IMG/VR virus record: IMGVR_UViG_3300036715_002161
Span: 64,001 to 128,000 of that record
DNA: 64,000 nucleotides
Direction: 5' to 3' (one strand)
DNA from: a virus
In this document: positions 1 to 64,000 of the stretch, piece by piece
Layout of the letters: each line of letters begins with the position of its first letter
Numbering within the stretch: position 1 is the stretch's first letter
Notes under the pieces: generated by a model
Told to the model about the DNA's origin: nothing
What the model saw: only the letters and a program-made list of their open reading frames with translations
Database searches by the model: none
Made by a program: the position numbers and the translations under genes

Positions 1-618
1 GGTAGTATCATTAATGGATAGGTCATCGTTGAAGGGAGTATCAAACAACATGGTGTAATAATAGTGAAGACCTTTTAAGTTTTTGGAAAATACTCTAGGA
101 GTAGTATTGCCTCCGTAGCACATATGACCATCATTATATATATTAGAAAATGGGAGTATCCAAATATGTTTTAGATGATCTTTTTCTGTAGGTACTTGTT
201 CTAGCAGCTCTACTGACTCGGCTCCAAGATCAGTACAAAAATATCTGATATCCTTTAGGTAATATGAGTTATCTGGTTTAATATCTAAGGTAAAGGATAA
301 TATAATGTTTGGAGCCGCAACTTTATAAATGGTCTCGGGGTCGTAGCTCTTTTTGTATTTAAGGTCTTGTTTTTTTGCAGGGAAGTAGGTACTTAATTTT
401 ATACCTTGAGTTGTCCTGGAAAATCGTATACAGTTTGGTGGTAGACTAAAAGCTTCTTCAGAATTTGGTTGAGCTACTTCCTTAGATACTGTTTTTAAAA
501 AGTCATTAATAGAAATTATCTTGCTACTGGTACTGAGACTATTACCGGTGTCCACTTCGACACAATCTGTATACATTTTTATATTTATATATGGCTCGCT
601 AATATTTTCTTCAGTCAT
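1..618 (-). CDS. Prokaryotic E2 family D protein (PRTRC protein B-like), 3' end runs off the window
   Basis: Not in the ORF track. Hand translation from ATG 618 (ATGA overlap with the upstream stop) is open to base 1: MTEENISEPY...LPPNCIRF...KVAAPNIILSF...ILPFSNIYNDGHMCYGGN...LFDTPFNDDL. The P-x-x-N-x-Y-x-D-G-x-x-C-x-G and FNxDL motifs are typical of Prok-E2_D. Confidence 0.8.
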   Translation of the reverse strand, partial: MTEENISEPYINIKMYTDCVEVDTGNSLSTSSKIISINDFLKTVSKEVAQPNSEEAFSLPPNCIRFSRTTQGIKLSTYFPAKKQDLKYKKSYDPETIYKVAAPNIILSFTLDIKPDNSYYLKDIRYFCTDLGAESVELLEQVPTEKDHLKHIWILPFSNIYNDGHMCYGGNTTPRVFSKNLKGLHYYYTMLFDTPFNDDLSINDTT

Positions 619-839
619 ACAAAATCCCCTTCTATGAAGATGTTAACCATTTTTAGGCGGTTATTAATAACGCCTAGATTACTTCTACCTATTGTAAAAT
701 CCCCAATTTCAAAGTCTATTAGTTGATTTAGTATTTCAAGGGAGGTTATCGTTTGTGATAAGTTTTCCATCAAGGCCAGACCTTTAGAGTATAGATCTTC
801 TGAATCAACAAATCCCTTCTTTAGGTTACCTATATTCAT
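615..839 (-). CDS. hypothetical protein (Ubl operon)
   Basis: 74-aa ORF, translationally coupled to both neighbours. Confidence 0.6.
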   Translation of the reverse strand: MNIGNLKKGFVDSEDLYSKGLALMENLSQTITSLEILNQLIDFEIGDFTIGRSNLGVINNRLKMVNIFIEGDFV

Positions 840-1456
840 TGTGTATCTACCGGGTTATAACGCATTCTAATTCTTAGGATATTTTGCATAGCTTTTATAA
901 CCTCTGGAAAATACCACACATATCTATATGGGGTGAATGAACGGTTAGGGTTTAATGGTTTCATCAGTACTGATATACTCTGAGTATTAACATACTCGGC
1001 ATTTACAATACTTGCTGTTAGCGTTATCCCCAAAGTAGTAGATGCTTTTACCAACTTAGCAAGATACCTAACCATAGTCTCAGATCCTTTGGGCGACATT
1101 CTACCTAAAAACTGTATCTTTAGTGGTACTCCCCGATTAATATTAGGAGGAGAAATAATTACATTAGGCCTATGTGGGAAAGGTATATAAGTAAAAGCCC
1201 CTTGGTACGACTTTAAGGCCTGTGACCCAGCTATTTTAAGTAGGGAATAAAATGGATCACTCCACCCCGATAATGTATACCTTTGGTCTGCCGAGAACCC
1301 ATAGAAGGATTTAAAGTTTCTAGTCACAGCCTTTAATTCCAGTAGTCTACTAAAGGTAAATTTAACAAGAGACTCCGATATAAGTGCTGATTGTAATCTA
1401 CTTGAAAGGACATCTACTGCCCGTTTTCTTTTAAGTGGTATTGTTTCGTATATCAA
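836..1456 (-). CDS. hypothetical protein (Ubl operon)
   Basis: 206-aa ORF with TTG start, lying between Ubl and E2; no recognisable motif. Confidence 0.6.
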   Translation of the reverse strand: MIYETIPLKRKRAVDVLSSRLQSALISESLVKFTFSRLLELKAVTRNFKSFYGFSADQRYTLSGWSDPFYSLLKIAGSQALKSYQGAFTYIPFPHRPNVIISPPNINRGVPLKIQFLGRMSPKGSETMVRYLAKLVKASTTLGITLTASIVNAEYVNTQSISVLMKPLNPNRSFTPYRYVWYFPEVIKAMQNILRIRMRYNPVDTQ

Positions 1457-1476
1457 TTCTTAACCCCTGGAAAACT

Positions 1477-1509
1477 AAAAAAAACATTGACCTGGCCAGA
1501 GGTCAATGT
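1477..1509 (-). terminator. intrinsic terminator after the Ubl gene
   Basis: ACATTGACCT-N6-AGGTCAATGT stem followed by a T8 run on the minus strand. Confidence 0.75.
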
Positions 1510-1531
1510 CCTTAAACTAAAAAAGTTTTTT

Positions 1532-1729
1532 TTAGCCTTTGGTACCCGTTTTTGCGCGGAAGGTGAATTCCACATTACCATCGGAGTCAGTCTCTTGACT
1601 TGCATCCATAGAGGCCATGCCGGGCACACCACCCTTCAGGTTGCGGACGATGTCGTCTACAGTATAGTGATCACCTGGAAGAGAATATGATTCGCCGGTC
1701 GTTGCAATGTTTACGGTAGTTGTTGCCAT
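1532..1729 (-). CDS. prokaryotic ubiquitin-like protein (Prok_Ub / PRTRC protein C-like)
   Basis: 65 aa, beta-grasp-sized; C-terminus VEFTFRAKTGTKG ends in the GTKG signature of PRTRC protein C. Confidence 0.8.
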   Translation of the reverse strand: MATTTVNIATTGESYSLPGDHYTVDDIVRNLKGGVPGMASMDASQETDSDGNVEFTFRAKTGTKG

Positions 1730-1793
1730 GTTTTTAATTTCCTATAGGGTTAAGTAAAAAAGAAGAAAGACTAAATATCTTTCCTCTAAATTG

Positions 1794-1822
1794 CTTATAC
1801 CATGAAATTCAAAAATATCTAA
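1794..1822 (-). promoter_or_regulatory. phage class-A (early/middle) promoter driving the Ubl operon
   Basis: TTAGAT-17 nt-TATAAG with TGG before the -10; motif found 7 times in the window. Confidence 0.75.
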
Positions 1823-1836
1823 TTCAAAAGGCCTAT

Positions 1837-1845
1837 GTTAAAATA
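1837..1845 (+). promoter_or_regulatory. late promoter motif GTTAAAATA (terminase)
   Basis: 4 nt upstream of ATG 1850; recurs before other late genes. Confidence 0.65.
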
Positions 1846-1849
1846 CGGC

Positions 1850-3460
1850 ATGACACAAAAGAAAGTGAAGTTAACTACTTCGCAGCTGGGCAGGGCAATA
1901 TTGTCCTTTAAGGGGAAACCCTTTTCCCTGGACGGCTATAAACCATTTACTGAAATATATGACTTTGACCCACCTCTGATGACGGTCAAGTGTTCCAGAC
2001 AGGTTGGTAAGACTCTATCCATTGGGGCCATCAAAGCCCTTAAGTGTATATCAAGGCCTTATTTCACCTCTCTGTATATTGCCCCATTGTCAGTCCAGGC
2101 CTCACGGTTTTCAACTACTTACCTAGACCCTTTCCTGAATTCCCCTCTGGTCAAGAAATACTATAGGGATACCAGTTCGAAGAAAAATGTCTTTGAAAAG
2201 ACATTGAATAATGGTTCTATAATGTTCTTGTCTTATGCCGAGTCCGAGGTAGACGCCGACCGAGTTCGAGGGGTGGCCGGAGATGCCCTTTCCGTAGATG
2301 AAGTTCAAGACGTCCAAGCCGAAGCCTTGCCTATCCTATATGAATCTTTGTCGGCCTCAGACTATGCCCTTAAGAGGCACTATGGTACTCCTAAGTCAGA
2401 ACAGAATACCTTAGAGGTACTGTTCAAAAAGGGGTCGGGTAGTGAGTGGTGTGTTAAATGTAATCATTGTAATCACTGGAACATTCCCTGGGACCATGAC
2501 AATTGTGTAGCCATCTGTAGTGGACTAGTAGGACCTATTTGTATTAAATGCTCTAACCTATTAGACGTAACCTCCGGAGGATGGATCTCGGCCAGACCAG
2601 ACCAAAACAAAGTACATGTGTCTATGCATATACCAAGGTTTATGCTGGAGTCTAGGGCCAACCCTAAAAAGTGGGGGGAACTACAACATGCCATAACAGA
2701 GTATTCTACCAGCAAGCTAGACAATGAAGTCTTTGGTATTGCCAGTGGCAGTGCTGGCCGTATTCTTTCTCAGAAAGAGGCGATGGAGTGCTGTAACCCA
2801 GAAGTCTCTGAATTTGATACTTGCTGGGCGATGGACTCTCGTGGTATAGTTGCAATTGCAGTAGGGGTAGACTGGTCTTTGGTAGGTAGTAAAGTTAGCC
2901 ATACGACAATTACTGTTGCCGGGTTTGATAGTACCGGTAAGCTGTACGTAATGTATGCCAAAAGAATAGATGAAAAAGATGTACAGAAACAGGTCCGGGA
3001 AGTAATTGACATTTATCGTAGATTTAACGCCCAGATTATTTGTAGCGACCGTGGAGTAGGTGTTATGCAGGGGCAATTAATTTCTCAGATTATAGGTTCT
3101 GACAAAGCTTATATGATACAATTAGGGGCAGCCAAAGTTCCATTGACCCTGGACCGTGCTGGCGGTTATATGTTCGCCGACAGGACAATGGCTATGGACT
3201 CCGTTATATTTAAGGCCAAGTTAGGCCGTTCTAAGTTGGAGACTCCAAGCTGGAATCTGATGTCTTCACCTTTTTGGTCAGATTGGCTTAATTGTTATGA
3301 TGAAGAAACCAGGTCAGGAAGAAAAGTTTATAGAAAGAATGACGGAACGACCGACGACCTGTTAATGTCAACGGCCTTCGCCAATATTGGATTTCAGATA
3401 ATGCAGGGCGACTTCACTTATCTGGATCAGCAAGACCCACATCAACTAGGAGATTTTTAA
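1850..3460 (+). CDS. terL: terminase large subunit (gpA-like)
   Basis: Walker A SRQVGKT, Walker B LSVDEVQD, GTP coupling motif, CxxC..CxxC zinc ribbon, nuclease GVDW and DDLL motifs. Start moved from 1835 to 1850 because of the promoter motif. Confidence 0.9.
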   Translation: MTQKKVKLTTSQLGRAILSFKGKPFSLDGYKPFTEIYDFDPPLMTVKCSRQVGKTLSIGAIKALKCISRPYFTSLYIAPLSVQASRFSTTYLDPFLNSPLVKKYYRDTSSKKNVFEKTLNNGSIMFLSYAESEVDADRVRGVAGDALSVDEVQDVQAEALPILYESLSASDYALKRHYGTPKSEQNTLEVLFKKGSGSEWCVKCNHCNHWNIPWDHDNCVAICSGLVGPICIKCSNLLDVTSGGWISARPDQNKVHVSMHIPRFMLESRANPKKWGELQHAITEYSTSKLDNEVFGIASGSAGRILSQKEAMECCNPEVSEFDTCWAMDSRGIVAIAVGVDWSLVGSKVSHTTITVAGFDSTGKLYVMYAKRIDEKDVQKQVREVIDIYRRFNAQIICSDRGVGVMQGQLISQIIGSDKAYMIQLGAAKVPLTLDRAGGYMFADRTMAMDSVIFKAKLGRSKLETPSWNLMSSPFWSDWLNCYDEETRSGRKVYRKNDGTTDDLLMSTAFANIGFQIMQGDFTYLDQQDPHQLGDF

Positions 3461-3879
3461 TGAGTAAAGAAGTAAAAGAAGAAGTAAAAGAGAACACCAA
3501 GTACAAAGAAGAAGATCTATTGGCTATCTTTGATACCCTTATGTTTGAAGGTAAGTATACTGAAGATGTAATGATTAAGGGCAAGCTTAAGGTGACGTTT
3601 AGGTCAATGTCTGCCAAAGATGTATCAGAGACTTCTGCCCTTCTGGACTCCAAGAACTATATCTTATATGAAACCATGCAGCAACAAAGAGCGTTACTCA
3701 ACCTGAGCCGCTGCCTTGACTTTTATAATCAAAAAGACTTGTCCACAATGACTTCTGATAATAAAATGGCATTCATTGAAGGCCTCCCTGCTGCAATGGT
3801 GGCTGCCTTGTCAGACTCTCTTGGGGAGTTCTCTGTCAAAGTTATGAAAGCCTGCGAGGTAGGTGAGAAAAATTTTTAA
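3460..3879 (+). CDS. tail assembly chaperone (gpG-like)
   Basis: 139 aa, upstream of tape measure, ends in a slippery heptamer. Confidence 0.7.
   Translation: MSKEVKEEVKENTKYKEEDLLAIFDTLMFEGKYTEDVMIKGKLKVTFRSMSAKDVSETSALLDSKNYILYETMQQQRALLNLSRCLDFYNQKDLSTMTSDNKMAFIEGLPAAMVAALSDSLGEFSVKVMKACEVGEKNF
3870..3876 (+). other. -1 programmed ribosomal frameshift site A AAT TTT
   Basis: X XXY YYZ heptamer immediately before TAA; the -1 frame is open to 4241. Confidence 0.75.
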
Positions 3880-4241
3880 AACAGTCGTGGGCCATTAGCC
3901 GACTTAAATTATATACCTCTGGAATAAAACCTCCACCTCTTGGAAGCCCCCAAGATATAGTCCTTAGAAAGTTTGATCTTATACAGGAAGAGAAGCAGGT
4001 TATATTAAATAAGATAATGACTCAACACATTATTAGTCAAAGTAGGGGGGATTCTTTTGTCTCCTCTATTAAGAAGCTGTGGAGTCATTATGTTAGTTTG
4101 GCCTATGGTATAGAAGACAAGTCAGTAGATGAGGAAGTGGCTATGCGTCATGAATATGATTTCTTCAAACATCTACGTCCAGTAATGTCTAAGACCGCAG
4201 AAGGTATAACGGTAGTCAAAGGTCTGCTAGGGTTAAAATAA
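3876..4241 (+). CDS. frameshifted C-terminal extension of tail chaperone (gpGT-like)
   Basis: -1 frame LKQSWAISRLKLY... is continuous with the track ORF 4017..4241. Confidence 0.7.
   Translation, partial: LKQSWAISRLKLYTSGIKPPPLGSPQDIVLRKFDLIQEEKQVILNKIMTQHIISQSRGDSFVSSIKKLWSHYVSLAYGIEDKSVDEEVAMRHEYDFFKHLRPVMSKTAEGITVVKGLLGLK
4232..4240 (+). promoter_or_regulatory. late promoter motif GTTAAAATA
   Basis: 4 nt before ATG 4245. Confidence 0.6.
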
Positions 4242-4244
4242 AGT

Positions 4245-7136
4245 ATGGCTGACATCTTTAAAACCCAGGCAGATACTAGGTTTAACTCTTTTACTGATCC
4301 CCTTAACCCGGTCAATACAAACTCTGGGTCATGGGGTATTAATTCAGCCTATCTGACTCCGAGTTATACTGCCCAGTATAGACCCGGCTATCAAGGACCC
4401 TACGGAACCCAGTATGGTAACTCGGGTAATCCTGGGTTTTTCCATTCCTTAAATGCCACCTTAAATCCTTTTAGTGCTGCCCCTGGCCCTGGTGGAAACG
4501 TATACAATCAAACTTCTGGCTATTATAGCTCACTAGGACAAACACCGATGGCGGGTGCAGCCTCCTTGGCTCAGAACTATGTCTTACCTATGACGGCCAG
4601 CTACTATGCCTTCAAATACCTTAATCGTCCCAGTCATGCCATAGGTAGGGCGGCCCTGGGTGGATTTTCCAGAGGTGTTATGTCAGGTCTAGGGGCTAAT
4701 GCTGGTATGGCCGCCGGAGCTGGAGAAATGATGGGGGCAGTAGGTGGCTTCGCGGCAGAATTTGCGCTTCCCGGTATGGTGGCTCAGGCTGCCTTGGCCC
4801 CGGCAAATGCCATGATCTTTAACCCAATGGTAAACAACTTTCAGACCGCTGACATGTTAAGACGTAATACGGCGGGTATTACTTTTGGTGGTGGATATGG
4901 TAATGATGTAACTGGTGGTGGTTTGAGTCGTAGATCAGCCTCTAGGATGTCCACTCAGATGAGTCAAATAGGTGCCCGTGATCAAACCTTCAGTATGGAT
5001 GAAGTTACTGACATTGCCGATAATTCTATGAGGGCCGGGCTATACGATAACGTCAAGGCCAAGGACTTGGTCGGTAAGACAAAACAGATTGTAACCCAGA
5101 TTAAGACCATTATGCAGTTTGCCAATACCTCTGATTATAAAGAGGCTATTGAGCTTATGGCGACCATTCAAAGGTCAGGTGTAGGGGTAGGTACTGCCAT
5201 GAGCCAGTTTACTACCACAATGGGTGGGTATGCGGCCACTGCTGGTGTCTCTACTCAGAGAATGATGAATACCGTAGGTATGCAGGGTCAATATATGTTC
5301 GGGGCAAATGGATTAAATCCAGCCCTGGGGCAGTTGGCGGCAGGTAAGTCTTATGCCTCCTTTATGGCAGCTAACCGTCAGGGTTTAATTTCTCAAAGCT
5401 TGCTGGCCACAATGGGTGGAGCCGAAGGGGCAGCCCAATCCTCTATTACAGGCCAATTAAATGCCTATCAGAGTCCATATGCCAACATTATTGGGTATAA
5501 CGCCTTATATAATGGCGGAGCCGGGAAATCAGTCATAGACAACGTTACAAAATTCGGAGGGGCTGCTGCTCGTGACCCTATTGGAGTACGGGGTAAAATG
5601 CTTCTTCACCAAAATGATATTACTGGTTCCATGACCAAGGCTGGGCCTATGGGTGTGGAAAGGATGATCGAAGACTATGTTGATAATAATCACGGATTGT
5701 CCAGGGATAAAAATGGGAAAATTTCTCCAGAAGTAGCTATGGTGGCCTTGGTAGACGGTCTTGGTATGAGCCCAGAGAACGCTAAGGCCGTTATGATAGA
5801 TCGTATGAACCAGGAAGACCCGGAGGTTCTTAAGGCCCGGATGGCTGCCCTTACTAAGAATGGTGCTGACCAAACCATGTCTTATATGAAAAATCAGAAT
5901 ATTAACTATGGCCCACTTAATGGAGCTGTTCAAGGTATAAGCGGGGCTTGGAGAGGAGCTAAGGCGGCTGGAGCCAGGGGAGTAGGGCGAACTGTTGGAG
6001 CCCTGTCTGCAATTATTGGAGACGACACAGAAAAAGCTTTGTCGGGAGCTCAATACGGCGACCTAAAAGGTCAGGTGTATGACCCCAGTAGAAAAGTTGA
6101 AGGCAAGGTTAAAAGACTTAAAAATATAGAATCCTTTGATCGACTAGACCCAACGAATGAGATAAATAAGCTGGCTGATGCGGGGGATGAGGATGCTCAG
6201 ACTTATATAGACAATTCTGGCCCAGCTGGTAATAAAAGCCTACAGAAAGAAGCCTTTCGCAGAATGTCTACTATGGGAAAAATTTCTGCTGATGAAGAAT
6301 TCTATCATAACGCTGCCTCTATAAATATGGAGGGCGGTACTACAACGGCTACCCCAGCTGGCTCCAAGAATGACCTATTAACCTCTAGATTAGGCGAAAT
6401 CAGGAAGATAGGAAAAGAAGGTATGATGAGGGGTATGGCAGAAGACTTAATGCTAGGTACTCTACGCACTGACCTAAAGGGGGCTAAATCTGCCAAAGAT
6501 GCCCAAGATATTGTGGATAGGTTTAATACGGTTAGTGGTAGGACTGGTAAGAATAAATTGGATATAGCCACGGCTAGAAGCTTGGCCGACTCGGATGCTA
6601 AAAACTTCGTTAATCAGGGATTATCTGAGGCTGGTCTTAGAATGACTGAACTTGGGTTTGATCCTAAAAACCCATATGCTTTCTTTAAAAGCGAGGCCGA
6701 TCAGTTAGAAAGTGGTAAGGGTAATCTATGGGATTCCATAAAAGATAAGGATGCCCGGGCCAGAATTATGGGGCTCAAAGGTACAGCACGTAGAGATGCC
6801 TTGGAAAAGGAAGTTTTTAATGGTATTAAAATCTATGACAAAATGTCCACTTACGAAGGAGGAGACGCAGACGATGCTTCCAATCTGAATGAGCAACGTA
6901 TGCAGACGGCCAGAGATATGAACCAGGCCTTGACCGAATATAAGAGTAAGGCCATAGACTTCAGTACTTATAAGAGAGAAATTTCTGAAATCTCCTTTGC
7001 CGGATCAGTATCTAAATTTGATAAGGCAGTAAATAATTGGGTGAGTAAAACAGAGGGAGGTAAGCTTCCAGGATTTGATAAAATAAACTTCGGCAAGGGT
7101 AAAGACCCAGCCGTCAGAACTTTAAAGGAACCATAA
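4245..7136 (+). CDS. tail tape measure protein
   Basis: 963 aa, Ala/Gly/Met-rich helical composition; follows the frameshifted chaperone. Confidence 0.7.
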   Translation: MADIFKTQADTRFNSFTDPLNPVNTNSGSWGINSAYLTPSYTAQYRPGYQGPYGTQYGNSGNPGFFHSLNATLNPFSAAPGPGGNVYNQTSGYYSSLGQTPMAGAASLAQNYVLPMTASYYAFKYLNRPSHAIGRAALGGFSRGVMSGLGANAGMAAGAGEMMGAVGGFAAEFALPGMVAQAALAPANAMIFNPMVNNFQTADMLRRNTAGITFGGGYGNDVTGGGLSRRSASRMSTQMSQIGARDQTFSMDEVTDIADNSMRAGLYDNVKAKDLVGKTKQIVTQIKTIMQFANTSDYKEAIELMATIQRSGVGVGTAMSQFTTTMGGYAATAGVSTQRMMNTVGMQGQYMFGANGLNPALGQLAAGKSYASFMAANRQGLISQSLLATMGGAEGAAQSSITGQLNAYQSPYANIIGYNALYNGGAGKSVIDNVTKFGGAAARDPIGVRGKMLLHQNDITGSMTKAGPMGVERMIEDYVDNNHGLSRDKNGKISPEVAMVALVDGLGMSPENAKAVMIDRMNQEDPEVLKARMAALTKNGADQTMSYMKNQNINYGPLNGAVQGISGAWRGAKAAGARGVGRTVGALSAIIGDDTEKALSGAQYGDLKGQVYDPSRKVEGKVKRLKNIESFDRLDPTNEINKLADAGDEDAQTYIDNSGPAGNKSLQKEAFRRMSTMGKISADEEFYHNAASINMEGGTTTATPAGSKNDLLTSRLGEIRKIGKEGMMRGMAEDLMLGTLRTDLKGAKSAKDAQDIVDRFNTVSGRTGKNKLDIATARSLADSDAKNFVNQGLSEAGLRMTELGFDPKNPYAFFKSEADQLESGKGNLWDSIKDKDARARIMGLKGTARRDALEKEVFNGIKIYDKMSTYEGGDADDASNLNEQRMQTARDMNQALTEYKSKAIDFSTYKREISEISFAGSVSKFDKAVNNWVSKTEGGKLPGFDKINFGKGKDPAVRTLKEP

Positions 7137-7137
7137 A

Positions 7138-7347
7138 ATGGCCAAGGCAGTTATTAATACCAAACTTTTGGCATTGACCCCAGCCCAAGTTTACTTACAA
7201 CAGGTAGGTGCTACTTTTGAGGCCATTAGATATAGCAATACCGACTTGTCGTATATACCCGCTCAATTTGGTGGATTGACGGGCCAAAACCTGGTTTCTA
7301 ATAGTGGGGTAGTATTAGAAGTAATTTCCTTTGATATAGAATCATGA
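7138..7347 (+). CDS. hypothetical virion protein
   Basis: 69-aa ORF coupled to its neighbours. Confidence 0.5.
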   Translation: MAKAVINTKLLALTPAQVYLQQVGATFEAIRYSNTDLSYIPAQFGGLTGQNLVSNSGVVLEVISFDIES

Positions 7348-8741
7348 CATTTCCTTTTACAAGTAGTCCTGTAGTACCATCTAGTCTGACTAGTTTTCTT
7401 ACACCCGATTCTCCACTTCAGGCTAGTAAGGTACCGGTTGCCTCCACCAATCTGAATAATTTCTTGACTAGTCAACCATATAACGATAGTAGTCCAGACA
7501 GAGATGGCGGAAATACCAGACTAGGAATTGTCCTACCCAGGTCAGCAAGTAACCGTATGAGTAACGGAGTAGTCCAGGCTACGACTAAGGATTATAACTC
7601 CAGGGGAGTAGTTGCGGCCATGAGACTTAAGGTCAATCCTAATCTTAAAAATAGACCTACAAGCCAAGGTGGGCTGGATTATTCTTCTGATATAGATTCT
7701 CTTACAAAAGAAGGGCTTACTTTCCAGAACTTTTTATTGACCGACATTCAGGTTACATATAGTGAAAAAGTTCAAATTATGACTACTTTTGGTGATAACG
7801 AAGTAGCCTACTATTTCGGTAGACAGCCGGTAGTATATAATTTGTCAGGTGTACTGGTAGATGCCATAAACTTTGAATGGTTTACCAAATTCGTAGCCTT
7901 ATACCAAAATACCCTCAGAGGTAGTCAGCTGGCCAAGAACTATGAATTATTGGAAATATTATTACCTAATATAAAACTTGTTGGCAGTATAATGTCTTTG
8001 TCAACAAATCAGAATGCGGCCAGGGATACAGATATAGGGTTTGTCCTTCAATTTTTAGCCAAGGGTTTTGTCCCTCAGCCTATGCCTGCTGGGACTGGAG
8101 CTGTTGGAATCGGCAAACCAATGCTTACCTTTGACACGAATAAGGTTCCCAATCTGAGTAATCAAGTATCTGTTTTATTTGGGGCCAATATCGGATCCGC
8201 AAGTAATGTACTTAGTACTACTACTGGATTAGGCAGTATACTGTCTAAAAACCCCTTTTCATCTATTACTAACCCTTTGACATCAGCCGCATCTATAATT
8301 GAGTCATCCTTTTCTCCTGTTTATGGTATCCTATCTGATATAACCAAACTTATAAACACTGGTGGTGGGGATATTGCCAGTATTATTAACTCATTTAGCA
8401 GCCCAGTTAATGCCATACTTAAATCTATTAATAATATCTCCAAGGAAGCCTTCGCCCTTGGGACGGCCATAGATAACCAGATAAAACAAATTGCTGACAT
8501 AGGATTAAAGGGCCGTAATAGTATTACTCAGACATTAATAGGTGTTAAGAATGCAGTTGGATCCATTACTCGTATTCCACATACAGCATCTCAAGCCTTC
8601 GCCTCTTTAGTTACTGGCGGTAGGGTTTCTTCTAAGGCGGCCATATTAGGAGGCGGATTCCGCTCAAGTCATACTGCCGACAAAATACCACTATTACACT
8701 CAGGATCCACTTATAAACCTTCCTCTGGGGCCTCTCTATGA
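7344..8741 (+). CDS. putative tail tube initiator / baseplate protein
   Basis: 465 aa; position after TMP; beta-rich EKVQIMTTFGD..YYFGRQP segment. Confidence 0.45.
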   Translation: MTFPFTSSPVVPSSLTSFLTPDSPLQASKVPVASTNLNNFLTSQPYNDSSPDRDGGNTRLGIVLPRSASNRMSNGVVQATTKDYNSRGVVAAMRLKVNPNLKNRPTSQGGLDYSSDIDSLTKEGLTFQNFLLTDIQVTYSEKVQIMTTFGDNEVAYYFGRQPVVYNLSGVLVDAINFEWFTKFVALYQNTLRGSQLAKNYELLEILLPNIKLVGSIMSLSTNQNAARDTDIGFVLQFLAKGFVPQPMPAGTGAVGIGKPMLTFDTNKVPNLSNQVSVLFGANIGSASNVLSTTTGLGSILSKNPFSSITNPLTSAASIIESSFSPVYGILSDITKLINTGGGDIASIINSFSSPVNAILKSINNISKEAFALGTAIDNQIKQIADIGLKGRNSITQTLIGVKNAVGSITRIPHTASQAFASLVTGGRVSSKAAILGGGFRSSHTADKIPLLHSGSTYKPSSGASL

Positions 8742-9595
8742 GTCTAAGAGAATACTCTAATTTCCTAGTCTTTGAAGGAGTCCTGGAAAGTATAGGAAAT
8801 GTCTCTCCTATAATGTCTCAGCTAAGGGATATGATTCTATATCCACATCTTAAAATTGTAGAAACAGATTGTAATACTTTTATGGGTAGAGTATTACCTT
8901 TGACCCCAGACCTAACTGGAGAGATAGAAGTATCAACCGGTGTAGCCTTGACTAAAGCCAGGATAAACTACCTATACTCAAAAGGTATCTATACTACTCA
9001 GGTAAGATCTATCAATACTTGTACCTCTATAGATGGTATCTGTACCAAGTGTTTCTCTGGCACATTCCCGGAAAAGAGCACACCAGAAGTCGGGTCTATT
9101 GTCAGTATACCTCCTAGATACATATTATCTTTTGACATAGTTATCGGAAATGGTCATAGCAATACATATACTCTGAATTTTGCCCCTGAGGCCACAGATA
9201 CTACTTTGTTGTTTATTAATGGTATTTTATCGCCTTCTAACACATATGATATACAAGGTAATATTCTTACTACTTTAACCCCACTACCAATAAATGACAT
9301 AATAGCCGTCAAAAATTATGGTCTTAGTACCTCCGGACTATTGGGGTTTTTTGCCAGGAGTTATTCTGGGGCAGTTTTCGGAATACATGAGCTGCCTACT
9401 TATCCCTTACCTATTAGACAAGGTCTTTACGAAACAGTAGTAATACCAGATGCAGTATTGGATCAGGCTTTTACGGAACTAGAGAAATTTCCAATAACCT
9501 CTACCACCCTTGAGTATTATGGTACAATAAATTCTAACCTGGAAAAAGCCTTGTTCTTATTATACAACTATGCAATCTACTCATCAATTCAATAA
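8738..9595 (+). CDS. RNA polymerase beta' zinc-binding-domain fusion with a virion-type beta domain
   Basis: IVETDCNT..G and VRSINTCTSIDGICTKCFSG match RpoC VTEDDCGT..G and VRSVVSCDTDFGVCAHCYG; followed by a GNGHSNTYTL..LFINGI..YDIQGNILT tail-type module. Confidence 0.65.
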   Translation: MSLREYSNFLVFEGVLESIGNVSPIMSQLRDMILYPHLKIVETDCNTFMGRVLPLTPDLTGEIEVSTGVALTKARINYLYSKGIYTTQVRSINTCTSIDGICTKCFSGTFPEKSTPEVGSIVSIPPRYILSFDIVIGNGHSNTYTLNFAPEATDTTLLFINGILSPSNTYDIQGNILTTLTPLPINDIIAVKNYGLSTSGLLGFFARSYSGAVFGIHELPTYPLPIRQGLYETVVIPDAVLDQAFTELEKFPITSTTLEYYGTINSNLEKALFLLYNYAIYSSIQ

Positions 9596-11879
9596 TAACC
9601 AATCCTATACTGATGTAGTATTTCAAGAATTTGCTCTTTTTATTGAGGGAGTAGAAGTCCCATTTACCTCTATGTCAGTATCTTCTGGGCTGGGGACTTT
9701 ACCAACGGCAGTAATAACTGTACCACCAGCCCCGGCCTTAATGGATATAGCTGTTTTCTATCAACCTAAGGTACATATTTTTTATAGGGATACCATAGGA
9801 GGTATAGACGATGGGGCCAATGCCGGTGATCCCAATAGACAGCCGGGAACTTGGAGACTACTATTTAAAGGTATAATTGCCAGTAGTTCCTTTCAGAAAT
9901 CTATTAATTCTTCTACTGAGAATATCCAGTTTTCCTGTATACATAAGTATAGTGTTACCAGAGATATGCTATTGGACTATACCGCTCGATTTAATCTCCA
10001 AACAGATAGGTCCACCCAGGGGACTTCTCCCGGAGCGGCCAATAGTCAAGTGAGTATTTTGGCGGCATTAGAGAGTATAACTGATAATGATCCGGCCACA
10101 GAGGCCACTCTGACCACACCTACTAATTCAGTCAAAACTTCTACCCTACCTTTATTTTTACGGAATTTCAAAAATAGACTTATTGGTATTCCAGGGGTCA
10201 TGGTCAATTTCTGGCAACAAATAAAAAGGGATACTTTTAATAAAGACTTGCTTCCTTTTATGGATATATTTAATAAATTATATCTACCGCTGGTAGAATC
10301 AGGTCTACAGATTTTCCAAAGGACTACCGGTCATAGGTTTATAGAATCATTAATAGATGGTTCTAAGACTGACTATGATTGTGGGGCGGCCAATGGAGGG
10401 GTAAGGAAAATAATCACTCCTCACCCATATAGACTATTTATTGAGTCAGCTATTCAACAGGAAATGGCTATAAGAGTTATTAGTGAAACCATGCAGAATA
10501 CTGGGGAACTTACTGATATTTTCTCTTTGTTCAATGCGGTCTATGAATCTATCGACTACGATATGATTACTTTGGCCAGCCCAGCCGAGTCTGCTAATAT
10601 GCTAGATGGGGTCAGTACCTGGGCCGCCGATACTATTATAAAACCCAAACTACCTTTTTATTATTCTCCAACTTGTAATATTTTCTTACCAGGGATGTAT
10701 CTATCCTTAAATGTAAATAGTGATGAAAGCAATATTCCTAGTAGACTAGACTTTAGAAATGATGAGAGTATTGATGGTACTAATAGTGCCAAACTAAATA
10801 CTTACTTTAGGGCTCCGGCATCTGTTAGAGAAGCCATATCCAAAGGGTTTGATCCTCAGGGTAAAAATGACCTTTTGAGTACTACCGGCCAAGGTAAGGG
10901 TAAATTCAGTAAATATGAGCAAGGCAGGGGTGTCAAGGTAGAAGTGGGTGTTTTACCTAGATGGCTATCTATGTTTAGTGCCGCTCAGTTTTCTGATCAA
11001 AGTAGTAGTAAAGAAAGCTGGCCAGACCCTACAAATAAAAACAACTATGATTCTATTGATAGACTGGCAAATGCCTGGACTGCCAGGTATGGCAAAGAAA
11101 AGGATAATCTAAATCCATGGGTTAAAAACTCTGATGTCCAACCCTACCATAGAATGCTATTTTCTGCCGTTGACTACTATTATACTCAGTATGTTGCCAG
11201 AAGTAGGGCTGGTGTAATGGATTGTCCGTTTAACCCATATGTAATACCTGGGTATCCCTTGGACATTATCTCAGGAAACCCAACCTCGCCAAGTTTCCAT
11301 GGCTTATGTACTAGCATAACCCATACAATAACCTCTACCTCTTGCCAGACTACTGTGTCTTTTGCCGCAGCCCTGACTTATTCTCAACTGGTAAACTACT
11401 ATATACCTTTTGTTCACCCCTGGTTAGAGGTCAGCCTTGGCTTGGCCGATAATCCTACTTTGGTGGCCAACACTGAAGGCAAGATAAAGGCCAAGCAGTT
11501 CTACAAAGGGGTATTATCCAATTACGTAACTGCCATAGGACCAGAGGACTTGCTGAACTTTTCTACCGGTTTACCCAACCCTTTGACAAGAGGAGGGGAC
11601 AACTTGGTCGGACCAGGAGGATCAGCCACTTCAGTAGAGGGACATAATGGCGGAGAAATTAACCCCAATCTGACCTATCAAGGTAATCTAAGTTTAGCAT
11701 ACAGAGAAATTGAGTCCAAGGACAGTATAATGGCCAGAGAAAATATAAAGTTTATTGATATGCATCCCTCCGTATACAATAGTACCGTCTTCAAGTATAT
11801 TGATAAAATTATTACTGACCCTAGTCAAAGACTAGATCTTAACCAAAGTCCATTCCTGGACTATGCTGACCCCAGTTAA
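9570..11879 (+). CDS. baseplate hub protein (gp27/VgrG-like)
   Basis: 769 aa; N-terminal LFIEGVEVPF and C-terminal PFNPYVIPGYP...ITHTIT pattern; position in tail cluster. Confidence 0.55.
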   Translation: MQSTHQFNNNQSYTDVVFQEFALFIEGVEVPFTSMSVSSGLGTLPTAVITVPPAPALMDIAVFYQPKVHIFYRDTIGGIDDGANAGDPNRQPGTWRLLFKGIIASSSFQKSINSSTENIQFSCIHKYSVTRDMLLDYTARFNLQTDRSTQGTSPGAANSQVSILAALESITDNDPATEATLTTPTNSVKTSTLPLFLRNFKNRLIGIPGVMVNFWQQIKRDTFNKDLLPFMDIFNKLYLPLVESGLQIFQRTTGHRFIESLIDGSKTDYDCGAANGGVRKIITPHPYRLFIESAIQQEMAIRVISETMQNTGELTDIFSLFNAVYESIDYDMITLASPAESANMLDGVSTWAADTIIKPKLPFYYSPTCNIFLPGMYLSLNVNSDESNIPSRLDFRNDESIDGTNSAKLNTYFRAPASVREAISKGFDPQGKNDLLSTTGQGKGKFSKYEQGRGVKVEVGVLPRWLSMFSAAQFSDQSSSKESWPDPTNKNNYDSIDRLANAWTARYGKEKDNLNPWVKNSDVQPYHRMLFSAVDYYYTQYVARSRAGVMDCPFNPYVIPGYPLDIISGNPTSPSFHGLCTSITHTITSTSCQTTVSFAAALTYSQLVNYYIPFVHPWLEVSLGLADNPTLVANTEGKIKAKQFYKGVLSNYVTAIGPEDLLNFSTGLPNPLTRGGDNLVGPGGSATSVEGHNGGEINPNLTYQGNLSLAYREIESKDSIMARENIKFIDMHPSVYNSTVFKYIDKIITDPSQRLDLNQSPFLDYADPS

Positions 11880-11883
11880 AATA
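11875..11883 (+). promoter_or_regulatory. late promoter motif GTTAAAATA
   Basis: 5 nt before ATG 11889. Confidence 0.6.
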
Positions 11884-11888
11884 AAGGT

Positions 11889-12098
11889 ATGATTTCTACC
11901 TCAAGTCTGGCCGTCGGAGTTCAAACCGGTGCTGAATTAATTCCTACCAATGCTGCACCGGTTCTAAGTTCGACAAGTGACGCCTTGGCCTGTTTTAGTC
12001 AACAACAGTTCAGTGCCAAACTACAAACTTACTTGGTAAGCTATGTAATGGCAGTGGGTGGTTACTATTCATTATACTCAGGGTTTAATCCAGAATGA
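11889..12098 (+). CDS. hypothetical protein
   Basis: 69-aa ORF behind the late motif, ATGA-coupled to the sigma gene. Confidence 0.55.
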   Translation: MISTSSLAVGVQTGAELIPTNAAPVLSSTSDALACFSQQQFSAKLQTYLVSYVMAVGGYYSLYSGFNPE

Positions 12099-12790
12099 CA
12101 GAAGATGTAAAAAATCTAGACCAAGAGCTTTACTTTAAATGGGTTGAGGATAAATCCAAGCCTAACCTCAGCAAACTTGTAAAGCAGCTTTATCCAATTA
12201 TATACTCGGAAGTCCGTAGACAGTCTGGTACTTTACCAGAAGCTGCTCTTTCTGGGGAGGCCAAGAAATGGGCCATTAAAGCCATACAGACGTATGACCC
12301 TAGCAAGGGGGCCTTATTGTCTACTCATACTGTAAACTACCTGGCCAAGACTCGTAGACTTAACTATAAGTATCAAAATGCAGTTAGGCTTCCAGAAAAT
12401 CTACATAGACAATTCTCTGAGTTTAGAAATGTAGTTAGTCATTTGACTGATAATCTAAATCGTGATCCGACAGATGATGAGATTGCCGATGAAATTGGCT
12501 GGAGTAGGCCACAGGTGGTTAAGTTTAAAGGTGGTCTGTATGATGACCTGCTGGAATCAGGCTCATTAAAGCCTACTGAGGCAACTCAGTTTAATTCTAA
12601 TAAGTTCTTGTTGGACCATATACTTTCTCAATTAGATAGCCAAGAAAAATTTATACTGAATAATAGAGGTACTATGAATTCAACTCAATTGGCAGAAGCC
12701 TTGGGGGTAAATGTAAGTCGCCTCAATTATCTTGTCATGAAGTTGACCAACAAAGTAGCCGCCACTAAAAAAGAAATAGGCATGTACTAG
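12095..12790 (+). CDS. sigma-70 family sigma factor (group 3 / FliA-like)
   Basis: Region 2 IKAIQTYDPSKGALLSTH, VRLPE, region 3 LNRDPTDDEIADEIGW, region 4 HTH QLAEALGVNVSRL. Confidence 0.8.
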   Translation: MTEDVKNLDQELYFKWVEDKSKPNLSKLVKQLYPIIYSEVRRQSGTLPEAALSGEAKKWAIKAIQTYDPSKGALLSTHTVNYLAKTRRLNYKYQNAVRLPENLHRQFSEFRNVVSHLTDNLNRDPTDDEIADEIGWSRPQVVKFKGGLYDDLLESGSLKPTEATQFNSNKFLLDHILSQLDSQEKFILNNRGTMNSTQLAEALGVNVSRLNYLVMKLTNKVAATKKEIGMY

Positions 12791-12791
12791 T

Positions 12792-13169
12792 ATGGCTGAG
12801 ACAACTACCAGTTTAGGTACAGACCTAAACAGCATACTCGATACTATAAAAGGATATAATAGCGCTATAAAAGCTCACCTATTATCTCCAGTAACAGACA
12901 CACCTATACTGTTAGATTTAATTAAGCAGTTTAATATTGATAACATAATAACCAAATCTAATAGAGAAGCCTTTGCTGGAGGGGACTTAGATCGAGGGGT
13001 GTTAGTAGATGTAATACATCAATATGACGCCCTTATGAGAGAAATATCTATGAGAGCATCTGCCAAGCTAGAATACTACTCTACTGCCGCGGTTGAACTA
13101 GATAATATAAACTCTAAGCTTGATAATCAAAGGGGAATATTTATTAATACTATAAGGGGATCTGCATGA
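12792..13169 (+). CDS. hypothetical protein
   Basis: 125-aa helical ORF. Confidence 0.6.
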   Translation: MAETTTSLGTDLNSILDTIKGYNSAIKAHLLSPVTDTPILLDLIKQFNIDNIITKSNREAFAGGDLDRGVLVDVIHQYDALMREISMRASAKLEYYSTAAVELDNINSKLDNQRGIFINTIRGSA

Positions 13170-13663
13170 ACCCACGCATAGGCATTGCCGAGAACCTACC
13201 AGTAGGAGCCACCAATGATTTATTATTGGTAAGTACTCCTGAGGGCTATCCACAAGGCCAGCTTTTTTTTAAATTTGAGGACACCCCTAGAAAAATTACG
13301 GGTATTCAGAAAGTAGCCCAGCTATTTTTTAAGATACTTTTTAGCACAAAAGGCTCTGATCCGGTTCGGCCCAATATAGGCACGACTTTTTCGGCCAATA
13401 CGATAGGGGCCAACATAACCACTAATGATAGTGTCTTCTTGGCAACCATAACAGATGCTATAAACGATGCGGGTAATCAGGTTAAAGGTATTCTAAATAC
13501 CCAGGGTAGTGACCCTGCTAGTCAACTAAGTAGATTATCTATTCTTGGCATAACCACTTTTAAGGATGCCTTGGGAGTATATGTTCAGATAACTACTGCT
13601 GCCGGTGAATCCGCCTCCGTGGCTATACCTTTCCCGGAACTTAACCTACCCCTTTCCAGTTAA
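13166..13663 (+). CDS. baseplate wedge subunit (gp25-like)
   Basis: GIQKVAQLFFKILFSTKGSDPVRPNIGT resembles the gp25 L-x-T-x-x-G-x-x-P-x-x-G motif. Confidence 0.65.
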   Translation: MNPRIGIAENLPVGATNDLLLVSTPEGYPQGQLFFKFEDTPRKITGIQKVAQLFFKILFSTKGSDPVRPNIGTTFSANTIGANITTNDSVFLATITDAINDAGNQVKGILNTQGSDPASQLSRLSILGITTFKDALGVYVQITTAAGESASVAIPFPELNLPLSS

Positions 13664-13667
13664 AATA
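13659..13667 (+). promoter_or_regulatory. late promoter motif GTTAAAATA
   Basis: 4 nt before ATG 13672. Confidence 0.6.
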
Positions 13668-13671
13668 ACAC

Positions 13672-15669
13672 ATGACTATTACTACTGACCTATTCAGCTA
13701 TTTACCAGGCCTTCAAGTATCTCCCAACGAAATCTTAGAGAGTGAGTTATTTTGCCAGCAAGTGTTACAGGCTCAGTTCCCCGACACTGATTGGAGGCAA
13801 GGTACGGGTGTTACCGATATGGTAATTAGGCCTAGTGCAACTCTACTGGCCTTAATTAATAAGGCACTAATTTTCTATTTCTCTCAAAATACCTTGGCCA
13901 GTGTAACCAATGACACTTCTACCAGTATCGTAGATAGTCTGTTGTCCAATTGGTTTATTACTAGAAATCAAGGATCTGCCTCAGTAATTAATGCCAGACT
14001 ATATTTTGCTGTATCTAAAAATGTCATCTTAAATACGAGTACATATTTTTCCCCAGATAACGTCTTACGTTTTTACCCAAGTGGTTCTCTGGCATTCAAT
14101 GCAGATCAGATGAGTCTTGATATACCCTCTAATTCTTGGTACATAGATGTAGACCTGGTGGCAGAAACTCCAGGTAGTGGCTATGACATAAGCTCAGGTA
14201 GTCTATTATATTTCACCACATTCGACACTTATTTCTTACATGCCGAGATCAACTATTTGTCAGCGACATCGATTTCCTCCGAGAGTAACCTAGATTTTGT
14301 AAAAAGAACTTCGGACAGTATCTCTACTCGTAATCTTATAAATAACCCCAGTATCAGCTCTAACCTACTGGAGAATTTTTCCCTTATAACTGAAGTAGCC
14401 TCAAAAGGTCTAGGGGACCCAGAAATGATTAGGGATCTTAGTCTAGTAACACCCCCATTTCCAAACGTACCAATATGGGTACATACGGGAGGTATGGTGG
14501 ACGTATATTGCAGAGTACCTTTGACTACTAATACGTTACAATTTGTAACTGATGTTAATGGCAAAGTCTATATACCCGGCCCTAACTACAAAGGCATTCG
14601 CTCAGGCGTAACCGGAGGTATAGACGTTGATACAATGTTTGTAACTCATTGCCAAGCCTTACCCAATACTTTTCAAATTACTGTAGATTCTACTAATGGA
14701 CTCGTCCTATTTGGGAATATAAGTATTGAAGGGGCGGCTCCTGGAAATAATACCTTAAATACCCAGATAACGGCCATATCCGGGTCTCTTATTACTGTGG
14801 CCGACAAGATTTGGAATACTCTTTCGGACGCCGTGGTAGGCCCTGCCTATGTTGTTAGCAATCCTAATTTTGGTCAAGCTTCTGGCGTGTCCTTGAACAG
14901 TGGCTCTAATACTACTAATACTTTTGCCTTTTCCCCTTTTGCCGAAGTTTCTTTTGCTGGATTAGTCATTAGTGGTACTACTGGGTTAGCCACGGCCACC
15001 AGACCAGATCATGGTATCACTCCCGGTAGGTATGTGACCATATCAGGAGCTACTCCTACAGGATATAATGGAACTTTTAAAGTTCTGTCATCTACAAAAG
15101 ATACTTTTACCTATGAGATAGCTCCTAGTGTGACCGGGGCGGCTACTGGAATAATTAGCCTGTTCTATGTAGTTCCCAATAGTGATATTGGTTTTAGCAG
15201 TAGGCAACAATTACTATACGACTTTGGTACTGGCCAGGCCAATAAGACAGTTAGTCTTTCATTACATTCTTTTCAAGGATTGGACGGTATTCAGAACTAC
15301 CTATCCAGTAAGAGTAATAAGGTCTTGGCTGCTGATTTATTGGCTCGTGGATTTAATCTATGTATGCTGGATATTGAAATAGTAGGATATACTGGGGTAG
15401 CACCTAGTTCTGCCTTGTCTCTATCCCTGACACAAAACTATCTGTCCTCTTTAGTTCCAGGCCAGGTTTTTGTTATGTCTGACCTGCTATCTACTTTGTA
15501 CTCTGGCGGTATTACTACTATAAAGACTCCAATATCAATTACTTATAATATATATACCCGTGACCTGGTTCCTCCCATATCTGGTACTATTACGGACACC
15601 TTAAACACTAGAGATTCAACCAATATATTTATGGTTAATAGCATTAGTACTAGCTCAGAAAATGTCTAA
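13672..15669 (+). CDS. baseplate wedge protein (J/gp6-like)
   Basis: DWRQGTGVTDMVIRP, VDLVAETPGSGYDI and ESNLDFVKR are baseplate-J-like; carries an inserted HGITPGRYVTISGATPTGYNGTF beta module. Confidence 0.7.
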   Translation: MTITTDLFSYLPGLQVSPNEILESELFCQQVLQAQFPDTDWRQGTGVTDMVIRPSATLLALINKALIFYFSQNTLASVTNDTSTSIVDSLLSNWFITRNQGSASVINARLYFAVSKNVILNTSTYFSPDNVLRFYPSGSLAFNADQMSLDIPSNSWYIDVDLVAETPGSGYDISSGSLLYFTTFDTYFLHAEINYLSATSISSESNLDFVKRTSDSISTRNLINNPSISSNLLENFSLITEVASKGLGDPEMIRDLSLVTPPFPNVPIWVHTGGMVDVYCRVPLTTNTLQFVTDVNGKVYIPGPNYKGIRSGVTGGIDVDTMFVTHCQALPNTFQITVDSTNGLVLFGNISIEGAAPGNNTLNTQITAISGSLITVADKIWNTLSDAVVGPAYVVSNPNFGQASGVSLNSGSNTTNTFAFSPFAEVSFAGLVISGTTGLATATRPDHGITPGRYVTISGATPTGYNGTFKVLSSTKDTFTYEIAPSVTGAATGIISLFYVVPNSDIGFSSRQQLLYDFGTGQANKTVSLSLHSFQGLDGIQNYLSSKSNKVLAADLLARGFNLCMLDIEIVGYTGVAPSSALSLSLTQNYLSSLVPGQVFVMSDLLSTLYSGGITTIKTPISITYNIYTRDLVPPISGTITDTLNTRDSTNIFMVNSISTSSENV

Positions 15670-18616
15670 TAATATTTCGCAGTTTTCTTCCAAAGGTCTT
15701 GATCTTGGTATAGACTCCAAGGTCTTGACCTTTATGTATGGGTTATCCGACTTTTGGAGATTCATGTTTGAAGACTCTGAAAAAATAAATCTTCTATTAG
15801 AGTCTGGGGCTACTCAGGCATCAGAAATTTATAATCATTTTCTACAACTGACCTCTACCCTTAGTCTGGAGGGTATTTCAGCTCTGACAAATTCCCAGAT
15901 AAAGCTGGTTTTAATAAATTCTACTGACCTGGTACCCGGCACGCCTTCTACTTATAAAATAAATGGTATATCTATTTCTTCTGCTAGGTTTATAGCAGAC
16001 AAACCTTTTCTGCCAACGGCCACCTTAGAAGAAGGAGCTCATTACTTTATAGATGCCGGCTCTAATAATCTGTTACTATATAAACCAATAGAATCAATAG
16101 GTTTTCCTTCTAGAGTATTACCGGACGGTACTACTCAGTATTCTATTTGGATGGTGGATGCCAGGATAGATGAACAACTAATATCTAAGTATTATGGCAA
16201 TCTGATTTCCATAAGCCCAGAAACGTCTACAGATAACTTTAGTAACTTTGTATATGGACTATATTACCTATATACCAATGGTCCGGTTCTAAATACAATT
16301 AAAAAGGCCCTTAATCTAGTCCTAGGCATCCCGTTGGCTAGAGGCGTAGAGACTATACTTGACATTAGGCTATACCCCAATTCGCAACAGTATTTAGTAA
16401 CCACCGATTCCAACTCCTACTTATTACCCTATGGATTATCTCCAACCGGACAGGTAGGGGATGTTCTACAACCATTTCAGGAATTAACAAGTTGGGTAGT
16501 TATTAAGGATTACGTATCCGACGGAGTGTGGTGGCTTAATCTAGCTATACCTCCAGAACTGATACCATACCCCCCCAATGGTAAGGATAATAGGGCTACT
16601 GCTGGTAGTCATGCAGAGTATGTCATGGCCAATTACTTGTACAAAAATACTTTTTTGGTCAATGTAAATACTACAAGTTTCAAAGACTTGGAACTTTTTA
16701 CAAAACTAACAGACGTTATTAGCAGAGTTCGGCCAACTTATACAAGCCCTATTTACATTTGGTCGGTTCCGGTCCCAGATGAAAAAATAGGTATATCAGA
16801 TGCTAATCTAACCCTGGAGGTAGACAGCGTCCAAGTAGAATACGTATGCCCTAATATAGGGGTTTTTACAAGAGACTCCACTACTCCTATTTCTAGAAGA
16901 GGCGGGGCTTTTACCAGATTTTCTGGCCCCTCTTCTATGGACCGTCAGGTTGGAACTAGCCCAATAGACAATGGTACAGGCACCATAGTAAATGGGACTA
17001 CGGTTACTGGCTTTCAAGGCAGATTAAGACAATTTAGAAGTGCGACCAAAAACGAAGAAGGCTGGTTAAAAGCAGTAGTAGTCTATCCTACTGACAACTT
17101 CGTCCCCAACAATACTACACTATCTTTCTGTAGGGGTATAGATACCACTATTTCATCTTGGGGTATACCCGTCTATACAAACCCAGCCTATGCGGGGTTT
17201 AGGTCTGTATATTTACATACTACTAGTGTTGACTCTTTAAGAGCCAATGGCATAGAATTTACAGCCGTTTCAAATGACGTTACAGTACAGGTTACTGATA
17301 GTACGATAGGTAACGGCGATGGTGCTACTTCTAGCTTCAGGATAACTACCGGAGCTCAGACCTTGGTTGGAAATACCGACGTATTCAAAACTAACTGGCA
17401 GGGTAGGCAGTTACAGTATTTAAATCCCAGAACTAACTTATTGACAGGCTCTGAAAGTATATCCAATGGATCCAATGGATGGTATGGTAATGATAGTCCG
17501 GTATACACTACGGATGGTACCATAGGACCAGATGGTGTAGGAGTAGCCCAGTTATTAATTGCAGGTGCTCAAAATTCCGGGTATGGTATTGGGAGCTTCC
17601 AATTAGGCATATTTGTACTTGGTCTGCAATATACTATGTCTTTATTTTTTAAAGTCCCATCTAGCGGTAATTGTAATATAATATTTGGTAGTGATATAGA
17701 GCTTTGTGCAGTAAATACCACTACTTTAAAAGCTTCTTCCACAAAGGGAACTACTACTTTGACCAGTGTTGGTAATGGATGGTATAGGGCAAGTATTACC
17801 TTCACAGCTACAACCCCTAACCCTGTTATATACTCGTCCAATACGGGACGAGTATACATATGGGGTGCTCAAATAGAACGGTCCCCGGTACTCACTTCTT
17901 ATATCAAAACAACCACAGCCCAAGTTACTAGAACGGACTATTCATTAGTAGATGGACAAGTGATAATGAATAACCCTATACCTGAGAGTGGATCTATCAT
18001 TAGCTGGTCTGGGGCCTATAGTGAAAGTAAACAAACATCTAATGGGACTGGAGGATGGCATACTCTGGCTTCTGGATCTAGGAATACAATGGGCATAAAT
18101 ACTGCTCCAATAAATGATGGTACCGGATACTCTGTTGCAAACTTCTTAATCCAAAACTTTAGCTCCTTATTTATAAGGGATACAGGGGCTAATCTACCGT
18201 GGTATTATCCAAAAAACTCGTATACCTCCATACCATTGTCCGTTTCAGACGTTATTTCTGGTGACTTCTTAATGTTTTTTGAGCATGGTGACGACACAGG
18301 TATTAGCGTATATTGGGTAACATCTAATAACAACTTCGTAGGAAGGCCCTATATAAGCACTAACTCCTCTGATGATTTGTCAATAACCATAAGTGGTAAC
18401 ATTTCTAGAGGTATGGGGAATATCGGTAGTCCATATTTTCTGACTCGTGGATCTCAGCAAGTAGTGATAGGCGGGGTAAGGGCTACTAATACCCTGAGTA
18501 TAGATGCTGGTACTACAGACCTAGGAGCCTTATACTCCAATTACTCAGATTCTTTAAACCTTATTCAAAATATGGATAGATCGGGTAAATCCCTAGTGGT
18601 CAAGGGATACTTCTAG
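15662..18616 (+). CDS. large baseplate wedge protein with carbohydrate-binding-like insert
   Basis: 984 aa after the J-like gene; insert RTNLL..SE...GNGWYRASITF...YIWGAQIE..TSYIKTT is typical of phage CBM-like spike domains. Confidence 0.6.
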   Translation: MSNNISQFSSKGLDLGIDSKVLTFMYGLSDFWRFMFEDSEKINLLLESGATQASEIYNHFLQLTSTLSLEGISALTNSQIKLVLINSTDLVPGTPSTYKINGISISSARFIADKPFLPTATLEEGAHYFIDAGSNNLLLYKPIESIGFPSRVLPDGTTQYSIWMVDARIDEQLISKYYGNLISISPETSTDNFSNFVYGLYYLYTNGPVLNTIKKALNLVLGIPLARGVETILDIRLYPNSQQYLVTTDSNSYLLPYGLSPTGQVGDVLQPFQELTSWVVIKDYVSDGVWWLNLAIPPELIPYPPNGKDNRATAGSHAEYVMANYLYKNTFLVNVNTTSFKDLELFTKLTDVISRVRPTYTSPIYIWSVPVPDEKIGISDANLTLEVDSVQVEYVCPNIGVFTRDSTTPISRRGGAFTRFSGPSSMDRQVGTSPIDNGTGTIVNGTTVTGFQGRLRQFRSATKNEEGWLKAVVVYPTDNFVPNNTTLSFCRGIDTTISSWGIPVYTNPAYAGFRSVYLHTTSVDSLRANGIEFTAVSNDVTVQVTDSTIGNGDGATSSFRITTGAQTLVGNTDVFKTNWQGRQLQYLNPRTNLLTGSESISNGSNGWYGNDSPVYTTDGTIGPDGVGVAQLLIAGAQNSGYGIGSFQLGIFVLGLQYTMSLFFKVPSSGNCNIIFGSDIELCAVNTTTLKASSTKGTTTLTSVGNGWYRASITFTATTPNPVIYSSNTGRVYIWGAQIERSPVLTSYIKTTTAQVTRTDYSLVDGQVIMNNPIPESGSIISWSGAYSESKQTSNGTGGWHTLASGSRNTMGINTAPINDGTGYSVANFLIQNFSSLFIRDTGANLPWYYPKNSYTSIPLSVSDVISGDFLMFFEHGDDTGISVYWVTSNNNFVGRPYISTNSSDDLSITISGNISRGMGNIGSPYFLTRGSQQVVIGGVRATNTLSIDAGTTDLGALYSNYSDSLNLIQNMDRSGKSLVVKGYF

Positions 18617-18625
18617 GTTAAAATA
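18617..18625 (+). promoter_or_regulatory. late promoter motif GTTAAAATA
   Basis: intergenic, 5 nt before ATG 18631. Confidence 0.65.
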
Positions 18626-18630
18626 ATTCA

Positions 18631-19098
18631 ATGAACTTACAAGATAATATTGACTTGACCGGTACTCTGAGTATCTATCTAGATTATGGTGAAGGTAAAG
18701 AACTTTTTTTTAAAAAACAAAACTTAATCACAAATGTGGCTCGTATGGCCCTGCTCAGGTCTCTAACAATTTCTGGTGTTTCAGATCCTATAATAACTCT
18801 ACATGCAGGTACTGGAGGTACTAGTGACACCAAAGGATTATATCCATATGTAGAAAATCCTTTGGCAACCGGGTTGGCCCATGAGGTTATCGGGGTTCCA
18901 GTTAGCACCTTAGAAGACACCAATGCCATTACTATAACCTTTTTGGCCGATATTTTGACCACTCAGGCCAATGGATTACTGATAACAGAGGCTGGGCTTT
19001 TTAAAACAAGTGGGGCCATGTTTAATCTAAAAAACCATCCTGGTATTTTTAAAAGTGCTGCATTCTCCATTCACTATGAGTGGGTAATTGCCACATGA
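18631..19098 (+). CDS. tail collar / fibre-attachment protein
   Basis: NLIT...HAGTGG...ANGLLITEAGLF...YEW pattern. Confidence 0.6.
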   Translation: MNLQDNIDLTGTLSIYLDYGEGKELFFKKQNLITNVARMALLRSLTISGVSDPIITLHAGTGGTSDTKGLYPYVENPLATGLAHEVIGVPVSTLEDTNAITITFLADILTTQANGLLITEAGLFKTSGAMFNLKNHPGIFKSAAFSIHYEWVIAT

Positions 19099-19451
19099 GC
19101 TCTTTGACATTTACTACTTCTTTAGTAAATGATTCCTACCATATACAAGTTAACGTAACAGGAGGTAGTCAACTACCTTCTGGGATTTTCGTGTATGAAA
19201 ATTCTGGTACCAACCTACTAGGAAAATACTATGGTATTTGTAGTTTGGCTGAGTTAACCAGACTTACCCTATTTACAGGGGAGGTGTTACCAGTATTCGG
19301 AAATAGGTTTGTCCGTAGTACTCAGGCTGATATCTCTGTCCCATTGGATTCTGATATAGCCGGAATAATAGCGACAATAAGTCACTCTGTAAGATTGCTT
19401 AACAAGGCCTATACTGGTCTTGGGTCTGTGACAAGCATAGTTCCCCTCTGA
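19080..19451 (+). CDS. hypothetical virion protein
   Basis: ORF in tail cluster; likely start ATG 19095. Confidence 0.55.
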   Translation: MGNCHMSSLTFTTSLVNDSYHIQVNVTGGSQLPSGIFVYENSGTNLLGKYYGICSLAELTRLTLFTGEVLPVFGNRFVRSTQADISVPLDSDIAGIIATISHSVRLLNKAYTGLGSVTSIVPL

Positions 19452-19460
19452 GTTAAAATA
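19452..19460 (+). promoter_or_regulatory. late promoter motif GTTAAAATA
   Basis: intergenic, 5 nt before ATG 19466. Confidence 0.65.
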
Positions 19461-19465
19461 AATTT

Positions 19466-21349
19466 ATGAAACAGATATACGCAAATAATGCAGCCTCTAC
19501 CCTAAGCGGTAGTATAGACAATATTCAGACTACTATAAACCTGACCTCTACAACAGGTTTTCCTGTACCTGCTGCAAACCAATACTTTTTGGTTACAATC
19601 CAGGCTGGTTCCCAGATTGAAATCTGTAGAATAACTGCGGTTAGTGCTGGAGTATTGACGGTGGCCGCAGGTGGCCGAGGCCAAGAAGGGACAGCTGCTC
19701 AAAGTTTTACTAGTGGGGCCGCAGTAGAGATACGGGTTACCAGAGATACTTTAAACGGTTTTACTAATGCCTTGGGACCACTAACGTCCATAGACTTACT
19801 GGACAAACCCGTAAATGCCCAAAGCAATAATAATAGCTATTTAACTGGTAGTATTGATCTATTCGGTAATCCTGTGGCAGTAATTGCCCGCGATAATTAC
19901 ACTTGGAATTTCTTAAACTATTCTCTTTTATTTTCAGGTACAGTTGCAGGATCAACCTCTGGAACAAGCAATATCTCTACATCAACCGGAACCTTGCCTA
20001 CTTTTACTAGTGGTGGTTCCTGTAATTATATTATTCAGTTTACTTCTGGAGCACTACAGGGTAGATCTAGAAATGTAACATCTTCGGTTTCTTCTACCGG
20101 TATATTATCTTGGACAACGGCTACTGCCTCAGCCCCAGGCAGTGGTGACTCCTTTGAAATATATCAGAATAATAATAGTATTCTAAATAGCCTTTCTAAC
20201 TCTAATATTGTTTTTCCTTTGGCAGGTAGCTATACCTTGCTGGCGTCAGACTCAGGTAAAACGTTCCTGGTAAGCACCGGTTCCATTACCTTGCCTAGTC
20301 CGTCTTCTGGCTTGAAATATAAGCTTGTTGGGGTAAATTCTGGTATTGCCACCTTAGTATCAAGTGGTGGCGTCCCGATCTATCTACCCGATTCAAGTAG
20401 TACGACCTCTTTGCCCGTAGGGCTAGTTACTACTATTGAGGTTGTATGTGATGGTACTAGTTGGTTTGTGCTTAATACTTCTGGGCAAGTGATAACCAAA
20501 ACTGCCACGGCGTCAAATCAGGCAATCTCACGAGGACAGGGAGATATTAGATACCAAGGTATACTAGGATATAACCCAGTAAGACAAGGGAATATATCTA
20601 CCCAGTCGCCTGGGCCAGTAATAAATATCGGGCAGTCTGTAGCTGACAACACCCGTGTTAAGCTTTCTGTAGATGCTACTGACCGAGGCAATGTAGTCTT
20701 GGAGAATGATAATAATACCTTCAATGGTATAAATACATTCAATCAACCAGTATATGTACCTGCGGCTTCTTTGGGGGGTCAGGCAATAAACTTGACTCAA
20801 GCTGATACCAGGTACACCCAAGGTATTAATTCAGTACAAAGAGGTAAGAATACAATTTGGATTCCAGCCGGAGCTATGACGTCCAGGGTCACCTCCGGGG
20901 CCGCTATTGGAATAGTAGAAACTACTTATAATAAGGTTGTGCATAAAACTTTGGATTTTTCCCAAGGAGTTGCCCAGTACGCTCAGTTTAAAGTTCGTAT
21001 GCCTAAGTCATGGAATGGGGCTGCTCCAGGTTTTGGAGCAACTTTTGTCTGGTCTGCTACCTCTGGAACTGGATCCGTAGTCTGGAGTATACAGGTTACC
21101 CCTATTGTCGATGGATCTCTAGATGCCATCTTCGGTACTGCCATAACTACAACTCAGGGTGTTACTACCGGAAATATTTTGACTACTTCAGAGACTGCCG
21201 GGTTTTTACCTACTGGGGCATATGTTAGGGCTTCTGAACCAACCTTGATTTTTCAAGTATCTAGGCTCATAACTGACACTTTAACTACTACTGCTAGCCT
21301 ACACGGTATCAGTCTTAGTTATATTACGGACCAAGCCAACGATGCTTAA
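19466..21349 (+). CDS. tail fibre protein
   Basis: N-terminal YANNAASTL...RGQEGTAAQSF..G..VEIRVT fibre anchor; Ser/Thr/Gly-rich modules. Confidence 0.75.
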   Translation: MKQIYANNAASTLSGSIDNIQTTINLTSTTGFPVPAANQYFLVTIQAGSQIEICRITAVSAGVLTVAAGGRGQEGTAAQSFTSGAAVEIRVTRDTLNGFTNALGPLTSIDLLDKPVNAQSNNNSYLTGSIDLFGNPVAVIARDNYTWNFLNYSLLFSGTVAGSTSGTSNISTSTGTLPTFTSGGSCNYIIQFTSGALQGRSRNVTSSVSSTGILSWTTATASAPGSGDSFEIYQNNNSILNSLSNSNIVFPLAGSYTLLASDSGKTFLVSTGSITLPSPSSGLKYKLVGVNSGIATLVSSGGVPIYLPDSSSTTSLPVGLVTTIEVVCDGTSWFVLNTSGQVITKTATASNQAISRGQGDIRYQGILGYNPVRQGNISTQSPGPVINIGQSVADNTRVKLSVDATDRGNVVLENDNNTFNGINTFNQPVYVPAASLGGQAINLTQADTRYTQGINSVQRGKNTIWIPAGAMTSRVTSGAAIGIVETTYNKVVHKTLDFSQGVAQYAQFKVRMPKSWNGAAPGFGATFVWSATSGTGSVVWSIQVTPIVDGSLDAIFGTAITTTQGVTTGNILTTSETAGFLPTGAYVRASEPTLIFQVSRLITDTLTTTASLHGISLSYITDQANDA

Positions 21350-22100
21350 TGTCAATAGCCTTATCGGGTTCGGGGTTGGTGGTTCGGGATATGAAATCAA
21401 GATCTTGGTCAACACCGCAAACTTTTCGCTCACCTCCGCCCTGACTGCCGTAGGCTGGGGCGGCGGCCCAGCTGAGGTGAGAGTGATCGTGGCGCCAGGC
21501 GTGGTAGTCTACGGAACCGCCGGTAATCCTGGATTTACTACAAGTGGCGTTCCCTACGGCTCCGTCATCAATCTAGTCAATTCTGGAATAATTACCGGGG
21601 CGGGCGGTATGGGGGGCGACGCTACACCTGTAACTTATGGAGGCCCTGGAGGCTTTGGAGGAGTTGGCAGTACTGGGCTGATTACAACCGTGCCTATGAC
21701 GATTGACAATTCGGCAGGAGTGATTGCCGGTGGTGGTGGCGGCGGTGGTGCTGGAGGCACCAGTAAAGCTGGTGACGTTTACAGCACTGGTGGTGGTGCT
21801 GGTGGAGGGGGATCTGGCTTTGGAGCAGGAGGATTAGCATCTACAGTACACTACCTTGGAGGCACTCCTCAACCTGGAGCAGTAGGGGGCTTGTTAACTG
21901 GTGGTGCTGGTGGTGCTGGCGATTTCCCCGGGGCTGCGGGTGGCGGTTGGCCTGGTACTGGAATTGGGGGAACTGGGGCAAATCGTGTAGACGATCCCAG
22001 TTCCCTGCTCGGGGTCGGCGGCAATCCCGGAAACTGCACTTCAGGGAGCAGCTTCATAACATGGATAGCTACTGGAACTAGATATGGCACTCTTGCCTAG
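21342..22100 (+). CDS. glycine-rich receptor-recognising adhesin (T-even gp38-like)
   Basis: LVNSGIITGAGGMGG, IDNSAGVIAGGGGGGG, polyglycine segments, C-terminal ITW..GTRYG. Confidence 0.8.
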   Translation: MLNVNSLIGFGVGGSGYEIKILVNTANFSLTSALTAVGWGGGPAEVRVIVAPGVVVYGTAGNPGFTTSGVPYGSVINLVNSGIITGAGGMGGDATPVTYGGPGGFGGVGSTGLITTVPMTIDNSAGVIAGGGGGGGAGGTSKAGDVYSTGGGAGGGGSGFGAGGLASTVHYLGGTPQPGAVGGLLTGGAGGAGDFPGAAGGGWPGTGIGGTGANRVDDPSSLLGVGGNPGNCTSGSSFITWIATGTRYGTLA

Positions 22101-22113
22101 CTTATTTAAAAGT

Positions 22114-22133
22114 GGAGACAACGCGTTGTCTCC
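22114..22133. repeat. perfect 20-bp palindrome
   Basis: GGAGACAACGCGTTGTCTCC, intergenic. Confidence 0.85.
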
Positions 22134-22148
22134 TGGAGATAGTTTAAA

Positions 22149-22697
22149 ATGCAGTATTCATTTGTAAACACAGAAGGAAATATAATTGATACCAGGGTTT
22201 TTATCGAAAGACCTGACAACCCCCATTATTCAAAAGGGGTCTGGCTCCCAGATGAGCCTCCAGAGTATAATCCAGAGATTGAAAATCTGGAAGTAGTTTA
22301 TCCAATTTCTATGGTGGCCGACTCCATCCCATACCTAGTCACAGACAAAGACATTGAGGTCATAAGATTGGCCAAAATAAAAGAGATGTACAGAGACTAC
22401 TTAGCAGCCCAACAGTTACCAGTTTATTATATGGGTAGTACTTTTCAGGCCGATCTGGCTAGTCAAGACGTTCTTGCTAAGAGCCTGGCTGGTATGAGTG
22501 TTGTTGCTCCAGCAGGTTTTTACTGGGTAGATGTCCAGAACAACAAGGTAGCAATGAGTTTTGAAAACCTCCAAGGCATGGCTGCCGCCATGTTCCAACA
22601 GGGATGGGATGCCTTTAAAAATCTACAAGATAAAAAAGACTTAGCTAGTTCTCCAGATGCCACCGTGGCAACAATAAAAAATATAACTTGGGCATGA
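22149..22697 (+). CDS. tail fibre assembly-like protein (DUF4376-like)
   Basis: GSTFQAD..SQ...WVDVQNNKVAMS...ITW C-terminal pattern. Confidence 0.65.
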   Translation: MQYSFVNTEGNIIDTRVFIERPDNPHYSKGVWLPDEPPEYNPEIENLEVVYPISMVADSIPYLVTDKDIEVIRLAKIKEMYRDYLAAQQLPVYYMGSTFQADLASQDVLAKSLAGMSVVAPAGFYWVDVQNNKVAMSFENLQGMAAAMFQQGWDAFKNLQDKKDLASSPDATVATIKNITWA

Positions 22698-22700
22698 TAG

Positions 22701-23033
22701 ATGGAATACGATTCTCGTATAGCAGTAGTAGAAATGAAGGTAGGAACCCTAGAGAAATCAATTGAGACTATGGCAGAAGGTATTCAACAGTTAGTTATTG
22801 CAGAGGCCAAGAGGGAGAACGACAAAGAGATTTTTGATCGTTTGTTTGACTCTATAAAGCAGCTCCGTGAATATTCTTATGCTATAGATAAAAAAATAAC
22901 TGACTACATATCTGCCCAGAATGAGGAGGATCTAAATCAATACAAAACCCTTTTATTTAAAATACTAGGGCTGATAGGTTTAGTCCTGGCCTCGGGTCTT
23001 TCAGGTTTTCTTTTTAAAACTCACCTGTTGTAA
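22701..23033 (+). CDS. coiled-coil membrane protein (holin/antiholin-like)
   Basis: N-terminal coiled coil, single C-terminal TM helix. Confidence 0.45.
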   Translation: MEYDSRIAVVEMKVGTLEKSIETMAEGIQQLVIAEAKRENDKEIFDRLFDSIKQLREYSYAIDKKITDYISAQNEEDLNQYKTLLFKILGLIGLVLASGLSGFLFKTHLL

Positions 23034-23034
23034 A

Positions 23035-23481
23035 ATGAGAATAGTAATAAGATTCATACAATCTAACTCCTTGGTGTCTAAAGTAATTCGTTACTGGACC
23101 CGAGGGGATTGGTCTCATGTAGAACTTATGATGGACGACGGCTGGTTAGTGTCCAGTATTACTGATGGGGTTGAAATCAAGCCTTTTGGATATAATACTT
23201 CTTTGGTAATGCAGTATACAAACCTGTTTACCACGACTGAAAACTACTGTAAAATAATGGACTTTGCAGCTGCTCAGGTTGGTAAGCCTTATGATTGGAA
23301 ATCCATTTTGGGGTTTATTTTCAGAAGAGACTGGACCTTAGATAATTCCTGGATTTGTTCTGAGCTTATCTTGGCCTCCTTGATGGCAGGCGATGTTACC
23401 GTACTTAATACTAATAAATTAAATAGAGTAGATCCTAATACCCTTTATTTATCCCCGGTTTTTATACCAGAAAGAGGTTGA
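23035..23481 (+). CDS. permuted papain-like NlpC/P60 (YiiX-like) peptidase
   Basis: WSHVEL, VGKPYDW and WICSELI motifs. Confidence 0.8.
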   Translation: MRIVIRFIQSNSLVSKVIRYWTRGDWSHVELMMDDGWLVSSITDGVEIKPFGYNTSLVMQYTNLFTTTENYCKIMDFAAAQVGKPYDWKSILGFIFRRDWTLDNSWICSELILASLMAGDVTVLNTNKLNRVDPNTLYLSPVFIPERG

Positions 23482-23486
23482 CCTAA

Positions 23487-23783
23487 ATGGCCCTAGTACA
23501 AACAGCAGTTAGATTTTTCCTCCAAAATGAGCCCAGGTACTGGACTGTGGACAACAGACCTTTGACTGACCTTGACTCTAATGTCAAAAGTATTGTCACT
23601 GAAATCGGATTGATAGAGGCCACTGGAGTTCTTGGGATGAAGTTTTATACAGGAGTAGGGTCTCCTGAGGGAGTAATTACGGCCTCAGTAGGCTCTCTCT
23701 ACGTAAGGTCTGACGGTGCAGTCAATACTACTCTTTATGTCAAACAAGTAGGTGCTGGGGCAACAGGTTGGGCGGCCAAATGA
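23487..23783 (+). CDS. small virion / fibre-like protein
   Basis: YWTVDNRPLTDL N-terminus; GSPEGVITASVGSLYVR...LYVK..G..GW module common in tail proteins. Confidence 0.55.
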   Translation: MALVQTAVRFFLQNEPRYWTVDNRPLTDLDSNVKSIVTEIGLIEATGVLGMKFYTGVGSPEGVITASVGSLYVRSDGAVNTTLYVKQVGAGATGWAAK

Positions 23784-24391
23784 TTACTCCTGAGCTTTTA
23801 CAAAAATGTTTAGGTCTTAATGGAGCTCAGGCAAAAATCTGGTCTGCCGTCTTGGGATATGTCTGCCTGAAGTTTGAGATAAATACACCTAAAAGACAAG
23901 CTGCCTTCCTGGCTCAAGTAGTGGTAGAATCCGAGTCCTTTACTCATTTGTCTGAAAATTTAAACTATTCTGAGATAGGATTATTGACCACTTTTAAAAA
24001 ATACTTTACCAAGGTAGAAGCTGCCAAATACGCCAAAAACAAGGTGGCCATTGCCAATCGAGTCTATGCCTCTAGATTTGGTAACGGTCCAGAAGAGTCT
24101 GGAGATGGCTGGAAATATCGTGGTAGAGGTCTTATTCAGATAACATTCCATGACAACTACCTAGACTGTGGCCTAGGGCTTGGAGTAGATCTATTAAATA
24201 ATCCAGAACTACTGGAGACGCCAAATTTGGCTGCCTCCTCTGCCGCCTGGTATTGGAAGAAACACGGCTGTAATGCCCTGGCTGACACAGATGACTTCCG
24301 ATCAATTACCAAGGTTATTAACGGTGGTTTAAACGATGAAGACCAGAGAGAGTCCTTCTGGGGTAAAATAAGACAGGAGATGAAAATATGA
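23780..24391 (+). CDS. endolysin, glycoside hydrolase family 19
   Basis: AAFLAQ..ES, ENLNYS, GDGWKYRGRGLIQIT, ITKVINGG motifs. Confidence 0.9.
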   Translation: MITPELLQKCLGLNGAQAKIWSAVLGYVCLKFEINTPKRQAAFLAQVVVESESFTHLSENLNYSEIGLLTTFKKYFTKVEAAKYAKNKVAIANRVYASRFGNGPEESGDGWKYRGRGLIQITFHDNYLDCGLGLGVDLLNNPELLETPNLAASSAAWYWKKHGCNALADTDDFRSITKVINGGLNDEDQRESFWGKIRQEMKI

Positions 24392-24612
24392 AAATTCTAA
24401 AAGATAGTTTTACAGTTGCCAATGGCCAAGATTTTGATATTGGTAAAATTCTCTGGGTCATGGTATCATTAACTTTTATGGTGCTTGCAATCTTTTCAAT
24501 ATTGCTAAAAGGTCAAGCGTTTGACCCAGTTGGATTTGGTACCGGCGCTGGATTGGTCTTGGCTGGTGGTGGAGCCGCCCTAGGACTTAAGTCTGGAACA
24601 GAACCTAAATGA
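24388..24612 (+). CDS. putative holin
   Basis: 74 aa, two hydrophobic segments, next to the endolysin. Confidence 0.55.
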   Translation: MKILKDSFTVANGQDFDIGKILWVMVSLTFMVLAIFSILLKGQAFDPVGFGTGAGLVLAGGGAALGLKSGTEPK

Positions 24613-25034
24613 CCGCCTTTAGAAATACTCTAGACCTTTCAAATCCCATGACCCTCTTTACGGGATTTGACCCCTATTATTGGGCTACAGATAATATTCC
24701 TCTGCAACAGCTACATGATAGAGACGCAGCCCTGGCCGATAGAATTGACCTAATCTCAGTAGGTAGAGTAGATGTAACAGGTAATGGCACAGCCTCCCCG
24801 GTAATAAATGCACTACCCACAGGTTGGGCTGTGACCCGTAACGGAACTGGTGACTATACCATTACCCATAGCTTATCGACTCTATTATATTCAGTTATGT
24901 CAAGTTGTCAAAGTACGACGCCGGCGTTTGTAAATCAATATGCAGCCTCCGCTAACACTTGTAGTATTCGTACATATAACCTGAGCGGGGCTGTAACTGA
25001 TATGCAATTTTCTTTATTGATAACCAGACTATGA
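24609..25034 (+). CDS. small virion / fibre-like protein
   Basis: YYWATDNIPLQQL N-terminus paralogous to 23487; RNGTGDYTITH fibre-tip-like segment. Confidence 0.5.
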   Translation: MTAFRNTLDLSNPMTLFTGFDPYYWATDNIPLQQLHDRDAALADRIDLISVGRVDVTGNGTASPVINALPTGWAVTRNGTGDYTITHSLSTLLYSVMSSCQSTTPAFVNQYAASANTCSIRTYNLSGAVTDMQFSLLITRL

Positions 25035-25408
25035 ATCCCTATTTGCTATATATTAAGTGGGCAGTGCTCGTTGTTTTTGTATTGGTCTTGGTTGGTTTTG
25101 GCTATCATCTAGGCTCCAATCATTATGGTCCAATTATTGCCGACCTTACTGAAAAAGTAGAGGCGGCCAAGGATGCCCAGACTGCCTTGTCTCTTTCTCT
25201 AGAGGCTCAAACCCAGAATGCCGAAACGGCCAAAAAACAGGCCGATCTTGCCTTGGAAAATAGTAAGGCGGCCTTGGCTGCGGCCCGCAAGAGTCAGCAG
25301 AAGGCCTTAGACGAAATAGCTTTCTACAAAAGAGAGGTGGCTGACCCTAGAGGTCGCACCTGTTCCCAGGCAGTATTAGAAATAAAGGACAATATAAATG
25401 TTAAATAA
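25031..25408 (+). CDS. inner-membrane spanin (Rz-like)
   Basis: N-terminal TM helix, Ala-rich coiled coil, C-terminal Cys. Confidence 0.75.
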   Translation: MNPYLLYIKWAVLVVFVLVLVGFGYHLGSNHYGPIIADLTEKVEAAKDAQTALSLSLEAQTQNAETAKKQADLALENSKAALAAARKSQQKALDEIAFYKREVADPRGRTCSQAVLEIKDNINVK

Positions 25409-25670
25409 AATTATACCTTTTCTCTTTTTAAGTCTGTGCTCCTGTGCTCAACCCGTAAGACCCAATGTAGTACCTCAGATTGTAAAAGTAGAAGTACCCG
25501 TTCCGTGTGTAGTTCCGGCTGTAGAAGAACCAGTATTTATAACAGATGCTGAATTAGCCACTATGTCAGACTACCAAGTAATAATTTCCCTATGGGTAGA
25601 CCATAAAGAGAGAAAGAATTATATTGAGGAACTTAAAGCCTCGAACAAAGGTTGTTCGGGGTTAAAATAG
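25398..25670 (+). CDS. outer-membrane spanin (Rz1-like lipoprotein)
   Basis: Signal peptide with lipobox LCSC, Pro-rich VKVEVPVPC; overlaps the i-spanin. Confidence 0.75.
   Translation: MLNKIIPFLFLSLCSCAQPVRPNVVPQIVKVEVPVPCVVPAVEEPVFITDAELATMSDYQVIISLWVDHKERKNYIEELKASNKGCSGLK
25661..25669 (+). promoter_or_regulatory. late promoter motif GTTAAAATA
   Basis: 33 nt upstream of ATG 25703 (leadered case). Confidence 0.5.
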
Positions 25671-25702
25671 AGTAGTAAATTAACCAATAGGATATTATCA
25701 AA

Positions 25703-26350
25703 ATGGCAGGAACAAGCGATTACTTACAGAATAAACTCATTGACTTTGAACTTAGAGGTCAGGCTTTTACTCCCACACCGACTATTTATATAGGCATTAT
25801 GACTTGTACCAATGGAGCTCGAACCAGTGGCATAGCCCTAGCCCTCAATGCTACAATTAGTATGGTTGCTGCTGACGGGTTTAATCATTTATATAAGACC
25901 ACTGTTGCTGGTAATACTGCCGTAACTGCTCCTCTTTTCCCAGGTGTTCCTGGAGAGACTATTACTGATGGTACCTGTACTTTGGTAGAACAGTCTGCAT
26001 CAATTCAGAATGGTACTGCCGTCGTGGAACCTACCGGTATTGGTAGCTATCAGCGAGCTTCTGTGTCAACCTCCATGGCTACTTTTAATAATACGCAGGC
26101 CTCTGGTACGGCTGTGGCCAGCTCAGGGACCTCCTCTACTACTTCAAATACCAATACAATTTCTTTTGTGGCTGCAACTGCTGCATGGACCTCTGGTACA
26201 ACCCAAGCTTGGGGTTTTGCCATTTTCGATGCCTTGTCTGGGGGTAACCTCCTACGCTATGGCGGCCTAAATGCAAACCAGGTTATTAACTCTGGAAATA
26301 CCCTGACCTTTGCCCCCGGTACCTTGGTTATAAAAATTGATAATGCCTAA
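25703..26350 (+). CDS. virion structural / minor tail protein
   Basis: SDYLQNKL...YQRAS...AIFDALSGGNLL...GNTLTF pattern of phage tail proteins. Confidence 0.65.
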   Translation: MAGTSDYLQNKLIDFELRGQAFTPTPTIYIGIMTCTNGARTSGIALALNATISMVAADGFNHLYKTTVAGNTAVTAPLFPGVPGETITDGTCTLVEQSASIQNGTAVVEPTGIGSYQRASVSTSMATFNNTQASGTAVASSGTSSTTSNTNTISFVAATAAWTSGTTQAWGFAIFDALSGGNLLRYGGLNANQVINSGNTLTFAPGTLVIKIDNA

Positions 26351-26386
26351 TATATCGGTTATAGATATAGATAACGACTAATATAA

Positions 26387-27613
26387 ATGATATTTGCAGC
26401 GACCTCATTCAGTACTAATTCGTTTAGTACTACTGGAACGGTGATGGTTGCCATATCTGGTAGTTCAAACTCTAGGGCCTATGGCTCTGGAGTTCCTATT
26501 AATTCTGTACTGGCCATAGGCCAGACCAATTCTAATAGTAGTTTGGCTGGAACGTTGGCCAAACAAGTAGCCATACTAGGCACGTCTAACTCCAATAGCA
26601 ATAGTTTTGTATCCCTCCCAACCCAGGCCTCTGGAGTTTCTGGGCAAGATACTTTGGCGTCTGCTCCATATTCTACAGTCAGCTTTGGTACTAGTATTGA
26701 TCTAGGCCTAATTAATATTTCTGGTATTATAGGTCAAAACTCAAACGGCTTAGCTTCAGTCTCTAGTATAAACCTTATTTCCGGTACGGCTGGTCAGTCA
26801 TCTAGCTCTACGGCCCAGTTTTTTACAATTACAACTAACTACATTTCCGGTACGGCTGTCCAGTCATCTAGTTCTACGGCCCAGTTTTTTACAATTACAA
26901 CTAACTACATTTCCGGGGTAGGGGGGCAAGTTTCATCAGGGTCAGGGGACTCGTCCAACCTGTCTTTTATCTCAGGACTAACTAGTCAAGTTCAAACTCA
27001 AGGTGCTGACAGTTTCTTGATAACCACCCCTTCTGGAGTTTCTGGCCAAAGAAGTGTAATGGCAGGGGACCTGTTCAATCCTGTGTTTATTACCACTGAC
27101 GGATCAGGTCAAACATCCTCTGGAAAAGGAACTGGAGTAATACCAACATGGATTAATCCAGGTCTCTCTAGTCAAGAAACAGTTTCTTTTGGAGATCTGG
27201 TAGTCGGAACTTTTATTGATCTGATACCGGTCTCAACTATACCTACTCAAATAGGAGAGGGTCCAGTTGTCTATCCAGTAGATCAAGACCTGGTTATATA
27301 CTCTGGGATTACTAGTAAGTTTCAGTTTGCCTATGTAGACCCCTTGTCTCTGCTACCAATCACCCTTGGTGGAGTAGAGGCGGTATTTGAGATAAGTAAT
27401 ATCAAAGATCAGTATAATATCATTTATACTCTGAGTACCCAAACAGGTGAGTTACAAATAGATCCTGTTTTCGGAGTAATCACCATTAATTTCTCTTCAG
27501 ATTTCACAGGTAGTACTGACCCTTTTTATGGTCTCTATAGGCTAAGACTGATAGCCTCCGGTACCAGTCTTCAAATCCTTAAAGGATTTATTTTATTGGA
27601 TGGGGCACCATGA
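26387..27613 (+). CDS. Ser/Thr/Gly-rich virion protein with internal repeats
   Basis: 408 aa; repeated ISG..GQ.SS units; C-terminal BppU-like segment. Confidence 0.6.
   Translation: MIFAATSFSTNSFSTTGTVMVAISGSSNSRAYGSGVPINSVLAIGQTNSNSSLAGTLAKQVAILGTSNSNSNSFVSLPTQASGVSGQDTLASAPYSTVSFGTSIDLGLINISGIIGQNSNGLASVSSINLISGTAGQSSSSTAQFFTITTNYISGTAVQSSSSTAQFFTITTNYISGVGGQVSSGSGDSSNLSFISGLTSQVQTQGADSFLITTPSGVSGQRSVMAGDLFNPVFITTDGSGQTSSGKGTGVIPTWINPGLSSQETVSFGDLVVGTFIDLIPVSTIPTQIGEGPVVYPVDQDLVIYSGITSKFQFAYVDPLSLLPITLGGVEAVFEISNIKDQYNIIYTLSTQTGELQIDPVFGVITINFSSDFTGSTDPFYGLYRLRLIASGTSLQILKGFILLDGAP
26777..26916 (+). repeat. near-perfect 66-bp (22-aa) tandem duplication
   Basis: ISGTAGQSSSSTAQFFTITTNY / ISGTAVQSSSSTAQFFTITTNY. 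Confidence 0.9.
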
Positions 27614-28101
27614 CAGCTTTGGCGATTCTATTTTGTGGTATATTCGATAGAATGAGGGGTTTCCACTGGAGATTCATGAGTTTCCTCTATGGCCTATTAA
27701 TGGCTTTTATCTTTGGTATTACCTGGAAACTCTCCCTAGTCTTTGCCCTGTTGTGGTGGCTGGGGGCTGCTCCTGGTTGGGGAGAGCCCCTAGGGTCTCT
27801 TTTTGCAGGCAGATTTCAAAAGGTCTCTAGTAGAGAATGGTGGCAGGTACTAGGTCTTCAAAATCCAGGAAATGAACTTTGGGCCTCTTTGTTTAGAGGA
27901 GCCATGTGGGGAGCCTGTATATTACCAATGTCCTACTGGTTTCCAAGACTAGTATTTCTTCCGGTAATAACTGCCCTAGGTTTTGTCCTGGCAGTACCCA
28001 TCGGCAAGTTTTTAGGCCATATCCTAAAAAAAGAATCCTGGGCCACAATGGAATTCGTAAGAGGCCTTTTGATGGGCCTGGGCATATTTATAATAAGCTA
28101 A
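27610..28101 (+). CDS. multi-pass membrane protein
   Basis: about 4-5 hydrophobic segments. Confidence 0.65.
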   Translation: MTALAILFCGIFDRMRGFHWRFMSFLYGLLMAFIFGITWKLSLVFALLWWLGAAPGWGEPLGSLFAGRFQKVSSREWWQVLGLQNPGNELWASLFRGAMWGACILPMSYWFPRLVFLPVITALGFVLAVPIGKFLGHILKKESWATMEFVRGLLMGLGIFIIS

Positions 28102-28125
28102 AATAATCACTTAAAGGAAAATTAA

Positions 28126-29436
28126 ATGTCTACTTCATATTCGTACCCAGAAAGAGTCCAACAGTCTGTAACCAACACCCCTGGAACAGGGTCTTTCATC
28201 CTCGGAGCTCCCGTGGTTGGCTTTACCTCCATGGCCGCAGACTCTACTCTTGAATCAGTTATTATTACTGAAGGTAGTACTTGGGAAGTACGTAAAGATT
28301 GTATCTATACTCAAAATAATCTAACCCTGACTCGTGGTACTTTGGTAGCTTCTAGTAGCGGTGGCACCATTACTTTTTCTGGTGCTTGTATTGTAGCAGT
28401 TGGTCTCAGTGGAAGCTCGGAGGGCCTTAAGCAGACCCGGATCAATTCTCTGGAAGGGAAAGTTTCTCAATTTTATACCAACAAAAGTAACTTTCCATCT
28501 CCGACTGGGGTGGTCGATGTTTTATATGTAGACAAATCTACTAATATAATCTGGGTTTGGAACGGCTCTGCCTATGCTTCTACCCCTATGGCAGTAGACG
28601 TCAATAATAACTTTATTGCCCAGATTGCCCCCAGAACTGGGACTATATCTAACTTGATGGGCATATTCAATGCAGCCTCTGGTGAGATTGCACGGACTAC
28701 TGACTTTACTGCCAAGGTTTTATATCCAACTACAGTCGGTGGTACACCGGTACTTGAGCCTGCCAACAAATTTATTGGCTATTTGTGGGTGCCGCTCAGT
28801 GGGAATACCGGAATTACCAATAACGGCGCAATTTCACTAAATACTACCGGTGCAATCATAGATCCTAATATTGCCTCTCTTGTCACTGTCAATACTAGTA
28901 ATATAGATTTATCAGCTCTAAATACCCTGTTCACAGGGTATCTCTCACATGTTAATATTTCCGGCAGAATACACTATTCAAGTCAGACCGACTCAGAGGG
29001 CTTTAATAGGGGTGTAAAGGTCCTTATAGGGGGAGCAGCCAATTCTCTTTTCACTAATGCAACACTTACTGTTGAGGCAAGACAAGGCGCATCTTTTAAT
29101 GGTACTATTTCTGGGAATACCTTGACAGTAACCGGTGTGTTTTATGGTAATATTATTATTGGCTCTGTTATTGCTGGGACTGGGGTTACTGCTGGTAGTA
29201 AAATCACAGCCTATGGCGCAACTCCTGGGCAGTATACTCTATCGGCAGCAAGCACAGTATCCACTGCAACCAAAATGACCATAGACAGTAGGGACACTAT
29301 AATCAATATTAATGAGAATTTAGATATGACTGCTCCTACTAACTTTTTAGGCTTTTCTGCAAACCATAATGCCGTTACCCTAATGCCCAACATATCAACT
29401 GCCGGGTACATTACCATCTCAATCTACTCGATATAA
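28126..29436 (+). CDS. accessory fibre / virion protein
   Basis: N-terminal ERVQQS..TPGTGSF.LG...WEV...TLTRG anchor; FPSPTG...LYVDKSTN..WVWNG module. Confidence 0.6.
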   Translation: MSTSYSYPERVQQSVTNTPGTGSFILGAPVVGFTSMAADSTLESVIITEGSTWEVRKDCIYTQNNLTLTRGTLVASSSGGTITFSGACIVAVGLSGSSEGLKQTRINSLEGKVSQFYTNKSNFPSPTGVVDVLYVDKSTNIIWVWNGSAYASTPMAVDVNNNFIAQIAPRTGTISNLMGIFNAASGEIARTTDFTAKVLYPTTVGGTPVLEPANKFIGYLWVPLSGNTGITNNGAISLNTTGAIIDPNIASLVTVNTSNIDLSALNTLFTGYLSHVNISGRIHYSSQTDSEGFNRGVKVLIGGAANSLFTNATLTVEARQGASFNGTISGNTLTVTGVFYGNIIIGSVIAGTGVTAGSKITAYGATPGQYTLSAASTVSTATKMTIDSRDTIININENLDMTAPTNFLGFSANHNAVTLMPNISTAGYITISIYSI

Positions 29437-29439
29437 TGA

Positions 29440-30756
29440 ATGAATATTCTATTCTCTCCCGGGGCTCCTTTAATAAGGGGTTTTAATCCACAAGATGATT
29501 TTACTTACACCGTCACGCAAAACCCTGGTGCTGCCGTAACCACCACCACTAGTGGACAATTATATGATGCTAATGTAACTCATTACTATAACTCAGGTAT
29601 TCCAAATAACTTTGACATCTCCATACAGCAGTCTCTTACTAACCCGATCAAGTCTATGTCGATTACCCCTGTTCCACCGACTTTGGCAACCATAGACTTG
29701 CAAGGTCATGTTACCTATAGTGGCCAGGAAACGGCTGTTTTTGAAATACAATCAGGAGGTATAACCCGCCGTTACTTTCAATGGATGCAGTCTATCGGAT
29801 TCGTAGATAACTATTACACTACCAGCTACTTGCCAAACTCCCTTGGTGAACATATAAGTTCGTCAACGGATGCTCTCCTGATTGGAAAAGTGGCGCAAGG
29901 ACAAACTAGCGGCTTGGCTTGGAATCTGAGTTACCCACAATCAGGTGGTAGTCAGAACCGACTGCTAAATTGTAACTATGATGTAAATGCTATAGCGGCT
30001 GATATTAACCCTAACTTTTTTGGTAAGGATATTTTAAATATCTCAGCAGTAGGCATTGTCAATACTCATGGTAGTACCGTCTTCAACGAACATCCGGGAC
30101 TGTTGATTACACCAAGGCATATCTTTGGTGCCAACCACTACCAAACTGGAAATGGTGTAATCGGCTCTAAAATAGTATTTATGGCTAACGATGGTAGTTT
30201 CCAAGTCAGAACCCTGATTGATAAATGGTCAGATTCAGGTAGAGATCATTGGCTCGGATACTTAGACGCCCCAGTAACAGGTATACCTGTTTTGAAAATC
30301 ATGCCAACTGGTTGGAGAACATACTTTAAAAGCCTCGATACCTCATTAGGTCCATATAAGGGTATAGTTGCTGTAATAAGTAAAACCACGCATCTAGCCA
30401 ATGGTACTGGTAACAGTGACCGTTGGGCAGTCAATGACTATCAGCAGTATATAATAAATTTTAGTGGTAGCGTCTGGGATTTTACTTCATGTGATACATC
30501 AACCTCTAGTCCAAGAAGTACATGGAATAGTCTCATCTCCGGTGGGGATAGTGGTGGAGGAGTGTTCCTCCTCGTACAAAATTCACTGGTATTGATTAGT
30601 GCCTATGTATTTCCTGGAGGAGGTTACTCTATAGAACAAAATTCATCTAGACTTGAATCCCAGATGCTCCTGCTCAGTACTAATAATGGTGGTAGTACTG
30701 CCGCTGTTGACAATACGTTTACCCGAGCCGATCTAAGTTCATTTACGACGTATTAG
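29440..30756 (+). CDS. virion-associated trypsin-like serine protease domain protein
   Basis: LITPRHIFGANHY (His), DHWLGYL (Asp), GGDSGGGVF (Ser). Confidence 0.7.
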   Translation: MNILFSPGAPLIRGFNPQDDFTYTVTQNPGAAVTTTTSGQLYDANVTHYYNSGIPNNFDISIQQSLTNPIKSMSITPVPPTLATIDLQGHVTYSGQETAVFEIQSGGITRRYFQWMQSIGFVDNYYTTSYLPNSLGEHISSSTDALLIGKVAQGQTSGLAWNLSYPQSGGSQNRLLNCNYDVNAIAADINPNFFGKDILNISAVGIVNTHGSTVFNEHPGLLITPRHIFGANHYQTGNGVIGSKIVFMANDGSFQVRTLIDKWSDSGRDHWLGYLDAPVTGIPVLKIMPTGWRTYFKSLDTSLGPYKGIVAVISKTTHLANGTGNSDRWAVNDYQQYIINFSGSVWDFTSCDTSTSSPRSTWNSLISGGDSGGGVFLLVQNSLVLISAYVFPGGGYSIEQNSSRLESQMLLLSTNNGGSTAAVDNTFTRADLSSFTTY

Positions 30757-30761
30757 ACCAG

Positions 30762-30953
30762 GTGGAAAAGTGTAAGGTATGCCTTGTATGTTCAATCCTG
30801 ATTTCCGAATGTGAAGACACCGGAGATGCTTCAGCCAGAGTTAAGGAAGTTTTATCACGAATCTACTCAAACCACAAAGAAGAAATAGATGTCTTAATGG
30901 CTGAAAAAAATCTCTCTGAAGTAGAATTCAAGTCTACCACGACCTACTCTTAG
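30762..30953 (+). CDS. hypothetical protein
   Basis: 63-aa ORF at the end of the late block. Confidence 0.4.
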   Translation: MEKCKVCLVCSILISECEDTGDASARVKEVLSRIYSNHKEEIDVLMAEKNLSEVEFKSTTTYS

Positions 30954-30955
30954 CT

Positions 30956-30986
30956 AAAAAAAACGCCCAAACCACGGGCATTTTTT
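30956..30986. terminator. bidirectional terminator between convergent blocks
   Basis: A-run, GCCC-N7-GGGC stem, T-run. Confidence 0.55.
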
Positions 30987-31724
30987 CTAGATTTCTACTA
31001 CCAATTCCTGGATATATTCAGGGTTTAGCCTTATAGGTTCATATCCATAAGGGTTACAGATAACTCTGGTTTCTCCGATTTTATAGTCAAAGGAGTCATG
31101 AGTATGCCCGTGAATCCAGACCTCCGGTTGGTACTCCATAATCAATCTATCCAGGCTATTACTAAAGCAGTCATTTAAAAGGTCTCCTTTAAATCTGGCC
31201 GGAATGGATTGAAGACTAGGAGTATGATGGGTCACCACTACAGTTTTAACCTTAGTATCCAAGGCATCTTTCAAGAACTCGACAGTATTACTGTTCTCTA
31301 GTACTGTGTCTTCTACCCTAAGTCCTTTAATAACCCTATAATCTGAGAAGTATTTCTGGACTTCCCACTTTCTAGGCTCTTCTATATTAGTCCAAAGAGT
31401 GTCTCCGATAAATCTAATCCCTTCGAAGAAAAACTCATCTCCAGCCTGTAGGATCACACAGTTGGATAGGTCAGAGTATCTTTTTTTAAAGGCTTCCTTG
31501 GAGTATTGACTTCCGTAAAACTCGTGATTACCCGACACCATGACAAAAGTCTTGTCTGGATTCTCAATAAAGATTTCTCTGAGGCGATCTATAGACTCAT
31601 GGCTGGAGGAGGTCATATCCCCGGCCATGACAACCAAGTCTGCCTCTTTGCTAATAGTAATCCCTAGACTATCAATAGGTCTAAGAAATTCAAGATGGAC
31701 ATCTGACATTACTTGAAACTTCAT
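30987..31724 (-). CDS. metallophosphoesterase
   Basis: SDVHLE, AGD, GNHE, VTHH, HGHTH motifs. Confidence 0.9.
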   Translation of the reverse strand: MKFQVMSDVHLEFLRPIDSLGITISKEADLVVMAGDMTSSSHESIDRLREIFIENPDKTFVMVSGNHEFYGSQYSKEAFKKRYSDLSNCVILQAGDEFFFEGIRFIGDTLWTNIEEPRKWEVQKYFSDYRVIKGLRVEDTVLENSNTVEFLKDALDTKVKTVVVTHHTPSLQSIPARFKGDLLNDCFSNSLDRLIMEYQPEVWIHGHTHDSFDYKIGETRVICNPYGYEPIRLNPEYIQELVVEI

Positions 31725-31995
31725 TTTTTTCTCCTGCTAAAAATTCGCCCAAAAGAGCTGAATAGGCTGCTGCATCAACATAGTCATCAGCCCTAAAAGA
31801 ACCTTGACGACCACGTACTAGTTTTAATAATATCATAAACTCCCAGCCTTCGGCCTCTGTAAGTAAATGGCCAGTAAGGGAATTGAATACCTCGACTATG
31901 GTCTTCATACTACGTTCACCTTCTGGTTTATCTCGTTGACTACCTCGGTCTTTCATTTCAGAGGCAGCCTTCTCTAGGAAGTTAATTGCTTTCAT
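31690..31995 (-). CDS. DUF6378-like phage protein
   Basis: DRG..D...ERSM..IV..FN...FMILLK..R...DDYVDAAAY. Confidence 0.6.
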   Translation of the reverse strand: MKAINFLEKAASEMKDRGSQRDKPEGERSMKTIVEVFNSLTGHLLTEAEGWEFMILLKLVRGRQGSFRADDYVDAAAYSALLGEFLAGEKNEVSSNVRCPS

Positions 31996-32081
31996 ATTGT
32001 TTAGATTTGAATATAGGCCTATGGTTGAATTTAAAAAGGGAAGTAGGTACCCTAGGTTAGGTCTTGGTATTTAAACCTCTC

Positions 32082-32426
32082 CTAGTGAAGAATCGTCCGT
32101 GTTAGGATATTCGGTTCAGTCTCCAGGTACTTAATATAGGGTAGATTATCTGTGGCCTCCAAGATTCTTATAGTAGTTTCTTTATCATAGGCCTCATTAC
32201 CACAGTCAGAGCAAACATATGCATTAACCATTAATGATCTAGGCTCTTGGTCTAAGGGTGTTTCTAAAAAGACCTCGTGGTCTTTAACTAACTCTACTGT
32301 TCCTTCTCCACCACAATCATTACAATCAGAACTATCTATATCTTGTAGTCCAAATTCTTCCTGTGTATTAGACAAGGCTCGACGAATTGCTTCTTTTTCT
32401 ACTTCATTAGTAACTTCGGTCTTCAT
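32082..32426 (-). CDS. YgiT/MqsA-type zinc finger protein
   Basis: CNDCGG...AYVCSDCGNEAYD; no C-terminal HTH. Confidence 0.6.
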   Translation of the reverse strand: MKTEVTNEVEKEAIRRALSNTQEEFGLQDIDSSDCNDCGGEGTVELVKDHEVFLETPLDQEPRSLMVNAYVCSDCGNEAYDKETTIRILEATDNLPYIKYLETEPNILTRTILH

Positions 32427-32492
32427 GATGATCTCCCATAGATTCTTAATATTTTAGGTTTGTCAAAGCCCTTTTCCAAACTTTTCGTTTGA

Positions 32493-32505
32493 AATCAAGT
32501 ACTTA
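32493..32505 (+). promoter_or_regulatory. IHF binding site
   Basis: AATCAAGTACTTA is a perfect WATCAANNNNTTR match. Confidence 0.65.
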
Positions 32506-32773
32506 CCTTCCCAACTGACAAACTGACAAACTTTCTTGAAAAAAATGCCCCCACCTCTCTATAAAAAGCTCTATTAGAACGAAAGTACGACAACCTCTAT
32601 ATATATATATAATATAATATAATATAATATATATATATAGAACAAGGGGTTAGCTCTTTTTTGTAGAGACCCAGGCTTTTCCTTTTATAAAGGTTGGCAA
32701 ATAATTTTATGCTGTAGACAGAAAAGATGTGCCATTTTCACGAAAAGTTTTGTCAGTTTGTCAATAATGGGGT

Positions 32774-32786
32774 TAAGTGCTTGATT
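32774..32786 (-). promoter_or_regulatory. IHF binding site
   Basis: Reverse complement AATCAAGCACTTA is a perfect WATCAANNNNTTR match. Confidence 0.65.
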
Positions 32787-32971
32787 TTAAAAAGAAATCC
32801 AACTGACAAAACTATTTTCCCATTTGTCAATAACTGACAAAGTATAGATAACTCTTTGTTTTAATTAACTTTTTTAATTTGTCCATTTTGTCAATAAAAT
32901 CCAAAAATTGACAAACTGACAAAATGCCTCTGACAGACTTTTGGAGTTTTGTCAGTAATTTGTCATAGACT

Positions 32972-33000
32972 AAAAAAAACCAGAGATGCTTTTCTGGTTT
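32972..33000 (-). terminator. intrinsic terminator
   Basis: AAACCAGA-loop-TCTGGTTT followed by further T residues on the minus strand. Confidence 0.65.
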
Positions 33001-33520
33001 CCTTATTCCTTTACTCATCCAATTTATTGAACCCGTTTATGCATATATCTCTATACTCCAGTACCAGGTACCAGCTCCTGGTTACCGGATCTGGGGGCTC
33101 GCCCCGTCAGGATTCTGAAAATATAAGAATAGGTGTTACACCTATTAACTACTTGTTTACAAATTACTAAAGGAAAAACAGATATACTTAAAAAATTTTA
33201 CCTATCGCATGGGGGTGCCAGTAGATAGGAAGAGCTCAATATGCCGTTACAACATACATCTTACCTGTACTAGATACTATATCTATATTCAATTTACAAA
33301 ATAAGTAAAGACTTTAAAGACCTTCTTTACTTACTTTGCTGAGATGAACTCAAATTTCTCATATCTCGATATGAGCGTTGGACCGTAGCGGATATATTAA
33401 AAAACGTAGCCAGAGGCGTAGTGTTTAATATGGAGCGGTGGGTCCAGAGCTCATATCGAGAAAGTTAAACGAGGACGTTAAGCATCCTCTAACCACTCAT
33501 CATGGTAGTACTTCATCCCA
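32972..33520 (-). ncRNA. candidate ~550-nt structured non-coding RNA
   Basis: Bounded by a class-A promoter and a terminator; no credible ORF; at least seven hairpins, including a ~100-nt rod at 33364-33461. Confidence 0.55.
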
Positions 33521-33525
33521 AAGTC

Positions 33526-33554
33526 CTTATACCAGGTTTTTAGAAATTATCTAA
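33526..33554 (-). promoter_or_regulatory. class-A promoter
   Basis: TTAGAT-17-TATAAG with TGG. Confidence 0.75.
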
Positions 33555-33896
33555 ACAGTTCCCGATTTTTTTAAGTACGTTACTTGGGACCCTTTCTTCA
33601 AACATTGGAAATCCGTATGCCTCATTATTAGAATTCCATAAGGCGGTTTCGATATTGAGCATGGTACTAGTTTCATGGTTATAATTGATCAAATGAAACA
33701 CCTGCCCAGAGTCCATCTTTTCTGTGGCAACTTCTCTTCCATTTTTAAAACAGAAAAGTTCGTCGTCTCTACAGAGGGCTATGGCCACTTCGGCCCTGTT
33801 AGCCTCTGGTTGAAGCTTAACTTTAAACGTTACTCCACCCTTAGGCTCCCAACTACTTGTCCTAAGATGTCGATAAAAAATCATTTCTTTGTTCAT
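33540..33896 (-). CDS. hypothetical phage protein
   Basis: 118 aa; GGVT...ALC..DE.F....GR..A pattern. Confidence 0.6.
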   Translation of the reverse strand: MNKEMIFYRHLRTSSWEPKGGVTFKVKLQPEANRAEVAIALCRDDELFCFKNGREVATEKMDSGQVFHLINYNHETSTMLNIETALWNSNNEAYGFPMFEERVPSNVLKKIGNCLDNF

Positions 33897-34365
33897 TTAA
33901 GTATCCTAAAAATGCTAAACATATAGCATCGGCTTCATGATCTGATTTAAGTTTTTTTCCATAAATCAATTCAGCAGCGGCCAATGAAAACTCTTTGTTG
34001 AAGGAATTGCCTGGATTAGTAAAACCATGATCTCTAACCAGTATTTTGCACAGGGTTGATTTCCAATCTATGGCCCTTACCATTTGTACTGGTATTTCTT
34101 TAGACTCAAAGTAGAATACCAAGGCCCCTATCATCATAAGTATATACTCAGATGCTCCTGAATTTACCCCACTATATCCTACATATCTCTCCATTACAAC
34201 CGAAGAAATTGAGTAGTCTTGGAGCAGGGTTTCCAGGCCGGAAATAAAACCAGTAATACCTTGGTCCCTTGGTTTGCCACTATACCTAAGGACAACCTCT
34301 CCCTCTGGACTGATTATTCCTAGTCCAAAAGAAGCCCAACCTGGATCAATACCAAGGGCGAACAT
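33862..34365 (-). CDS. ruvC: RuvC-like Holliday junction resolvase
   Basis: LGIDPG, VVMER, DHEADA catalytic motifs. Confidence 0.8.
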   Translation of the reverse strand: MFALGIDPGWASFGLGIISPEGEVVLRYSGKPRDQGITGFISGLETLLQDYSISSVVMERYVGYSGVNSGASEYILMMIGALVFYFESKEIPVQMVRAIDWKSTLCKILVRDHGFTNPGNSFNKEFSLAAAELIYGKKLKSDHEADAICLAFLGYLNEQRNDFLSTS

Positions 34366-35356
34366 ACATTATCTCATCAAACTCCCCAAGACTTGGTTGC
34401 TGAGTTTTGAAGTACTGACTTCTGGCCACTTCAAAACTAATTGGTTTTTCAGGCCTTTTCAATAGATTGGCAGCAATATTTTCAAGACTATTTTGAAAGA
34501 CAACGGCCACAGTACGAAGCCCTGCCTCATTAGCCACTGTCAAAAACTCCTTGCGGGACTTGATTGAAACATGGCAGTTGTCTACAAATCGGACCGGGTC
34601 TTCCTGCTTGACAAACTTATTAAACTCCTTTAATACTTTACCACTAAAGCCAGAGTCTTCTGTGGAATGTTTCCAGGCTTCTTGGTAATTTCCAGGATAC
34701 CAGTCCAGTCTAAGGGTGTCCATACTAAAGATGGGCCCATCCCTTTGACCCAACCAGGTACTCTTGCCGGACCCCGAACATCCAATCATGAATAAAATTT
34801 CATTTAATTTTATATCTGGTTCTGGCAAGGTCACAGGATTTTTAAGCCAAAACTCTGCCAAAAAAATCTTTTCCTTATGATTATCTGAGATTCTTCCTCG
34901 GCAGTCAGCCATAATTACCTTGGAGTATAAATCCCAGTCAATAGTGGCCTGTGCCCACTCAGGCTTGACCTTATAGTATAGGTGATTTTCAATCAGCCAT
35001 ATGACTTTACCCAGGTCAAACCCGAAAGGAATATTATCCCTATTGGTAATCAGCCAGTCTTCGGCCAATCGGGCAGAAATAAGCTCATGGCCATAAAATA
35101 CAGACCTACCTTCTTTATCTCTCTTGGCTTCCGGTTTGCCAGCATCATGGAAGGCCACGGCCAAAAAGCCTGAGGCCAGGTCAGTATTAGAAAGATCGAT
35201 GTCGGACCTAAGGTATTCCTGTACTACCATGTCAGTATGAACTAGCACTGACTCCTCCCTATGCCATTCAGAGTCTTCCCGACACAGACCCATTATACGA
35301 AACAATGGATCCGGCCTCAGAACTTCTTGATAGAAGTTCAGTAGGGTTTCTTTCAT
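34346..35356 (-). CDS. HD-domain / polynucleotide kinase (AAA_33) fusion
   Basis: WHREE.V..HT, FHDAGK, GHE; P-loop GCSGSGKST. Confidence 0.8.
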   Translation of the reverse strand: MKETLLNFYQEVLRPDPLFRIMGLCREDSEWHREESVLVHTDMVVQEYLRSDIDLSNTDLASGFLAVAFHDAGKPEAKRDKEGRSVFYGHELISARLAEDWLITNRDNIPFGFDLGKVIWLIENHLYYKVKPEWAQATIDWDLYSKVIMADCRGRISDNHKEKIFLAEFWLKNPVTLPEPDIKLNEILFMIGCSGSGKSTWLGQRDGPIFSMDTLRLDWYPGNYQEAWKHSTEDSGFSGKVLKEFNKFVKQEDPVRFVDNCHVSIKSRKEFLTVANEAGLRTVAVVFQNSLENIAANLLKRPEKPISFEVARSQYFKTQQPSLGEFDEIMYVRPWY

Positions 35357-37005
35357 AGGTTGTTTACCCTTTCTCTAATTTCAGTAATAGTTTGAAACTT
35401 GGTGATTTCACCATCCTTAAAGACAGTTTCTAGACAACCAGTTTTTTCCTGTTCTGGAGTTTGTTGATCGTATAGGACATATTTTCCATTTTCCTTTTCA
35501 ACTCTTAAAAGACCTTTGGCTGATTTCTTGGTGCCTGAATCAGTGGCTGGATCTTTTACAAGTTCTACGGATTGACCTTGGATAACTCCATGGGTTGCTT
35601 TCATTGCAAATCCCAGAGAGTCTCTGGTTACATAGTTATAGGTGTATGACCCAATACCAAAAACCACGTTATCACTACAAAACCCTTTTTCCTCCAAACG
35701 CCTAAAGATTTCCTCGGCCCGTGCCAATGTAATTGAATCACCATAGATCAAACCAATATGGCTATCCAACATCTTATACCCAGTGTCAGTTACAACTCCT
35801 CCGAAGATTTCCCAAAGACATTCTACAGCTCCTTTTAGCTCTGGGGTAAGAGTGGTTATTTCTAAGTTAACAGGATTAATATCATCATAGAGATTAACCC
35901 TATATAAGTTACCTTTCCAATGGAAATAAGTAAGGCCATCGGACCACATTGGGTTTACACCTGTTTCTAATTGAATCTTATCTAAATATCTCAAGGCCTC
36001 ATTCATGGTATTCCCGACCGCATCAATTATTTTTACCCCACAGATAATTTCTACGGGATCGCCAGAGTCAGGTCTTAAGACGGTTTTAGACTGGCCAATA
36101 CCATTTGCGGGTCTGGCCAAAATCTCCTCCTTAAGCTCAGGGAGATACTCGGTAATAACCTTCCAAAAATCCCAGGTGTCAGAAACGATAGATACAATGC
36201 CTGTAGGATAGACTTCACTAATGAGTCTACGGAAGGTTTCAATTTCTGTTTCCTTGCTACCCATACACATTACAGAATGTTCCGTCGCAGGGACACTTCC
36301 CCCAAGGAAAGTATCCAAACCGTTGTAGTAGTCTTCTAGGTAGTCTAAGGATGGTACGGTATCAGTTCCTGAGAAACAGGTCAAATGGGCAGCTCCACTC
36401 TTGGCTGCATCCTGCATTGAACTCATACCTCTCATTGAGAAGTCGTGGCATTGCCATCCTTTGAAACCAGGGTGGCCCCCAGTCAGTGCAGAATATTTGT
36501 CAACCAGTTTTTTATAACCAAGGGCTGTGGTGGCCGAGGTAATTGGCTTCCACAATTCTACAGAAAACAAAGTTTCCAGATAGGTAACCAACCAGGCAAA
36601 GTGTGGATCGGTATTGGTCACAGTAAAGACCGGAACTTTAAAGGGAACCATGCTTCCCTCTGGAAGGGCCTTAATTTCCAAAGGTAAGTATCCAAGTTCC
36701 CACAAGGCTTTGATATGATCGGTTCCGACCAGTCCGGGCCCAAGGGCTTTGTCCATTCTAGCCTTATATCGGTCAAGAATGTTTTCAATTGGTTTCCTGA
36801 AGAAATTATCTTTCCACAGGTCAATTAGAGTTGATTGCATGAACCCTTGAAGGCCGAAGAACAATACTCCTTCTACACCCTCTTGTAGAAAGTAGCTACC
36901 ACTCCTGGGAGTGAAGTTGGAATAAATCTTTTCAGTTCCTTTCGGGTACTGGCTGATGTGGCCGGACTTATAGAAGTCGATTTGATGTTCTGGGCGAATA
37001 TTCAT
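35353..37005 (-). CDS. nadV: nicotinamide phosphoribosyltransferase-like protein (Namat candidate)
   Basis: DFYKSGH, HDFSMRG, SVPATEHSV, SIVSDTWD, LRPDSGDP, IYGDSIT, KKSAKG. Confidence 0.9.
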   Translation of the reverse strand: MNIRPEHQIDFYKSGHISQYPKGTEKIYSNFTPRSGSYFLQEGVEGVLFFGLQGFMQSTLIDLWKDNFFRKPIENILDRYKARMDKALGPGLVGTDHIKALWELGYLPLEIKALPEGSMVPFKVPVFTVTNTDPHFAWLVTYLETLFSVELWKPITSATTALGYKKLVDKYSALTGGHPGFKGWQCHDFSMRGMSSMQDAAKSGAAHLTCFSGTDTVPSLDYLEDYYNGLDTFLGGSVPATEHSVMCMGSKETEIETFRRLISEVYPTGIVSIVSDTWDFWKVITEYLPELKEEILARPANGIGQSKTVLRPDSGDPVEIICGVKIIDAVGNTMNEALRYLDKIQLETGVNPMWSDGLTYFHWKGNLYRVNLYDDINPVNLEITTLTPELKGAVECLWEIFGGVVTDTGYKMLDSHIGLIYGDSITLARAEEIFRRLEEKGFCSDNVVFGIGSYTYNYVTRDSLGFAMKATHGVIQGQSVELVKDPATDSGTKKSAKGLLRVEKENGKYVLYDQQTPEQEKTGCLETVFKDGEITKFQTITEIRERVNNL

Positions 37006-37805
37006 TTAGTATAAACCTTAACGTTGGGGTTACAAAATACAGTATCATTGACCATCTTAAATATAAATATATCTTTGTAATACAAGAGTAAGTCAAAAAA
37101 TCCTTTAGAAAAGATACCATGTGTTACATACAGGAAAAGATGTACGGTACTACCAGTCTGTCTTATGGCCTTGGCCAACTCTATAAATGTCTTGCCACCG
37201 TCACATATGTCGTCGACAACTAATATTGACCGATATTTATAGGCCTCCAACTCTTTATTGTTTACCTCTATACCGACAATATCCCCATTGTCTGCATCTC
37301 TGATCTTGGTGGCGGCAGTAAACGGTAAGTTAAGGGACATGGCCAGTGTTCTAGTTTTTTCTAAAGCTCCATGGTCTGGGGCCATCAGTATTGACTTATC
37401 TAACACTGGCCGTGGGATTGCCACTAAGGCAGCAATAAATTGGGGGATTACGGAGCTACGTTCTAAAAGACCTGAGACTTCACTATGAGGGTCTACAAGG
37501 CTGACATGGTAAAACTTGGCAGCATTTATAAGGTCACAGAAAACTTTTAGAGAAAATGCTTCTCCAGGATAACATGCACGGTCTTGTCTACCATAGGGTA
37601 AATATTCCAGACTAAGGCTTACCTCTATTACTCCTGCCCGATCCAGGGCGTCTTTGACCAGTAATAGGGTCATTAAGTCATCAGAGGACCGGATGTCATA
37701 ATCCAGACAGATTTTCTCAGGTAAGGACTCAACCAGTCGTATCTGGATTTCCCCGGCTGAGAATTTAATAGGATAGCCAGGAGCCATCAGTTCAGATATT
37801 TTCAT
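37002..37805 (-). CDS. prs: ribose-phosphate pyrophosphokinase-like protein (Adps candidate)
   Basis: FSAGE, YLPYGRQDR, DPHS, APDHGA, VVDDICDGGKTF, VTHGIFS. Confidence 0.9.
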   Translation of the reverse strand: MKISELMAPGYPIKFSAGEIQIRLVESLPEKICLDYDIRSSDDLMTLLLVKDALDRAGVIEVSLSLEYLPYGRQDRACYPGEAFSLKVFCDLINAAKFYHVSLVDPHSEVSGLLERSSVIPQFIAALVAIPRPVLDKSILMAPDHGALEKTRTLAMSLNLPFTAATKIRDADNGDIVGIEVNNKELEAYKYRSILVVDDICDGGKTFIELAKAIRQTGSTVHLFLYVTHGIFSKGFFDLLLYYKDIFIFKMVNDTVFCNPNVKVYTK

Positions 37806-38209
37806 TTAAATTCCCCATTTATAATCTCCGAGTCTGACGAGTTTAAACCGCTGCTACAATTTACTGCGACTACTTCAGAGGTACTCTTTAGACTGAATCG
37901 GACAAGTCGGGTCTCCAAGGCATCACAGCCGAACAAATGTTCATATTCGGCAGATGCATGGAGCCACCATCTAAGAGCTTGGGCAGCCGAATACCCCAGG
38001 AGTCCGGCATTGGAAAGTTCTTGGTCATACGGACTATGACTTGGAATTCCAGAAGGATTTTCTTGAAACTTGACCTCGACCCAGTTATTGTCGAAAGTCT
38101 GACCTGAAACGGTCAAAGGTCTACTAGATACTCTGGCCTCTACTGAATACCCGGTCTTTCGACTAGATCCAGTACTTCTGTTCATTCTGTAACCTTGCTC
38201 AAGTTCCAT
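37802..38209 (-). CDS. hypothetical protein
   Basis: 135 aa with AGGAG RBS; coupled to prs. Confidence 0.65.
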   Translation of the reverse strand: MELEQGYRMNRSTGSSRKTGYSVEARVSSRPLTVSGQTFDNNWVEVKFQENPSGIPSHSPYDQELSNAGLLGYSAAQALRWWLHASAEYEHLFGCDALETRLVRFSLKSTSEVVAVNCSSGLNSSDSEIINGEFK

Positions 38210-38226
38210 TTAATTCTCCTTTGAAA

Positions 38227-38462
38227 TAAAAAAAGTTCAATCCACACCTGACTGGGATAGCGAATCCCAATCAGGTACAGGTTGAAGACTGCTCTTGTGA
38301 AACAATCAACAGCTTTCTGAATACCGGCAGGTCACCACCAGGCTCCAGACGTCCAGTTTCAACAGCTTGACTAAGGCTGTTACGTTATGTCAGGGCGTCT
38401 GTAACACCCCTATCAATACCCTATGCTTATAACTGGAAAGTTCAGCAAAAGTATTAATTCTC
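38227..38462 (-). ncRNA. candidate ~240-nt structured RNA / attenuator leader
   Basis: Promoter upstream; nested pairings CTGAA/TTCAG and CCAGTT/AACTGG; internal hairpins; long terminal stem plus T7. Confidence 0.55.
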
Positions 38463-38469
38463 TATTGTT

Positions 38470-38499
38470 CTTATACCAAATTCTTAGGAACTTATCTAA
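38470..38499 (-). promoter_or_regulatory. class-A promoter
   Basis: TTAGAT-18-TATAAG with TGG. Confidence 0.75.
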
Positions 38500-38533
38500 T
38501 TCAACCTAGACTTGGAGACAAAGGTTCTGCCTA

Positions 38534-39157
38534 TTATTTCCTATGTCTAAACGATTGTCTTAGGTCAAAGCCATACTGATTAATTTTGTCCCGGTCACCT
38601 ATTTCTACCAGAGTAGGTTCCGGTGGAGACATAAAACAGGCCAGGTCTTGATAAAGTTGTTCTGGTGGATATTGGGCGGCAAAGCCTACTATGTTCTTAA
38701 GGATGGGGATTTCGGCGTCAATTACCACATAGTCTTTATACGGAGTCAATCCTTTGATTATAAAAACTGGGGTTCCCATTCTATGGGAAAGGTCTACCAG
38801 GTTTTGATCCATGAAGCCTGTATAGTAATCTAATTGCTTCTTGTTAACACTACGTGGATTATAGAGCAGAATTTTAGCTATTTCCGTGTGTCTTACCGGG
38901 TTGAAGAGGCTCCAGGTATAATCGGGATCCATCACTATTAGGTAGTATTTACCAACTACACATAAATATCTACATTGGTAGTCTCTGGTCGGAAATAGGT
39001 TTCGATCTGTCTCATAGTTAATTGTTATACTTCCAGAGATCCCTTCTGCTGACAAGGGAACAAGCCTATTACGAGAGTAGATTACTTTGGGATCACCACC
39101 ACCATATAGGTGAGGTACATGGTCATAATAGTCTTTGAACTTGGATTGAATTATCAT
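38534..39157 (-). CDS. hypothetical phage protein
   Basis: 207 aa; IQSKFKDYYD N-terminus, GFD..QSFR C-terminus. Confidence 0.7.
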   Translation of the reverse strand: MIIQSKFKDYYDHVPHLYGGGDPKVIYSRNRLVPLSAEGISGSITINYETDRNLFPTRDYQCRYLCVVGKYYLIVMDPDYTWSLFNPVRHTEIAKILLYNPRSVNKKQLDYYTGFMDQNLVDLSHRMGTPVFIIKGLTPYKDYVVIDAEIPILKNIVGFAAQYPPEQLYQDLACFMSPPEPTLVEIGDRDKINQYGFDLRQSFRHRK

Positions 39158-39228
39158 AGATTAGAAATGTTCCAATGTTTCATTCTATTTTCTCCTTGGG
39201 TATGGTAAAGTCAGGTAACGTAGTTCAC

Positions 39229-39579
39229 TTACTCTTCCCACTCAATACTAATACAGGCAATAAGACCTGGCCAACGATTACATGAAGCTCGTGCTTCTTC
39301 TTCGGTTTTATAAATAGACCTACCTGCCACTTCATCTTTATATATATTGATCCAGCCTTCCTTCTTAACTGGAGCCATGAATAGATCCATGAGAGGGTGG
39401 GGACTTTCGTTTGAGATACGTCCAGTCACTGTGAAAGTGATGATCTGCCCAAGTATTACTGCACAAACCTTGTGGCTCCCATCTACTGAGGGGAAGTATG
39501 CAATATCAGTCACCAGTTTTTTATCGCCAGTCATTACTTTTGCACCGGCAAGTGCTTCTTCTAAAACAAATGGTTTCAT
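39229..39579 (-). CDS. KPF-family paralogue 1
   Basis: One of six ~115-aa paralogues sharing MKPFxLExALAxAKV, DLFMAPV..EGWINI and a WE(E/I) end. Confidence 0.85.
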   Translation of the reverse strand: MKPFVLEEALAGAKVMTGDKKLVTDIAYFPSVDGSHKVCAVILGQIITFTVTGRISNESPHPLMDLFMAPVKKEGWINIYKDEVAGRSIYKTEEEARASCNRWPGLIACISIEWEE

Positions 39580-39755
39580 TTCAATATCCTTCTACTATTA
39601 TTAAATGGGTTTGGAACTACGCGGCTAATTAGGTCAGCAACTGAATGCCACCCAGCCTGTGCTTCCGCGAACTGCTCCGCAGCTTCCCATGCGTTGTCGG
39701 CCTGCAATAAATCAAATGTTTCCAAATTATCTAGTTCCATTGCTTGATTGCTCAT
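39576..39755 (-). CDS. small acidic hypothetical protein (59 aa)
   Basis: Below the track cut-off; MSNQAMELDNLETFDLLQADNAWEAAEQFAEAQAGW...; ATGA-coupled to paralogue 1. Confidence 0.5.
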   Translation of the reverse strand: MSNQAMELDNLETFDLLQADNAWEAAEQFAEAQAGWHSVADLISRVVPNPFNNSRRILK

Positions 39756-39765
39756 TTCAATCCCG

Positions 39766-40110
39766 CTAGATTTCCCACTTAATACGAATACAGTCGATAG
39801 GACCTAGGCCACCTGAAGCTCGTGCTTCTCCTTCGGTTTTATATATAAACTGCCCAGTCATTCTACCAATATGGATATTGATCCAACCTTCTTTCTTAAC
39901 TGGAGCCATGAATAGATCCAGGAGAGGGTTGGGACTATATTTTGAGATACGTCCAGTCTCTGTGAAATAACGGATTCCCCCGTCTATTACTGCACCAACC
40001 TTGTAGGGACTGTTTACTGAAGGTAAATACGCAATATCAGTTGCCGGTTTTCCAAGGCCGGTTATTACTTTTGCACCGGCCAAGGCTGCTTCTAAATTAA
40101 AAGGTTTCAT
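39766..40110 (-). CDS. KPF-family paralogue 2
   Basis: Shares the conserved blocks. Confidence 0.85.
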   Translation of the reverse strand: MKPFNLEAALAGAKVITGLGKPATDIAYLPSVNSPYKVGAVIDGGIRYFTETGRISKYSPNPLLDLFMAPVKKEGWINIHIGRMTGQFIYKTEGEARASGGLGPIDCIRIKWEI

Positions 40111-40122
40111 TATATTTTCTCC

Positions 40123-40473
40123 CTACTCTTCACACTCTTCCCACTCAATACGAACACAGGCAATCCGACCTGAGCTGGAAGCTTGTGCTTCTTCTTCGGT
40201 TTTATGTACACAATACCCAAGCTTCCTACTCTTATAGATATTGATCCAGCCTTCACTCTTAACTGGAGCCATAAATAGATCACAGATAAAGTCGTGTTTT
40301 TTGTCGCGGAAATGTCCATCCACTGTGAAAAAGCGGACTCCTCCATTTATTACTGCACCAACCTTGTAGACGCTATTTTCTGATGGGAAATACGCAATAT
40401 CAGTTGCCGGTTCTCCACAGCCGGTTATTACTTTTGCACCGGCCAGAGCTTCTTCTAAATTAAAAGGTTTCAT
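40123..40473 (-). CDS. KPF-family paralogue 3
   Basis: Shares the conserved blocks. Confidence 0.85.
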   Translation of the reverse strand: MKPFNLEEALAGAKVITGCGEPATDIAYFPSENSVYKVGAVINGGVRFFTVDGHFRDKKHDFICDLFMAPVKSEGWINIYKSRKLGYCVHKTEEEAQASSSGRIACVRIEWEECEE

Positions 40474-40583
40474 TCTGTTTCCTATTGAAAGTTTCTACTT
40501 GACCGGTTAAAGAATTGTTTGACCAGGCCGCGATATACTATATTCCCTTTTGAAGTTAATACTGTTGCGCCTAGTCTTTATAC

Positions 40584-40659
40584 TGGTGGGACCGCCCAGG
40601 GATGATCTGGGATAATACAAATTATGAGTTTGCTGCATTACCAGTTATGCTACAGTCCC
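40584..40659 (-). tRNA. tRNA with CAT anticodon (Met or Ile2), non-canonical T-loop
   Basis: GGGACTG/CGGTCCC acceptor, GCAT D-stem, GCAAA-CTCATAA-TTTGT anticodon arm, CCCAG-ATCATCC-CTGGG T-arm, encoded CCA. Confidence 0.75.
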
Positions 40660-40661
40660 TT

Positions 40662-40738
40662 TGGTCCGACAGACAGGATTTGAACCTGTAACCTACGGAT
40701 TAGAAATCCGTTGCGCTATCCGGTTGTGCTACTGTCGG
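40662..40738 (-). tRNA. tRNA-Arg(TCT)
   Basis: CCGACAG acceptor, ACGGA-TTTCTAA-TCCGT, GGTTCAAATCC T-arm, encoded CCA. Confidence 0.95.
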
Positions 40739-40763
40739 TATAATAATATTTCCTTCTATGTTT

Positions 40764-40793
40764 CTTATACCAAGTTTACCTCTCAGTATCTAA
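40764..40793 (-). promoter_or_regulatory. class-A promoter (tRNA cluster)
   Basis: TTAGAT-18-TATAAG with TGG. Confidence 0.75.
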
Positions 40794-41138
40794 TTCGGTA
40801 ACCAGACTCTTTAGGTCGTAAAAAACCTTGGCCCCATTAGCCATTACCAGGTTGGCCACGGCCTGTAGTGACCTGTCCAGTAGAGGCCCAAATCTCAAAA
40901 ACACCAAATTGGGTCTTTTATTACTATCATCTACTTCGGCCACAGAATATACTCCGGTCATTTCTGTAGTTAAGACGTATAGACAGATGTCACATTCCCG
41001 CCTCTGTCTAATTTCTTCGGCCTGGCACTCCGGAGTCCAGTCTGGGACCAACGGATTAAAGTAATCGCATTTGAGCATAGGAATAAGCTCGTCTCTCCAA
41101 TTGGAGCCAGCACAGGTACCACCTAGGAATATTTTCAT
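40776..41138 (-). CDS. nucleoside 2-deoxyribosyltransferase-like protein
   Basis: IFLGGTC..SNWRD...FNP...W...E...S.AE. Confidence 0.7.
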   Translation of the reverse strand: MKIFLGGTCAGSNWRDELIPMLKCDYFNPLVPDWTPECQAEEIRQRRECDICLYVLTTEMTGVYSVAEVDDSNKRPNLVFLRFGPLLDRSLQAVANLVMANGAKVFYDLKSLVTELDTER

Positions 41139-41377
41139 AGGCCAATCGGTCTCTTGTCCAAACCTGGAACGGCTAGTAGTTCAGCCAAGTCATCGACGTG
41201 CAGGCAGTCACACAGACAGGCATAGTCGTTTGCCGCCTGGATTACGGCAATATTACCATTGCAATAGCTACTACCTGGGGTGGCACTATGAAGTACTCCG
41301 AAGGAGACTACCTTGCCTCCGTCCAGTTTTACAATTTTGTCACCATTTTGGGCCTCACGGCCATTTCTGTAATGCAT
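41135..41377 (-). CDS. hypothetical protein
   Basis: 80 aa, MHYRNGREAQNGD, Cys-rich. Confidence 0.65.
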   Translation of the reverse strand: MHYRNGREAQNGDKIVKLDGGKVVSFGVLHSATPGSSYCNGNIAVIQAANDYACLCDCLHVDDLAELLAVPGLDKRPIGL

Positions 41378-41654
41378 ATTAGATTCCTTTCATTGGCCTA
41401 TTCAGCCCTTAAACCCTGCTCAGTTTGACACATCAATCTTTCCTGGTCCTCCCAGGTTACTAATATAATACCACTATTGAATTTAAAAAGTCTATATTTA
41501 AATTTTTCATATCTTACTCTGAAAGAAGTATTTAAAGTCCATAGTGGATTAGAAGTTTCTTGCCAGCCAAAAACTCTACCCAGCTGCCTTTAAACTAGGC
41601 CTTGGCAACTTCAAGAGGGCATTGTGGGATTTCCGGCACTTAATTTCATTCTGT

Positions 41655-41999
41655 TTACTCCTCCCACTCAATACGAACACAGGCGATAATATTTGAGCCA
41701 GCTGAAGCTTGTGCTTCTTTTTCGGTTTTATATATATTCCCCATTGACTTTCCACCCTTATAGATATTGATCCAGCCTTCACTCTTAACGGGAGCCATGA
41801 ATAGATCCAGGAAAGCGTTGGGACATTCCTTAGATAGACATCCAGCCACTGTGAAGTAAGAGGTTTCTCCGTTTATTATTGCATAAACCTTGTAGGGACT
41901 GTTTACTGAAGGTAAATACGCAATATCAGTTACCGGTTTTTTCTCGCCAGTCATTACTTTTGCACAGGCCAAGGCTGCTTCTAAATTAAATGGTTTCAT
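41655..41999 (-). CDS. KPF-family paralogue 4
   Basis: Shares the conserved blocks. Confidence 0.85.
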   Translation of the reverse strand: MKPFNLEAALACAKVMTGEKKPVTDIAYLPSVNSPYKVYAIINGETSYFTVAGCLSKECPNAFLDLFMAPVKSEGWINIYKGGKSMGNIYKTEKEAQASAGSNIIACVRIEWEE

Positions 42000-42011
42000 T
42001 ATATTTTCTCC

Positions 42012-42359
42012 TTACTCCTCCCACTCAATACGAACACAGTCTATCGGACCTGTCCAACCTGAAGCTAGTATTGCATCTTCTTTGGTTTTATAAATACACT
42101 CTCCTGGCTTTTCATCTTTATAGATATTGATCCAGCCTTCCTTTATAACTGGAGCCATGAATAGATCCATGAGAAGGTTGGGGTTTTCGTCTGAGATACG
42201 TCCAGTCACTGTGAAAGTGGCGATATGCCCGTATATTACTGTGTAAACCTTGTGGCTCCCACTTATCGAGGGGAAGTATGCAATATCAGTCACCGGTTTT
42301 TTACTGCCGGTTATTACTTTTGCACCGGCCAAGGCTGCTTCTAAATTAAAAGGCTTCAT
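42012..42359 (-). CDS. KPF-family paralogue 5
   Basis: Shares the conserved blocks. Confidence 0.85.
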   Translation of the reverse strand: MKPFNLEAALAGAKVITGSKKPVTDIAYFPSISGSHKVYTVIYGHIATFTVTGRISDENPNLLMDLFMAPVIKEGWINIYKDEKPGECIYKTKEDAILASGWTGPIDCVRIEWEE

Positions 42360-42371
42360 TATATTTTCTCC

Positions 42372-42719
42372 TTACTCTTCCCACTCAATATGAACACAGG
42401 CAATAAGATTTGAGCTGGATGAAGCTCGTGCTTCTTCTTCGGTTTTATATAAACAATGCCCAATCCTCCCACCTTTATAGATATTGATCCAGCCTTCACT
42501 CATAACTGGAGCCATAAATAGATCACGGGTAAAGTCGTTGTTTCCGCTGTGGAATAAATATCCAGCCTCTGTGTACTGAGAGACTTCCATATCTATTACT
42601 GCATAAACCCTGTATCTACAGTTCGATGATGGTAAATACGCAATATCAGTTACCGGTTTTCCAAGGCCGTTCATTACTTTTGCACCGGCAAGTGCTGCTT
42701 CTAAATTAAATGGTTTCAT
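42372..42719 (-). CDS. KPF-family paralogue 6
   Basis: Shares the conserved blocks. Confidence 0.85.
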   Translation of the reverse strand: MKPFNLEAALAGAKVMNGLGKPVTDIAYLPSSNCRYRVYAVIDMEVSQYTEAGYLFHSGNNDFTRDLFMAPVMSEGWINIYKGGRIGHCLYKTEEEARASSSSNLIACVHIEWEE

Positions 42720-42752
42720 TCTGTTTCCTATCGAAAGTTTCTACTTGCATAG

Positions 42753-45551
42753 TCATCCTTTTAAATCAAACAAAACAGCCTCAATTTCAGGCTGGGTAAC
42801 ACCTCTATGTACTGACTTTAATTTCCCCCAGTTAAATCCAATTTCGGCATCGCTACCAATAGGTAGGTCAAGCCAATCAAAGGTTTCAACCAACAGATCA
42901 TCCATGCATTGGAATATAAGTTCAATTGCTTCGGCTACTCTTGGGATTGGTACTTCTAACTCAAGTGAGTCATATACCGTAGATGTAGCCATACCTCCCA
43001 AGGATTTAACTGCTTCACTGGCCCTGCCGAAAGCAAACAAGCCAGCACTACTGGTTGGACTTTGAATAAGAACATTCTGTGAATTTCGTAAGCCTCCTTT
43101 GTATACTGCCGTTCTACGAAATGGTGGCAGGGTGCCAAACTGCATTTTCCTAAATCCAAATACCGTTACCACAAAATGATTAAACTCGGCCATCTTATGG
43201 GCATTACTGATAAATACCTCAATACCTGGGTATGTCACAAAGTACAAGGCAATCAAACGCTCTGCCTCTGACAGTGGAATATCTAGGTTATGAGCAATGC
43301 CGTTTGCGGTTGAGCCGTAGATAATACCGAACGTCAAGGCTTTTGCCACCTGTCTTTTATTCTTATAATCTGAATACAGAGGGTTACGATCATCCTTAAG
43401 CACTACCACAAACTCTTCATACGGTATACCAAACATTTGACCTGCTGAAAAGCTATGAAAGTCCATTCCCTTTCTAATGGCTTCTAATAATAATGGATCT
43501 TTGCTCAATGCCCCTAGAACTTTAACCTCGGCAGAACTGAAGTCAAAAGTTACAAAGGCATTACCCTGTTCTACACAATAACACTCTCGTATGTTATACC
43601 CATGTTTTGCCCTGGGAATCTGGGTCAAATTAGGATCCTCACCGCTTATACGAAATGAACTGGTACCGTGCAAATTATAAGACGGGTGAATACGACCATC
43701 TCTTTTTACAAAGTTTAAGTAGTCTTTGATAAAAGTCCTCCAGGTGGAGGCAATGTCATTGCGCTTGGCCAACTGCCGGAGCCATTCCTCTTGGGTAAGA
43801 CTATACAATGCTCTGATGGCATCACCATCCGTAGAGGGGTCACCCATCTTAGTAAACTTCTGAGGGGTAAACCCTTTGACCTCATACAGGAATTTGGCCA
43901 ATTCTGTCCCAGAATCCAGATTGACATCGCCAGTAACTAGTTTGATTTCTCTTTCCAGGCTGTCCATGTCAGCCCTCATCCTACGATCCATGTCACGGTT
44001 CAAGGCCTTATCATACTTGATCCCATTTATCTCCAGGTCAGTAATGAAGTCAAAGGCTGGACCTGTATACTTTTCATATGTCTCCATTATACTGGGAGCC
44101 AATACCTCTCTTTTTTTAGACTCTGGACCATAAAACTCCGTATACTTTGGAGTAGTATATAGCCTGGTCCCAAAACTAGCGGCAAGCTGGCTTGTGGCCA
44201 AACAGTCGATGCCAGCATACAGTAAAAGGTCTTCCACAGGGAAATCCTCATAAGTCCTATATACCGGCTTACTTGGACTTAGCAGGCTGTCTTCTTCTTC
44301 CTCTCCTTCTTCTTCCAGATCTTTGGCCTTAGTCAGGTCTGGTAATTTGTCCTCATATCCCCCAAGCTCAGTCTCGGGGATCCAATCTACTACGGCCTGT
44401 TTTAGACCATACATTCCCTGTAGACCAGAGTTGATCATATGAAGAATCAGCATAGTATCGAATACTATATTTCGTATCTTTACACCAGTTGTATGCCAAG
44501 TATAAAGATAATCAAACTTCATATTATGACCTACCTTACCTATCGCTGGGTCAGTCAGAATTTCAGCCACTCCAGGCCAGATTAGGTCGGGGTCATACCA
44601 AGTATTTTCCCTATGCCATAAAGGAAAGACCACGGCCTTATAAATACCGTTTTCTTTATACCCAAACTGGGCGGTCAAGAGTTTGGCCTCAGAGTCCATA
44701 GGGTCAAGTCCTGTGGTTTCAGTATCATAGCTGAGTAATACATTGTTCCTACCAAGGGCCAATACGTGGGCTATTGCCTCCTGGGCTTCAACTTCAGTTC
44801 TGGGTATCCAGATATTTTCACCAGCTCTGGCCAAAGCTGAGTCCAGGTCAGGAACTCCAAGCTCTCCTTGTATAATTCTACGAACTTTGTTTAGATCGCG
44901 TAGGATAACGCTGTAGAAGTCAGGGCCCCAAAAAGCTCCGGTGGAGTTCTGTCTCAACATCATCAGTATTCTCGGGTGAAGAGTCAGTACAACTGGAATA
45001 TCTTTATATGTAAATATATCACCAAGATTATTCTTATTAGACTTCTTAAGACCCAGGGCTTTGGTAACCCCCGTGGTCAGACTTACAATAACCTTAGGCT
45101 TAAGCCGATCTATCTCGCTGAAGAGATAAGGTCTACACTTACGCATAGTAACTTCACTAGGAGCCTTGCCTTTTACCAGGTCAGCTGCATCTAGACTACA
45201 CTTTAGCAGGCTGGTTACCTTATAAGTAATGCCTGAATCAGTAAAGGCGGCCTTGGCCAGGTATTCGATAACTCCAAGGTTTATCTTCTCTATGGCATAA
45301 CCAGGCCTTTTGAACTTAGGATCGTCCAAGGCCTTATAATCTTGAATTATGAGAACATCCAGAGGTTTTTCTGGGTTTACTTTTAATAGGTAAAAAGAGG
45401 ATGGAGCTTTTTGTTTAAGGGTACAAACTTTGTCACACCATTGTGGTGATATTGTATCAAAGTTCTCTTTTGGGATAATTGCATCTTCTACGGCTTTTGT
45501 AGTCTTTCTGGAGTATAGTTCTTCCAAGGAAAGAGTAGTTAATTTCGCCAT
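42753..45551 (-). CDS. polA: family A DNA polymerase with N-terminal uracil-DNA-glycosylase-like domain and 3'-5' exonuclease
   Basis: CRPYL..EI..LKPKVIV and TLHP (UDG-like); YDTETTGL, GHNMKFD, YAGID (Exo I-III); DFSSAE, RQVAKALTFGIIYG, TVYDS (motifs A-C). Confidence 0.9.
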   Translation of the reverse strand: MAKLTTLSLEELYSRKTTKAVEDAIIPKENFDTISPQWCDKVCTLKQKAPSSFYLLKVNPEKPLDVLIIQDYKALDDPKFKRPGYAIEKINLGVIEYLAKAAFTDSGITYKVTSLLKCSLDAADLVKGKAPSEVTMRKCRPYLFSEIDRLKPKVIVSLTTGVTKALGLKKSNKNNLGDIFTYKDIPVVLTLHPRILMMLRQNSTGAFWGPDFYSVILRDLNKVRRIIQGELGVPDLDSALARAGENIWIPRTEVEAQEAIAHVLALGRNNVLLSYDTETTGLDPMDSEAKLLTAQFGYKENGIYKAVVFPLWHRENTWYDPDLIWPGVAEILTDPAIGKVGHNMKFDYLYTWHTTGVKIRNIVFDTMLILHMINSGLQGMYGLKQAVVDWIPETELGGYEDKLPDLTKAKDLEEEGEEEEDSLLSPSKPVYRTYEDFPVEDLLLYAGIDCLATSQLAASFGTRLYTTPKYTEFYGPESKKREVLAPSIMETYEKYTGPAFDFITDLEINGIKYDKALNRDMDRRMRADMDSLEREIKLVTGDVNLDSGTELAKFLYEVKGFTPQKFTKMGDPSTDGDAIRALYSLTQEEWLRQLAKRNDIASTWRTFIKDYLNFVKRDGRIHPSYNLHGTSSFRISGEDPNLTQIPRAKHGYNIRECYCVEQGNAFVTFDFSSAEVKVLGALSKDPLLLEAIRKGMDFHSFSAGQMFGIPYEEFVVVLKDDRNPLYSDYKNKRQVAKALTFGIIYGSTANGIAHNLDIPLSEAERLIALYFVTYPGIEVFISNAHKMAEFNHFVVTVFGFRKMQFGTLPPFRRTAVYKGGLRNSQNVLIQSPTSSAGLFAFGRASEAVKSLGGMATSTVYDSLELEVPIPRVAEAIELIFQCMDDLLVETFDWLDLPIGSDAEIGFNWGKLKSVHRGVTQPEIEAVLFDLKG

Positions 45552-45581
45552 TATATTTCCTACTTGGGTTGATCGGAGGTG

Positions 45582-45827
45582 TTACTCTTTCTTATACCAC
45601 GAATTTCCTATTATTCCATTTCTGGCCTTGAAAATTGTCAAGGCTAATATTTCCTCTGACAATTTAAAAAAAGACTCATTTAACCTCTGGTAGGCTGCCC
45701 TATGTTTGGGCGAGCCTGGAACCAGTTGTTGTAAGTCTTCTTTTAAAATTTCGAGAGAAAGACGGGACAGTTTCTGCTGAGTATGAACCTCGGCCACTAC
45801 TGATAAAACTGGGTCTTCCTGATCCAA
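45582..45827 (-). CDS. hypothetical protein
   Basis: 81-aa ORF in operon. Confidence 0.45.
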   Translation of the reverse strand: MDQEDPVLSVVAEVHTQQKLSRLSLEILKEDLQQLVPGSPKHRAAYQRLNESFFKLSEEILALTIFKARNGIIGNSWYKKE

Positions 45828-45828
45828 A

Positions 45829-46113
45829 TCAGCGTCCCGGAATAATGGTCAAGGATACTTTTACAGGCTTGAAAATAGACCCGGCAAAATAGCGAGCCAC
45901 GTTTCGACTAGTACATACGAAGTTGTCTAAACGGTTGGAACTTTTATGTACCAAACCCCAACGATTACTTTTGGCATTATGTACTAATACTTCAACCTCT
46001 ACTTTACGAATTACTCCTGTTTTATTGTCTCGGGCATCTTGTCTAGTGCCATATAGAGGAATCTTTGAATTTTTCAACTGGTCTTCACACACCCACATTT
46101 GTTTTGTAATCAT
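45829..46113 (-). CDS. hypothetical protein
   Basis: 94-aa ORF with RBS. Confidence 0.6.
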   Translation of the reverse strand: MITKQMWVCEDQLKNSKIPLYGTRQDARDNKTGVIRKVEVEVLVHNAKSNRWGLVHKSSNRLDNFVCTSRNVARYFAGSIFKPVKVSLTIIPGR

Positions 46114-46129
46114 TTTATTTCCTTTTAAG

Positions 46130-46360
46130 TTAAGTTTTAGGTTTTCTTACCCGGCGGACCACCAATGGCCCAAAGGTAAAATTAATGGTTAGAAATTTGG
46201 CATCATAGGCAGCTCTTATTGCATCAAAATCAGAATCTGCCTTAACTACACCAAGCCTTGGAAGGGGACCCCATTTGGGTTTCCAATAATCTGGAAACAC
46301 ATCATAGGTATAAGTAAATCCCCGGTACCTACTAGAGTAATACTTTACTGTTGGCTGCAT
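46130..46360 (-). CDS. hypothetical protein
   Basis: 76-aa ORF. Confidence 0.55.
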   Translation of the reverse strand: MQPTVKYYSSRYRGFTYTYDVFPDYWKPKWGPLPRLGVVKADSDFDAIRAAYDAKFLTINFTFGPLVVRRVRKPKT

Positions 46361-46414
46361 GTTAATACTTAAAATCTGGGAGAATTCCCAGTTCCAAGAA
46401 TAATACGTAATACA

Positions 46415-46960
46415 CTACTTGTCAATGATTACTTTCCAATAAGACTTAGATTTTTCTGCATATACAACAAGTCCTTCTGGTCTCATAAAACCAGGAGAAG
46501 CCATGGAGCCATCAGTTTCAAGCCGGGTTCTACACTCAGAAATCCCCTTATTTAATTCTTCTTGGCAAGATTCAGCCATGTATGGAATATTATGGCAGCA
46601 CAGGCTTTTCTTAGTAGGGTTGAAAAGACTAAATCGTTTTTCAGTAAGTTCATACCCCCGGTTTATACTCTGCCCCCACCATTCACCAAAATGGTGACCT
46701 ACTCCTAGGTCAAGTATAAGTTGCTCGGCATTTTTGGCTACCCAGGACCCCAGGCCATAGTGATCAACTTCAAGACTTAATAGTCTACTACGGCTTTGAG
46801 CTCCTATATAATAGGTAAGTCCTTCTACTTCAAGATGATTTATAAACGTATCAAAAGCCTCCTGCTGTATTACTATACAGGCATTTGTGCCATCTATCTT
46901 TTCTGTAATATGAAATACTTCATTTTCTAATCTTGGTATTTTTGGCCAAGCAATAAACAC
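46415..46960 (-). CDS. RNA ligase (Rnl2-like adenylation domain)
   Basis: TEKIDGTNA, QSRSR, FGEW.G, PEGLVV. Confidence 0.75.
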   Translation of the reverse strand: MFIAWPKIPRLENEVFHITEKIDGTNACIVIQQEAFDTFINHLEVEGLTYYIGAQSRSRLLSLEVDHYGLGSWVAKNAEQLILDLGVGHHFGEWWGQSINRGYELTEKRFSLFNPTKKSLCCHNIPYMAESCQEELNKGISECRTRLETDGSMASPGFMRPEGLVVYAEKSKSYWKVIIDK

Positions 46961-46969
46961 TTATCTCTC

Positions 46970-47161
46970 CTATACAATTAGGTGTTTTTCAATTTTCGGC
47001 ACTGAATAGTCTTGTAACTCCTCTACTAAAATGTACTTGTTAAGTCTACGGGCGGCGGCCATTACTATCTTCTCTTCGCTAAGGCCCAACCCGCCCCTTA
47101 CTACGGTATAGTCAAGGACCTTAATCAAATCTGATTTCAAGTTGTGCGCTGTCTGGTTCAT
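46970..47161 (-). CDS. hypothetical protein
   Basis: 63-aa ORF. Confidence 0.5.
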   Translation of the reverse strand: MNQTAHNLKSDLIKVLDYTVVRGGLGLSEEKIVMAAARRLNKYILVEELQDYSVPKIEKHLIV

Positions 47162-47360
47162 GTTGTGGGTTCTCTATAGTTTTTCCCAAGGCTTTATCGA
47201 TAGAATTTGAATGGTACAATTTAAGTATCAAGTCCTCCTGGAAATGAATCTTCTTGGCGGCCTCTTCTAAAAGATCGCTGATTCTGTCTGGCTCACCTCT
47301 AGGAATACTTCTACGAATTTCCTCCCTTTTAAGTAGGCGGTAGACCAAGTCATCCTCCAT
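47121..47360 (-). CDS. hypothetical protein
   Basis: 79 aa; DLVYRL.KR.EIRR.IP..EPDRISDLLEEAA. Confidence 0.6.
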   Translation of the reverse strand: MEDDLVYRLLKREEIRRSIPRGEPDRISDLLEEAAKKIHFQEDLILKLYHSNSIDKALGKTIENPQHEPDSAQLEIRFD

Positions 47361-47927
47361 TTAATTACTCCTAAGACCTGTAACAGATGCAGAAATATTT
47401 AAATAGGCGTTTTGTGTCCCTTGAGAATTACTGATAAATCCTTTGGTAAAATCTCTGGCAATACCGTAGGACTGACCTACTGCAAAGGCATCTTGGTTTG
47501 CGGCCAGGAATACTACGGTCCAACCTTCTCCCTGCTTTGTCTCAATTAGCTGTTTGACCTGAGAGGTTGTAAACTCCTTGCTGGCATTTTCCCCACCATC
47601 AGTAAGAATACAAAGAATTACCTTGTCAGCCCAATCTTCCGCTTTGATACGAACTGCCTGTTCGTTAATTAGTTTGCCTAGGGAGTCCAAAAGAGCCGTA
47701 GACCCTCTGGGGACAAAAGTCTCACAGGTCAAGTCAGTAGCTTCACTCAGTTTTTTACCCTGGTAAACGTATTCGAAAAAGTCATCAAACAGGGCCAAGG
47801 TCATACGAGCCTTCCCCTTAACTTCTCTCTGATCTTTTAAAAAAGTGTTAAATCCCCCAATGGCATCCTCTGCTATTATGGCCATGGATCCACTACGATC
47901 AATAAGTGTAAGTATTTCAGTTTTCAT
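47361..47927 (-). CDS. von Willebrand factor A domain protein
   Basis: MIDAS DRSGSM, GSTALLD, LTDGGENAS; start reassigned to ATG 47927. Confidence 0.85.
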   Translation of the reverse strand: MKTEILTLIDRSGSMAIIAEDAIGGFNTFLKDQREVKGKARMTLALFDDFFEYVYQGKKLSEATDLTCETFVPRGSTALLDSLGKLINEQAVRIKAEDWADKVILCILTDGGENASKEFTTSQVKQLIETKQGEGWTVVFLAANQDAFAVGQSYGIARDFTKGFISNSQGTQNAYLNISASVTGLRSN

Positions 47928-47928
47928 T

Positions 47929-48177
47929 TTAGCTATTCTCTGGGTGCATAGATTCATATTCTTCAATGGCAAAGTCCCATCCGTCCCAATTATCAACCCC
48001 TGCATTTCTAAGACAATACAGAAGGTCAGAGTCAGTATAAGCCTCCTCTATTTCTTCAGCTAAGCCATCCAATCTTTCCTGGAAGGTATGTACCATATCC
48101 ATTACTTCTGAGCTCAACTCCAGCTTACTAAGTTCAGCCTGTAATTCTGTGTATTCCAGCAACATATCTTTAATCAT
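47929..48177 (-). CDS. hypothetical acidic protein
   Basis: CL..AGVDNWDGW motif common in phage proteins. Confidence 0.65.
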   Translation of the reverse strand: MIKDMLLEYTELQAELSKLELSSEVMDMVHTFQERLDGLAEEIEEAYTDSDLLYCLRNAGVDNWDGWDFAIEEYESMHPENS

Positions 48178-48193
48178 ATAACTTTCTCCTAAA

Positions 48194-50992
48194 TCAGTTT
48201 CTAATAAAACTTCCTATGCTCTGCAAGGCCTCCGGGGCCTCTGTCAGATTTAATTTCAACACTCTACGAATGGTCCCGTTCATACCCATAGACTTCCTGG
48301 TCTCTTCTACAAAGTACTTAGATTCTCTTATAGAATTATATATGGCCTGCTTGGAAAATACCTCTTCAGTATCATTTCTTTTCTCTTTGTTTACTATTCT
48401 AAAAATCTCAGAGAACCACAGATATAGAAAATCTCCTTCTTGCCGAATATGGTCCGGGGAAATTGGTGGCCTATCTCCTACCTGTAGCCCTTCTAACATT
48501 TCGAAGAATCTAATTACCATGTCGCCCTCTTCCATATTAAGGGTTTCATTGAGACTGGCCTGGCGCATATACCCAAGATAGTCATATTCCGGAAAGTAGG
48601 TTTTGGCCAACAGATTTGCAAAATACCCGGGAATACACCAGTTGATTGCAGTCCTGCTTGGGACACCAAGACTTTGCATGGCATGATTCAAATCTTTGGT
48701 GCCTTTTACTATGGTCTCGGCATCAAGACGGTGGGCATTAGCTATCCAGTGGTATCCTATACCTGACAGAATATCTTTTCTACTAGTAATCCATTCATAG
48801 CTAGTAATCTTCTCTCGACCTTCCTTGGGCACACGGACGATAATACACCTTTGACGGGTGGCATCATCTGAAATAGTATCTTGTCCACCAAGAATAAGGG
48901 TAGACCTAACCTTCTGACTACTAGTGGCAAAAGACTCTTTGGCACCAATAGTCCTACTTATCCGGTTATAGTATCCACGCATTTTACCATAGATCTCTAC
49001 CGACTCCTTATTAGCCCGTAGTTCGTCAATACAAGCTGGCAAACTTGAAAAATAGGCCATCTTTCTACCCCAGCCCACACCTGAGTTCATATTAGGAACA
49101 GTAATCAATCTTGCCTCTGGTGGGCCGAATAGGCTAAGTAACCAACTAAGGACTGTACTTTTACCACGGTCCTTATCTCCCCATAGCATTAAAAAGGGGA
49201 AACCATCTCCAATACGACTGAACAAAAGATTACTATATACTGAGCTCCAACAGAAGCCAACGCTGGTCAGAGCTTCTCCAAGCATGGTCCCATTACGGTT
49301 AAGGTTCAAACTAAGCTGTCTTATAAACCCCTCCAACAAGTCTTCTGACTCTTGGACGGTAAGTCTATCATACAGGGTCAGTACCTTATTACTAAGGAAT
49401 TCCCCGTCTACGTCGTGAGCAGTACTAGAATCAACCGACACCGGTTTTAGCCCGTGTTTTTCATCCGTCCAAATTACTCCTGTTTCATCGGCAACATACT
49501 TTACTCCCAGGTCATTTATAAAATAGTCTTTGAACAACCATCCTTTTAAGGCTTCATGTCTGCCAATAATCTCCGGTATATGGACGACCCTTTCTGTTCC
49601 TTGAGAATATACGTATTCCCAAAGAGAGGTAAGATCCTCTTCTTTGCCATAATAACTGGCATCGGCTGCATTGGCCACCAAGGTTTTGAATAGCTTGGTT
49701 GAGACTTTGGCCTCTGACGGGATTATTAAGGGCTCACTTACATAACCATTATCCTTGGTCAAAATCATTTCTCTTTGACGTTGGCCATCTCTTATAAAGA
49801 TGTTCATCAACTTCATAGTGAAATTGGTTATTTTTACCAAGGTGGGCTCTCCGTCCTTGTAACGGATTTTATAGTAAGCTCCGTCTTTTTCAACAATACC
49901 ATTGACAGTATTACTTTCTGAGGCTTGTTCCTGGGAATAATCAGAGTCTGAAATCCCATAGTCAGGACAACTGGTTACTGCCAAGGCAGACTCAAGGGTG
50001 GCCCCGCCCTTCAGGTACTCATCAATATCTTTACCGTCCAACCGTACTTGTCTAAGAGATGAAAATGAGGTTTTGAGTTTGTTTACTTTTGTACGATAGC
50101 CATCACCAGCCGGATCAGGGTCGAACAGAGTTATGACTTCTCTGTTGGCAAGATTGACTCGTAACCAATCAAGTTGTGTAGATGACACACTACCGATTGT
50201 GGCAATCACCCCAGATTCCCAACCAGCTTCTATTGTGGAGATAAGGTCATTTTCACCCTCTACTACAATTACCGGACCATCCAAAGTTATAGAGTCAGAA
50301 TTGTAGAAACAGTGACCCCTAAGCTTATTTTTATTGGGTAACTGATACTCTAACTGCTTGAGTGGATCTTTAAATGTAAAATGACTAGTATGACTTTTAA
50401 CCTTGTGGGGATAGATAAACACCTTAGAAGGTAGGAAGTCTTTGCCTCTGCGGTTTACAAGTCCAGAGGCCTTTATAAGCTCTTCATCATATCCAAGAGA
50501 AACCAAGTGTGGAACAAGTCCACCATCACTCCATCCTACCTGCATATCCCCTAAGACTTTAGGTAGATGCTTTCTCCGGTCGTGCTGAAACTCCAAAGGT
50601 GTTAACCCATTAAGTTCAGGGCAAGGGCCTGTTTCAAGTAGGATATTATGATAGTAGACTGCCGCCTGATTAAAAATACCCTGGACTGGATTATGATCTT
50701 TGGGTAGGACAACATCATACTCTGTGGACAGAAGCTTTACGGCCTCTACAGGGGTAATGGCCTTGACCTTGGCAGTCAAGGCAATCACATCTCCTGTTTC
50801 GTCACAGGAAAAGCACTTGTAGAAGGACTCCTTTTCAGTCTTCTTAATTCTAAAACAATCTCTATGATTACAAAATGGGCACTCTTTATCCTCTGGTTCA
50901 AAAGTAGATTCGCCAATGGCCCTATACTCGGTTGAAAATAACTTCTCTGCTACATCAATTATATCTACTTGGTCTTTGACCGTGGCGAACAT
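48194..50992 (-). CDS. DnaG-type primase fused to a P-loop helicase-like domain
   Basis: Zn finger CPFC..CFSC, Toprim VVEGEND / LFDPDPAG / KDIDEYL, P-loop GDKDRGKST, IDEL. Confidence 0.85.
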   Translation of the reverse strand: MFATVKDQVDIIDVAEKLFSTEYRAIGESTFEPEDKECPFCNHRDCFRIKKTEKESFYKCFSCDETGDVIALTAKVKAITPVEAVKLLSTEYDVVLPKDHNPVQGIFNQAAVYYHNILLETGPCPELNGLTPLEFQHDRRKHLPKVLGDMQVGWSDGGLVPHLVSLGYDEELIKASGLVNRRGKDFLPSKVFIYPHKVKSHTSHFTFKDPLKQLEYQLPNKNKLRGHCFYNSDSITLDGPVIVVEGENDLISTIEAGWESGVIATIGSVSSTQLDWLRVNLANREVITLFDPDPAGDGYRTKVNKLKTSFSSLRQVRLDGKDIDEYLKGGATLESALAVTSCPDYGISDSDYSQEQASESNTVNGIVEKDGAYYKIRYKDGEPTLVKITNFTMKLMNIFIRDGQRQREMILTKDNGYVSEPLIIPSEAKVSTKLFKTLVANAADASYYGKEEDLTSLWEYVYSQGTERVVHIPEIIGRHEALKGWLFKDYFINDLGVKYVADETGVIWTDEKHGLKPVSVDSSTAHDVDGEFLSNKVLTLYDRLTVQESEDLLEGFIRQLSLNLNRNGTMLGEALTSVGFCWSSVYSNLLFSRIGDGFPFLMLWGDKDRGKSTVLSWLLSLFGPPEARLITVPNMNSGVGWGRKMAYFSSLPACIDELRANKESVEIYGKMRGYYNRISRTIGAKESFATSSQKVRSTLILGGQDTISDDATRQRCIIVRVPKEGREKITSYEWITSRKDILSGIGYHWIANAHRLDAETIVKGTKDLNHAMQSLGVPSRTAINWCIPGYFANLLAKTYFPEYDYLGYMRQASLNETLNMEEGDMVIRFFEMLEGLQVGDRPPISPDHIRQEGDFLYLWFSEIFRIVNKEKRNDTEEVFSKQAIYNSIRESKYFVEETRKSMGMNGTIRRVLKLNLTEAPEALQSIGSFIRN

Positions 50993-50997
50993 CTACT

Positions 50998-52080
50998 TCA
51001 CTCCGATAATAGGGTTATTAAGGTACGCTGCCATATGGCAGTAGATTTATCACTATAATTATTTAAGAATCTACGGTTAAGCTTATGGACTCCTACTTTT
51101 GATAAAGATAAGGCCCGCTTCATAGTAGTTACTACACTACCTACATCATTAGGATCTGCTGCAAACATTTGATTAACCCATTTGATTTCTGGGGAAACTA
51201 CCACTGGTACATGTTGGCTGACAAAATCGGCAGTGACAATATTAAAAGTCTCTGAAAAGCTTACCTGAGTTCCTAAGTCCATGGTAGCTACCACATTTAA
51301 GAAATCATCATGGTTGTACCAATTATGAGAAATTAGTTTATGTCTTGGGTGATCTTTAAATACGGCCCTGAGATTACTCAGGACAGGGTTGCCATGCATC
51401 TCTAGTCTAGCCCCATTAATATGGAACTCCATTTTTTTTTCCAGGGAATCAGCTACCTCTATTGAGGCTAAAGCCTGTACCAGGTGATTCTTAAATGGTC
51501 TAATGGCCCCAAAACAGCCTATTTTTAAAACCCCATTTGAAGGTAAGCAGGTAATATGTTTCTTCTCTGGGGGTATAGAGTAGATGTTTGGTAGGTATAT
51601 CACTGAATTTTTACCAACAAGTCTAGGGTTAAAGCTTAAGGCCCAATTATAGGCATCATCGGCAGCGTCTTCTGAATTAAAGGCAAGCTTAATACCTTGT
51701 TCTAAGTAGCCTCTAATCCACTCAAAAATCATACCCTCAACTGCGGCAAATTCCGTATTACTATGACTGCGCACCATCCAGGTCACATGCGGGTATAGTT
51801 TTTTCAGCTCGGCAAACTTACTTGGAACTACCCAAAACCCCTCTATTATGACAAGCTCAGGTCTAAAAGTAGAAACCTCACGATCAATACTATTATTATC
51901 TACTACATCTACAATCTTGGCCTCTACTACCTTTTTAGCATTTAGGGCATCAACTATAAAACGTACTGAGTTATACAACCCAGAACATTTAGTTGGTAAA
52001 CCTACACTGCCTCCATAGTAGTCAGATGACCAACTACTATTACGTTGTTTACATATAAATAAAACTCGTTCTTTTCTCAT
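50998..52080 (-). CDS. GT-B glycosyltransferase
   Basis: GCFGAIRPFKNH and SFSETFNIVTAD GT4-like motifs. Confidence 0.7.
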   Translation of the reverse strand: MRKERVLFICKQRNSSWSSDYYGGSVGLPTKCSGLYNSVRFIVDALNAKKVVEAKIVDVVDNNSIDREVSTFRPELVIIEGFWVVPSKFAELKKLYPHVTWMVRSHSNTEFAAVEGMIFEWIRGYLEQGIKLAFNSEDAADDAYNWALSFNPRLVGKNSVIYLPNIYSIPPEKKHITCLPSNGVLKIGCFGAIRPFKNHLVQALASIEVADSLEKKMEFHINGARLEMHGNPVLSNLRAVFKDHPRHKLISHNWYNHDDFLNVVATMDLGTQVSFSETFNIVTADFVSQHVPVVVSPEIKWVNQMFAADPNDVGSVVTTMKRALSLSKVGVHKLNRRFLNNYSDKSTAIWQRTLITLLSE

Positions 52081-52976
52081 TTGATTTCCTTAATCTCAAA
52101 ATATCTTTTAGTTGACAATTCTATTGGCTTTAATTCACCGGATTTGCATTCTACTCTGTAGTCGCAATATTTACAACTATTACAAGATATGTGCTTGAAG
52201 AATCCAAGGTCATCTACTCGGTCTATACTAGCCTGAATGCCTGAGGTCAGCCCATGTAGCAGCTTTGTTTCAACTTCTTCGACAGAGGAGTATTCTCCCA
52301 TTTTGGTTTGTCCAGCCCTAATGAAGTGAACTCCGGATTGAGCTCCGGTTAATTTCTCGACACCATAATGGAATAATACCTTATAAGTGTTTAGCTGCCC
52401 TGCGAAATTCTTAACTCCCATTTCTGCCGGAGCTCCTGTCTTATGATCTATTAGAATAACGTCTTTATTTTCCAATTGAATACAGAGATCAATTACACCT
52501 CTGAAGAAGACATCTTCTCCAAAAAATCCTGTGGGCCTCCATTGGTCATCACAACCAATTCTTAGTTCAGTAAAATATCTCTTAACCTTATTAACCCTTT
52601 CGAACTCCCTTAGTTTAGAGGCGAAAGTCTCAATACTCATTTCTAGCGTCTCTACCTGGGCTTCCCAGTAAGGGTCTAATATAGGAGTAAATTCTCTTTT
52701 AGTGGCCAAAAAAGAGTTTTGGACAGACTTACCTTGTATTACAAGTTCACAGATACGGTGGGCCGCCTTACCTACCTCAGTAACCAAGCTAAAAGGAGGT
52801 TGGGGAGTCTTAACCTTCAATATATACTTAAGGTAAAAATTAAAAGGGCAAGACTGTAACATCTTATACTTGGAAAAACTCCAGGCACCCAGGCCAAACA
52901 TACCAAAATTTAAACTAGCAGGATCTTCAAAAGACGCTTGTTCTGCTTTTATAATTATTTCAGTTAAAGTTGACAT
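52077..52976 (-). CDS. PD-(D/E)XK RecB/Cas4-like exonuclease
   Basis: SFSK....SCP, GVIDL, IDHKTG, C..CKYCDY...C Fe-S cysteines. Confidence 0.85.
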   Translation of the reverse strand: MSTLTEIIIKAEQASFEDPASLNFGMFGLGAWSFSKYKMLQSCPFNFYLKYILKVKTPQPPFSLVTEVGKAAHRICELVIQGKSVQNSFLATKREFTPILDPYWEAQVETLEMSIETFASKLREFERVNKVKRYFTELRIGCDDQWRPTGFFGEDVFFRGVIDLCIQLENKDVILIDHKTGAPAEMGVKNFAGQLNTYKVLFHYGVEKLTGAQSGVHFIRAGQTKMGEYSSVEEVETKLLHGLTSGIQASIDRVDDLGFFKHISCNSCKYCDYRVECKSGELKPIELSTKRYFEIKEIK

Positions 52977-53390
52977 CTAATGTTTACTTCCTTTTGTGTC
53001 AAATACTAGTCCACCATGTTGTACTACCTCGGCCAACTTTTCAGTTAATTCCTCAGTAGATTTTTGCTCATACTGCTCCGTAGTGGTAGTCTTGATATAT
53101 TTAGAATACATATTACTGTATTCTGGTCTTAAGAACATAACCCATTTCACATTAGATTTCAGTAATCTGAGATAGACTTGATCTCTTATATACGGTTCTA
53201 CCGTCTTCACCCCATCTCTTAAAATGACAATGGCGGGCAAGGTTAGTAAAAAAGAGTCTTCGGTTTCTTCAAGTAATACAGCCATAAAATTAGTATCATC
53301 TTTATCTCCCAGGACAAAGGCTCTTGGACCTGGCTTACTGGAGAAAAGTAATATATCTACTGGCTCTGTTTCAGATACATCTTCGGTCAT
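52977..53390 (-). CDS. hypothetical protein
   Basis: 137-aa ORF with RBS. Confidence 0.6.
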   Translation of the reverse strand: MTEDVSETEPVDILLFSSKPGPRAFVLGDKDDTNFMAVLLEETEDSFLLTLPAIVILRDGVKTVEPYIRDQVYLRLLKSNVKWVMFLRPEYSNMYSKYIKTTTTEQYEQKSTEELTEKLAEVVQHGGLVFDTKGSKH

Positions 53391-53433
53391 ATACTTCCTT
53401 TAATAAATGCACTGGCCTGCATTCATTTTTAAT

Positions 53434-54282
53434 TTACATAGTGTACTTGCTAGATCCAGAAACGGCAGCCGTTACTTCTGGCTCCAAAACTTGAACAGTG
53501 GTCACTTCAGACTCATCCAATTCCATGTGGCTAGGCAGGGCCATAGGGGTTGCACTGGTCAGACTTTTGACGTAATCATAGAATTTGGCCAGGGACTCTT
53601 CCCGATTTGCACTAATCTGATCGAACAATTCTTGAAGGAATGGTAGTGAATCTTTGGCCGAGGTGGTGTCATTAGCCGCCAATAGCACTTCCACATTCTT
53701 TGACTTTTTAGAAGTCTCGGTAGTAAGAGTATATTGACGTTTATAAGTAGAAACACCGTTCTTAGACATCAAACTCATCCAGGCAGTACCGTTGGAATAG
53801 TTCGACTTACTAAAGTTTACCATAAATACTTTGTCCAATTCTGGCGTGGTGGCCATTACTGTTACAGTAGTATTACACTGACTTTTATTGTTCTCTTCGT
53901 CAAATTTAGAATACTGGCAGCTTGAGCAATTACCAAACCGGAACCCAACCTTTGTGTCCTGACTACTGCAAATTACACGACTATTATTTTGATCTGGATC
54001 CCAGTATTGACGACCTTTCCATGCTCGAAGTGGAATTACCGTCAGAGGCTGTTCAAATACCGTATCACGAATGACTATAGAACCAATTACAGCCGACTTG
54101 GGGAGCTTGGAGCGGTCGCTTGTGCCTTGGACTACTTTAAGGGAGTCTGGACGCCACTCAATTGGGTTATCGCCAATCCCCTCTACTACTTCCCCCATTT
54201 TAGAGACAAGCTCTGCGGCACCGGCCTTGATTTTTGCAGGTAGGGTCGTTGCCAGTTCTGCTAATTTATCTAAGTTTTTCAT
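53434..54282 (-). CDS. putative ssDNA-binding / annealing protein
   Basis: Cys cluster ICSS..CSSCQY..QC, acidic tail, position next to exonuclease; function inferred. Confidence 0.4.
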   Translation of the reverse strand: MKNLDKLAELATTLPAKIKAGAAELVSKMGEVVEGIGDNPIEWRPDSLKVVQGTSDRSKLPKSAVIGSIVIRDTVFEQPLTVIPLRAWKGRQYWDPDQNNSRVICSSQDTKVGFRFGNCSSCQYSKFDEENNKSQCNTTVTVMATTPELDKVFMVNFSKSNYSNGTAWMSLMSKNGVSTYKRQYTLTTETSKKSKNVEVLLAANDTTSAKDSLPFLQELFDQISANREESLAKFYDYVKSLTSATPMALPSHMELDESEVTTVQVLEPEVTAAVSGSSKYTM

Positions 54283-54465
54283 TTAATTTTCCTGTAATGT
54301 AAAAAAGTTACTATTGATTGCTTCTGCTAATTCAGTCAGAGTAAACCCCCAGGAGTCCTGGAGCCTATCGCTGACCACCCCTTGGTGAAAAAGAATAAGG
54401 TCTGATTCTGTTATGATCGGTGACCCAGACTTCTCCATCATACTAGTTATACCATCATTATTCAT
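54283..54465 (-). CDS. hypothetical protein
   Basis: 60-aa ORF. Confidence 0.5.
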   Translation of the reverse strand: MNNDGITSMMEKSGSPIITESDLILFHQGVVSDRLQDSWGFTLTELAEAINSNFFTLQEN

Positions 54466-54470
54466 AATGT

Positions 54471-54656
54471 TTAACTGATATTAAATTGTACTTCAAACGA
54501 ACGTGAGTCTAGATAGCCACCACGTTTAGGATCTGATCCCATCATTAAGGAGTAGACTTCGTCTAATTCTTGGAGGGCCTGTTCCGAGGTCTCTCTTGAA
54601 GTTAAGACCAATCTATGTTCTTTATCTGATATTTTCAGAAGTTCTACTTTAATCAT
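54471..54656 (-). CDS. hypothetical protein
   Basis: 61-aa ORF. Confidence 0.5.
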   Translation of the reverse strand: MIKVELLKISDKEHRLVLTSRETSEQALQELDEVYSLMMGSDPKRGGYLDSRSFEVQFNIS

Positions 54657-54677
54657 TTCTCGCTTTCTTTAAAAAGT

Positions 54678-55829
54678 CTATTCTACAGGGGTAGTATCAT
54701 ATGTCAAGATAAATATCTTATCTCTATACTTAATGGCCCATTCTTTCCAATTTATTTCTCTGGTCTGGAATCCACCCCCCGGCGGGTTTTCATTCAAGTA
54801 TAAATTCATAAGCATACCCATGACTTCTGGCATTTCTGTCTGGGCCTTTATGGCAAATTCTTTCCGGCCCAAGGTTTTGTTCTGATCAAAGAAGTGTTCA
54901 GTACGGCTTACCCATCCATTAAAAATAGGTAATATGACATTCTCCATTTCCTGAACCATATTCAGGGCAGCTGGGTCGTCCCAGAACATTGCTCGAAGGT
55001 CGTCAGCCCCCTCATTGATGACTACTTCAAAAAGCCTGGATGGGCAGGTAATACTATCTTTAGTCTTATGAAGGGTCAGGTACTTTGTATTTTTAACCTT
55101 TACATTATAAGTAGACCCATCAGCCTGGGCTATTTTTATTACGTAACCTTCTCCAGAGGTCTCGGCCCGGATGTCATCTACTACTTTCTGCTGCTGAAGT
55201 CCTGGCTGGTAGATGGTAAAGTCCACCATTCTACATAGGTCAATACCAAGTATAGACAAGAGTTCTGTGTCAATAGTATCTCCCGAGTCTTTATCTCTTA
55301 GCTGTAATACGGTCAACCTTTCATCTTGATATGGCACCACAATCCTGTTTGTAGGAGAGGTGTATTCCATATTAGTGGTAAACCCTAAAAGCTCTAAGTT
55401 TAGAATGATTTGTTTGAAAGATGCATTATTTGGCTGATCTAAAAAAGCCATGGCAGCTAAGGCCTGGTCTGATTCCAAGGAGCCTTTGGACTTAAGAAAA
55501 AGCTCTCCCTCCAATAAGTAGCTGGAGATAAGAGAACCGTCCATTTTTACCATTTGACATAAAAACTCGCCCTGAGTATGATCTACTCCACCCTCTTCGT
55601 AGTTGAAGAATTTTTCCATCGGTAGACTTATCAACTTAACATTTTCCGGGTCGGTGATGTCAAACATAGTCCCTCTACAATTCTTGGCTCCAGGCCTTTG
55701 AAATTCTGTCCAAGAAGACAGCCTATAATTAAAAATCCTCAGGGTTCTATTTAGCTTAAAAAAGTCTTTGAAGAAAAAAGGACTTTCGTCCCCCACCAGG
55801 TTCATCAAATCTATATATAATGTTTTCAT
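54678..55829 (-). CDS. RNA ligase 1 (T4 Rnl1-like)
   Basis: CRGTMF, PMEKFFNY.E, KMDGSLI, EYTSPTNRIV, EGYV, KVKN.KY. Confidence 0.9.
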   Translation of the reverse strand: MKTLYIDLMNLVGDESPFFFKDFFKLNRTLRIFNYRLSSWTEFQRPGAKNCRGTMFDITDPENVKLISLPMEKFFNYEEGGVDHTQGEFLCQMVKMDGSLISSYLLEGELFLKSKGSLESDQALAAMAFLDQPNNASFKQIILNLELLGFTTNMEYTSPTNRIVVPYQDERLTVLQLRDKDSGDTIDTELLSILGIDLCRMVDFTIYQPGLQQQKVVDDIRAETSGEGYVIKIAQADGSTYNVKVKNTKYLTLHKTKDSITCPSRLFEVVINEGADDLRAMFWDDPAALNMVQEMENVILPIFNGWVSRTEHFFDQNKTLGRKEFAIKAQTEMPEVMGMLMNLYLNENPPGGGFQTREINWKEWAIKYRDKIFILTYDTTPVE

Positions 55830-56260
55830 TTACACTCCAAAGGCCCAACCCATTTTTCATAGGCTGCAACCCAATTTTGAGAAATTTCTTTTTGGGCCTC
55901 TACCAAAGTAATTTTGCCACTACAGACAAGCCTGTTCAACTTGGTCTCTATGACGTCCTTTTTTCTGGCGCCACAAATCCCTGCATACAGCTGAGGCTGT
56001 AGATTACCAATGTCTGTTGGGTGTCCACCTAGCCCTAGGTTTTCTACGTGGTCTTCTTCATAATCGGCTAGATTTTTATCAGGTAGATTCCGGGCCTTTA
56101 TCTGGGCTACCTTTACCCTATTAGTATAACTAACTGGTGGTCTTATCGTCTCAGTCCAGCCGACAACACAGATGGTGGAGTGAATATTTTCCTGATTAAC
56201 GGCTGGATTACTAACCCCAGGAGAAAGTAATAAGTTTCCTACTAATAATAAAGTTTTCAA
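55826..56260 (-). CDS. HNH-like nuclease-fold protein with hydrophobic N-terminus
   Basis: YEEDH...LGG...NLQPQ...KD..E.KL. Confidence 0.55.
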   Translation of the reverse strand: MKTLLLVGNLLLSPGVSNPAVNQENIHSTICVVGWTETIRPPVSYTNRVKVAQIKARNLPDKNLADYEEDHVENLGLGGHPTDIGNLQPQLYAGICGARKKDVIETKLNRLVCSGKITLVEAQKEISQNWVAAYEKWVGPLECK

Positions 56261-56775
56261 TTTTTGGTCCTATCCACTAATTCTAAAAGGTCTTCTAGTA
56301 AGACGGGTTTCATCCCGTAGTTACCCGTCCAGACATCAAACCTATTTTTTACGATTTCTGAAGTCCCATGACTATGGCCATGAAGGTGTAGACTATTGTA
56401 ATACTTTTTATTCCAGGATTCAATAGGGTAGTGGAACAGGGCAATATCAGTACCATAACCATTATAGTTCTTCAAGAATAAATAATCCTGAATAGAGTGG
56501 AAACACCTTTTATAATTATCTGTATGATCGTGGTTCCCTTTGATCAGGTGCTTTCTACCATTAAGACTATTAAGAATTTCCTTGGTTTTTTCCACCTTAT
56601 GAAATGATACATCTCCCAGGTGAAAGACAATGTCTTCTGGATCCACCAAGGCATTCCAATTATCAATCATATCCCTATCCATATCATCTGCATTTGCATA
56701 TGGTAAGTTACAGAACCTGATAATATTAGTATGTCCGAAGTGAGTGTCTGAGGTAAACCATGTTTTTATTGACAT
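56257..56775 (-). CDS. metallophosphoesterase
   Basis: TSDTHFGH, HLGD, GNHD, HYP, HGHSH; start reassigned to ATG 56775. Confidence 0.9.
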   Translation of the reverse strand: MSIKTWFTSDTHFGHTNIIRFCNLPYANADDMDRDMIDNWNALVDPEDIVFHLGDVSFHKVEKTKEILNSLNGRKHLIKGNHDHTDNYKRCFHSIQDYLFLKNYNGYGTDIALFHYPIESWNKKYYNSLHLHGHSHGTSEIVKNRFDVWTGNYGMKPVLLEDLLELVDRTKN

Positions 56776-56797
56776 ATTTTTTAAAGTACTATACAGT
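56769..56797 (+). promoter_or_regulatory. host sigma-70-type promoter for the phage sigma gene
   Basis: TTGACA-17 nt-TACAGT, 25 nt upstream of ATG 56823. Confidence 0.6.
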
Positions 56798-56822
56798 TGA
56801 TAGATAACAACAGGATATAAAA

Positions 56823-57593
56823 ATGGATTTAAGTAAATACTATTCCGAAATCTCCAGATACAAGTCAATAGGGGCAGAAGAGGAGGTAGCCTTGTTTAAA
56901 ACGTTTCAAGCTACTACAACTACAGAAAAAGAAAAAACCAAGATTAAGGATCGTATAATCTCCTCTAACCTAAGGTTTGCCTTTAAGGAGGCCAAGAAGT
57001 TTTCAAAGAATGATCCTATATTATTTGAGGATTTGATCTGTGCCGCCAACGAAGGATTATTGGTAGGTTTTGAAAAGTTCAATCCGGCCAATGGTGTTAG
57101 GTATTTATCATATGCAGGTTGGTGGGTAAAGCAAAGGATATTAGATGAGATGTCAAAAAAGAGAATAGTTTCTTTACCTAAATCAAAGCAGCAGCTGGCC
57201 ACTAGAATTCAAAAAGCCAAAGATAGAGACGAATCCCTATCCTTGGCCGATTTAGTAAAGGTCTTTCCAGAGGATAACCCCAAGGACATTAAGGAACTTT
57301 CCGATACTAGATACCTTACGTATTATATGGAGGACCTCAGTGATGATCTTCTAGAAATAGATCCAATAGGTGAACAAGTTCAAATTAACATTGATAATAA
57401 TAAGGTTTGGAAATCTGTCTCTGATCTACCCTCTCCGCACAGGGAAGTAATTGCCCAACTATTTGGGCTTGATGATGGGGTCGAGCAGTCGATTACAAAC
57501 ATATGTAAGTCAATGAAAGTTTCTAAGGAAACGGTACGACAGATTAAAGCGGAGGGCCTCGAAATGCTCACAAGAAAGCTGGGCCCTACTTAG
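56823..57593 (+). CDS. sigma-70 family sigma factor (RpoD/RpoS-like regions 1.2-4)
   Basis: YYSEI....AEEE (1.2), SNLRF, DLI..NEGL..FEKFNP..GVRYLSYAGWW (2), SKETVRQIK..GL..L (4.2). Confidence 0.9.
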   Translation: MDLSKYYSEISRYKSIGAEEEVALFKTFQATTTTEKEKTKIKDRIISSNLRFAFKEAKKFSKNDPILFEDLICAANEGLLVGFEKFNPANGVRYLSYAGWWVKQRILDEMSKKRIVSLPKSKQQLATRIQKAKDRDESLSLADLVKVFPEDNPKDIKELSDTRYLTYYMEDLSDDLLEIDPIGEQVQINIDNNKVWKSVSDLPSPHREVIAQLFGLDDGVEQSITNICKSMKVSKETVRQIKAEGLEMLTRKLGPT

Positions 57594-57692
57594 GTTTTAT
57601 AAGGATCAAAAGTCCCAGTTAATCATTTTGATTCATGTTAGACACTACCGAGTTCTTGTGGTTTGATAGTGGTTGCTACTCTACCGATGGTT

Positions 57693-58238
57693 CTATTGTA
57701 CCGGTAGTTTTGGTTTGTTCTTAGACCCTGGTTTACGGCCTCGACGTTTTAATAGTACTGGTCCAGGATTTTCTTCCTGGCCTCCCACCAGTAGCTCTCG
57801 TGACACTCCAGGTCCATTATCTCTTGATTTTCGGATTCTAGGTGTTGACTGGCCAATATCTGTTTTACTATTGTGGGTTGACTTTTCAACTGATTTTCTG
57901 ACAAGTCCGGAGTCCACGACTGGTCTAACCTCGGAGAAGTCATGTGTAATAGTGGGGATTTTGAAAACTGTTTGTTCTTTAGAATTTTTACGCAGCTTTT
58001 TGAAAACATAGTTTATCTTTCCAGACAGGTAATTTTTAAGTTCAATTTTTATCTCTTCACTTGGCTGGGTAGTAGTATCCAGCGCCCCATCTAGTCCTTT
58101 ATCTAGATAGAAATATTTTACATAGCTTAGTATCCTACCAGACCCATCAGGTAGGCTTAGGAAAAAATGATAAGATCCTTTGATCGAGTTAAACCCTAAA
58201 TAATACGGAAGATTATTCTCCTGTTGTTTCATAGACAA
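57693..58238 (-). CDS. hypothetical protein with basic AT-hook-like C-terminus
   Basis: KRRGRKPGSKNK tail. Confidence 0.55.
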   Translation of the reverse strand: MSMKQQENNLPYYLGFNSIKGSYHFFLSLPDGSGRILSYVKYFYLDKGLDGALDTTTQPSEEIKIELKNYLSGKINYVFKKLRKNSKEQTVFKIPTITHDFSEVRPVVDSGLVRKSVEKSTHNSKTDIGQSTPRIRKSRDNGPGVSRELLVGGQEENPGPVLLKRRGRKPGSKNKPKLPVQ

Positions 58239-58262
58239 ACCTATATATTTTTCTTATATCTA

Positions 58263-58292
58263 CTTATACCACAACCTGATGGTATTATGTAA
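58263..58292 (-). promoter_or_regulatory. class-A promoter (variant -35)
   Basis: TTACAT-18-TATAAG with TGG. Confidence 0.6.
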
Positions 58293-58359
58293 TCTAGTTT
58301 ACGACTGGGAAATTCCTATTTGGTATGTGGTAATGTATACGGCTTTACAATACCCGACT

Positions 58360-58812
58360 TTATTTTTTAGTAGGTTTAAAGTCAGAGATAAAAGGCTGAA
58401 TGGATATTTTACCGGAGTCCAAAACCAGACTAAATGGTGCATTTTCCCCCATAGAAGCAACGACTGTCATATAGGTTATTCCAAACGTTTTAATCAGTTC
58501 TGAAAACTGACTGGCAAGTGCATAGCCCCTTGCCAAACGATCCACCTGGATCTTATCTTCTATAATCCTTAGAAAATCCCGTAAAGTATTAGCTTTGTTA
58601 ACCTCAGTATTAGAAATATCAATACCAAAAGTGTCCTTGATGCCAAGACACATCTCAATCATATCAAGGCCATCCATTTCTAGGTCTTTTCTAAGATCTG
58701 TTTCTAAATGTATGTCAGATCTCTGCCTATCTAGTTGCTCTGATATAGTGGTAATCAGATACTGCTGTCTATCTTCAGGCTTCAATGTATATCTCCTCAA
58801 ACACAGGTTCAA
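58360..58812 (-). CDS. acyl-carrier-protein-like domain protein lacking the phosphopantetheine serine
   Basis: ISEQL...DLEMDGLDMIEM..IKDTFGIDI....K.NT aligns with ACP IGEQL...DLGADSLDTVEL..LEEEFDTEI; true start probably TTG ~58785. Confidence 0.7.
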   Translation of the reverse strand: MNLCLRRYTLKPEDRQQYLITTISEQLDRQRSDIHLETDLRKDLEMDGLDMIEMCLGIKDTFGIDISNTEVNKANTLRDFLRIIEDKIQVDRLARGYALASQFSELIKTFGITYMTVVASMGENAPFSLVLDSGKISIQPFISDFKPTKK

Positions 58813-59029
58813 TCAATGGCTCTATTTTTTTAATCCGCCAGGGTTCAATACAACTCCCTTTGTATAAACCTATGTGCCCTATGGTAGATATAATGTCACT
58901 ACAAAATACACACTTCGCTAAATCATTTAAAGGACCTCTGTCAACAGTAAGTATATTACCTATTGTATCCCCATTATTACAACAAACTGTAGGTTTTATG
59001 ACTACTACTAAATCACCATGTTTAAACAT
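58775..59029 (-). CDS. hypothetical protein
   Basis: 84 aa, Cys-containing. Confidence 0.55.
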   Translation of the reverse strand: MFKHGDLVVVIKPTVCCNNGDTIGNILTVDRGPLNDLAKCVFCSDIISTIGHIGLYKGSCIEPWRIKKIEPLIEPVFEEIYIEA

Positions 59030-59070
59030 ATATATCTACCTAAACGTTTACTAAAAGAACACTAGGAGTT

Positions 59071-59253
59071 TTAATTCTGAGATTTATCTTTTGCCTCTTT
59101 AATCTTTCGGTTAAGTTCAACGTTAATGTCTTCAAGTTTTAAAAACTCTCTACGACAATAACTATCATTTTTTACAGGTAAGCCAGCCCTGTTTACTTCT
59201 TGACTAGGCCCAAATCCAAAGGCAGTGGCCAAGTCCTTCAAAAAAGATTTCAT
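59071..59253 (-). CDS. hypothetical protein
   Basis: 60-aa ORF. Confidence 0.5.
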   Translation of the reverse strand: MKSFLKDLATAFGFGPSQEVNRAGLPVKNDSYCRREFLKLEDINVELNRKIKEAKDKSQN

Positions 59254-59255
59254 AA

Positions 59256-59459
59256 CTAAGATACCGATAAGTGATTTTTAGTACAGACCTCAAAGATCTT
59301 GTACCCTAAAATAATTTGTTGACCAGGGTCAGGCTTATAATGAGGCGATTCATTCAGTAACCTAAGTTCACCCTCTCCCAAGTATAGGTTCTGGGGCAAT
59401 TGGCCAGTAGTGCGTATGAACTCTTGAGCCGTCACACGTATCCTATAAATGATTTCCAT
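59256..59459 (-). CDS. hypothetical protein
   Basis: 67-aa ORF directly behind a class-A promoter. Confidence 0.55.
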   Translation of the reverse strand: MEIIYRIRVTAQEFIRTTGQLPQNLYLGEGELRLLNESPHYKPDPGQQIILGYKIFEVCTKNHLSVS

Positions 59460-59463
59460 AGTA

Positions 59464-59493
59464 CTTATACCAAATTCAATAATTAATATCTAA
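59464..59493 (-). promoter_or_regulatory. class-A promoter
   Basis: TTAGAT-18-TATAAG with TGG. Confidence 0.75.
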
Positions 59494-59494
59494 C

Positions 59495-59686
59495 CTAGGC
59501 TCCCACCATTTTACCGCCTACTTCCGGAAAACACTCTACTACTACATTTTTCTCCGGAGCCACCTTTTTGATAATTGTTTCAATGGCATAAGTCTTCAAT
59601 TTTAAGCAGGCATCTGCACTGGGAACTTCGATTACCTGAGCTCCTGTATTTCCAAACAGTAGAATTAAAACGTAGTATGTGTTCAT
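59495..59686 (-). CDS. hypothetical protein
   Basis: 63 aa, hydrophobic N-terminus. Confidence 0.55.
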   Translation of the reverse strand: MNTYYVLILLFGNTGAQVIEVPSADACLKLKTYAIETIIKKVAPEKNVVVECFPEVGGKMVGA

Positions 59687-59699
59687 CCCAAACCTTTAA

Positions 59700-59849
59700 T
59701 TAGTGGGGGTACCCCCAAGTTACTGTTGCCGTAATGGCAAAGGCAGATAACCAGTAAAACATATCTGCCCACTTTCCCTGGACTGCCCACCATAGTGCAT
59801 TTAGTAGGTATAGTACAAGAATAACATAATTAAATATTTTAGGATTCAT
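59700..59849 (-). CDS. small membrane protein (49 aa)
   Basis: Below the track cut-off: MNPKIFNYVILVLYLLNALWWAVQGKWADMFYWLSAFAITATVTWGYPH. Confidence 0.55.
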   Translation of the reverse strand: MNPKIFNYVILVLYLLNALWWAVQGKWADMFYWLSAFAITATVTWGYPH

Positions 59850-59902
59850 TGGTCAAACAAAGGTCCGAGATTAGGGATTACATATAGGCACATACTGTTT
59901 CC

Positions 59903-61510
59903 TTATTTATAACAAACTGCCTCTAGTAACCAGTTTTGAAGGACCTTATTATTAGACCTTAAGAACTTCTTAAATCTGCTATCAATTAAAACCGTATGAC
60001 CCCAGTCAGTGTCAGACCTCACTACTCTGCCTATCTGTTGACCAAATGTTATCAAGGCTCGATAGTTATATCCTATAAAGTCATTTTTTAATTGATGATA
60101 TGTAAATGGGTCTGAGACATTATCATATGGCACTCGAAGAATAATCTGAAACCTAGCTCGGTCATCCTTCATGTCCACGCCCTGCTGACAGATGGGAGAG
60201 ATTAAGACCAAAGGCTTATCTGACTCATAGAACATATTTAAAACCTGTTGGAAATCTGTTTTGTCATGTAGAATCACCCGCCCCGTTTTCTTAAGAGAGG
60301 CATAAATCTGTCTGGCCACTGCATAGCTTGGGGTATGGATAAGCCCTTTTACGTCATGATATGTTTCCAAGACAGTCTCCAGGCTTTTAACTATGCTAGG
60401 GTAATTTTCATCCCAGGTCCGATGAGATGTATCTACCAGTAAGTCTTCTTTTACAACAATAGGCCTATTTTTTTTATTGAAACTAGAGGCCACCTTGATA
60501 AAATAAGTTTCGTCCTTTACGAGTCCTAGCCCTCTACAGAAAAGCTCTTTTGAATACACAGTACCAGACATTAAAAGTCTTCTAGTGCCATAATTGAACA
60601 GGAGACTATTTGCGTCTCGACCTATATCCAGCGGGACTATCTTGAGCCTAACCTCATGCCTAGGAGTATCGTTAGTGTCAAGGCTAAAAATGTAATTCTG
60701 CTCATGTTCCCGGTAGATTATTTCAAGATTAAATATGAACTTAGACACTCTTTCCAAGTAATCATCTCTAGGTGAGGTACTGCCACCAATAGGTATACTT
60801 TCAGAGTATTCTGTTTGCATCTCAGACAAAAGGATTTCCCATGTTCCTGGTGGAGTATTTTCATAAGAGGCACCTGAAAGTACGGCTGCTGCCTTTTCTG
60901 GAAGCATTATTGAGAAAGTCGCAAAATCTCGGATTACCCCAGCTATCTCATGGGCCTCATCCACTATCAGCAAATCTCTTGGAGGAAAGTGCCCAGCAAA
61001 AGAAGACTGGTAAATAAAAGAGTGGAAATTGTGTACCACGGTCTTATTCTCAATAGCCAAGTCTATGGCTAGCTTATAAGGGCACGGATTAATTGCTACA
61101 CATTCTTTGTATACGGCTGGGCTGCCTTTACAAGGCCCTTCTGCACAAGAATAAGATCCACGACGAACTTCTGATTTACCAGTAGCCCGTATGGAATCTA
61201 AAACCCCACTGATATAATCCTTATCCTTATTCTTATAGATACATGGGTATGCATTTCTACCCTTCATCAAGTAGGCATCTGTCGGGAAATCGTCATTATA
61301 TTGATTTTGTAACGATTTTCTAGGGGTGATAATATAGGAACTTTCTTCCTTATTACCAAAAGTAACGGCAATGGCGCTTTTACCACAGCCGACGGGGCCT
61401 TCAACTATTACATTTTTATACCCCGAGTCAAAAGCCTTTTCAATCTCCAGGATAATTTCTTTCTGGGATTTTCTAGGATTTGGCAAGGGGAAATATTGCA
61501 TTACAGACAT
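59903..61510 (-). CDS. DinG/XPD-like SF2 helicase
   Basis: PRKSQ, EGPVGCGKS, KGRNAYPC, IVDEAH, MSGT, QGVD, QQIGRVVR..DWG...DSRF. Confidence 0.9.
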   Translation of the reverse strand: MSVMQYFPLPNPRKSQKEIILEIEKAFDSGYKNVIVEGPVGCGKSAIAVTFGNKEESSYIITPRKSLQNQYNDDFPTDAYLMKGRNAYPCIYKNKDKDYISGVLDSIRATGKSEVRRGSYSCAEGPCKGSPAVYKECVAINPCPYKLAIDLAIENKTVVHNFHSFIYQSSFAGHFPPRDLLIVDEAHEIAGVIRDFATFSIMLPEKAAAVLSGASYENTPPGTWEILLSEMQTEYSESIPIGGSTSPRDDYLERVSKFIFNLEIIYREHEQNYIFSLDTNDTPRHEVRLKIVPLDIGRDANSLLFNYGTRRLLMSGTVYSKELFCRGLGLVKDETYFIKVASSFNKKNRPIVVKEDLLVDTSHRTWDENYPSIVKSLETVLETYHDVKGLIHTPSYAVARQIYASLKKTGRVILHDKTDFQQVLNMFYESDKPLVLISPICQQGVDMKDDRARFQIILRVPYDNVSDPFTYHQLKNDFIGYNYRALITFGQQIGRVVRSDTDWGHTVLIDSRFKKFLRSNNKVLQNWLLEAVCYK

Positions 61511-61516
61511 GGTTGT

Positions 61517-61705
61517 TCACCTAATAAGTGTTTCGTAAAGTTTCCAATCACAGGCCAAAATATCTTCCGGTTTAAACCCTACAAGTCCTGTGAACAAAAA
61601 TGGTTCTGGTTTAAACATGATACTCCAATATTCTCCAGGTTGCCATCCTGACCGACAGATTTTTTCGCCACACTTTAATTCAAATAATGCTTTTTCAAAG
61701 TTCAT
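61517..61705 (-). CDS. DUF2829 / Tad2-like small protein
   Basis: MNFEKALFELKCGEKICRSGW...EDILACDW; GGAG RBS before ATG 61705. Confidence 0.65.
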   Translation of the reverse strand: MNFEKALFELKCGEKICRSGWQPGEYWSIMFKPEPFLFTGLVGFKPEDILACDWKLYETLIR

Positions 61706-61729
61706 AATAGTTCTCCAAAAGAAACAAAT

Positions 61730-61846
61730 AAAAAAAACCAGGATCAAAACTACCGATCCTGGCGAGTGGCTAGACAAAAAAGCTAGCAAGGAGCAGCGGT
61801 CTAATAAAACGACCGCAACAAAAGAAAAAAGTAAACTCTACTCTCT
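61730..61846 (-). ncRNA. candidate ~115-nt small RNA / attenuator
   Basis: Three consecutive hairpins (GCGGTC/GACCGC, GCTAG/CTAGC, CCAGGATC/GATCCTGG) ending in T8, behind a class-A promoter. Confidence 0.55.
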
Positions 61847-61852
61847 ACCTTA

Positions 61853-61882
61853 CTTATACCAATATATAAGCCCTATATCTAA
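61853..61882 (-). promoter_or_regulatory. class-A promoter
   Basis: TTAGAT-18-TATAAG with TGG. Confidence 0.75.
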
Positions 61883-62506
61883 TTATTGTTCAGCTGCTTC
61901 AAGTACTTCTCTTTCTGCATCCAGGTCCCGGTTTAGGGCTTTTTGAGTTGAAAAACCTTCTGGGTACCGGGCCTTTAATTTCTTAATATTAGCCTCTCTG
62001 GCATTGGCCACCGACAAGTCTTGGAGAAGACAGAAGAAGTTAAGTGAGTTTGAAACCTCTAGTAGAATTTCCATTATTCTGGAAGTATCTATCGGGCTGG
62101 TGATTATAATCTCAAGCATGGAAGAAGCCTCTCTCATGCCTACCGACAATACTCCAACCAAGGCCCTCTGTTTAGCTGTGGCGTCGGACAGATCATATAA
62201 CTTCCTCAGATCTACAAATTCGTCATTCTGCATAAGTGCCTCATGCTGGTCCATATCTACTACCTGACCTCTGATTTTTTCCAAGGCCAAATATCCAAGA
62301 GCCAAGTACCAGTAGACATCACCTACTTCTTCTACTACGTTTACCAGGTCAAGCTTTTTATTGTAGAATCGCTCACGCTTTAAGGCATCAACTAACTCTC
62401 CGATTTCAGTCATAAGCCCGTAGGCAGTATGCTCTAGGTCGTTGTCTACGGTAGAATCTTTGAGATTGGTATTGGCCGACAGAAGCGCATATTCTTTGAA
62501 ATTCAT
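61883..62506 (-). CDS. MazG-like nucleotide pyrophosphohydrolase
   Basis: GLMTEIGELVDALK, EEVGDVYWY, NIKKLKARYPEGF. Confidence 0.85.
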   Translation of the reverse strand: MNFKEYALLSANTNLKDSTVDNDLEHTAYGLMTEIGELVDALKRERFYNKKLDLVNVVEEVGDVYWYLALGYLALEKIRGQVVDMDQHEALMQNDEFVDLRKLYDLSDATAKQRALVGVLSVGMREASSMLEIIITSPIDTSRIMEILLEVSNSLNFFCLLQDLSVANAREANIKKLKARYPEGFSTQKALNRDLDAEREVLEAAEQ

Positions 62507-62515
62507 TTTTAGGTC

Positions 62516-63547
62516 CTATAAGGAAAATTTAAAATTAGTAGTGTCATTTGTCAGAGTACCGACTAGATAGCTTGACAATTCAACTTCTTGTGGTGCTACT
62601 TGAGTATTAATATTACCATACCACTTCTCAACCCAGGGAATTGGATGGGTTAATTTATGGTGACCCTTAGGACTAAGTCCAATGGCCGCCTTTCTACGTG
62701 GCAGTAAATACTCTACGTATTGTATCAGGATTTTCTCATTTAGGCCAAGAATACTTCCCTGACTAAATAGATATTTAACCCAGTCGATTTCCTGTTGACC
62801 GGCCTGGTCAAAAATTTCAGTAGCCCGATTCCTGTTGTCACCTATGATTTGGACAAAGTCTGGGTCGTCTTTTGGCAAGGCTTTAAGTATGTGTTGGACC
62901 AAGGCCATATGCTGGGTTTCGTCCCTTGAAATGAGCTTGACAACCTTAGCCGAAGCCTCTACTTTACCACGTTCGGCAAAGGAAAAAGTGCAGGCAAAAC
63001 TTGTGGGAAACCGTATTGCCTCTAAGGCATTGGCCGAAATCAAGGCAAGGTAAAGATTCTCCTTATTTGGGTTGTCAATCAAGGCATCATAGGCATGGGT
63101 CACTGCTGTGGCGCAATCTACAATCGGCACAATATTAGGTAGGTCGTCAAATATTACAGAAGGGTCAGAGTATATTGCCCGGATTATATGGGTATAACTT
63201 TCGCTATGAATACTTTCAAAGAAAGACCAGGTCAAAATACAGTTCTCTAAACTAGGATCAGTACAATGAGGTAAAAAGGCCATACTAGGAGCCCGACCCT
63301 GGATAGAATCCAGTAGAATCTGTCTCTTTAGATTACTGGTAAAGACAAACTGTTCCTCTTCGGACAAACTTTCAAAACTACTTTTTTCACCAGACCAATC
63401 CACTTCTACTTCTGGATTCCAGTAGAAAGACTTCATCTTAGTATTCAATTTATAAAAGATAGGGTGAGGCAAGACATCATATCTTGCAATCCCCCTACCC
63501 TCCCCAAAAAATAGCTTTGGAGAAAAAGGGTCAAGGTTAAGAATCAT
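62516..63547 (-). CDS. nrdB: ribonucleotide reductase class Ia beta subunit
   Basis: LLDSIQGR, FESIHSESY (radical Tyr), LEAIRF, RDETQH, VAPQEVE..SY. Confidence 0.95.
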   Translation of the reverse strand: MILNLDPFSPKLFFGEGRGIARYDVLPHPIFYKLNTKMKSFYWNPEVEVDWSGEKSSFESLSEEEQFVFTSNLKRQILLDSIQGRAPSMAFLPHCTDPSLENCILTWSFFESIHSESYTHIIRAIYSDPSVIFDDLPNIVPIVDCATAVTHAYDALIDNPNKENLYLALISANALEAIRFPTSFACTFSFAERGKVEASAKVVKLISRDETQHMALVQHILKALPKDDPDFVQIIGDNRNRATEIFDQAGQQEIDWVKYLFSQGSILGLNEKILIQYVEYLLPRRKAAIGLSPKGHHKLTHPIPWVEKWYGNINTQVAPQEVELSSYLVGTLTNDTTNFKFSL

Positions 63548-64000
63548 TAAATTTTACAAGCTCCACTTTCACAGGAAGTATCTTCTTCTACATTTGGGTC
63601 TTCGTCCAGGACGTTGCTGTAATACAAACATTTAGTCCCAAGCTTATAGGCCAATAAAATATCACTCAATATTACTCCAGTAGAAATTTGCTGTTTGGCC
63701 GGGTTATAAGTAGTATTAGTACTGATGGCCTGATCAATAAACTTCTGCATTATTGCCAAGGTTTTTAAGTAGTCTGAGACTGGGACATCCCAAGCTAACT
63801 GGTAGGCATGGTTGAGTTTGTTAATCTCCGGTACTACCTGGGCCATAGTACCATCTTTAGACCCTTTAATTGTAATTAATCCTTTTGGAGGCTCGATTCC
63901 ATTAGTCTCATTGGCCAACTGACTAGATGTCTCACTAGGCATAAGGGCCATCAAGGTAGAATTACGAATGCCATGTTTTAGTACCCGCTCCTTAAGGCTA
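63547..64000 (-). CDS. nrdA: ribonucleotide reductase alpha subunit, C-terminal part (5' end outside the window)
   Basis: MPSETSSQ..N.TNGIEPP, QKFIDQAISTN, LYY, CESGACKI. Confidence 0.95.
   Translation of the reverse strand, partial: SLKERVLKHGIRNSTLMALMPSETSSQLANETNGIEPPKGLITIKGSKDGTMAQVVPEINKLNHAYQLAWDVPVSDYLKTLAIMQKFIDQAISTNTTYNPAKQQISTGVILSDILLAYKLGTKCLYYSNVLDEDPNVEEDTSCESGACKI

Follow-up and report, generated by a model that had tools for sequence, protein, structure and literature searches.

How does a segment of the RNA polymerase (RNAP) beta' subunit come to lie in a protein encoded among the tail genes of a large, uncultured phage? The question is raised by an open frame of 285 codons plus stop in the window, which is the entire 64,000-nucleotide stretch of viral DNA that was analyzed (Table 1). 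The initial annotation had recognized the four Cys residues of the second beta' zinc site in the predicted product and offered two readings: an RNAP fragment exapted as a baseplate structural domain, or a virion-borne protein that docks onto or mimics RNAP. All four residues are present, at C45, C95, C102 and C105 (codons 8870-8872, 9020-9022, 9041-9043 and 9050-9052, respectively), in the context ETDCNTFMGR ... QVRSINTCTSIDGICTKCF. The equivalent residues of E. coli beta' are C814, C888, C895 and C898.

Table 1. Positions in the window of the 285-residue protein, its parts and the features that surround it.
Feature	Position	Strand	Remark
Whole open reading frame	8738..9595	+	Family of beta'-Zn-module tail-cluster proteins
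N-terminal helices, residues 1-36	8738..8845	+	R4 and P36 nearly invariant
Homolog of RNAP beta' second-zinc-site/SBHM module, residues 37-126	8846..9115	+	Sequence and predicted fold
Inserted beta-sandwich, residues 128-197	9119..9328	+	DUF4183-like, tail/neck Ig-type domain; fold matches
Conserved C-terminal helical domain, residues 198-285	9329..9592	+	SYSG..G and LEKAL motifs
GTTAAAATA motif	4232..4240	+	Putative late promoter element; 4 nt ahead of the start codon (ATG) of the opening gene in the block that holds the 285-residue protein
963-aa Gly/Ala-rich protein	4245..7136	+	Tape-measure position; label from position and composition only
465-aa upstream neighbor	7344..8741	+	Start/stop overlap with the 285-residue protein
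769-aa downstream neighbor	9570..11879	+	Hub position; label from position
Sigma-70 family gene	12095..12790	+	69-aa ORF upstream; GTTAAAATA at 11875; 21/21 loci
165-aa gp25-like sheath-initiator candidate	13166..13663	+	phrog_43 baseplate wedge subunit, E 0.0038

Comparison of the protein with PDB sequences by phmmer produced 26 matches at E ≤ 10, 25 of which were RNAP beta' chains aligned at the same place, the best being residues 924-996 of Mycobacterium smegmatis beta' (E 9.6e-5). The NCBIfam model rpoC_TIGR matched at E 2e-5 over profile positions 818-883 of 1147, the TIGR02386 score of 22.6 bits lying below the equivalog cut-off of 963.5, and PHROG 25354, which also matches the beta'-N and beta'-C pieces encoded by the same phage, was detected at E 9e-4. 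A family profile of 109 sequences yielded 83 PDB matches at E ≤ 1; all 60 of those listed are beta', with a best value of 3.5e-11. In hhalign comparisons the family aligned with the beta'-C piece of its own phage at E 6.6e-9, and the short-form relatives aligned with five phage beta'-C pieces at E 5.6e-14 with 31% identity over 88 columns. Identity between the module and beta' is 29-31% over ~88 residues and includes the non-Cys positions D44, T47, G50, R90 and G100. Homology to the second zinc site/SBHM module of beta' spans residues ~37-126; the module is no generic zinc finger. The four Cys residues are retained in 125 of 127 relatives that cover the module, the other two having Asp in place of Cys4. 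These 127 remained from 152 relatives after 22 without coverage of the module and three N-truncated members were set apart; the latter keep the three Cys residues that they cover. This conservation suggests that the zinc site is under selection, and the protein would be expected to bind zinc.

The predicted fold leads to the same place. An AlphaFold2 model based on the 109-row alignment was used throughout (pLDDT 96.2, pTM 0.90), as an alignment of four close sequences gave a pLDDT of 41.5. The structural similarity to RpoC that the initial annotation anticipated was found with Foldseek, in which 33 of 34 PDB matches at E ≤ 1e-3 were beta' chains and the remaining one was the CBA120 tailspike TSP4. 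The module superimposed by VIA-align on residues 882-998 of M. smegmatis beta' with Z 8.1, an rmsd of 3.2 Å over 89 residues and 29% identity. In a wide fold search, beta' was the sole match to the whole module at Z ≥ 7, accompanied only by partial hybrid-motif matches such as MoeA. The core of the protein matched beta' alone in the PDB, BFVD and the wide search, and no match to solved or predicted baseplate proteins was obtained. The ESM Atlas gave no usable match by features, and its structure search returned only look-alikes of the insert domain. Relative to the bacterial beta' zinc module (M. smegmatis 882-998, E. coli ~806-919), the protein shares the order of the Cys residues, the Cys2-Cys3-Cys4 spacing and the flanking motifs DCxT..G, [VI]RS..TC and G[IV]C..C. 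However, it is a stand-alone polypeptide that lacks the double-psi barrel, the bridge helix and the trigger loop, and its module is flanked by unrelated helices and a tail-type insert.

The absence of a trigger loop after the zinc module, which was apparent initially, was borne out: no trigger-loop motif follows, and profile alignments end near residues 123-127. Pfam searches at E ≤ 1 detected no Rpb1 domain, neither the double-psi beta-barrel NADFDGD domain RNA_pol_Rpb1_2 nor PF04998 (RNA_pol_Rpb1_5, bridge helix/trigger loop), and forced extension past the module was without confidence. No fold or family could be matched with confidence to the C-terminal helical domain, searched as part of the whole protein. 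In some VIA alignments the overlap extends to model residues 222-231, opposite beta' ~1131-1160; an origin of this domain in beta' was considered and rejected, as hhalign lends it no support past residue ~123. By eye, the SYSGxxxG sequence is reminiscent of KHTGSG, with which the phage trigger helix ends, a likeness without profile support.

The phage encodes an RNAP of its own, as the search of the genome for further split beta and beta' pieces, advised in the initial annotation, revealed: beta (at least 1086 aa), a beta'-N piece with RNA_pol_Rpb1_2 (PF00623, 4.7e-18), and a beta'-C piece (G000:C1:13689-15521, P0004). The last has its own four-Cys DC..C..C..C site, followed by the trigger loop (AAQSISE) and the remainder of Pfam RNA_pol_Rpb1_5, neither of which is found in the 285-residue protein. 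Because the beta'-C piece possesses a complete zinc module and trigger loop, the predicted tail-cluster protein is an additional copy of the module rather than a polymerase piece that would otherwise be lacking. This copy is colinear with the module of the phage beta', with 50 versus 52 residues between Cys1 and Cys2, whereas two listed alignments with bacterial beta' (Clostridium thermocellum and M. smegmatis) require an insertion of 24-27 residues. The minimal length is thus common to the protein and to the beta'-C pieces of this and related virus records. Similarity to phage-type beta' begins at profile positions 27-36 (the LSPTVFHE region) and extends through the conserved Pro (P36), but the bacterial beta' alignments listed for the family begin at position 40. 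On phage beta' the family HMM reached 41-52.5 bits; bacterial beta' scored no higher than 45.8 bits. From these comparisons, the module was most likely duplicated from the beta' of the phage lineage itself. Among related records, the family occurs only in the clade that encodes RNAP and sigma (four of five records, and all three of those at least 90% complete). Searches for more distant loci of the family, with P0120, P0106 and the beta'-C alignment as queries, found nothing.

More broadly, a family search returned 361 cluster representatives (50% identity) at E ≤ 1e-3, including 82 at E ≤ 1e-30, and four cultured phages carry members. A family that was unannotated until now, and is widespread, gains a name and a confident predicted fold. 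Members are built in three parts: N-terminal helices with the zinc module come first, then an insert that varies, then a C-terminal helical domain that is conserved. The insert was the basis of the initial view that a beta-rich module replaces the trigger loop. A beta-sandwich does follow the zinc module, but it is not a fusion partner in place of the trigger loop: as judged from the relatives, the sandwich is a lineage-specific insertion, because short members (206-240 aa), such as gp7 of Salmonella phage Arash and the homolog in Vibrio phage D181, are devoid of it and others carry ConA-like domains at the same spot. Laminin_G_3 domains of the latter type were detected in five of ten long members scanned (three at or above the Pfam cut-off and two below), in four at the insert site and in the fifth as a C-terminal extension. 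Residues 128-197 aligned with residues 185-252 of TSP4 (Z 9.8, rmsd 2.1 Å, 67 residues), the fold is similar also to F-ENA fibers (Z 8.0), and BFVD matches of the insert were tail fibers and tailspikes. Pfam DUF4183 (PF13799) matched at E 0.0012 with 19 bits, under the gathering cut-off of 25.1. Lineage-specific inserts are carried at the trigger-loop position by beta' itself.

The placement of the gene within a conserved tail/baseplate block holds up, as all 21 related loci share one order from terminase to the weakly gp25-like gene, sigma included. The start codon overlaps the stop codon of the upstream gene (ATGA) and the last 26 nt of the frame are shared with the next gene, and translational coupling is therefore likely. 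The 465-aa upstream neighbor gave no significant match in Pfam, PHROG or the PDB (single sequence, and as a profile against the PDB), and the 769-aa downstream neighbor gave no PDB sequence match alone or as a profile. However, the Arash homolog of the latter, gp8, bears a phage lysozyme domain (8.7e-26), the sole Pfam match among 11 members scanned, and is annotated as 'cell wall hydrolase, structural protein'. Synteny holds for the gene of the 963-aa protein in every locus long enough to include it. The 165-aa protein is a weak but consistent candidate for a gp25-like sheath initiator: its four PDB matches at E ≤ 1 are all gp25/GPW (E 0.15-0.7), and Sheath_initiator (best 0.0045) and GPW_gp25 each matched two of nine family members. 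Further downstream lie genes for a tail protein (phrog_5939, 1.8e-14) and a tail fiber protein (phrog_8469, 1.2e-15); no Baseplate_J signal was detected in the 665-aa protein. These hits, weak for the neighbors themselves, tentatively point to baseplate identity. The GTTAAAATA motif occurs seven times in the window compared to 1.49 expected, a number reached in none of 100 shuffles, and 11 times in the genome, always on the plus strand. The tail context of the protein is further supported by the lysozyme domain in one hub-position homolog, the tail PHROGs downstream and the shared GTTAAAATA motif before the block. The sigma gene noted initially 2.5 kb downstream was confirmed by Sigma70_r3 (1.5e-5), SigBFG (7.1e-11) and phrog_351 (2.7e-7); because it has its own motif, it would mark the start of a separate putative transcription unit.

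Evidence from virions is available for a homolog. In the accessible part of the Arash study, gp7 was detected in particles by LC-MS with seven unique peptides, 77% coverage and 202 spectra, and gp4, the homolog of the 963-aa protein, with 1952 spectra (PMC10585845). The preparation contained 116 proteins, among them ribonucleotide reductases, ligases and RNAP, so that the presence of gp7 there is weak evidence for a structural function (PMC10585845). By analogy, the 285-residue protein would be present in the virion of its own phage.

Taken together, the protein is probably a zinc-stabilized, surface-exposed scaffold of the baseplate or tail tip that reuses the beta' module, likely copied from the phage's own beta'. 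Exaptation of an RNAP fragment as a structural domain, the first of the initial alternatives, is the best-supported reading, in view of the extra copy, the tail block and the tail-type insert. The phages concerned form an Arash-like clade with genomes of ~140-190 kb and bring their own genes for beta, split beta' and sigma. In them, the protein would act as a non-catalytic virion component of the tail-tip/baseplate region, with a core of N-terminal helices, four-Cys zinc module and C-terminal helical domain. The zinc module would have arisen as a paralog of the beta' segment that separates the bridge helix from the trigger loop, and its zinc site may have been kept because it holds a small beta-rich fold together. 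The insertion-tolerant loop between module and C-terminal domain would occupy the topological position of the beta' trigger loop, displaying a tail-type beta-sandwich here and nothing or ConA-like lectin domains in relatives. Since the variable insert lies at that position, the protein is most likely an outward-facing display scaffold, anchored at the baseplate and presenting adhesion or adaptor domains. Its surface exposure, its binding partners and the source of the duplication are what we infer. Complex prediction with residues 1-700 of the 769-aa neighbor scored 0.03 and 0.00 and gave no answer.

The protein might instead serve as a zinc protein required for assembly of the hub or tail tip, comparable to the catalytic assembly protein gp51 of T4, without becoming a stable part of the virion, the Arash detection then reflecting carry-over. 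The frame overlaps those of two tail-tip genes, and the protein has no structural homolog in solved baseplates; the Arash preparation also was not clean. Nevertheless, such a role is unlikely: in the accessible Arash data the spectra per residue, a crude normalization, were 0.89 for gp7 and thus similar to the values of its structural neighbors gp6 (0.60) and gp8 (0.67) (PMC10585845), and an internal chaperone would not readily account for lectin or Ig-type display at the hot spot.

An RNAP-linked virion factor is also improbable. The beta' module in this case would dock the phage RNAP or sigma, for example by tethering packaged polymerase for co-ejection, or would mimic a beta' surface. The module is truly derived from beta'; the distribution is compatible with a tie to transcription because the family is confined to phages with their own beta, beta' and sigma; sigma lies 2.5 kb downstream in all 21 loci; and the available Arash data record abundant beta, beta' and sigma in particles, with 3516, 1210 and 467 spectra, respectively (PMC10585845). 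However, only the zinc module is common to the protein and beta', the N-terminal helices and C-terminal domain being without a confident beta' counterpart. Within beta', the zinc module makes mostly intramolecular contacts and there is therefore no obvious partner to mimic. Moreover, the lectin and Ig-type inserts of relatives point to the cell surface and not to the polymerase, inheritance within the clade may by itself explain the co-occurrence with RNAP, and a promoter-like motif of its own precedes sigma. The second initial alternative, that the protein docks onto or mimics RNAP, was not supported, and the nearby sigma gene, syntenic clade-wide and with a GTTAAAATA motif of its own, weighs little in its favor. 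It is decidedly unlikely that the protein forms a virion-borne tail link to the sigma-dependent RNAP, as a docking piece that delivers polymerase or sigma with the DNA, and that the sigma gene resides in the baseplate block for functional reasons. Least probable by far is a chance or convergent four-Cys zinc ribbon that merely resembles beta', as although such sites are common and the single-sequence E-value is modest, the profile matches listed all fall on beta' at one position, the identity extends to non-Cys residues, and only beta' covers the whole module in the wide fold search.

Other phage systems offer points of comparison. According to the accessible passages, virion RNAPs of phiKZ- and AR9-type jumbo phages consist of split beta and beta' polypeptides (PMC4666361, PMC5449584, PMC7598289, PMC7824862). 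Like the 285-residue protein, which by analogy would also be in the virion, these fragments are virion-associated, phage-encoded pieces of large subunits. They jointly form an active polymerase, whereas the protein is a non-catalytic extra module in a phage whose polymerase is complete without it. The 'evolved' distal tail proteins of siphophages display inserted carbohydrate-binding modules. These proteins and the N-terminal adaptors of CBA120 TSP4 (PDB 7rej) resemble the protein in coupling an anchoring scaffold to an Ig-like or lectin hot spot; its scaffold fold, a beta'-derived zinc module with a helical domain, is unrelated and its display role is predicted. No published description of the family was found in literature on SBHM with baseplate or phage and on Arash RNAP, virion and sigma, and the SBHM passages of one phage paper make no mention of such a protein (PMC7824862).

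The protein is a clear case in which a piece of a core information-processing enzyme was copied and reused as a probable virion part, which is unusual because the large RNAP subunits rarely donate stand-alone domains. Knowledge of transcription would be unchanged unless the RNAP-docking reading were true. With this family, a tail component that likely depends on zinc can be recognized, and its variable display site may bear on host recognition in a clade of polymerase-encoding phages that has received little study.

The target ORF overlaps both of its neighbors: its ATG overlaps the stop codon of the 465-aa gene upstream, and it shares 26 nt at its 3' end with the 769-aa gene downstream. The four-Cys motif of the RNA polymerase (RNAP) beta' subunit that the initial annotation had read in this ORF was found at C45, C95, C102 and C105, in the context ETDC(45)NTFMGR ... 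QVRSINTC(95)TSIDGIC(102)TKC(105)F. When the single sequence was searched against the PDB at E≤10, 25 of 26 matches were RNAP beta' chains, all at one segment, and the top match was M. smegmatis beta' 924-996 (E 9.6e-5). The protein also matched NCBIfam rpoC_TIGR (E 2e-5) and PHROG 25354 (E 9e-4), the latter being the entry that the phage's own beta' pieces matched with E-values of 1.5e-42 and 2.7e-36. An exhaustive HMMER search yielded 361 cluster representatives of the family at E≤1e-3, 139 at ≤1e-10 and 82 at ≤1e-30. The family profile, which was built from the target and 108 relatives preselected for a size of 195-345 aa and the presence of a Cys pattern, produced 83 PDB matches at E≤1, the best with E 3.5e-11; all 60 among the matches listed were to beta', always at profile positions ~40-127. 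The beta' zinc module proposed initially thus is borne out by PDB, NCBIfam, PHROG and family-profile matches, and its resemblance to beta' exceeds chance. A chance zinc finger was excluded in practice.

The AlphaFold2 model of the target, generated from a deep alignment, has a pLDDT of 96.2 and a pTM of 0.90. Foldseek comparison of this model with the PDB, a check against RpoC, returned 34 matches at E≤1e-3, which comprised 33 beta' chains and CBA120 TSP4. Residues 37-126 have a common fold with bacterial beta': VIA-align superposed 89 residues on M. smegmatis beta' 882-998 with 29% identity (Z 8.1, rmsd 3.2 Å), and the match to E. coli beta' 806-919 scored Z 7.5-8.0. The tool warns that Z scores near 8 can be common; identification of the module as beta' draws on these scores combined with the sequence identity of 29% and the E-values of the sequence profiles. 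A Foldseek-independent fold search agreed, with the whole zinc module covered by beta' chains only and ~40-50 residues of it matched by MoeA/gephyrin-type hybrid motifs. VIA-align matched residues 128-197 to CBA120 TSP4, in its N-terminal adaptor region (Z 9.8, rmsd 2.1 Å, 67 residues), as well as to many neck, tail and fiber domains and to F-ENA fibers, and BFVD matches were mostly to the 65-residue insert domain in tail fibers and tailspikes.

The 108 aligned relatives had been chosen partly by Cys pattern, and to avoid circularity the Cys columns were mapped in all 152 relatives assembled (P0001-P0155 minus P0004-6). The module was not covered in 22 of these, which are insert-domain-only proteins or C-terminal fragments, and three are N-truncated with the three covered Cys kept in each. 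CCCC was read directly in 123 of the 127 module-covering relatives, Cys3 and Cys4 were placed after a 150-190-residue insertion in two, and Cys4 is replaced by Asp in two. Insertions of 100-190 residues inside the zinc module itself were noted in relatives P0100 and P0121, between Cys2 and Cys3 with all four Cys retained, and in P0119, within the SBHM loop.

Shorter relatives (206-240 aa), among them gp7 of Salmonella phage Arash (226 aa) and Vibrio phage D181_0008 (221 aa), have no insert between the zinc module and the C-terminal helical domain, a conserved part marked by the motifs YLAxTYSGSLxG and LE[KR]AL. The beta-rich module described in the initial annotation is therefore present, but as an insertion at a hot spot that these short relatives skip rather than as a fusion in place of the trigger loop. 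Profile alignments lent no support to a trigger-loop part in the target. Laminin_G_3 (ConA-like lectin) matches were detected in five of ten longer relatives scanned, the other five having no Pfam match. At a cut-off of 27.6 bits, the match lies in a C-terminal extension in P0035 (61.6 bits) and between the zinc module and C-terminal domain in P0097 (38.2 bits), P0093 (27.7 bits) and, under the cut-off, P0088 (23.9 bits) and P0109 (17.7 bits). As the scaffold accommodates Ig-type and lectin domains that can run to several hundred residues, exposure at the surface is the simplest way to understand it. The insert site presumably occupies the topological position of the trigger loop and lineage-specific insertions in beta', and by analogy the two sites may be parallel.

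The virus record (138,036 bp, 42% G+C, estimated completeness 78%), of which the window covers bases 64001-128000, encodes beta, beta'-N and beta'-C, which settles whether other split polymerase pieces exist. These genes (G000:C1:3-15521) fall outside the window, and ~8 kb of reverse-strand genes separate the endonuclease gene from beta'-C. Beta and a separate ~611-647-aa beta'-C frame also occur in four of five related virus records, among them all three that are ≥90% complete; the exception is 63% complete. The beta'-C piece holds its own zinc site, VKDCGT...LRSSLTCEAKQGLCQMCYG, followed by IIAAQSISEVLTQ. Thus, the target is not a missing polymerase piece, but an extra, paralogous copy. The BLASTP alignment of the target with this beta'-C piece spans 118 residues at 28% identity (E 1e-5), and the family aligned with the same piece in hhalign at E 6.6e-9.

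Colinearity, similarity that reaches further upstream, and HMM scores are suggestive of the phage lineage's own beta', in preference to a bacterial one, as donor of the module. The target and phage beta' modules are colinear with nearly equal Cys1-Cys2 spacings (50 and 52, respectively), and the match of short forms to five phage beta'-C pieces reached 31% identity across 88 columns (E 5.6e-14). In contrast, the two bacterial beta' alignments displayed require an insertion of 24-27 residues, a stretch absent from the target module. Similarity to phage beta' takes in the nearly invariant P36, which is common to target and beta'-C, whereas the bacterial beta' alignments displayed begin at profile position 40. 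With the family HMM, the beta' pieces of phages, five in all, scored 41-52.5 bits, and bacterial beta' among the matches listed scored ≤45.8 bits.

Coordinates of features in the window or, where prefixed G000:C1, in the whole virus record
Feature	Coordinates	Strand	Length	Match or remark
Target ORF	8738-9595	+	285 aa	
beta	G000:C1:3-3263		at least 1086 aa	RNA_pol_Rpb2_6, 9.7e-56; runs off contig start
beta'-N piece	G000:C1:3265-4401		378 aa	Rpb1_2, 4.7e-18; directly after beta
HNH/homing endonuclease gene	G000:C1:4398-5339			phrog_3339, 1.2e-40
beta'-C piece	G000:C1:13689-15521		610 aa	Rpb1_5, 2.1e-12; 9 kb beyond beta'-N
GTTAAAATA copies	1837, 4232, 11875, 13659, 18617, 19452, 25661	+		
69-aa ORF, then sigma-70 family gene	11889-12790			between hub-position and gp25-like genes
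665-aa gene	13672-15669		665 aa	family profile vs endosialidase (PDB 4hiz), E 4.5e-6
984-aa gene	15662-18616		984 aa	GTA-type 'head spike fiber' domain (NF048003, 5.3e-27); phrog_5939 'tail protein', 1.8e-14
Family A DNA polymerase	42753-45551	-		PF00476, 3.1e-59; N-terminal uracil-DNA-glycosylase-superfamily match (PF03167, 1.2e-05, residues 111-202)

Gene order around the target is terminase large subunit, 139 aa, 963-aa Gly/Ala-rich protein, 69 aa, 465 aa, target, 769 aa, 69 aa, sigma, (125 aa), gp25-like, 665 aa and 984 aa. It is kept, as far as each locus reaches, in 21 of 21 loci (19 from IMG/VR, several near-duplicates, plus Arash and Vibrio D181), in all of which the sigma-70 family gene that had been noted in the cluster lies between the 769-aa and gp25-like genes. 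Downstream tail markers are phrog_5939 and phrog_8469 'tail fiber protein' (1.2e-15); the gp25-like gene gave weak yet consistent matches in three libraries, and in the 769-aa family one protein, Arash gp8, has a phage lysozyme domain. The names 'tape measure', 'hub' and 'gp6-like' reflect gene position alone, as Pfam, PHROG and PDB searches of the neighbors gave no confirmation. In the 665-aa family, Pfam End_beta_barrel (5.8e-09) and E1_FCCH each were present in three of ten members, and no Baseplate_J signal was found.

The window contains seven copies of the motif GTTAAAATA, compared to 1.49 expected, and the genome as a whole contains 11, all on the + strand. As an ATG is located 4-5 nt downstream in seven copies, the sequence suggests a putative late promoter that would yield near-leaderless mRNAs. 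The copy at 4232 precedes the block holding the target, and that at 11875 precedes the 69-aa ORF with sigma. Judging by the copy at 1837, the terminase gene may start at 1850, not 1835.

Among 50,697 phage records, the only carriers of the family were Arash, a myovirus according to the abstract of its paper, and Vibrio phages D181, D148 and D69; a fifth match, an unannotated fragment (23% coverage, E 8e-3), may be beta'. In Table 2 of the Arash study (PMC10585845), gp7, the target homolog, is entered as 'structural protein', identified from 202 spectra and 7 unique peptides at 77% coverage. Spectra per residue, computed here from spectra in that study and protein length, were 0.60 for gp6 (465-aa neighbor homolog), 0.89 for gp7, 0.67 for gp8 (769-aa neighbor homolog), 1.5 for gp12 (gp25-like homolog) and 2.0 for gp10 (sigma), values compatible with, but not proof of, a low-copy tail component. 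The same study describes 116 proteins in the particle preparation with RNAP beta most abundant and 100% coverage of sigma by mass spectrometry, and its authors allow for carry-over of highly expressed enzymes (PMC10585845). As this proteome is unclean, the target might instead be an assembly factor, although we regard that role as improbable.

Overall, the target is rather likely to be a zinc-stabilized, outward-facing baseplate or tail-tip scaffold, in which the zinc module would stabilize the structure and Ig-type or lectin inserts would be displayed outward. Docking of the target to RNAP, which would accord with confinement of the family to a polymerase-encoding clade and with sigma as a fixed neighbor, is doubtful in view of the small zinc module being all that target and beta' have in common and of inserted domains that indicate the cell surface. 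The initial observation thus stands, and its interpretation is supported in part. Literature searches found no published description of a tail protein with a beta' zinc module; the scaffold protein, apparently undescribed in print, is a moderately surprising case of domain reuse.

What the first reader, a model, noticed from the sequence alone, without database searches (positions are those of the whole stretch)
38210..38499. Multi-stem ~240-nt leader with terminator directly upstream of the NAD-salvage operon: possible new riboswitch or sRNA
Seen on the minus strand: promoter; then a multibranch fold (CTGAA/TTCAG enclosing CCAGTT/AACTGG, which encloses the hairpins GGGGTGT/ACGCCCT and AACAGC/GCTGTT); then a long TTCAA..ACCTGATTGGGAT/ATCCCAGTCAGGT..TTGAA stem with T7 ending ~17 nt before the ATG of the ORF-prs-nadV operon. 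The operon has no other evident class-A promoter, so it would need read-through. Inference: metabolite-controlled (NAD+/ADPR/PRPP) or protein-controlled attenuation of a counter-defence pathway, or an independent sRNA.
Basis: partly seen in the sequence, partly recalled or inferred. Interest (0 to 1): 0.75.

Follow-up and report, generated by a model that had tools for sequence, protein, structure and literature searches.

The report
Orphan phage leader RNA with terminator
An uncultured phage makes a roughly 235-base folded RNA that ends at a very strong stop signal just before its NAD-rebuilding genes, so it probably acts as a fixed gate, not a metabolite sensor.

Summary
The 324-nt gap 38210-38533 (minus strand) is non-coding. 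It holds a real phage early promoter (TTAGATA-N14-TGGTATAAG, one of 21 copies in the 138-kb genome). About 235 transcribed bases follow, then the strongest of 89 terminator-like sites I scored in the genome. Its U7 run ends 18 nt before the ATG of a five-gene, translationally coupled operon (ORF135, Prs/Adps-like, NAMPT/Namat-like, HD+kinase, RuvC-like). The read-through argument therefore holds.

It is 11.7 kcal/mol worse than a plain chain of five hairpins. A natural second haplotype breaks its outer helix but keeps the alternative hairpin H4, through one C-G to A-U double change plus G.U to A-U (simulation P about 0.02).

The riboswitch reading has no support:
- no Rfam match;
- no homologue in 80 phage prs-nadV loci, 50 whole viral records or any other fetched DNA;
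- the terminator has no competing antiterminator, since shuffled leaders pair with its 5' arm better than the real one;
- without the terminator the fold is only marginally better than chance (z -1.65).

Best reading: a lineage-specific early RNA and terminator gate, passed by leak or by an unknown factor. Other notes of this scan describe different small leaders before NAD genes in other phages, not this RNA.

The parts
38470..38499 (-). Early (sigma-70-like, extended -10) phage promoter: TTAGATA 38499-38493, 14-nt spacer, TGGTATAAG 38478-38470. The start of transcription is inferred at about 38464-38462.
   Evidence: One of 21 sites with the consensus aTTAGAtA-N14-TGGTATAAG. The 9-mer occurs 17 times in the genome. 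The start site is inferred from spacing, not shown.
38412..38458 (-). Hairpin H1, a long bulged stem with many G.U pairs and a UUCC apical loop.
   Evidence: Minimum-energy and centroid folds. No comparative support. Identical in all four runs laid.
38392..38410 (-). Hairpin H2, 8 bp (GGGGUGUU / GACGCCCU) with a 3-nt loop.
Evidence: Folds. No variation available.
38360..38382 (-). Hairpin H3, 7 bp (AACAGCC / AGCUGUU) with a 9-nt loop.
Evidence: Folds. No variation available.
38316..38349 (-). Hairpin H4, two-tier: outer 6 bp UCUGGA/UUCAGA, 2x2 internal loop, inner 7 bp, UGAC loop. This is the only helix with natural covariation.
   Evidence: Pair probabilities 0.89-0.93. In the second haplotype of run X4, C38348-G38317 becomes A-U and G38345.U38320 becomes A-U. 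Simulation P=0.017 for at most 1 broken pair plus at least 1 compensated pair.
38287..38307 (-). Hairpin H5, 8 bp with a CACAA loop. An alternative register is 38313-38288.
   Evidence: Folds. In the haplotype, U38300>C turns U.G into C-G (or lies in the loop of the alternative register), and C38287>A opens the terminal pair or is a junction base.
38228..38286 (-). Intrinsic terminator: a 51-nt bulged hairpin 38286-38236 (14-bp upper stem, UCGCU loop, UUCAA/UUGAA base), then C, then U7 at 38234-38228.
   Evidence: -27.9 kcal/mol. Strongest of 89 hairpin-plus-T-run sites in the genome. Inverted repeat I1. Not listed by the template scan.
38207..38221 (-). Shine-Dalgarno AAGGAG (38221-38216) and ATG (38209-38207) of ORF135, the first gene of the gated operon.
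   Evidence: Sequence. The N-terminus MELE is shared by homologues (alignment A1).
33862..38209 (-). Downstream operon of five overlapping genes: ORF135 (37802-38209), Prs/Adps-like (37002-37805), NAMPT/Namat-like (35353-37005), HD + AAA_33 kinase-like (34346-35356) and RuvC-like (33862-34365).
   Evidence: ORF map, Pfam, PHROGs. No TGGTATAA promoter inside.

Best explanation
This is a lineage-specific early transcription unit that also serves as a fixed gate. Host RNA polymerase starts at a strong phage early promoter and transcribes about 235 nt, which fold into a row of five hairpins (H1-H5). Most transcripts then stop at the strongest intrinsic terminator of the genome, releasing a stable, structured small RNA. 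The five-gene operon ORF135 / Adps-like / Namat-like / HD-kinase / RuvC-like begins 18 nt after the U-run. It is made only by the fraction of polymerases that run through, whether they started at this promoter or in the upstream tRNA-ORF207 operon. The terminator is not set against an alternative structure, so the gate is not a metabolite switch. Read-through is either constitutive leak or depends on an unidentified factor.

Shown: the promoter family, the absence of an ORF, the terminator, the geometry that forces read-through, and pairing of H4 kept in a natural variant.

Inferred: the start site, that termination is efficient, that the released RNA has a function of its own, and the mode of read-through.
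For: - Promoter: one of 21 copies of one consensus.
- No ORF in the gap.
- Terminator: -27.9 kcal/mol with U7, the strongest of 89 candidates.
- Geometry: 18 nt from U-run to ATG, and no other promoter of the family up to 33862.
- No terminator lies between the stop of ORF207 (38534) and this promoter, so upstream transcription meets the same gate.
- The terminator is insulated. Adding its 5' arm to the real leader gains only -5.2 kcal/mol, against a mean of -8.3 (sd 3.0) for 200 shuffled leaders, and 86.5% of the shuffles pair at least as well.
- RNA-level selection on H4/H5: all five SNPs of the second haplotype (run X4) lie in 38287-38348. They give one compensatory C-G to A-U change, two one-sided changes that keep pairs, and at most one opened terminal pair. 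Simulation gives P=0.017, or 0.003 for the stricter pattern.
- The fold is strand-specific: -52.5 against -38.7 kcal/mol.
- The arrangement promoter, terminator, RBS recurs in this phage. 7 of 21 family promoters have a T-run before their first ORF, 3 of 21 with a hairpin of -9 kcal/mol or better. 7 intergenic terminator-like sites lie 17-32 nt before the next start codon.
Against: - No transcript data of any kind.
- Without the terminator, the fold is only marginally better than shuffles (z -1.65, 11 of 200 as good).
- The energy test on the haplotype is not significant: ddG +2.3 kcal/mol, and 37% (random) or 24% (type-matched) of random 5-SNP sets do as well.
- The covariation rests on one variant haplotype, and the structure was predicted from the reference itself.
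- No homologue anywhere, so a function for the released RNA is not demonstrated.
- The base of the terminator stem next to the U-run is A/U-rich, so its real efficiency is unknown.
- A counter-defence operon placed behind the strongest terminator is odd if read-through is mere leak.
Confidence: 0.45

Rival explanations
1. Factor-dependent antitermination gate for temporal control. The unit would work like the promoter-proximal terminated transcript of lambda pR'-tR' (6S RNA) with Q, or nut/N or put RNA; all of these are recalled, not from a call. An early phage or host factor, perhaps recognising one of H1-H5 or the promoter-proximal region, makes the polymerase terminator-resistant and so turns on the NAD-rebuilding operon after a delay.
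For: The same geometry as in the best explanation. Promoter, terminator, RBS recurs at other early promoters: window 1802 has an 11-bp hairpin plus U6 about 35 nt after the promoter and 32 nt before the ORF, and window 61861 is similar. This suggests a genome-wide device. A very strong, insulated terminator suits a factor-driven system better than a leaky one.
Against: None of the three Pfam Q-antiterminator families (PF06530, PF03589, PF06323) matches in the 138-kb record, which is estimated 78% complete. No sequence or hairpin is shared between the transcribed regions of the promoter-terminator units beyond the promoter consensus. Only 3 of 21 promoters have a convincing terminator before the first gene.
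Confidence: 0.2
2. Metabolite riboswitch. H1-H5 would form an aptamer for NAD+, ADPR, NMN or PRPP, and ligand state would decide between termination and read-through.
For: Position in front of NAD-related genes with a terminator just before the RBS. Some pairing is kept in a natural variant. A weak alternative pairing of 38378-38359 with 38285-38259 exists.
Against: - No Rfam match at the gathering score in the 64-kb window. At E<=10 in 1 kb there are only two chance hits on the terminator.
- The leader is absent from 80 of 80 phage prs loci, 78 with nadV, and from 50 of 50 whole viral records.
- Most of those operons have under 100 nt upstream of prs.
- The alternative pairing is weaker than in 86.5% of shuffled leaders.
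- The terminator (-27.9 kcal/mol) far outweighs it.
- The aptamer-sized part folds at z -1.65 only.
Confidence: 0.07
3. No RNA function. The gap would be a spacer or the scar of an insertion. The terminator simply ends the upstream tRNA-ORF207 operon, and the promoter in front of it is a displaced or redundant copy. The hairpins would be chance structure in fast-evolving non-coding DNA.
For: - No homologue anywhere.
- Marginal fold significance without the terminator.
- The haplotype energy test is not significant.
- A 14-nt direct repeat (12 of 14 identical) lies at both ends of the unit, 38454-38467 and 38210-38223, as an insertion between promoter and RBS might leave.
- Homologues of ORF135 in 12 viral loci have no long upstream gap.
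Against: The promoter is a full match to a strong family consensus. The variant keeps H4 through a double compensatory change. The fold is clearly better on the transcribed strand. The 14-nt repeat is about what chance gives in this AT-rich stretch (my estimate is 0.2-0.5 such pairs expected), and it overlaps the promoter's own downstream consensus.
Confidence: 0.2

Closest known systems
Lambda pR'-tR' unit (the 194-nt '6S' transcript) gated by Q antitermination. Recalled from textbook knowledge, not from a call.
   Same: A constitutive promoter, a short non-coding transcript ended by a strong intrinsic terminator, and an operon directly behind it that is expressed only by read-through.
   Different: No Q-family protein was found in this record. 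No qut-like element can be recognised. The gated genes are early accessory and NAD genes, not late genes. The transcript carries five extra hairpins.
Riboswitch or attenuator leaders with a terminator expression platform, including the NAD+-I (nadA motif), NAD+-II (pnuC motif) and PRPP classes. The class names are recalled. The test here was the whole Rfam 15 library.
   Same: A 5' leader with hairpins, then a terminator, then the RBS, in front of genes of NAD metabolism.
   Different: No match to any of 4227 Rfam models. No antiterminator competes with the terminator. The leader is not conserved upstream of related operons.
Phage-encoded small RNAs with their own promoter and terminator, such as lambda oop and T4 band C/D RNAs. 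Recalled, not from a call.
   Same: A self-contained promoter-to-terminator unit without an ORF in an early region.
   Different: No target or partner is known. A duplex scan against 186 phage translation start regions was no better than shuffles. The unit sits in series with an operon, not beside it.
NrtR operators at bacterial prs-nadV operons (Rodionov et al. 2008, PMC2330246; I read passages only).
   Same: An ADP-ribose-responsive control element in front of prs-nadV. The NAMPT here is 58% identical to that of an Acinetobacter-type prs-nadV-nadM cluster.
   Different: That element is a 21-bp DNA palindrome with a GT-N7-AC core, bound by a protein. By eye I saw no such palindrome in 38460-38500 (no formal scan was run). 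The stems here have G.U pairs and are strand-specific.

Membership tests
Known riboswitch classes (Rfam 15, all 4227 models) | Match of sequence and structure to a curated covariance model | tested here: not met
   At the gathering score, only two tRNAs match in the 64-kb window. At E<=10 in 37900-38900 there are only MIR9746 (E 1) and bglG-cis-reg (E 1.3), both on the terminator hairpin and 60 bits below their cut-offs.
Riboswitch (as a kind) | Aptamer conserved upstream of functionally related genes in several genomes | tested here: not met
   Model R1 (174 nt, 60 pairs) finds only itself among 93 fetched loci plus the window. These include 80 phage prs loci, 78 with nadV. It finds 0 of 50 whole viral records and nothing real in 13 further loci.
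Riboswitch / attenuator (as a kind) | Mutually exclusive terminator and antiterminator structures | tested here: not met
   The best alternative pairing of the terminator's 5' arm gains -5.2 kcal/mol. Shuffled leaders gain -8.3 (sd 3.0) on average, and 86.5% of 200 do at least as well. The terminator itself is -27.9 kcal/mol.
Riboswitch (as a kind) | Direct ligand binding that changes structure or termination | not testable with these tools
   Needs in-line probing or termination assays.
Intrinsic (Rho-independent) terminator | Stable hairpin immediately followed by a U-run on the transcribed strand | tested here: met
   A 51-nt hairpin of -27.9 kcal/mol, a 1-nt spacer, then U7. It was not listed by the stricter template scan.
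Sigma-70-type early promoter family of this phage | Match to a recurring -35-like / extended -10 consensus placed before genes | tested here: met
   TTAGATA-N14-TGGTATAAG, one of 21 aligned sites. Most of the other sites lie 14-65 nt before an ORF with an SD. Activity itself was not tested.
Q-type antitermination unit (lambda pR'-tR') | A promoter-proximal terminated transcript in series with an operon | tested here: met
Q-type antitermination unit (lambda pR'-tR') | A Q-family antiterminator protein encoded by the phage | tested here: not met
   PF06530, PF03589 and PF06323 give 0 matches at E<=1 in the 138-kb record, which is 78% complete, so absence is not proven.
Trans-acting small RNA | Own promoter and terminator, no ORF | tested here: met
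Trans-acting small RNA | An identifiable target by complementarity | tested here: inconclusive
   The best duplex with 186 phage start regions is -44.6 kcal/mol, against shuffled RNA at mean -42.0 (sd 4.0). The method is crude, and the host genome is unknown.

The most novel reading that the evidence does not exclude
The hairpin row H1-H5 is the recognition element of a new, phage-specific conditional read-through system. A protein, or the nucleotide state of the infected cell (for instance the NAD+ or ADP-ribose level, or NAD-capped initiation at the +1 A), would decide whether polymerase passes the strongest terminator of the genome. The NAD-reconstitution (NARP1-like) counter-defence operon would then be switched on only when needed. 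That would be the first RNA-level control described for this pathway.
Probability: 0.1. Interest if true: 0.7.

Novelty: new member of a known kind. Interest (0 to 1): 0.3.

Why it matters
NAD-reconstitution operons are a recently recognised phage counter-defence, and nothing I could search describes how they are regulated. A search for riboswitch + nadV + phage returned 0 papers. The NARP1 preprint has no occurrence of riboswitch, UTR, terminator, promoter or non-coding (term search of the main text).

Here the operon sits behind a promoter-proximal terminator. This makes a simple experimental question: does the phage time or meter its NAD rescue by terminator read-through? The wider pattern in this phage of early promoters followed at once by terminators hints at an antitermination scheme in an uncultured lineage with no known antiterminator.

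As it stands, though, the RNA is an orphan, with one variant haplotype as its only comparative support, and the riboswitch idea that gave the finding its high first score is not supported.

Tried and rejected
**Searches for homologues, all empty**
- blastn 'distant' of 38150-38600 against 50,697 phage records found no match.
- nhmmer and blastn-short against the rest of the genome and 15 loci found only 12-18-nt chance matches.
- The search for related loci in viral contigs with ORF135, ORF207 (one 29% relative), Prs and DNA polymerase (one 23% relative) shows that the phage has no close relative there.
- The search for related loci in metagenome contigs with ORF135 found 0 relatives among 102 pattern hits.
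- The same with ORF207 found 7 loci at 27-34% identity, plus one 32-residue fragment at 72% cut off by its contig end. None has the RNA.
- The 14.3-bit R1 hit in L097-L099 has large indels (24>7, 51>9, 3>49) and overlaps an ORF, so I rejected it.
- A 20-nt exact pattern from H4 gave 0 hits in viral contigs. It gave 5 hits in high-GC bacterial MAGs in genome contigs, and these match the model only over the seed. I count them as chance.

The contigs of the closest Prs relative (53%, P0048) and the other four contigs holding the identical ORF135 could not be read.
- Supplements of the NARP1 papers (operon lists) are closed and might show other leaders.

**Expression**
- No RNA holder was listed among the 4 runs found, all of them DNA metagenomes.

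**Other tests that gave nothing**
- The thermodynamic test of the variant haplotype was not significant.
- The target scan against phage start regions was not better than shuffles.

**Readings rejected**
- DGR-type mutagenesis of the variable patch: the changes are not adenine-specific.
- An attC-like reading of the terminator hairpin: the R'/R'' boxes fit only 6 of 7, without the conserved G of GTT, and a U7 run follows (by eye).
- An NrtR operator: no GT-N7-AC palindrome seen by eye, and no formal scan was run.
- A hidden small protein.

**ORF135**
- The AlphaFold model has pLDDT 84.4. No Foldseek PDB match reached E<=0.001. No Pfam or PHROG family matches.

Full report
**What is there**

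The window is bases 64001-128000 of a 138,036-bp IMG/VR virus record with 42% G+C, estimated 78% complete. On the minus strand, the 324 nt between the stop of a 207-aa ORF (38534) and the ATG of a 135-aa ORF (38209) contain no plausible coding frame.

Five overlapping genes lie downstream:
- ORF135 (no Pfam or PHROG family);
- a Prs-like protein (PF13793, PF00156; phrog_619);
- a NAMPT-like protein (PF04095, PF18127; phrog_448);
- an HD + AAA_33 protein (phrog_6931);
- a RuvC-like resolvase.

The Prs/NAMPT pair has the gene order of the phage NARP1 pathway (Adps + Namat) described in 10.1101/2024.02.11.579819, of which I saw passages by term search. Whether these two enzymes use ADP-ribose was not tested here.

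**Promoter**

The 9-mer TGGTATAAG occurs 17 times in the genome. Twenty-one sites, all on the minus strand, align to aTTAGAtA-N14-TGGTATAAG, with a weakly conserved initial transcribed region. Read as TAGATA-17-TATAAG with a TG extension, this is a sigma-70-like early promoter; that reading is my inference.

Most copies lie 14-65 nt before an ORF with a Shine-Dalgarno sequence. The copy at 38499-38470 is a full match, but its first ORF is 261 nt away. The template scan did not list it, because its -10 ends in G.

**Terminator and geometry**

From about 38463 the transcript runs to a 51-nt bulged hairpin (38286-38236, -27.9 kcal/mol), one C, and U7 (38234-38228). My genome-wide scan for hairpin-plus-T-run sites found 89, and this one is the strongest. 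One search's stricter template missed it.

Only 18 nt, holding AAGGAG, separate the U-run from the ATG. No other promoter of the family lies between 38209 and 33862. Transcription from the upstream tRNA-paralogue-ORF207 operon meets the same terminator, since I found none between 38534 and the promoter.

**Fold**

The minimum-energy and centroid structures are a row of hairpins:

| Hairpin | Coordinates |
|---|---|
| H1 | 38458-38412 |
| H2 | 38410-38392 |
| H3 | 38382-38360 |
| H4 | 38349-38316 |
| H5 | 38307-38287 |

The terminator follows H5.

The enclosing helices CTGAA/TTCAG and CCAGTT/AACTGG have pair probability near 0, and forcing them costs 11.7 kcal/mol.

The significance is uneven:
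- z -3.58 for 336 nt including the terminator;
- z -1.65 for the 178 nt before it, with 11 of 200 shuffles as good;
- z -0.70 on the opposite strand, at -38.7 against -52.5 kcal/mol.

**Natural variation**

Four DNA metagenome runs hold the stretch, and three may be the source of the record. Three are identical to the window.

Run X4 carries, beside the reference form, a second haplotype. It has five listed substitutions, all within 38287-38348, which is exactly H4 plus H5. There are none in 659 nt of ORF135 and none in 38349-38819. On the RNA:
- C38348-G38317 becomes A-U;
- G38345.U38320 becomes A-U;
- U38300 becomes C, which turns U.G into C-G, or lies in a loop in the alternative register;
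- C38287 becomes A, a terminal pair or junction base.

It would also break an alternative H2/H4 pairing (I6).

In 200,000 simulated sets of five substitutions in that patch, 1.7% had at most one broken pair plus at least one compensated pair. Only 0.3% also had two one-sided pair-keeping changes.

Against this, the energy change (+2.3 kcal/mol) is not unusual: 37% or 24% of random sets do as well. The evidence is one haplotype, scored on a structure predicted from the reference.

The unitig lengths suggest one more variant near 38262, in the terminator loop. Its letter was not shown, so this is an inference.

**Is it a riboswitch?**

- Rfam 15 gives nothing.
- The phage has no close relative in the collections I could search.
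- I therefore built a single-sequence covariance model of 38460-38287 and searched DNA that should hold a homologue if the element were tied to the genes.
- Of the 80 best among at least 590 phage prs loci, 78 have nadV downstream, none has ORF135, and 68 have under 150 nt upstream of prs. The model matched none of them.
- It matched none of 12 loci with ORF135 homologues, where the gene is packed against its upstream neighbour and never sits next to prs or nadV.
- It matched none of 50 whole viral records. The other 43 loci's records were not searched whole.
- The terminator has no competitor. Its 5' arm gains -5.2 kcal/mol by pairing with the real leader, less than with 86.5% of shuffled leaders.

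I found no paper on an RNA leader of phage nadV or NARP1 (supplements are closed).

**Context in this phage**

Seven of the 21 family promoters have a T-run before their first ORF. Three have a hairpin of -9 kcal/mol or better: window 1802, 61861 and this one. Seven intergenic terminator-like sites lie 17-32 nt before the next start codon.

Terminators in series with genes are thus a habit of this genome. That fits either leaky punctuation or a general antitermination scheme. None of three Pfam Q-antiterminator families matches in the record.

**Verdict**

It is wrong in its drawn junction.

The best reading, at 0.45, is a lineage-specific early RNA and terminator gate without a ligand switch. 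The rivals are:
- factor-dependent antitermination, 0.2;
- a non-functional spacer or insertion scar, 0.2;
- a riboswitch, 0.07.

The comparison with lambda pR'-tR'/Q, nut/put, oop and the T4 small RNAs rests on recalled knowledge, not on a call.

Other notes of this scan report different, small SD-occluding hairpins before NAD genes in other phages. I did not test them, and they are not this RNA.

Noticed in passing
whole genome G000:C1; in the window at 1802, 33534, 38478, 40772, 45599, 54454, 58271, 59472, 61861 (all minus strand): A family of 21 promoter-like sites with consensus aTTAGAtA-N14-TGGTATAAG, all on the minus strand. They lie before early, replication and accessory genes, and none lies before the plus-strand structural genes.
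   Followed up: partly
window 1740-1802 (-) and 61737-61861 (-): Family promoters followed almost at once by a hairpin plus U-run, with the RBS of the first gene 32 nt later. At 1802 an 11-bp hairpin and U6 sit about 35 nt after the promoter, in front of a 65-aa ORF. This is the same promoter, terminator, gene order as in the finding.
   Followed up: partly
window 37802-38209 (-): ORF135 belongs to a conserved family of phage proteins of about 135 aa: 46 relatives at E<=0.001 among 59 candidates, with the invariant motif AAQALRWW. It has no Pfam or PHROG family. The AlphaFold model is confident (pLDDT 84.4) and has no Foldseek PDB match at E<=0.001. In 12 other viral contigs it is not next to prs or nadV.
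   Followed up: partly
window 38820-38863 (ORF207, -): The second haplotype in run X4 has 6 substitutions within 44 nt of ORF207. They change 4 of the 5 affected codons (Y99E, V104A, Q108R, T113I), in a small non-synonymous patch, while the surrounding 470 nt are identical.
   Followed up: partly
window 38210-38223 and 38454-38467: A 14-nt direct repeat (12 of 14 identical) lies at the RBS of ORF135 and at the inferred start of the RNA, so it brackets the 244-nt unit. It may be the scar of an insertion between promoter and RBS, or chance plus the promoter's downstream consensus.
   Followed up: no
G000:C1 13206/42474 and 13644/42813 (minus strand; outside the window): Two pairs of family promoters share about 40 nt of nearly identical upstream and downstream sequence, so whole promoter-leader segments are duplicated about 29 kb apart.
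   Followed up: no
window 34346-35356 (-): An HD-domain + AAA_33 (polynucleotide-kinase-like) protein, phrog_6931, overlaps the end of the NAMPT-like gene by 4 nt, and a RuvC-like gene follows it. It may be an accessory enzyme of the NAD operon or an RNA-repair-type enzyme.
   Followed up: no
L003 (CAKLQF020000015.1 46529-58007): The best GenBank 'phage' match of the NAMPT-like protein (58% identity) lies in a contig labelled Acinetobacter phage MD-2021a. Its neighbours are ordinary bacterial genes (ABC transporter, AraC regulator, prs-nadV-nadM, efflux pump), so it looks like bacterial chromosome, not phage.
   Followed up: no
window 45672 (-): The second strongest terminator-like site of the genome (-24.0 kcal/mol, U7) lies just upstream of the family promoter at 45599, which precedes the DNA polymerase gene. 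This is the usual terminator-then-promoter order, the opposite of the order in the finding.
   Followed up: no

Follow-up and report, generated by a model that had tools for sequence, protein, structure and literature searches.

An old, mosaic tandem array of six small phage proteins as a candidate binder repertoire

Why would a large phage keep six different versions of one small gene almost side by side? The question is raised by an array found in the window, a 64,000-nt stretch of a 138,036-bp metagenomic virus record. The array belongs to an uncultured large phage, and its copy order is taken from a short-read assembly. An initial sequence-only reading had described six paralogues of ~115 aa, arranged as two triplets flanking a tRNA cluster, as well as a ~28-bp duplication upstream of them. 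Both observations were borne out: the copies, named c1 to c6, are intact minus-strand ORFs of 114–116 aa, and the tRNA genes were recognized by ARAGORN and Rfam. By coordinate, the locus contains the following features.

39174–39197, minus strand: vestigial unit junction past c1 (repeat family D5)
39229–39579, minus strand: paralogue c1, 116 aa (intact ORF, A1 profile match)
39576–39755, minus strand: 59-aa acidic ORF between c2 and c1, its stop overlapping the c1 start (ATGA)
39766–40110, minus strand: paralogue c2, 114 aa (intact ORF, A1 profile match)
40123–40473, minus strand: paralogue c3, 116 aa, first of the downstream triplet (ORF, A1 profile)
40474–40501, minus strand: 28-nt leader copy preceding c3 (comparison with the c6 leader)
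40584–40659, minus strand: tRNA-Met (CAT) (ARAGORN; Rfam tRNA, 54.3 bits)
40662–40738, minus strand: tRNA-Arg (TCT) (ARAGORN; Rfam tRNA, 66.7 bits)
40776–41138, minus strand: 120-aa ORF, nucleoside 2-deoxyribosyltransferase-like (Pfam PF15891, E 1.1e-7, 32.5 bits, cutoff 30)
41135–41377, minus strand: 80-aa ORF in the gap between the triplets, without family match
41494–41465, minus strand: promoter-like site following the c4 hairpin (consensus match only)
41578–41600, minus strand: terminator-like hairpin with T-run, 55 nt past the c4 stop (consensus match only)
41655–41999, minus strand: paralogue c4, 114 aa, last of the upstream triplet (ORF, A1 profile)
42012–42359, minus strand: paralogue c5, 115 aa (ORF, A1 profile; structure modelled)
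42372–42719, minus strand: paralogue c6, 115 aa, first of the upstream triplet (ORF; A1 profile, E 3.9e-62)
42720–42747, minus strand: 28-nt leader with ribosome-binding site (RBS) preceding c6, duplicated ahead of c3
42753–45551, minus strand: DNA polymerase A gene (polA), carrying a UDG-superfamily domain at its N-terminus plus a 3'-5' exonuclease

The array lies directly downstream of polA (Pfam: DNA_pol_A 3.1e-59, DNA_pol_A_exo1 3e-14, UDG 1.2e-5) on the same strand, starts 33 nt past its stop and is followed by genes of nucleotide and NAD metabolism. The c6/c5, c5/c4 and c3/c2 spacers are 12 nt each and carry an RBS only; no promoter-plus-stem-loop cassette of the PeSL type occurs in them, and the one terminator-like hairpin stands after c4. 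The two leaders are identical at 27 of 28 positions, their likeness ending just upstream. The vestigial junction past c1 comprises the inter-copy RBS spacer plus seven bases from the start of a copy, with 75–88% identity to the true junctions. Together, duplicated leader and vestigial junction point to unequal recombination. Protein-profile and DNA searches of the whole record did not find a seventh copy, and no family match was obtained for the 59-aa and 80-aa ORFs.

Homology places the six genes within Pfam PF26890 (Phage_HP1_YO09), a widespread protein of tailed phages, where they fall in a divergent subfamily. Searches of the six copies against PHROG, NCBIfam, PADLOC and a set of Pfam models lacking PF26890 gave no match, and PADLOC returned no family for ten proteins of the locus at E≤0.01. 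The A1 profile, in turn, recovered 3,714 representative clusters at E≤1e-3, with full-length homology (100% query cover) to proteins annotated as PF26890.1, such as P0152 (E 1.8e-27), P0193 (E 2.6e-26) and P0230 (E 6.3e-26). Most relatives at 35–47% identity carry the precomputed PF26890.1 label, while this field is empty in all members of a 29-protein subfamily, made up of the six copies together with the 23 proteins closest to them. The nearest Atlas clusters are named Phage_HP1_YO09, with the family present in 57%, 43% and 25% of members. The name denotes the ORF9-type protein of Haemophilus phage HP1. Family proteins share length and conserved blocks with the window copies, but a consensus comparison showed that the window subfamily lacks the TRDG-type motif of block 1. 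Copy number also differs: in contrast to six in the window, 111 of 129 other loci have one copy and 18 have two, some of these being split or partial genes. Eight records of isolated phages matched, each at one place; isolated phages with family members include those of Ralstonia, Burkholderia, Alcaligenes and Paraglaciecola.

The c5 model (pLDDT 96.4) predicts an N-terminal SH3-like small beta-barrel (residues ~3–70) packed on a C-terminal beta-beta-alpha-beta unit (~70–115). Predicted-structure comparisons with Atlas and BFVD assign the same fold to PF26890 members: the best BFVD match was A0A6J7W8A9 (TM 0.82, E 3.9e-10), and the Atlas cluster ‘HP1 protein YO09 domain-containing’ aligned at TM 0.80/0.77 over 112 residues. 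All BFVD matches are uncharacterized proteins. Against the PDB, the best matches had Z values of 4.1 and 3.9, with none at Z≥5 and no Foldseek match at E≤1e-3; the predicted fold gave no informative structural match.

How old is the array? The sequence-only reading had called it accordion-like, a description that holds for its ancient history and fails for a recent event. Pairwise nucleotide identity among the copies is 70–82% (dS 0.16–0.64), and no near-identical tandem units, as in recent segmental amplification, were found among the six. Paralogue types are also common to other contigs. The 29 subfamily proteins form a clade (support 99/99) in which window copies interleave with those of other contigs; c6 groups with P0168 and P0001, both from another contig (99/97), and c5 with P0187 (96/83). 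Copy number in relatives was judged from protein records, in which seven subfamily proteins list a longest contig of 6,558 bp and three one of 2,422 bp. The divergence and the shared types argue against a recent accordion, and judged from their sequences the six genes make up a long-standing tandem family, derived from a single small phage protein and maintained by selection.

Aligned, the copies have 45 invariant columns, and protein identity to c1 is 57–71%. A scaffold conserved in all of them (MKPF..LE.ALA, DLFMAPV..EGWINI, IEWEE) alternates with five variable patches at codons ~16–23, 32–48, 49–64, 80–90 and 98–111, boundaries that were set after seeing the data. Every shared patch noted earlier is present: PSVNSPYKV in c2 and c4, GSHKV and TFTVTGRIS in c1 and c5, GPIDC in c2 and c5, and KVGAVI in c2 and c3. 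The gene conversion proposed from them was upheld by several analyses. The PHI statistic was 0.315 against a permuted mean of 0.408 (0 of 2,000 permutations as low), and GENECONV-style tracts linked c2 with c4 (codons 23–37, global p 0.005) and c1 with c5 (codons 47–56, global p 0.049). Segment trees conflict: c1 and c5 are sisters over most of their length (bootstrap 100), and c3 pairs with c6 across the C-terminal half (bootstrap 85–88). The same patch sharing occurs in proteins of other assemblies, the 29 subfamily proteins displaying 27 patch combinations, and the same regions vary across the whole PF26890 family. These data support an exchange of patches among the copies and also among related phages, with recombination running through the conserved blocks; each gene is thereby its own combination of patch variants.

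Selection was assessed with our own implementation of codon models on six sequences, using NEB instead of BEB posteriors. The hand count of the sequence-only reading for c1 and c5 between PS and EGW was exact (13 differing codons, 12 of them non-synonymous). Its ‘near-exclusively non-synonymous’ divergence applies to this stretch and not overall, since 176 of 808 differing codons (22%) across the 15 pairs are synonymous-only. Likewise, diversifying selection is favored for a subset of codons and not gene-wide: summed NG86 dN/dS was 0.74 and M0 omega 0.97, with pairwise values >1 in 3 of 15 (NG86), 3 of 15 (ML) and 6 of 14 (YN00) comparisons. In site models, the favored fit put about 20% of all codons into a class with omega ~5 (2dlnL 42.4 for M1a versus M2a, 42.6 for M7 versus M8 and 42.3 for M8a versus M8). 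In the patches, about 15 codons are at omega ~4–5 (candidate alignment columns 19, 35, 39, 43, 47, 48, 62, 64, 86, 88, 98, 101, 102, 105 and 107). Recombination inflates such single-tree tests, the null exceeding 5.99 in 8 of 40 mosaic-tree simulations, but all 40 remained at or below 21.4. When four segments were given their own trees, M2a gains were 7.1, 11.7, 9.8 and 9.7 (each p<0.03; sum 38.4, df 8, p 6e-6). M0 omega was 1.53 for patches only (p 0.02 versus 1), 1.51 for segment 33–65 (p 0.13) and 0.26 for the scaffold blocks, where M2a added nothing. Counting with local synonymous rates yielded patch values of 1.57, 0.99, 1.81, 0.68 and 0.82. In these codon comparisons, replacements within patches appear to occur at or above the synonymous rate. 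For the top 15 codons, pS (0.52) was also high relative to pN (0.63), so that part of the apparent omega >1 may stem from the saturated divergence of old cassettes. Candidate selected codons occupied 10 of 61 loop and 5 of 54 helix or strand positions, an enrichment that was not significant (p 0.28).

Several of these values would also fit redundant duplicates under relaxed constraint, perhaps amplified for dosage, in which the scaffold is purified while surface loops drift and undergo gene conversion without any repertoire of specificities. The gene-wide omega of 0.74–0.97, counted patch values of 0.68–1.81, the non-significant excess in segment 33–65, the recombination-inflated test, the family-wide variability of the same regions and the missing loop enrichment all fit this account. 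It does not readily accommodate a 2dlnL about twice the largest simulated null, the M2a preference in all four segments or the patch-only omega. Moreover, none of the six reading frames is disrupted, even at a dS of 0.16–0.64, and distinct paralogue types persist across contigs, which is unexpected for interchangeable drifting copies. We regard this explanation as a serious minority possibility. Considerably less probable is a role as replication or nucleic-acid accessory factors, with the SH3-like barrel binding DNA, RNA or a component of the replisome or RNA polymerase and the copies serving different phage templates or partners rather than opposing host defences. The position between polA and nucleotide metabolism genes agrees with it, as does Burkholderia phage JC1, in which helicase, replication initiator and DnaC-like genes come before the family member. 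Residues 3–70 weakly resemble KOW, Tudor, WYL and UvrD C-terminal-type barrels, but these matches (Z 2.8–3.9) are within the chance range (Z<5). Two fusion proteins carry a DUF4406 domain, a member of the N-deoxyribosyltransferase clan, and within the array itself there is a PF15891-like ORF; however, only 2 of 129 loci have a DUF4406-like neighbour and none has a homologue of the 120-aa ORF. Phages Gerry and QDWS535 have only small hypothetical genes around the family gene, and conserved internal partners would not favor replacement changes in patches.

An assembler could also have strung together or chimerized strain variants of a single gene or a small number of genes in the metagenome, yielding seeming copies and mosaics. 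The record was assembled from short metagenome reads, Logan contigs of four runs break up inside the array, and many variant pieces (85–99% identity) and inter-copy joints map to it, the joints in four runs having short sides. Yet the copies are 18–30% apart at the nucleotide level, there are two kinds of junction (leader and 12-nt spacer) with unique genes and tRNAs between copies, and patch sharing recurs in other assemblies. In addition, the flanks and several copy junctions recur with 0 differences in contigs from four runs of four studies: c1/59-aa ORF/c2 (39551–40026), c2/c3 (40075–40260), c3/tRNAs/c4 (40234–41775), c4/c5 (41988–42335, run X2) and c6/polA (42420–46000). Among the contig pieces listed, the c5/c6 junction is unbridged. 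We consider an artefact very unlikely. Targeted hypermutation by a diversity-generating retroelement was rejected as practically negligible. Mismatches fell at putative-template adenines in 22–33% of cases on the coding strand (adenine content 31–33%) and 17–28% on the other (24–27%), showing no adenine bias; the record holds no template-like copy, and differences among the six include indels and involve every base type.

With a probability of roughly 0.5, we favor an old, maintained, patch-exchanging tandem family that would act as a repertoire of binders, with variable host proteins as the most likely targets. The array would have originated by tandem amplification, including that of a leader-plus-gene block, and diversified later. 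Its genes are probably expressed together with replication genes, as suggested by the strand shared with polA, the short RBS spacers and the start just past the polA stop. The copies may share one core activity and differ in specificity, and counter-defence or host takeover, proposed in the sequence-only reading, is their putative role. In a tentative extension, for which we see a distinctly smaller chance, the array would be a heritable combinatorial library: the coding blocks would serve as recombination joints at which five cassettes are reassorted within a genome and among co-infecting phages, and the phage population would gain a wide range of specificities directed at polymorphic host proteins with immune or housekeeping roles.

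Segmental gene amplification is familiar from the ‘genomic accordions’ of poxviruses. In phages, T4 amplifies the counter-defence gene tifA when facing ToxIN (Srikant et al. 2022, PMC9391042), and in T6 SegB drives an amplification that takes in a tRNA locus (Chihara et al. 2026, PMC13096335). These cases share with the window the tandem multiplication of a small accessory gene, and the window array likewise adjoins tRNA genes, although a homing endonuclease was not seen beside them. The T4 and T6 amplifications are recent, near-identical and unstable, whereas the window copies all differ. T4-type hyperplastic regions are reported to be reshuffled by way of promoter-stem-loop cassettes called PeSL (Arbiol et al. 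2010, PMC2839356; Comeau et al. 2014, PMC4122927). In both systems, variable accessory genes of large lytic phages are reshuffled at short conserved sequences; T4-type phages swap whole genes at intergenic regulatory cassettes, while in the window intragenic patches are swapped at conserved coding blocks, and its RBS linkers lack stem-loops. Phage proteins with a link to host interaction also show fragment shuffling (Smug et al. 2023, PMC10684548). Ongoing mosaicism, which that study interprets as arms-race diversification, is common to both, but there it concerns domains common to otherwise unrelated proteins (receptor-binding proteins, endolysins and polymerases) and here sub-domain patches of tandem paralogues.

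PF26890 is one of many widespread phage families without an assigned function. That one lineage has multiplied this gene, preserved every copy, recombined them and driven them toward amino-acid change suggests that the family is engaged with something variable, for which the host is the likeliest candidate. If the combinatorial library exists, the YO09 family, with thousands of clusters, would be a scaffold that phages in general use to inhibit proteins of the host. The analysis also separates the residues to mutate, the 15 candidate columns, from those of the scaffold. As a natural example, the array illustrates how phage gene amplification may look long afterwards and complements the laboratory accordions of T4 and T6. 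If the copies do not bind different defence proteins, it would be a clear but ordinary recombining paralogue family; if they do, the family would enter the anti-defence catalogue as a new scaffold.

The six paralogues c1 to c6, numbered by rising coordinate and transcribed from c6 to c1, occupy positions 39229-42719 on the minus strand of the window as intact ORFs called at 114-116 aa each. Protein-profile and DNA searches of the whole 138,036-bp source record (estimated completeness 78%), whose bases 64001-128000 make up the window, returned exactly the six copies that the sequence-only reading had counted. The first triplet (c6, c5, c4) comes after the stop codon of a family A DNA polymerase gene (polA), with 33 nt between that stop and the c6 start; past two tRNA genes, the order is c3, c2, a 59-aa ORF and c1.

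Features in and around the array (window coordinates, from the polA side)
42753-45551, minus strand: DNA polymerase A gene (932 aa; DNA_pol_A, 3'-5' exonuclease and UDG-superfamily domains)
41600-41578, minus strand: terminator-like hairpin in the c4-c3 gap (consensus match only)
41494-41465, minus strand: promoter-like site in the c4-c3 gap (consensus match only)
c4-c3 gap, after the promoter-like site, minus strand: 80-aa ORF (ORF call)
40776-41138, minus strand: 120-aa ORF inside the array, Nuc_deoxyri_tr2-like (PF15891, E 1.1e-7)
c4-c3 gap, next to c3, minus strand: tRNA-Arg(TCT), then tRNA-Met(CAT) (ARAGORN, Rfam)
39576-39755, minus strand: 59-aa strongly acidic ORF between c2 and c1; its stop overlaps the c1 start (ATGA)
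39174-39197, after c1: vestigial unit junction, made up of an inter-copy spacer and seven bases from the start of another unit (repeat family D5)

Gene joints within the triplets share a common 12-nt spacer bearing a ribosome-binding site. The duplicated upstream segment of about 28 nt proved to be a leader preceding c6 and c3, the first gene of each triplet, with 27 of 28 positions identical. Because this leader is duplicated and a vestigial junction is present, the array would have arisen by unequal recombination. Its anatomy also suggests polycistronic expression with the replication genes. No family match was found for the acidic 59-aa ORF, which may be a moron insertion. On its upstream side, polA has an RNA-ligase-like gene and a primase; on the downstream side of the array are genes for a phrog_4243 protein, a ribose-phosphate-pyrophosphokinase-like protein, a NAMPT-like protein and an AAA_33 protein.

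Several further features were recorded at the locus. A 9-codon frame after the vestigial junction ends at the start of the 207-aa phrog_4243 gene. The NAMPT-like (NAPRTase, 4.2e-41, plus NAMPT_N), ribose-phosphate-pyrophosphokinase-like and AAA_33 kinase-like genes are co-oriented at 34346-37805 on the minus strand, a trio that we take to resemble phage NAD+ salvage or reconstitution pathways countering NAD-depleting defences. The UDG-superfamily domain of the polymerase (E 1.2e-5) is N-terminal, at residues 112-203, and precedes the 3'-5' exonuclease; a terminator-like hairpin (42794-42776) falls within the last codons of the polymerase gene. Terminator-like sites numbered 21 against 7.0 expected; part of this excess consists of three antisense plus-strand hairpins at an equivalent position in c2 (40043-40062), c3 (40406-40425) and c5 (42292-42311), spanning codons ~11-23 and including variable patch 1. 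Downstream of c4, an 18-nt stretch (41546-41563) matches the anticodon arm of tRNA-Arg and its surroundings (40697-40714; family D8) at 78% identity. Neither ARAGORN nor Rfam found a degenerate tRNA there, and the stretch may be a remnant or a chance likeness.

Profile searches placed the paralogues in a large protein family: 3714 representative clusters matched at E<=1e-3, and a word-indexed search retrieved 5435 proteins at E<=1e-5. Most relatives carry the precomputed assignment PF26890.1, named Phage_HP1_YO09 (YO09) in the Atlas. Homology and fold support membership of c1-c6 in PF26890, as a divergent subfamily only. The six copies had no match in Pfam, PHROGs, NCBIfam or PADLOC, and the 120 members of our family alignment had none in Pfam, the Pfam set searched being one that lacks the PF26890 model. 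A 'kinase' annotation (phrog_9552) was discarded, as it matched 57 of those 120 members and none of the window copies, and a beta-rich protein of ~115 aa is unlikely to be a kinase. Searches by family name, or by tandem paralogues, diversifying selection or anti-defense as topics, found no paper on the PF26890/YO09 family.

AlphaFold2 reached a pLDDT of 96.4 and a pTM of 0.76 with 120 homologues, compared with a pLDDT of 60 from the six sequences alone. The predicted fold begins with a short N-terminal strand and a helix, continues as a five-stranded SH3-like barrel to about residue 70 and ends with a strand-strand-helix-strand unit; the homodimer prediction (score 0.07) speaks neither for nor against a dimer. 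A PDB sequence-profile search gave no match at E<=1, and Foldseek against the PDB gave none at E<=1e-3. The best Z was 4.1 over 36 residues in a wide VIA search and 3.9 in a second look, in which residues 3-70 matched PsaE, EF-P/eIF5A domain I, WYL, Tudor and UvrD C-terminal-type barrels (Z 2.6-3.7). All of these are weak small-barrel similarities to solved structures. Predicted viral structures matched well (TM up to 0.82), all of them uncharacterised. The N-terminal motif of the paralogues may resemble Tad2/DUF2829, a lead at most, as neither Pfam scans nor fold lists backed it.

Extended relatives point to modularity. One 368-aa protein (P0002) carries three N-terminal halves before a full domain and a 238-aa one (P0240) carries two, indicating that the SH3-like half is an autonomous module. 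Of 8000 candidates scored, 287 were longer forms at E<=1e-8, and these mostly gain a Cys-rich stretch at the N-terminus that matches nothing in Pfam; eight extended forms lacked any Pfam domain, and P0004 gave a single sub-threshold match, to DUF7862. DUF4406 is fused to the YO09 domain in two metagenomic proteins (P0273, P0326). We set this association aside as a functional clue because a DUF4406-like neighbour occurs in just two of 129 other loci (L046, L121).

Within the array, 155 of 339 ungapped columns are variable and 83 parsimony-informative, and 40% of informative site pairs are incompatible. All patch-sharing patterns described from the sequence alone were present in the alignment, and the gene conversion proposed to explain them was supported by recombination tests: at window 5, the PHI statistic was 0.315 compared with a mean of 0.408 under permutation, and none of 2000 permutations came as low; window 10 gave the same outcome and window 20 a p of 0.007. 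Trees of four segments conflict. c1 and c5 group with bootstrap 100 over the whole gene and strongly over most of its length, but not in the last segment, and c3 groups with c6 (bootstrap 88 for codons 66-95). Permuting the polymorphic sites in GENECONV style identified shared tracts between c2 and c4 (19 sites, codons 23-37, global p 0.005), c1 and c5 (codons 47-56, global p 0.049) and c1 and c6 (codons 91-101, pairwise p<0.0005, global p 0.15).

The same mosaicism extends to relatives. A six-copy profile retrieved 23 further proteins at 166-197 bits before a drop to 114 bits, and the resulting 29 subfamily proteins form a clade (support 99/99) in which window copies interleave with those of other contigs (c6 with P0168 and P0001, 99/97; c5 with P0187, 96/83). 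Typing of five patches at 65% identity gave 27 combinations among the 29 proteins, with identical variants beside different neighbours in different proteins; this sharing across contigs takes the pattern beyond one assembly. The longest listed contig is 6558 bp for seven subfamily proteins and 2422 bp for three, so that related phages probably also carry arrays.

The six-copy alignment has 45 invariant columns, with protein identity to c1 of 57-71%. Nucleotide identity among copies (70-82%) exceeds protein identity, evidence of an unusual proportion of replacement changes. A hand count of c1 against c5 from PS to EGW (13 differing codons, 12 non-synonymous) was exact. The generalization to near-exclusively non-synonymous divergence failed: taking the 15 pairs together, 808 codons differ and 176 of them (22%) are synonymous-only, about the share expected for unselected change. 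Gene-wide dN/dS was 0.74 (summed NG86) or 0.97 (M0); pairwise values spanned 0.54-1.33 by NG86 and 0.54-1.52 by maximum likelihood, exceeding 1 in three of 15 pairs by each method and not in the remainder.

Selection was assessed with codon models (GY94/F3x4, own implementation). On the whole-gene tree, M2a improved on M1a from -1575.14 to -1553.95 (2dlnL 42.4), placing 21% of codons at omega 5.0; M7 versus M8 gave 42.6 and M8a versus M8 gave 42.3. As recombination inflates such likelihood-ratio tests, four segments were also analyzed on their own trees (2dlnL 7.1, 11.7, 9.8 and 9.7; sum 38.4, df 8, p 6e-6; omega estimate of the last segment degenerate), and 40 simulations under M1a, run with a different tree for each of four segments, were analyzed on one tree. 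Eight of these exceeded the chi-square cutoff of 5.99, with a maximum of 21.4, below the observed 42.4. With patch limits drawn after inspection of the data, the patches (66 codons) gave an M0 omega of 1.53 (p 0.02 against 1) and an M2a gain of 30.3, while the blocks (54 codons) gave 0.26 and no M2a gain. Counting with local synonymous rates yielded patch omegas of 1.57, 0.99, 1.81, 0.68 and 0.82, and segment 33-65 alone gave 1.51, an excess over 1 that is not significant (p 0.13). dS was 0.42 in amino-acid-variable and 0.30 in invariant columns. At the 15 codons with posterior >0.8, pS was 0.52 and pN 0.63, and with pS so high the signal may partly come from cassettes that diverged long ago and are saturated. 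The candidate selected sites are alignment columns 19, 35, 39, 43, 47, 48, 62, 64, 86, 88, 98, 101, 102, 105 and 107. We read the scaffold as being under strong purifying selection and the patches as evolving no slower than neutrally. The proposed diversifying selection holds, probably, for a subset of patch codons and not gene-wide.

Across viral and metagenome collections, 111 of 129 loci hold one family member and 18 hold two, some of the latter being split or partial genes; a six-copy array is therefore exceptional. L007, L008 and L056 each have a single copy in a non-syntenic context. In isolated phages, the family gene sits among small hypothetical early-region genes, and helicase, initiator and DnaC-like genes lie upstream of it in JC1. 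Single-copy members include Ralstonia phage Gerry gp50, Burkholderia phage JC1 gp26, Alcaligenes phage vB_Af_QDWS535 gp54 and Haemophilus phage HP1 orf9. The nearest isolated phages by polymerase, Vibrio phages of 186-187 kb (40.6% identity), are absent from the eight isolated-phage records with a family member, and the locus had no megablast match among isolated phages. Nine distant loci (30-39% identity) in a genome-contig scan came from MAGs of several phyla, a spread that offers no clue to the host.

Independent assemblies bear on whether the array is an assembly artefact, which we consider very improbable. Four DNA runs, sediment and microbial-mat metagenomes of four different studies, contain 79-96% of the words sampled from the locus; the sequencing runs listed for it included none of RNA. 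Contigs of these four runs matched the flanks with almost no differences and crossed the c1/59-aa/c2, c2/c3, c3/tRNA/c4, c4/c5 and c6/polA junctions with 0 differences; no piece bridging c5/c6 was among the matches listed. Assemblies of the interior are fragmented, and many variant pieces of 85-99% identity and inter-copy joints map there. These fit co-occurring array variants, weakly, as the joints have short sides. A diversity-generating retroelement as the source of patch variation was contradicted by an adenine-bias test and by the finding of no additional DNA copy in the record, and we give it next to no weight. Drift of redundant duplicates is possible if doubtful: gene-wide dN/dS would suit it, and the patch signal and the paralogue types that recur across contigs speak against it. 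A phage-internal role in replication or nucleic-acid handling, which the company of polA and the small-barrel likenesses might suggest, is unlikely given the replacement excess in the patches.

The sequence-only reading had called the array accordion-like. Amplification of T4 tifA (PMC9391042) and the SegB-driven amplification in T6 (PMC13096335) involve recent, near-identical copies. Near-identity is the mark of such laboratory phage accordions, and the present copies, at 70-82% nucleotide identity, depart from it; at most, the array would be a late, diversified outcome of accordion-type amplification. In T4-type hyperplastic regions, PeSL cassettes are reportedly the sites where entire genes are swapped (PMC2839356, PMC4122927), whereas exchange in the array is within coding sequence.

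The array is real, well defined and statistically supported, and of an evolutionary kind already known. It is a tandem family with a conserved scaffold, patch exchange, an excess of replacements in the patches and old paralogue types shared among contigs, whose variants have been maintained. The proteins would bind something through their variable patches, and the putative targets would be variable host factors such as defence proteins. Overall, we put at roughly 0.5 the probability that the array is a diversified, recombining repertoire of putative binders of variable host factors.
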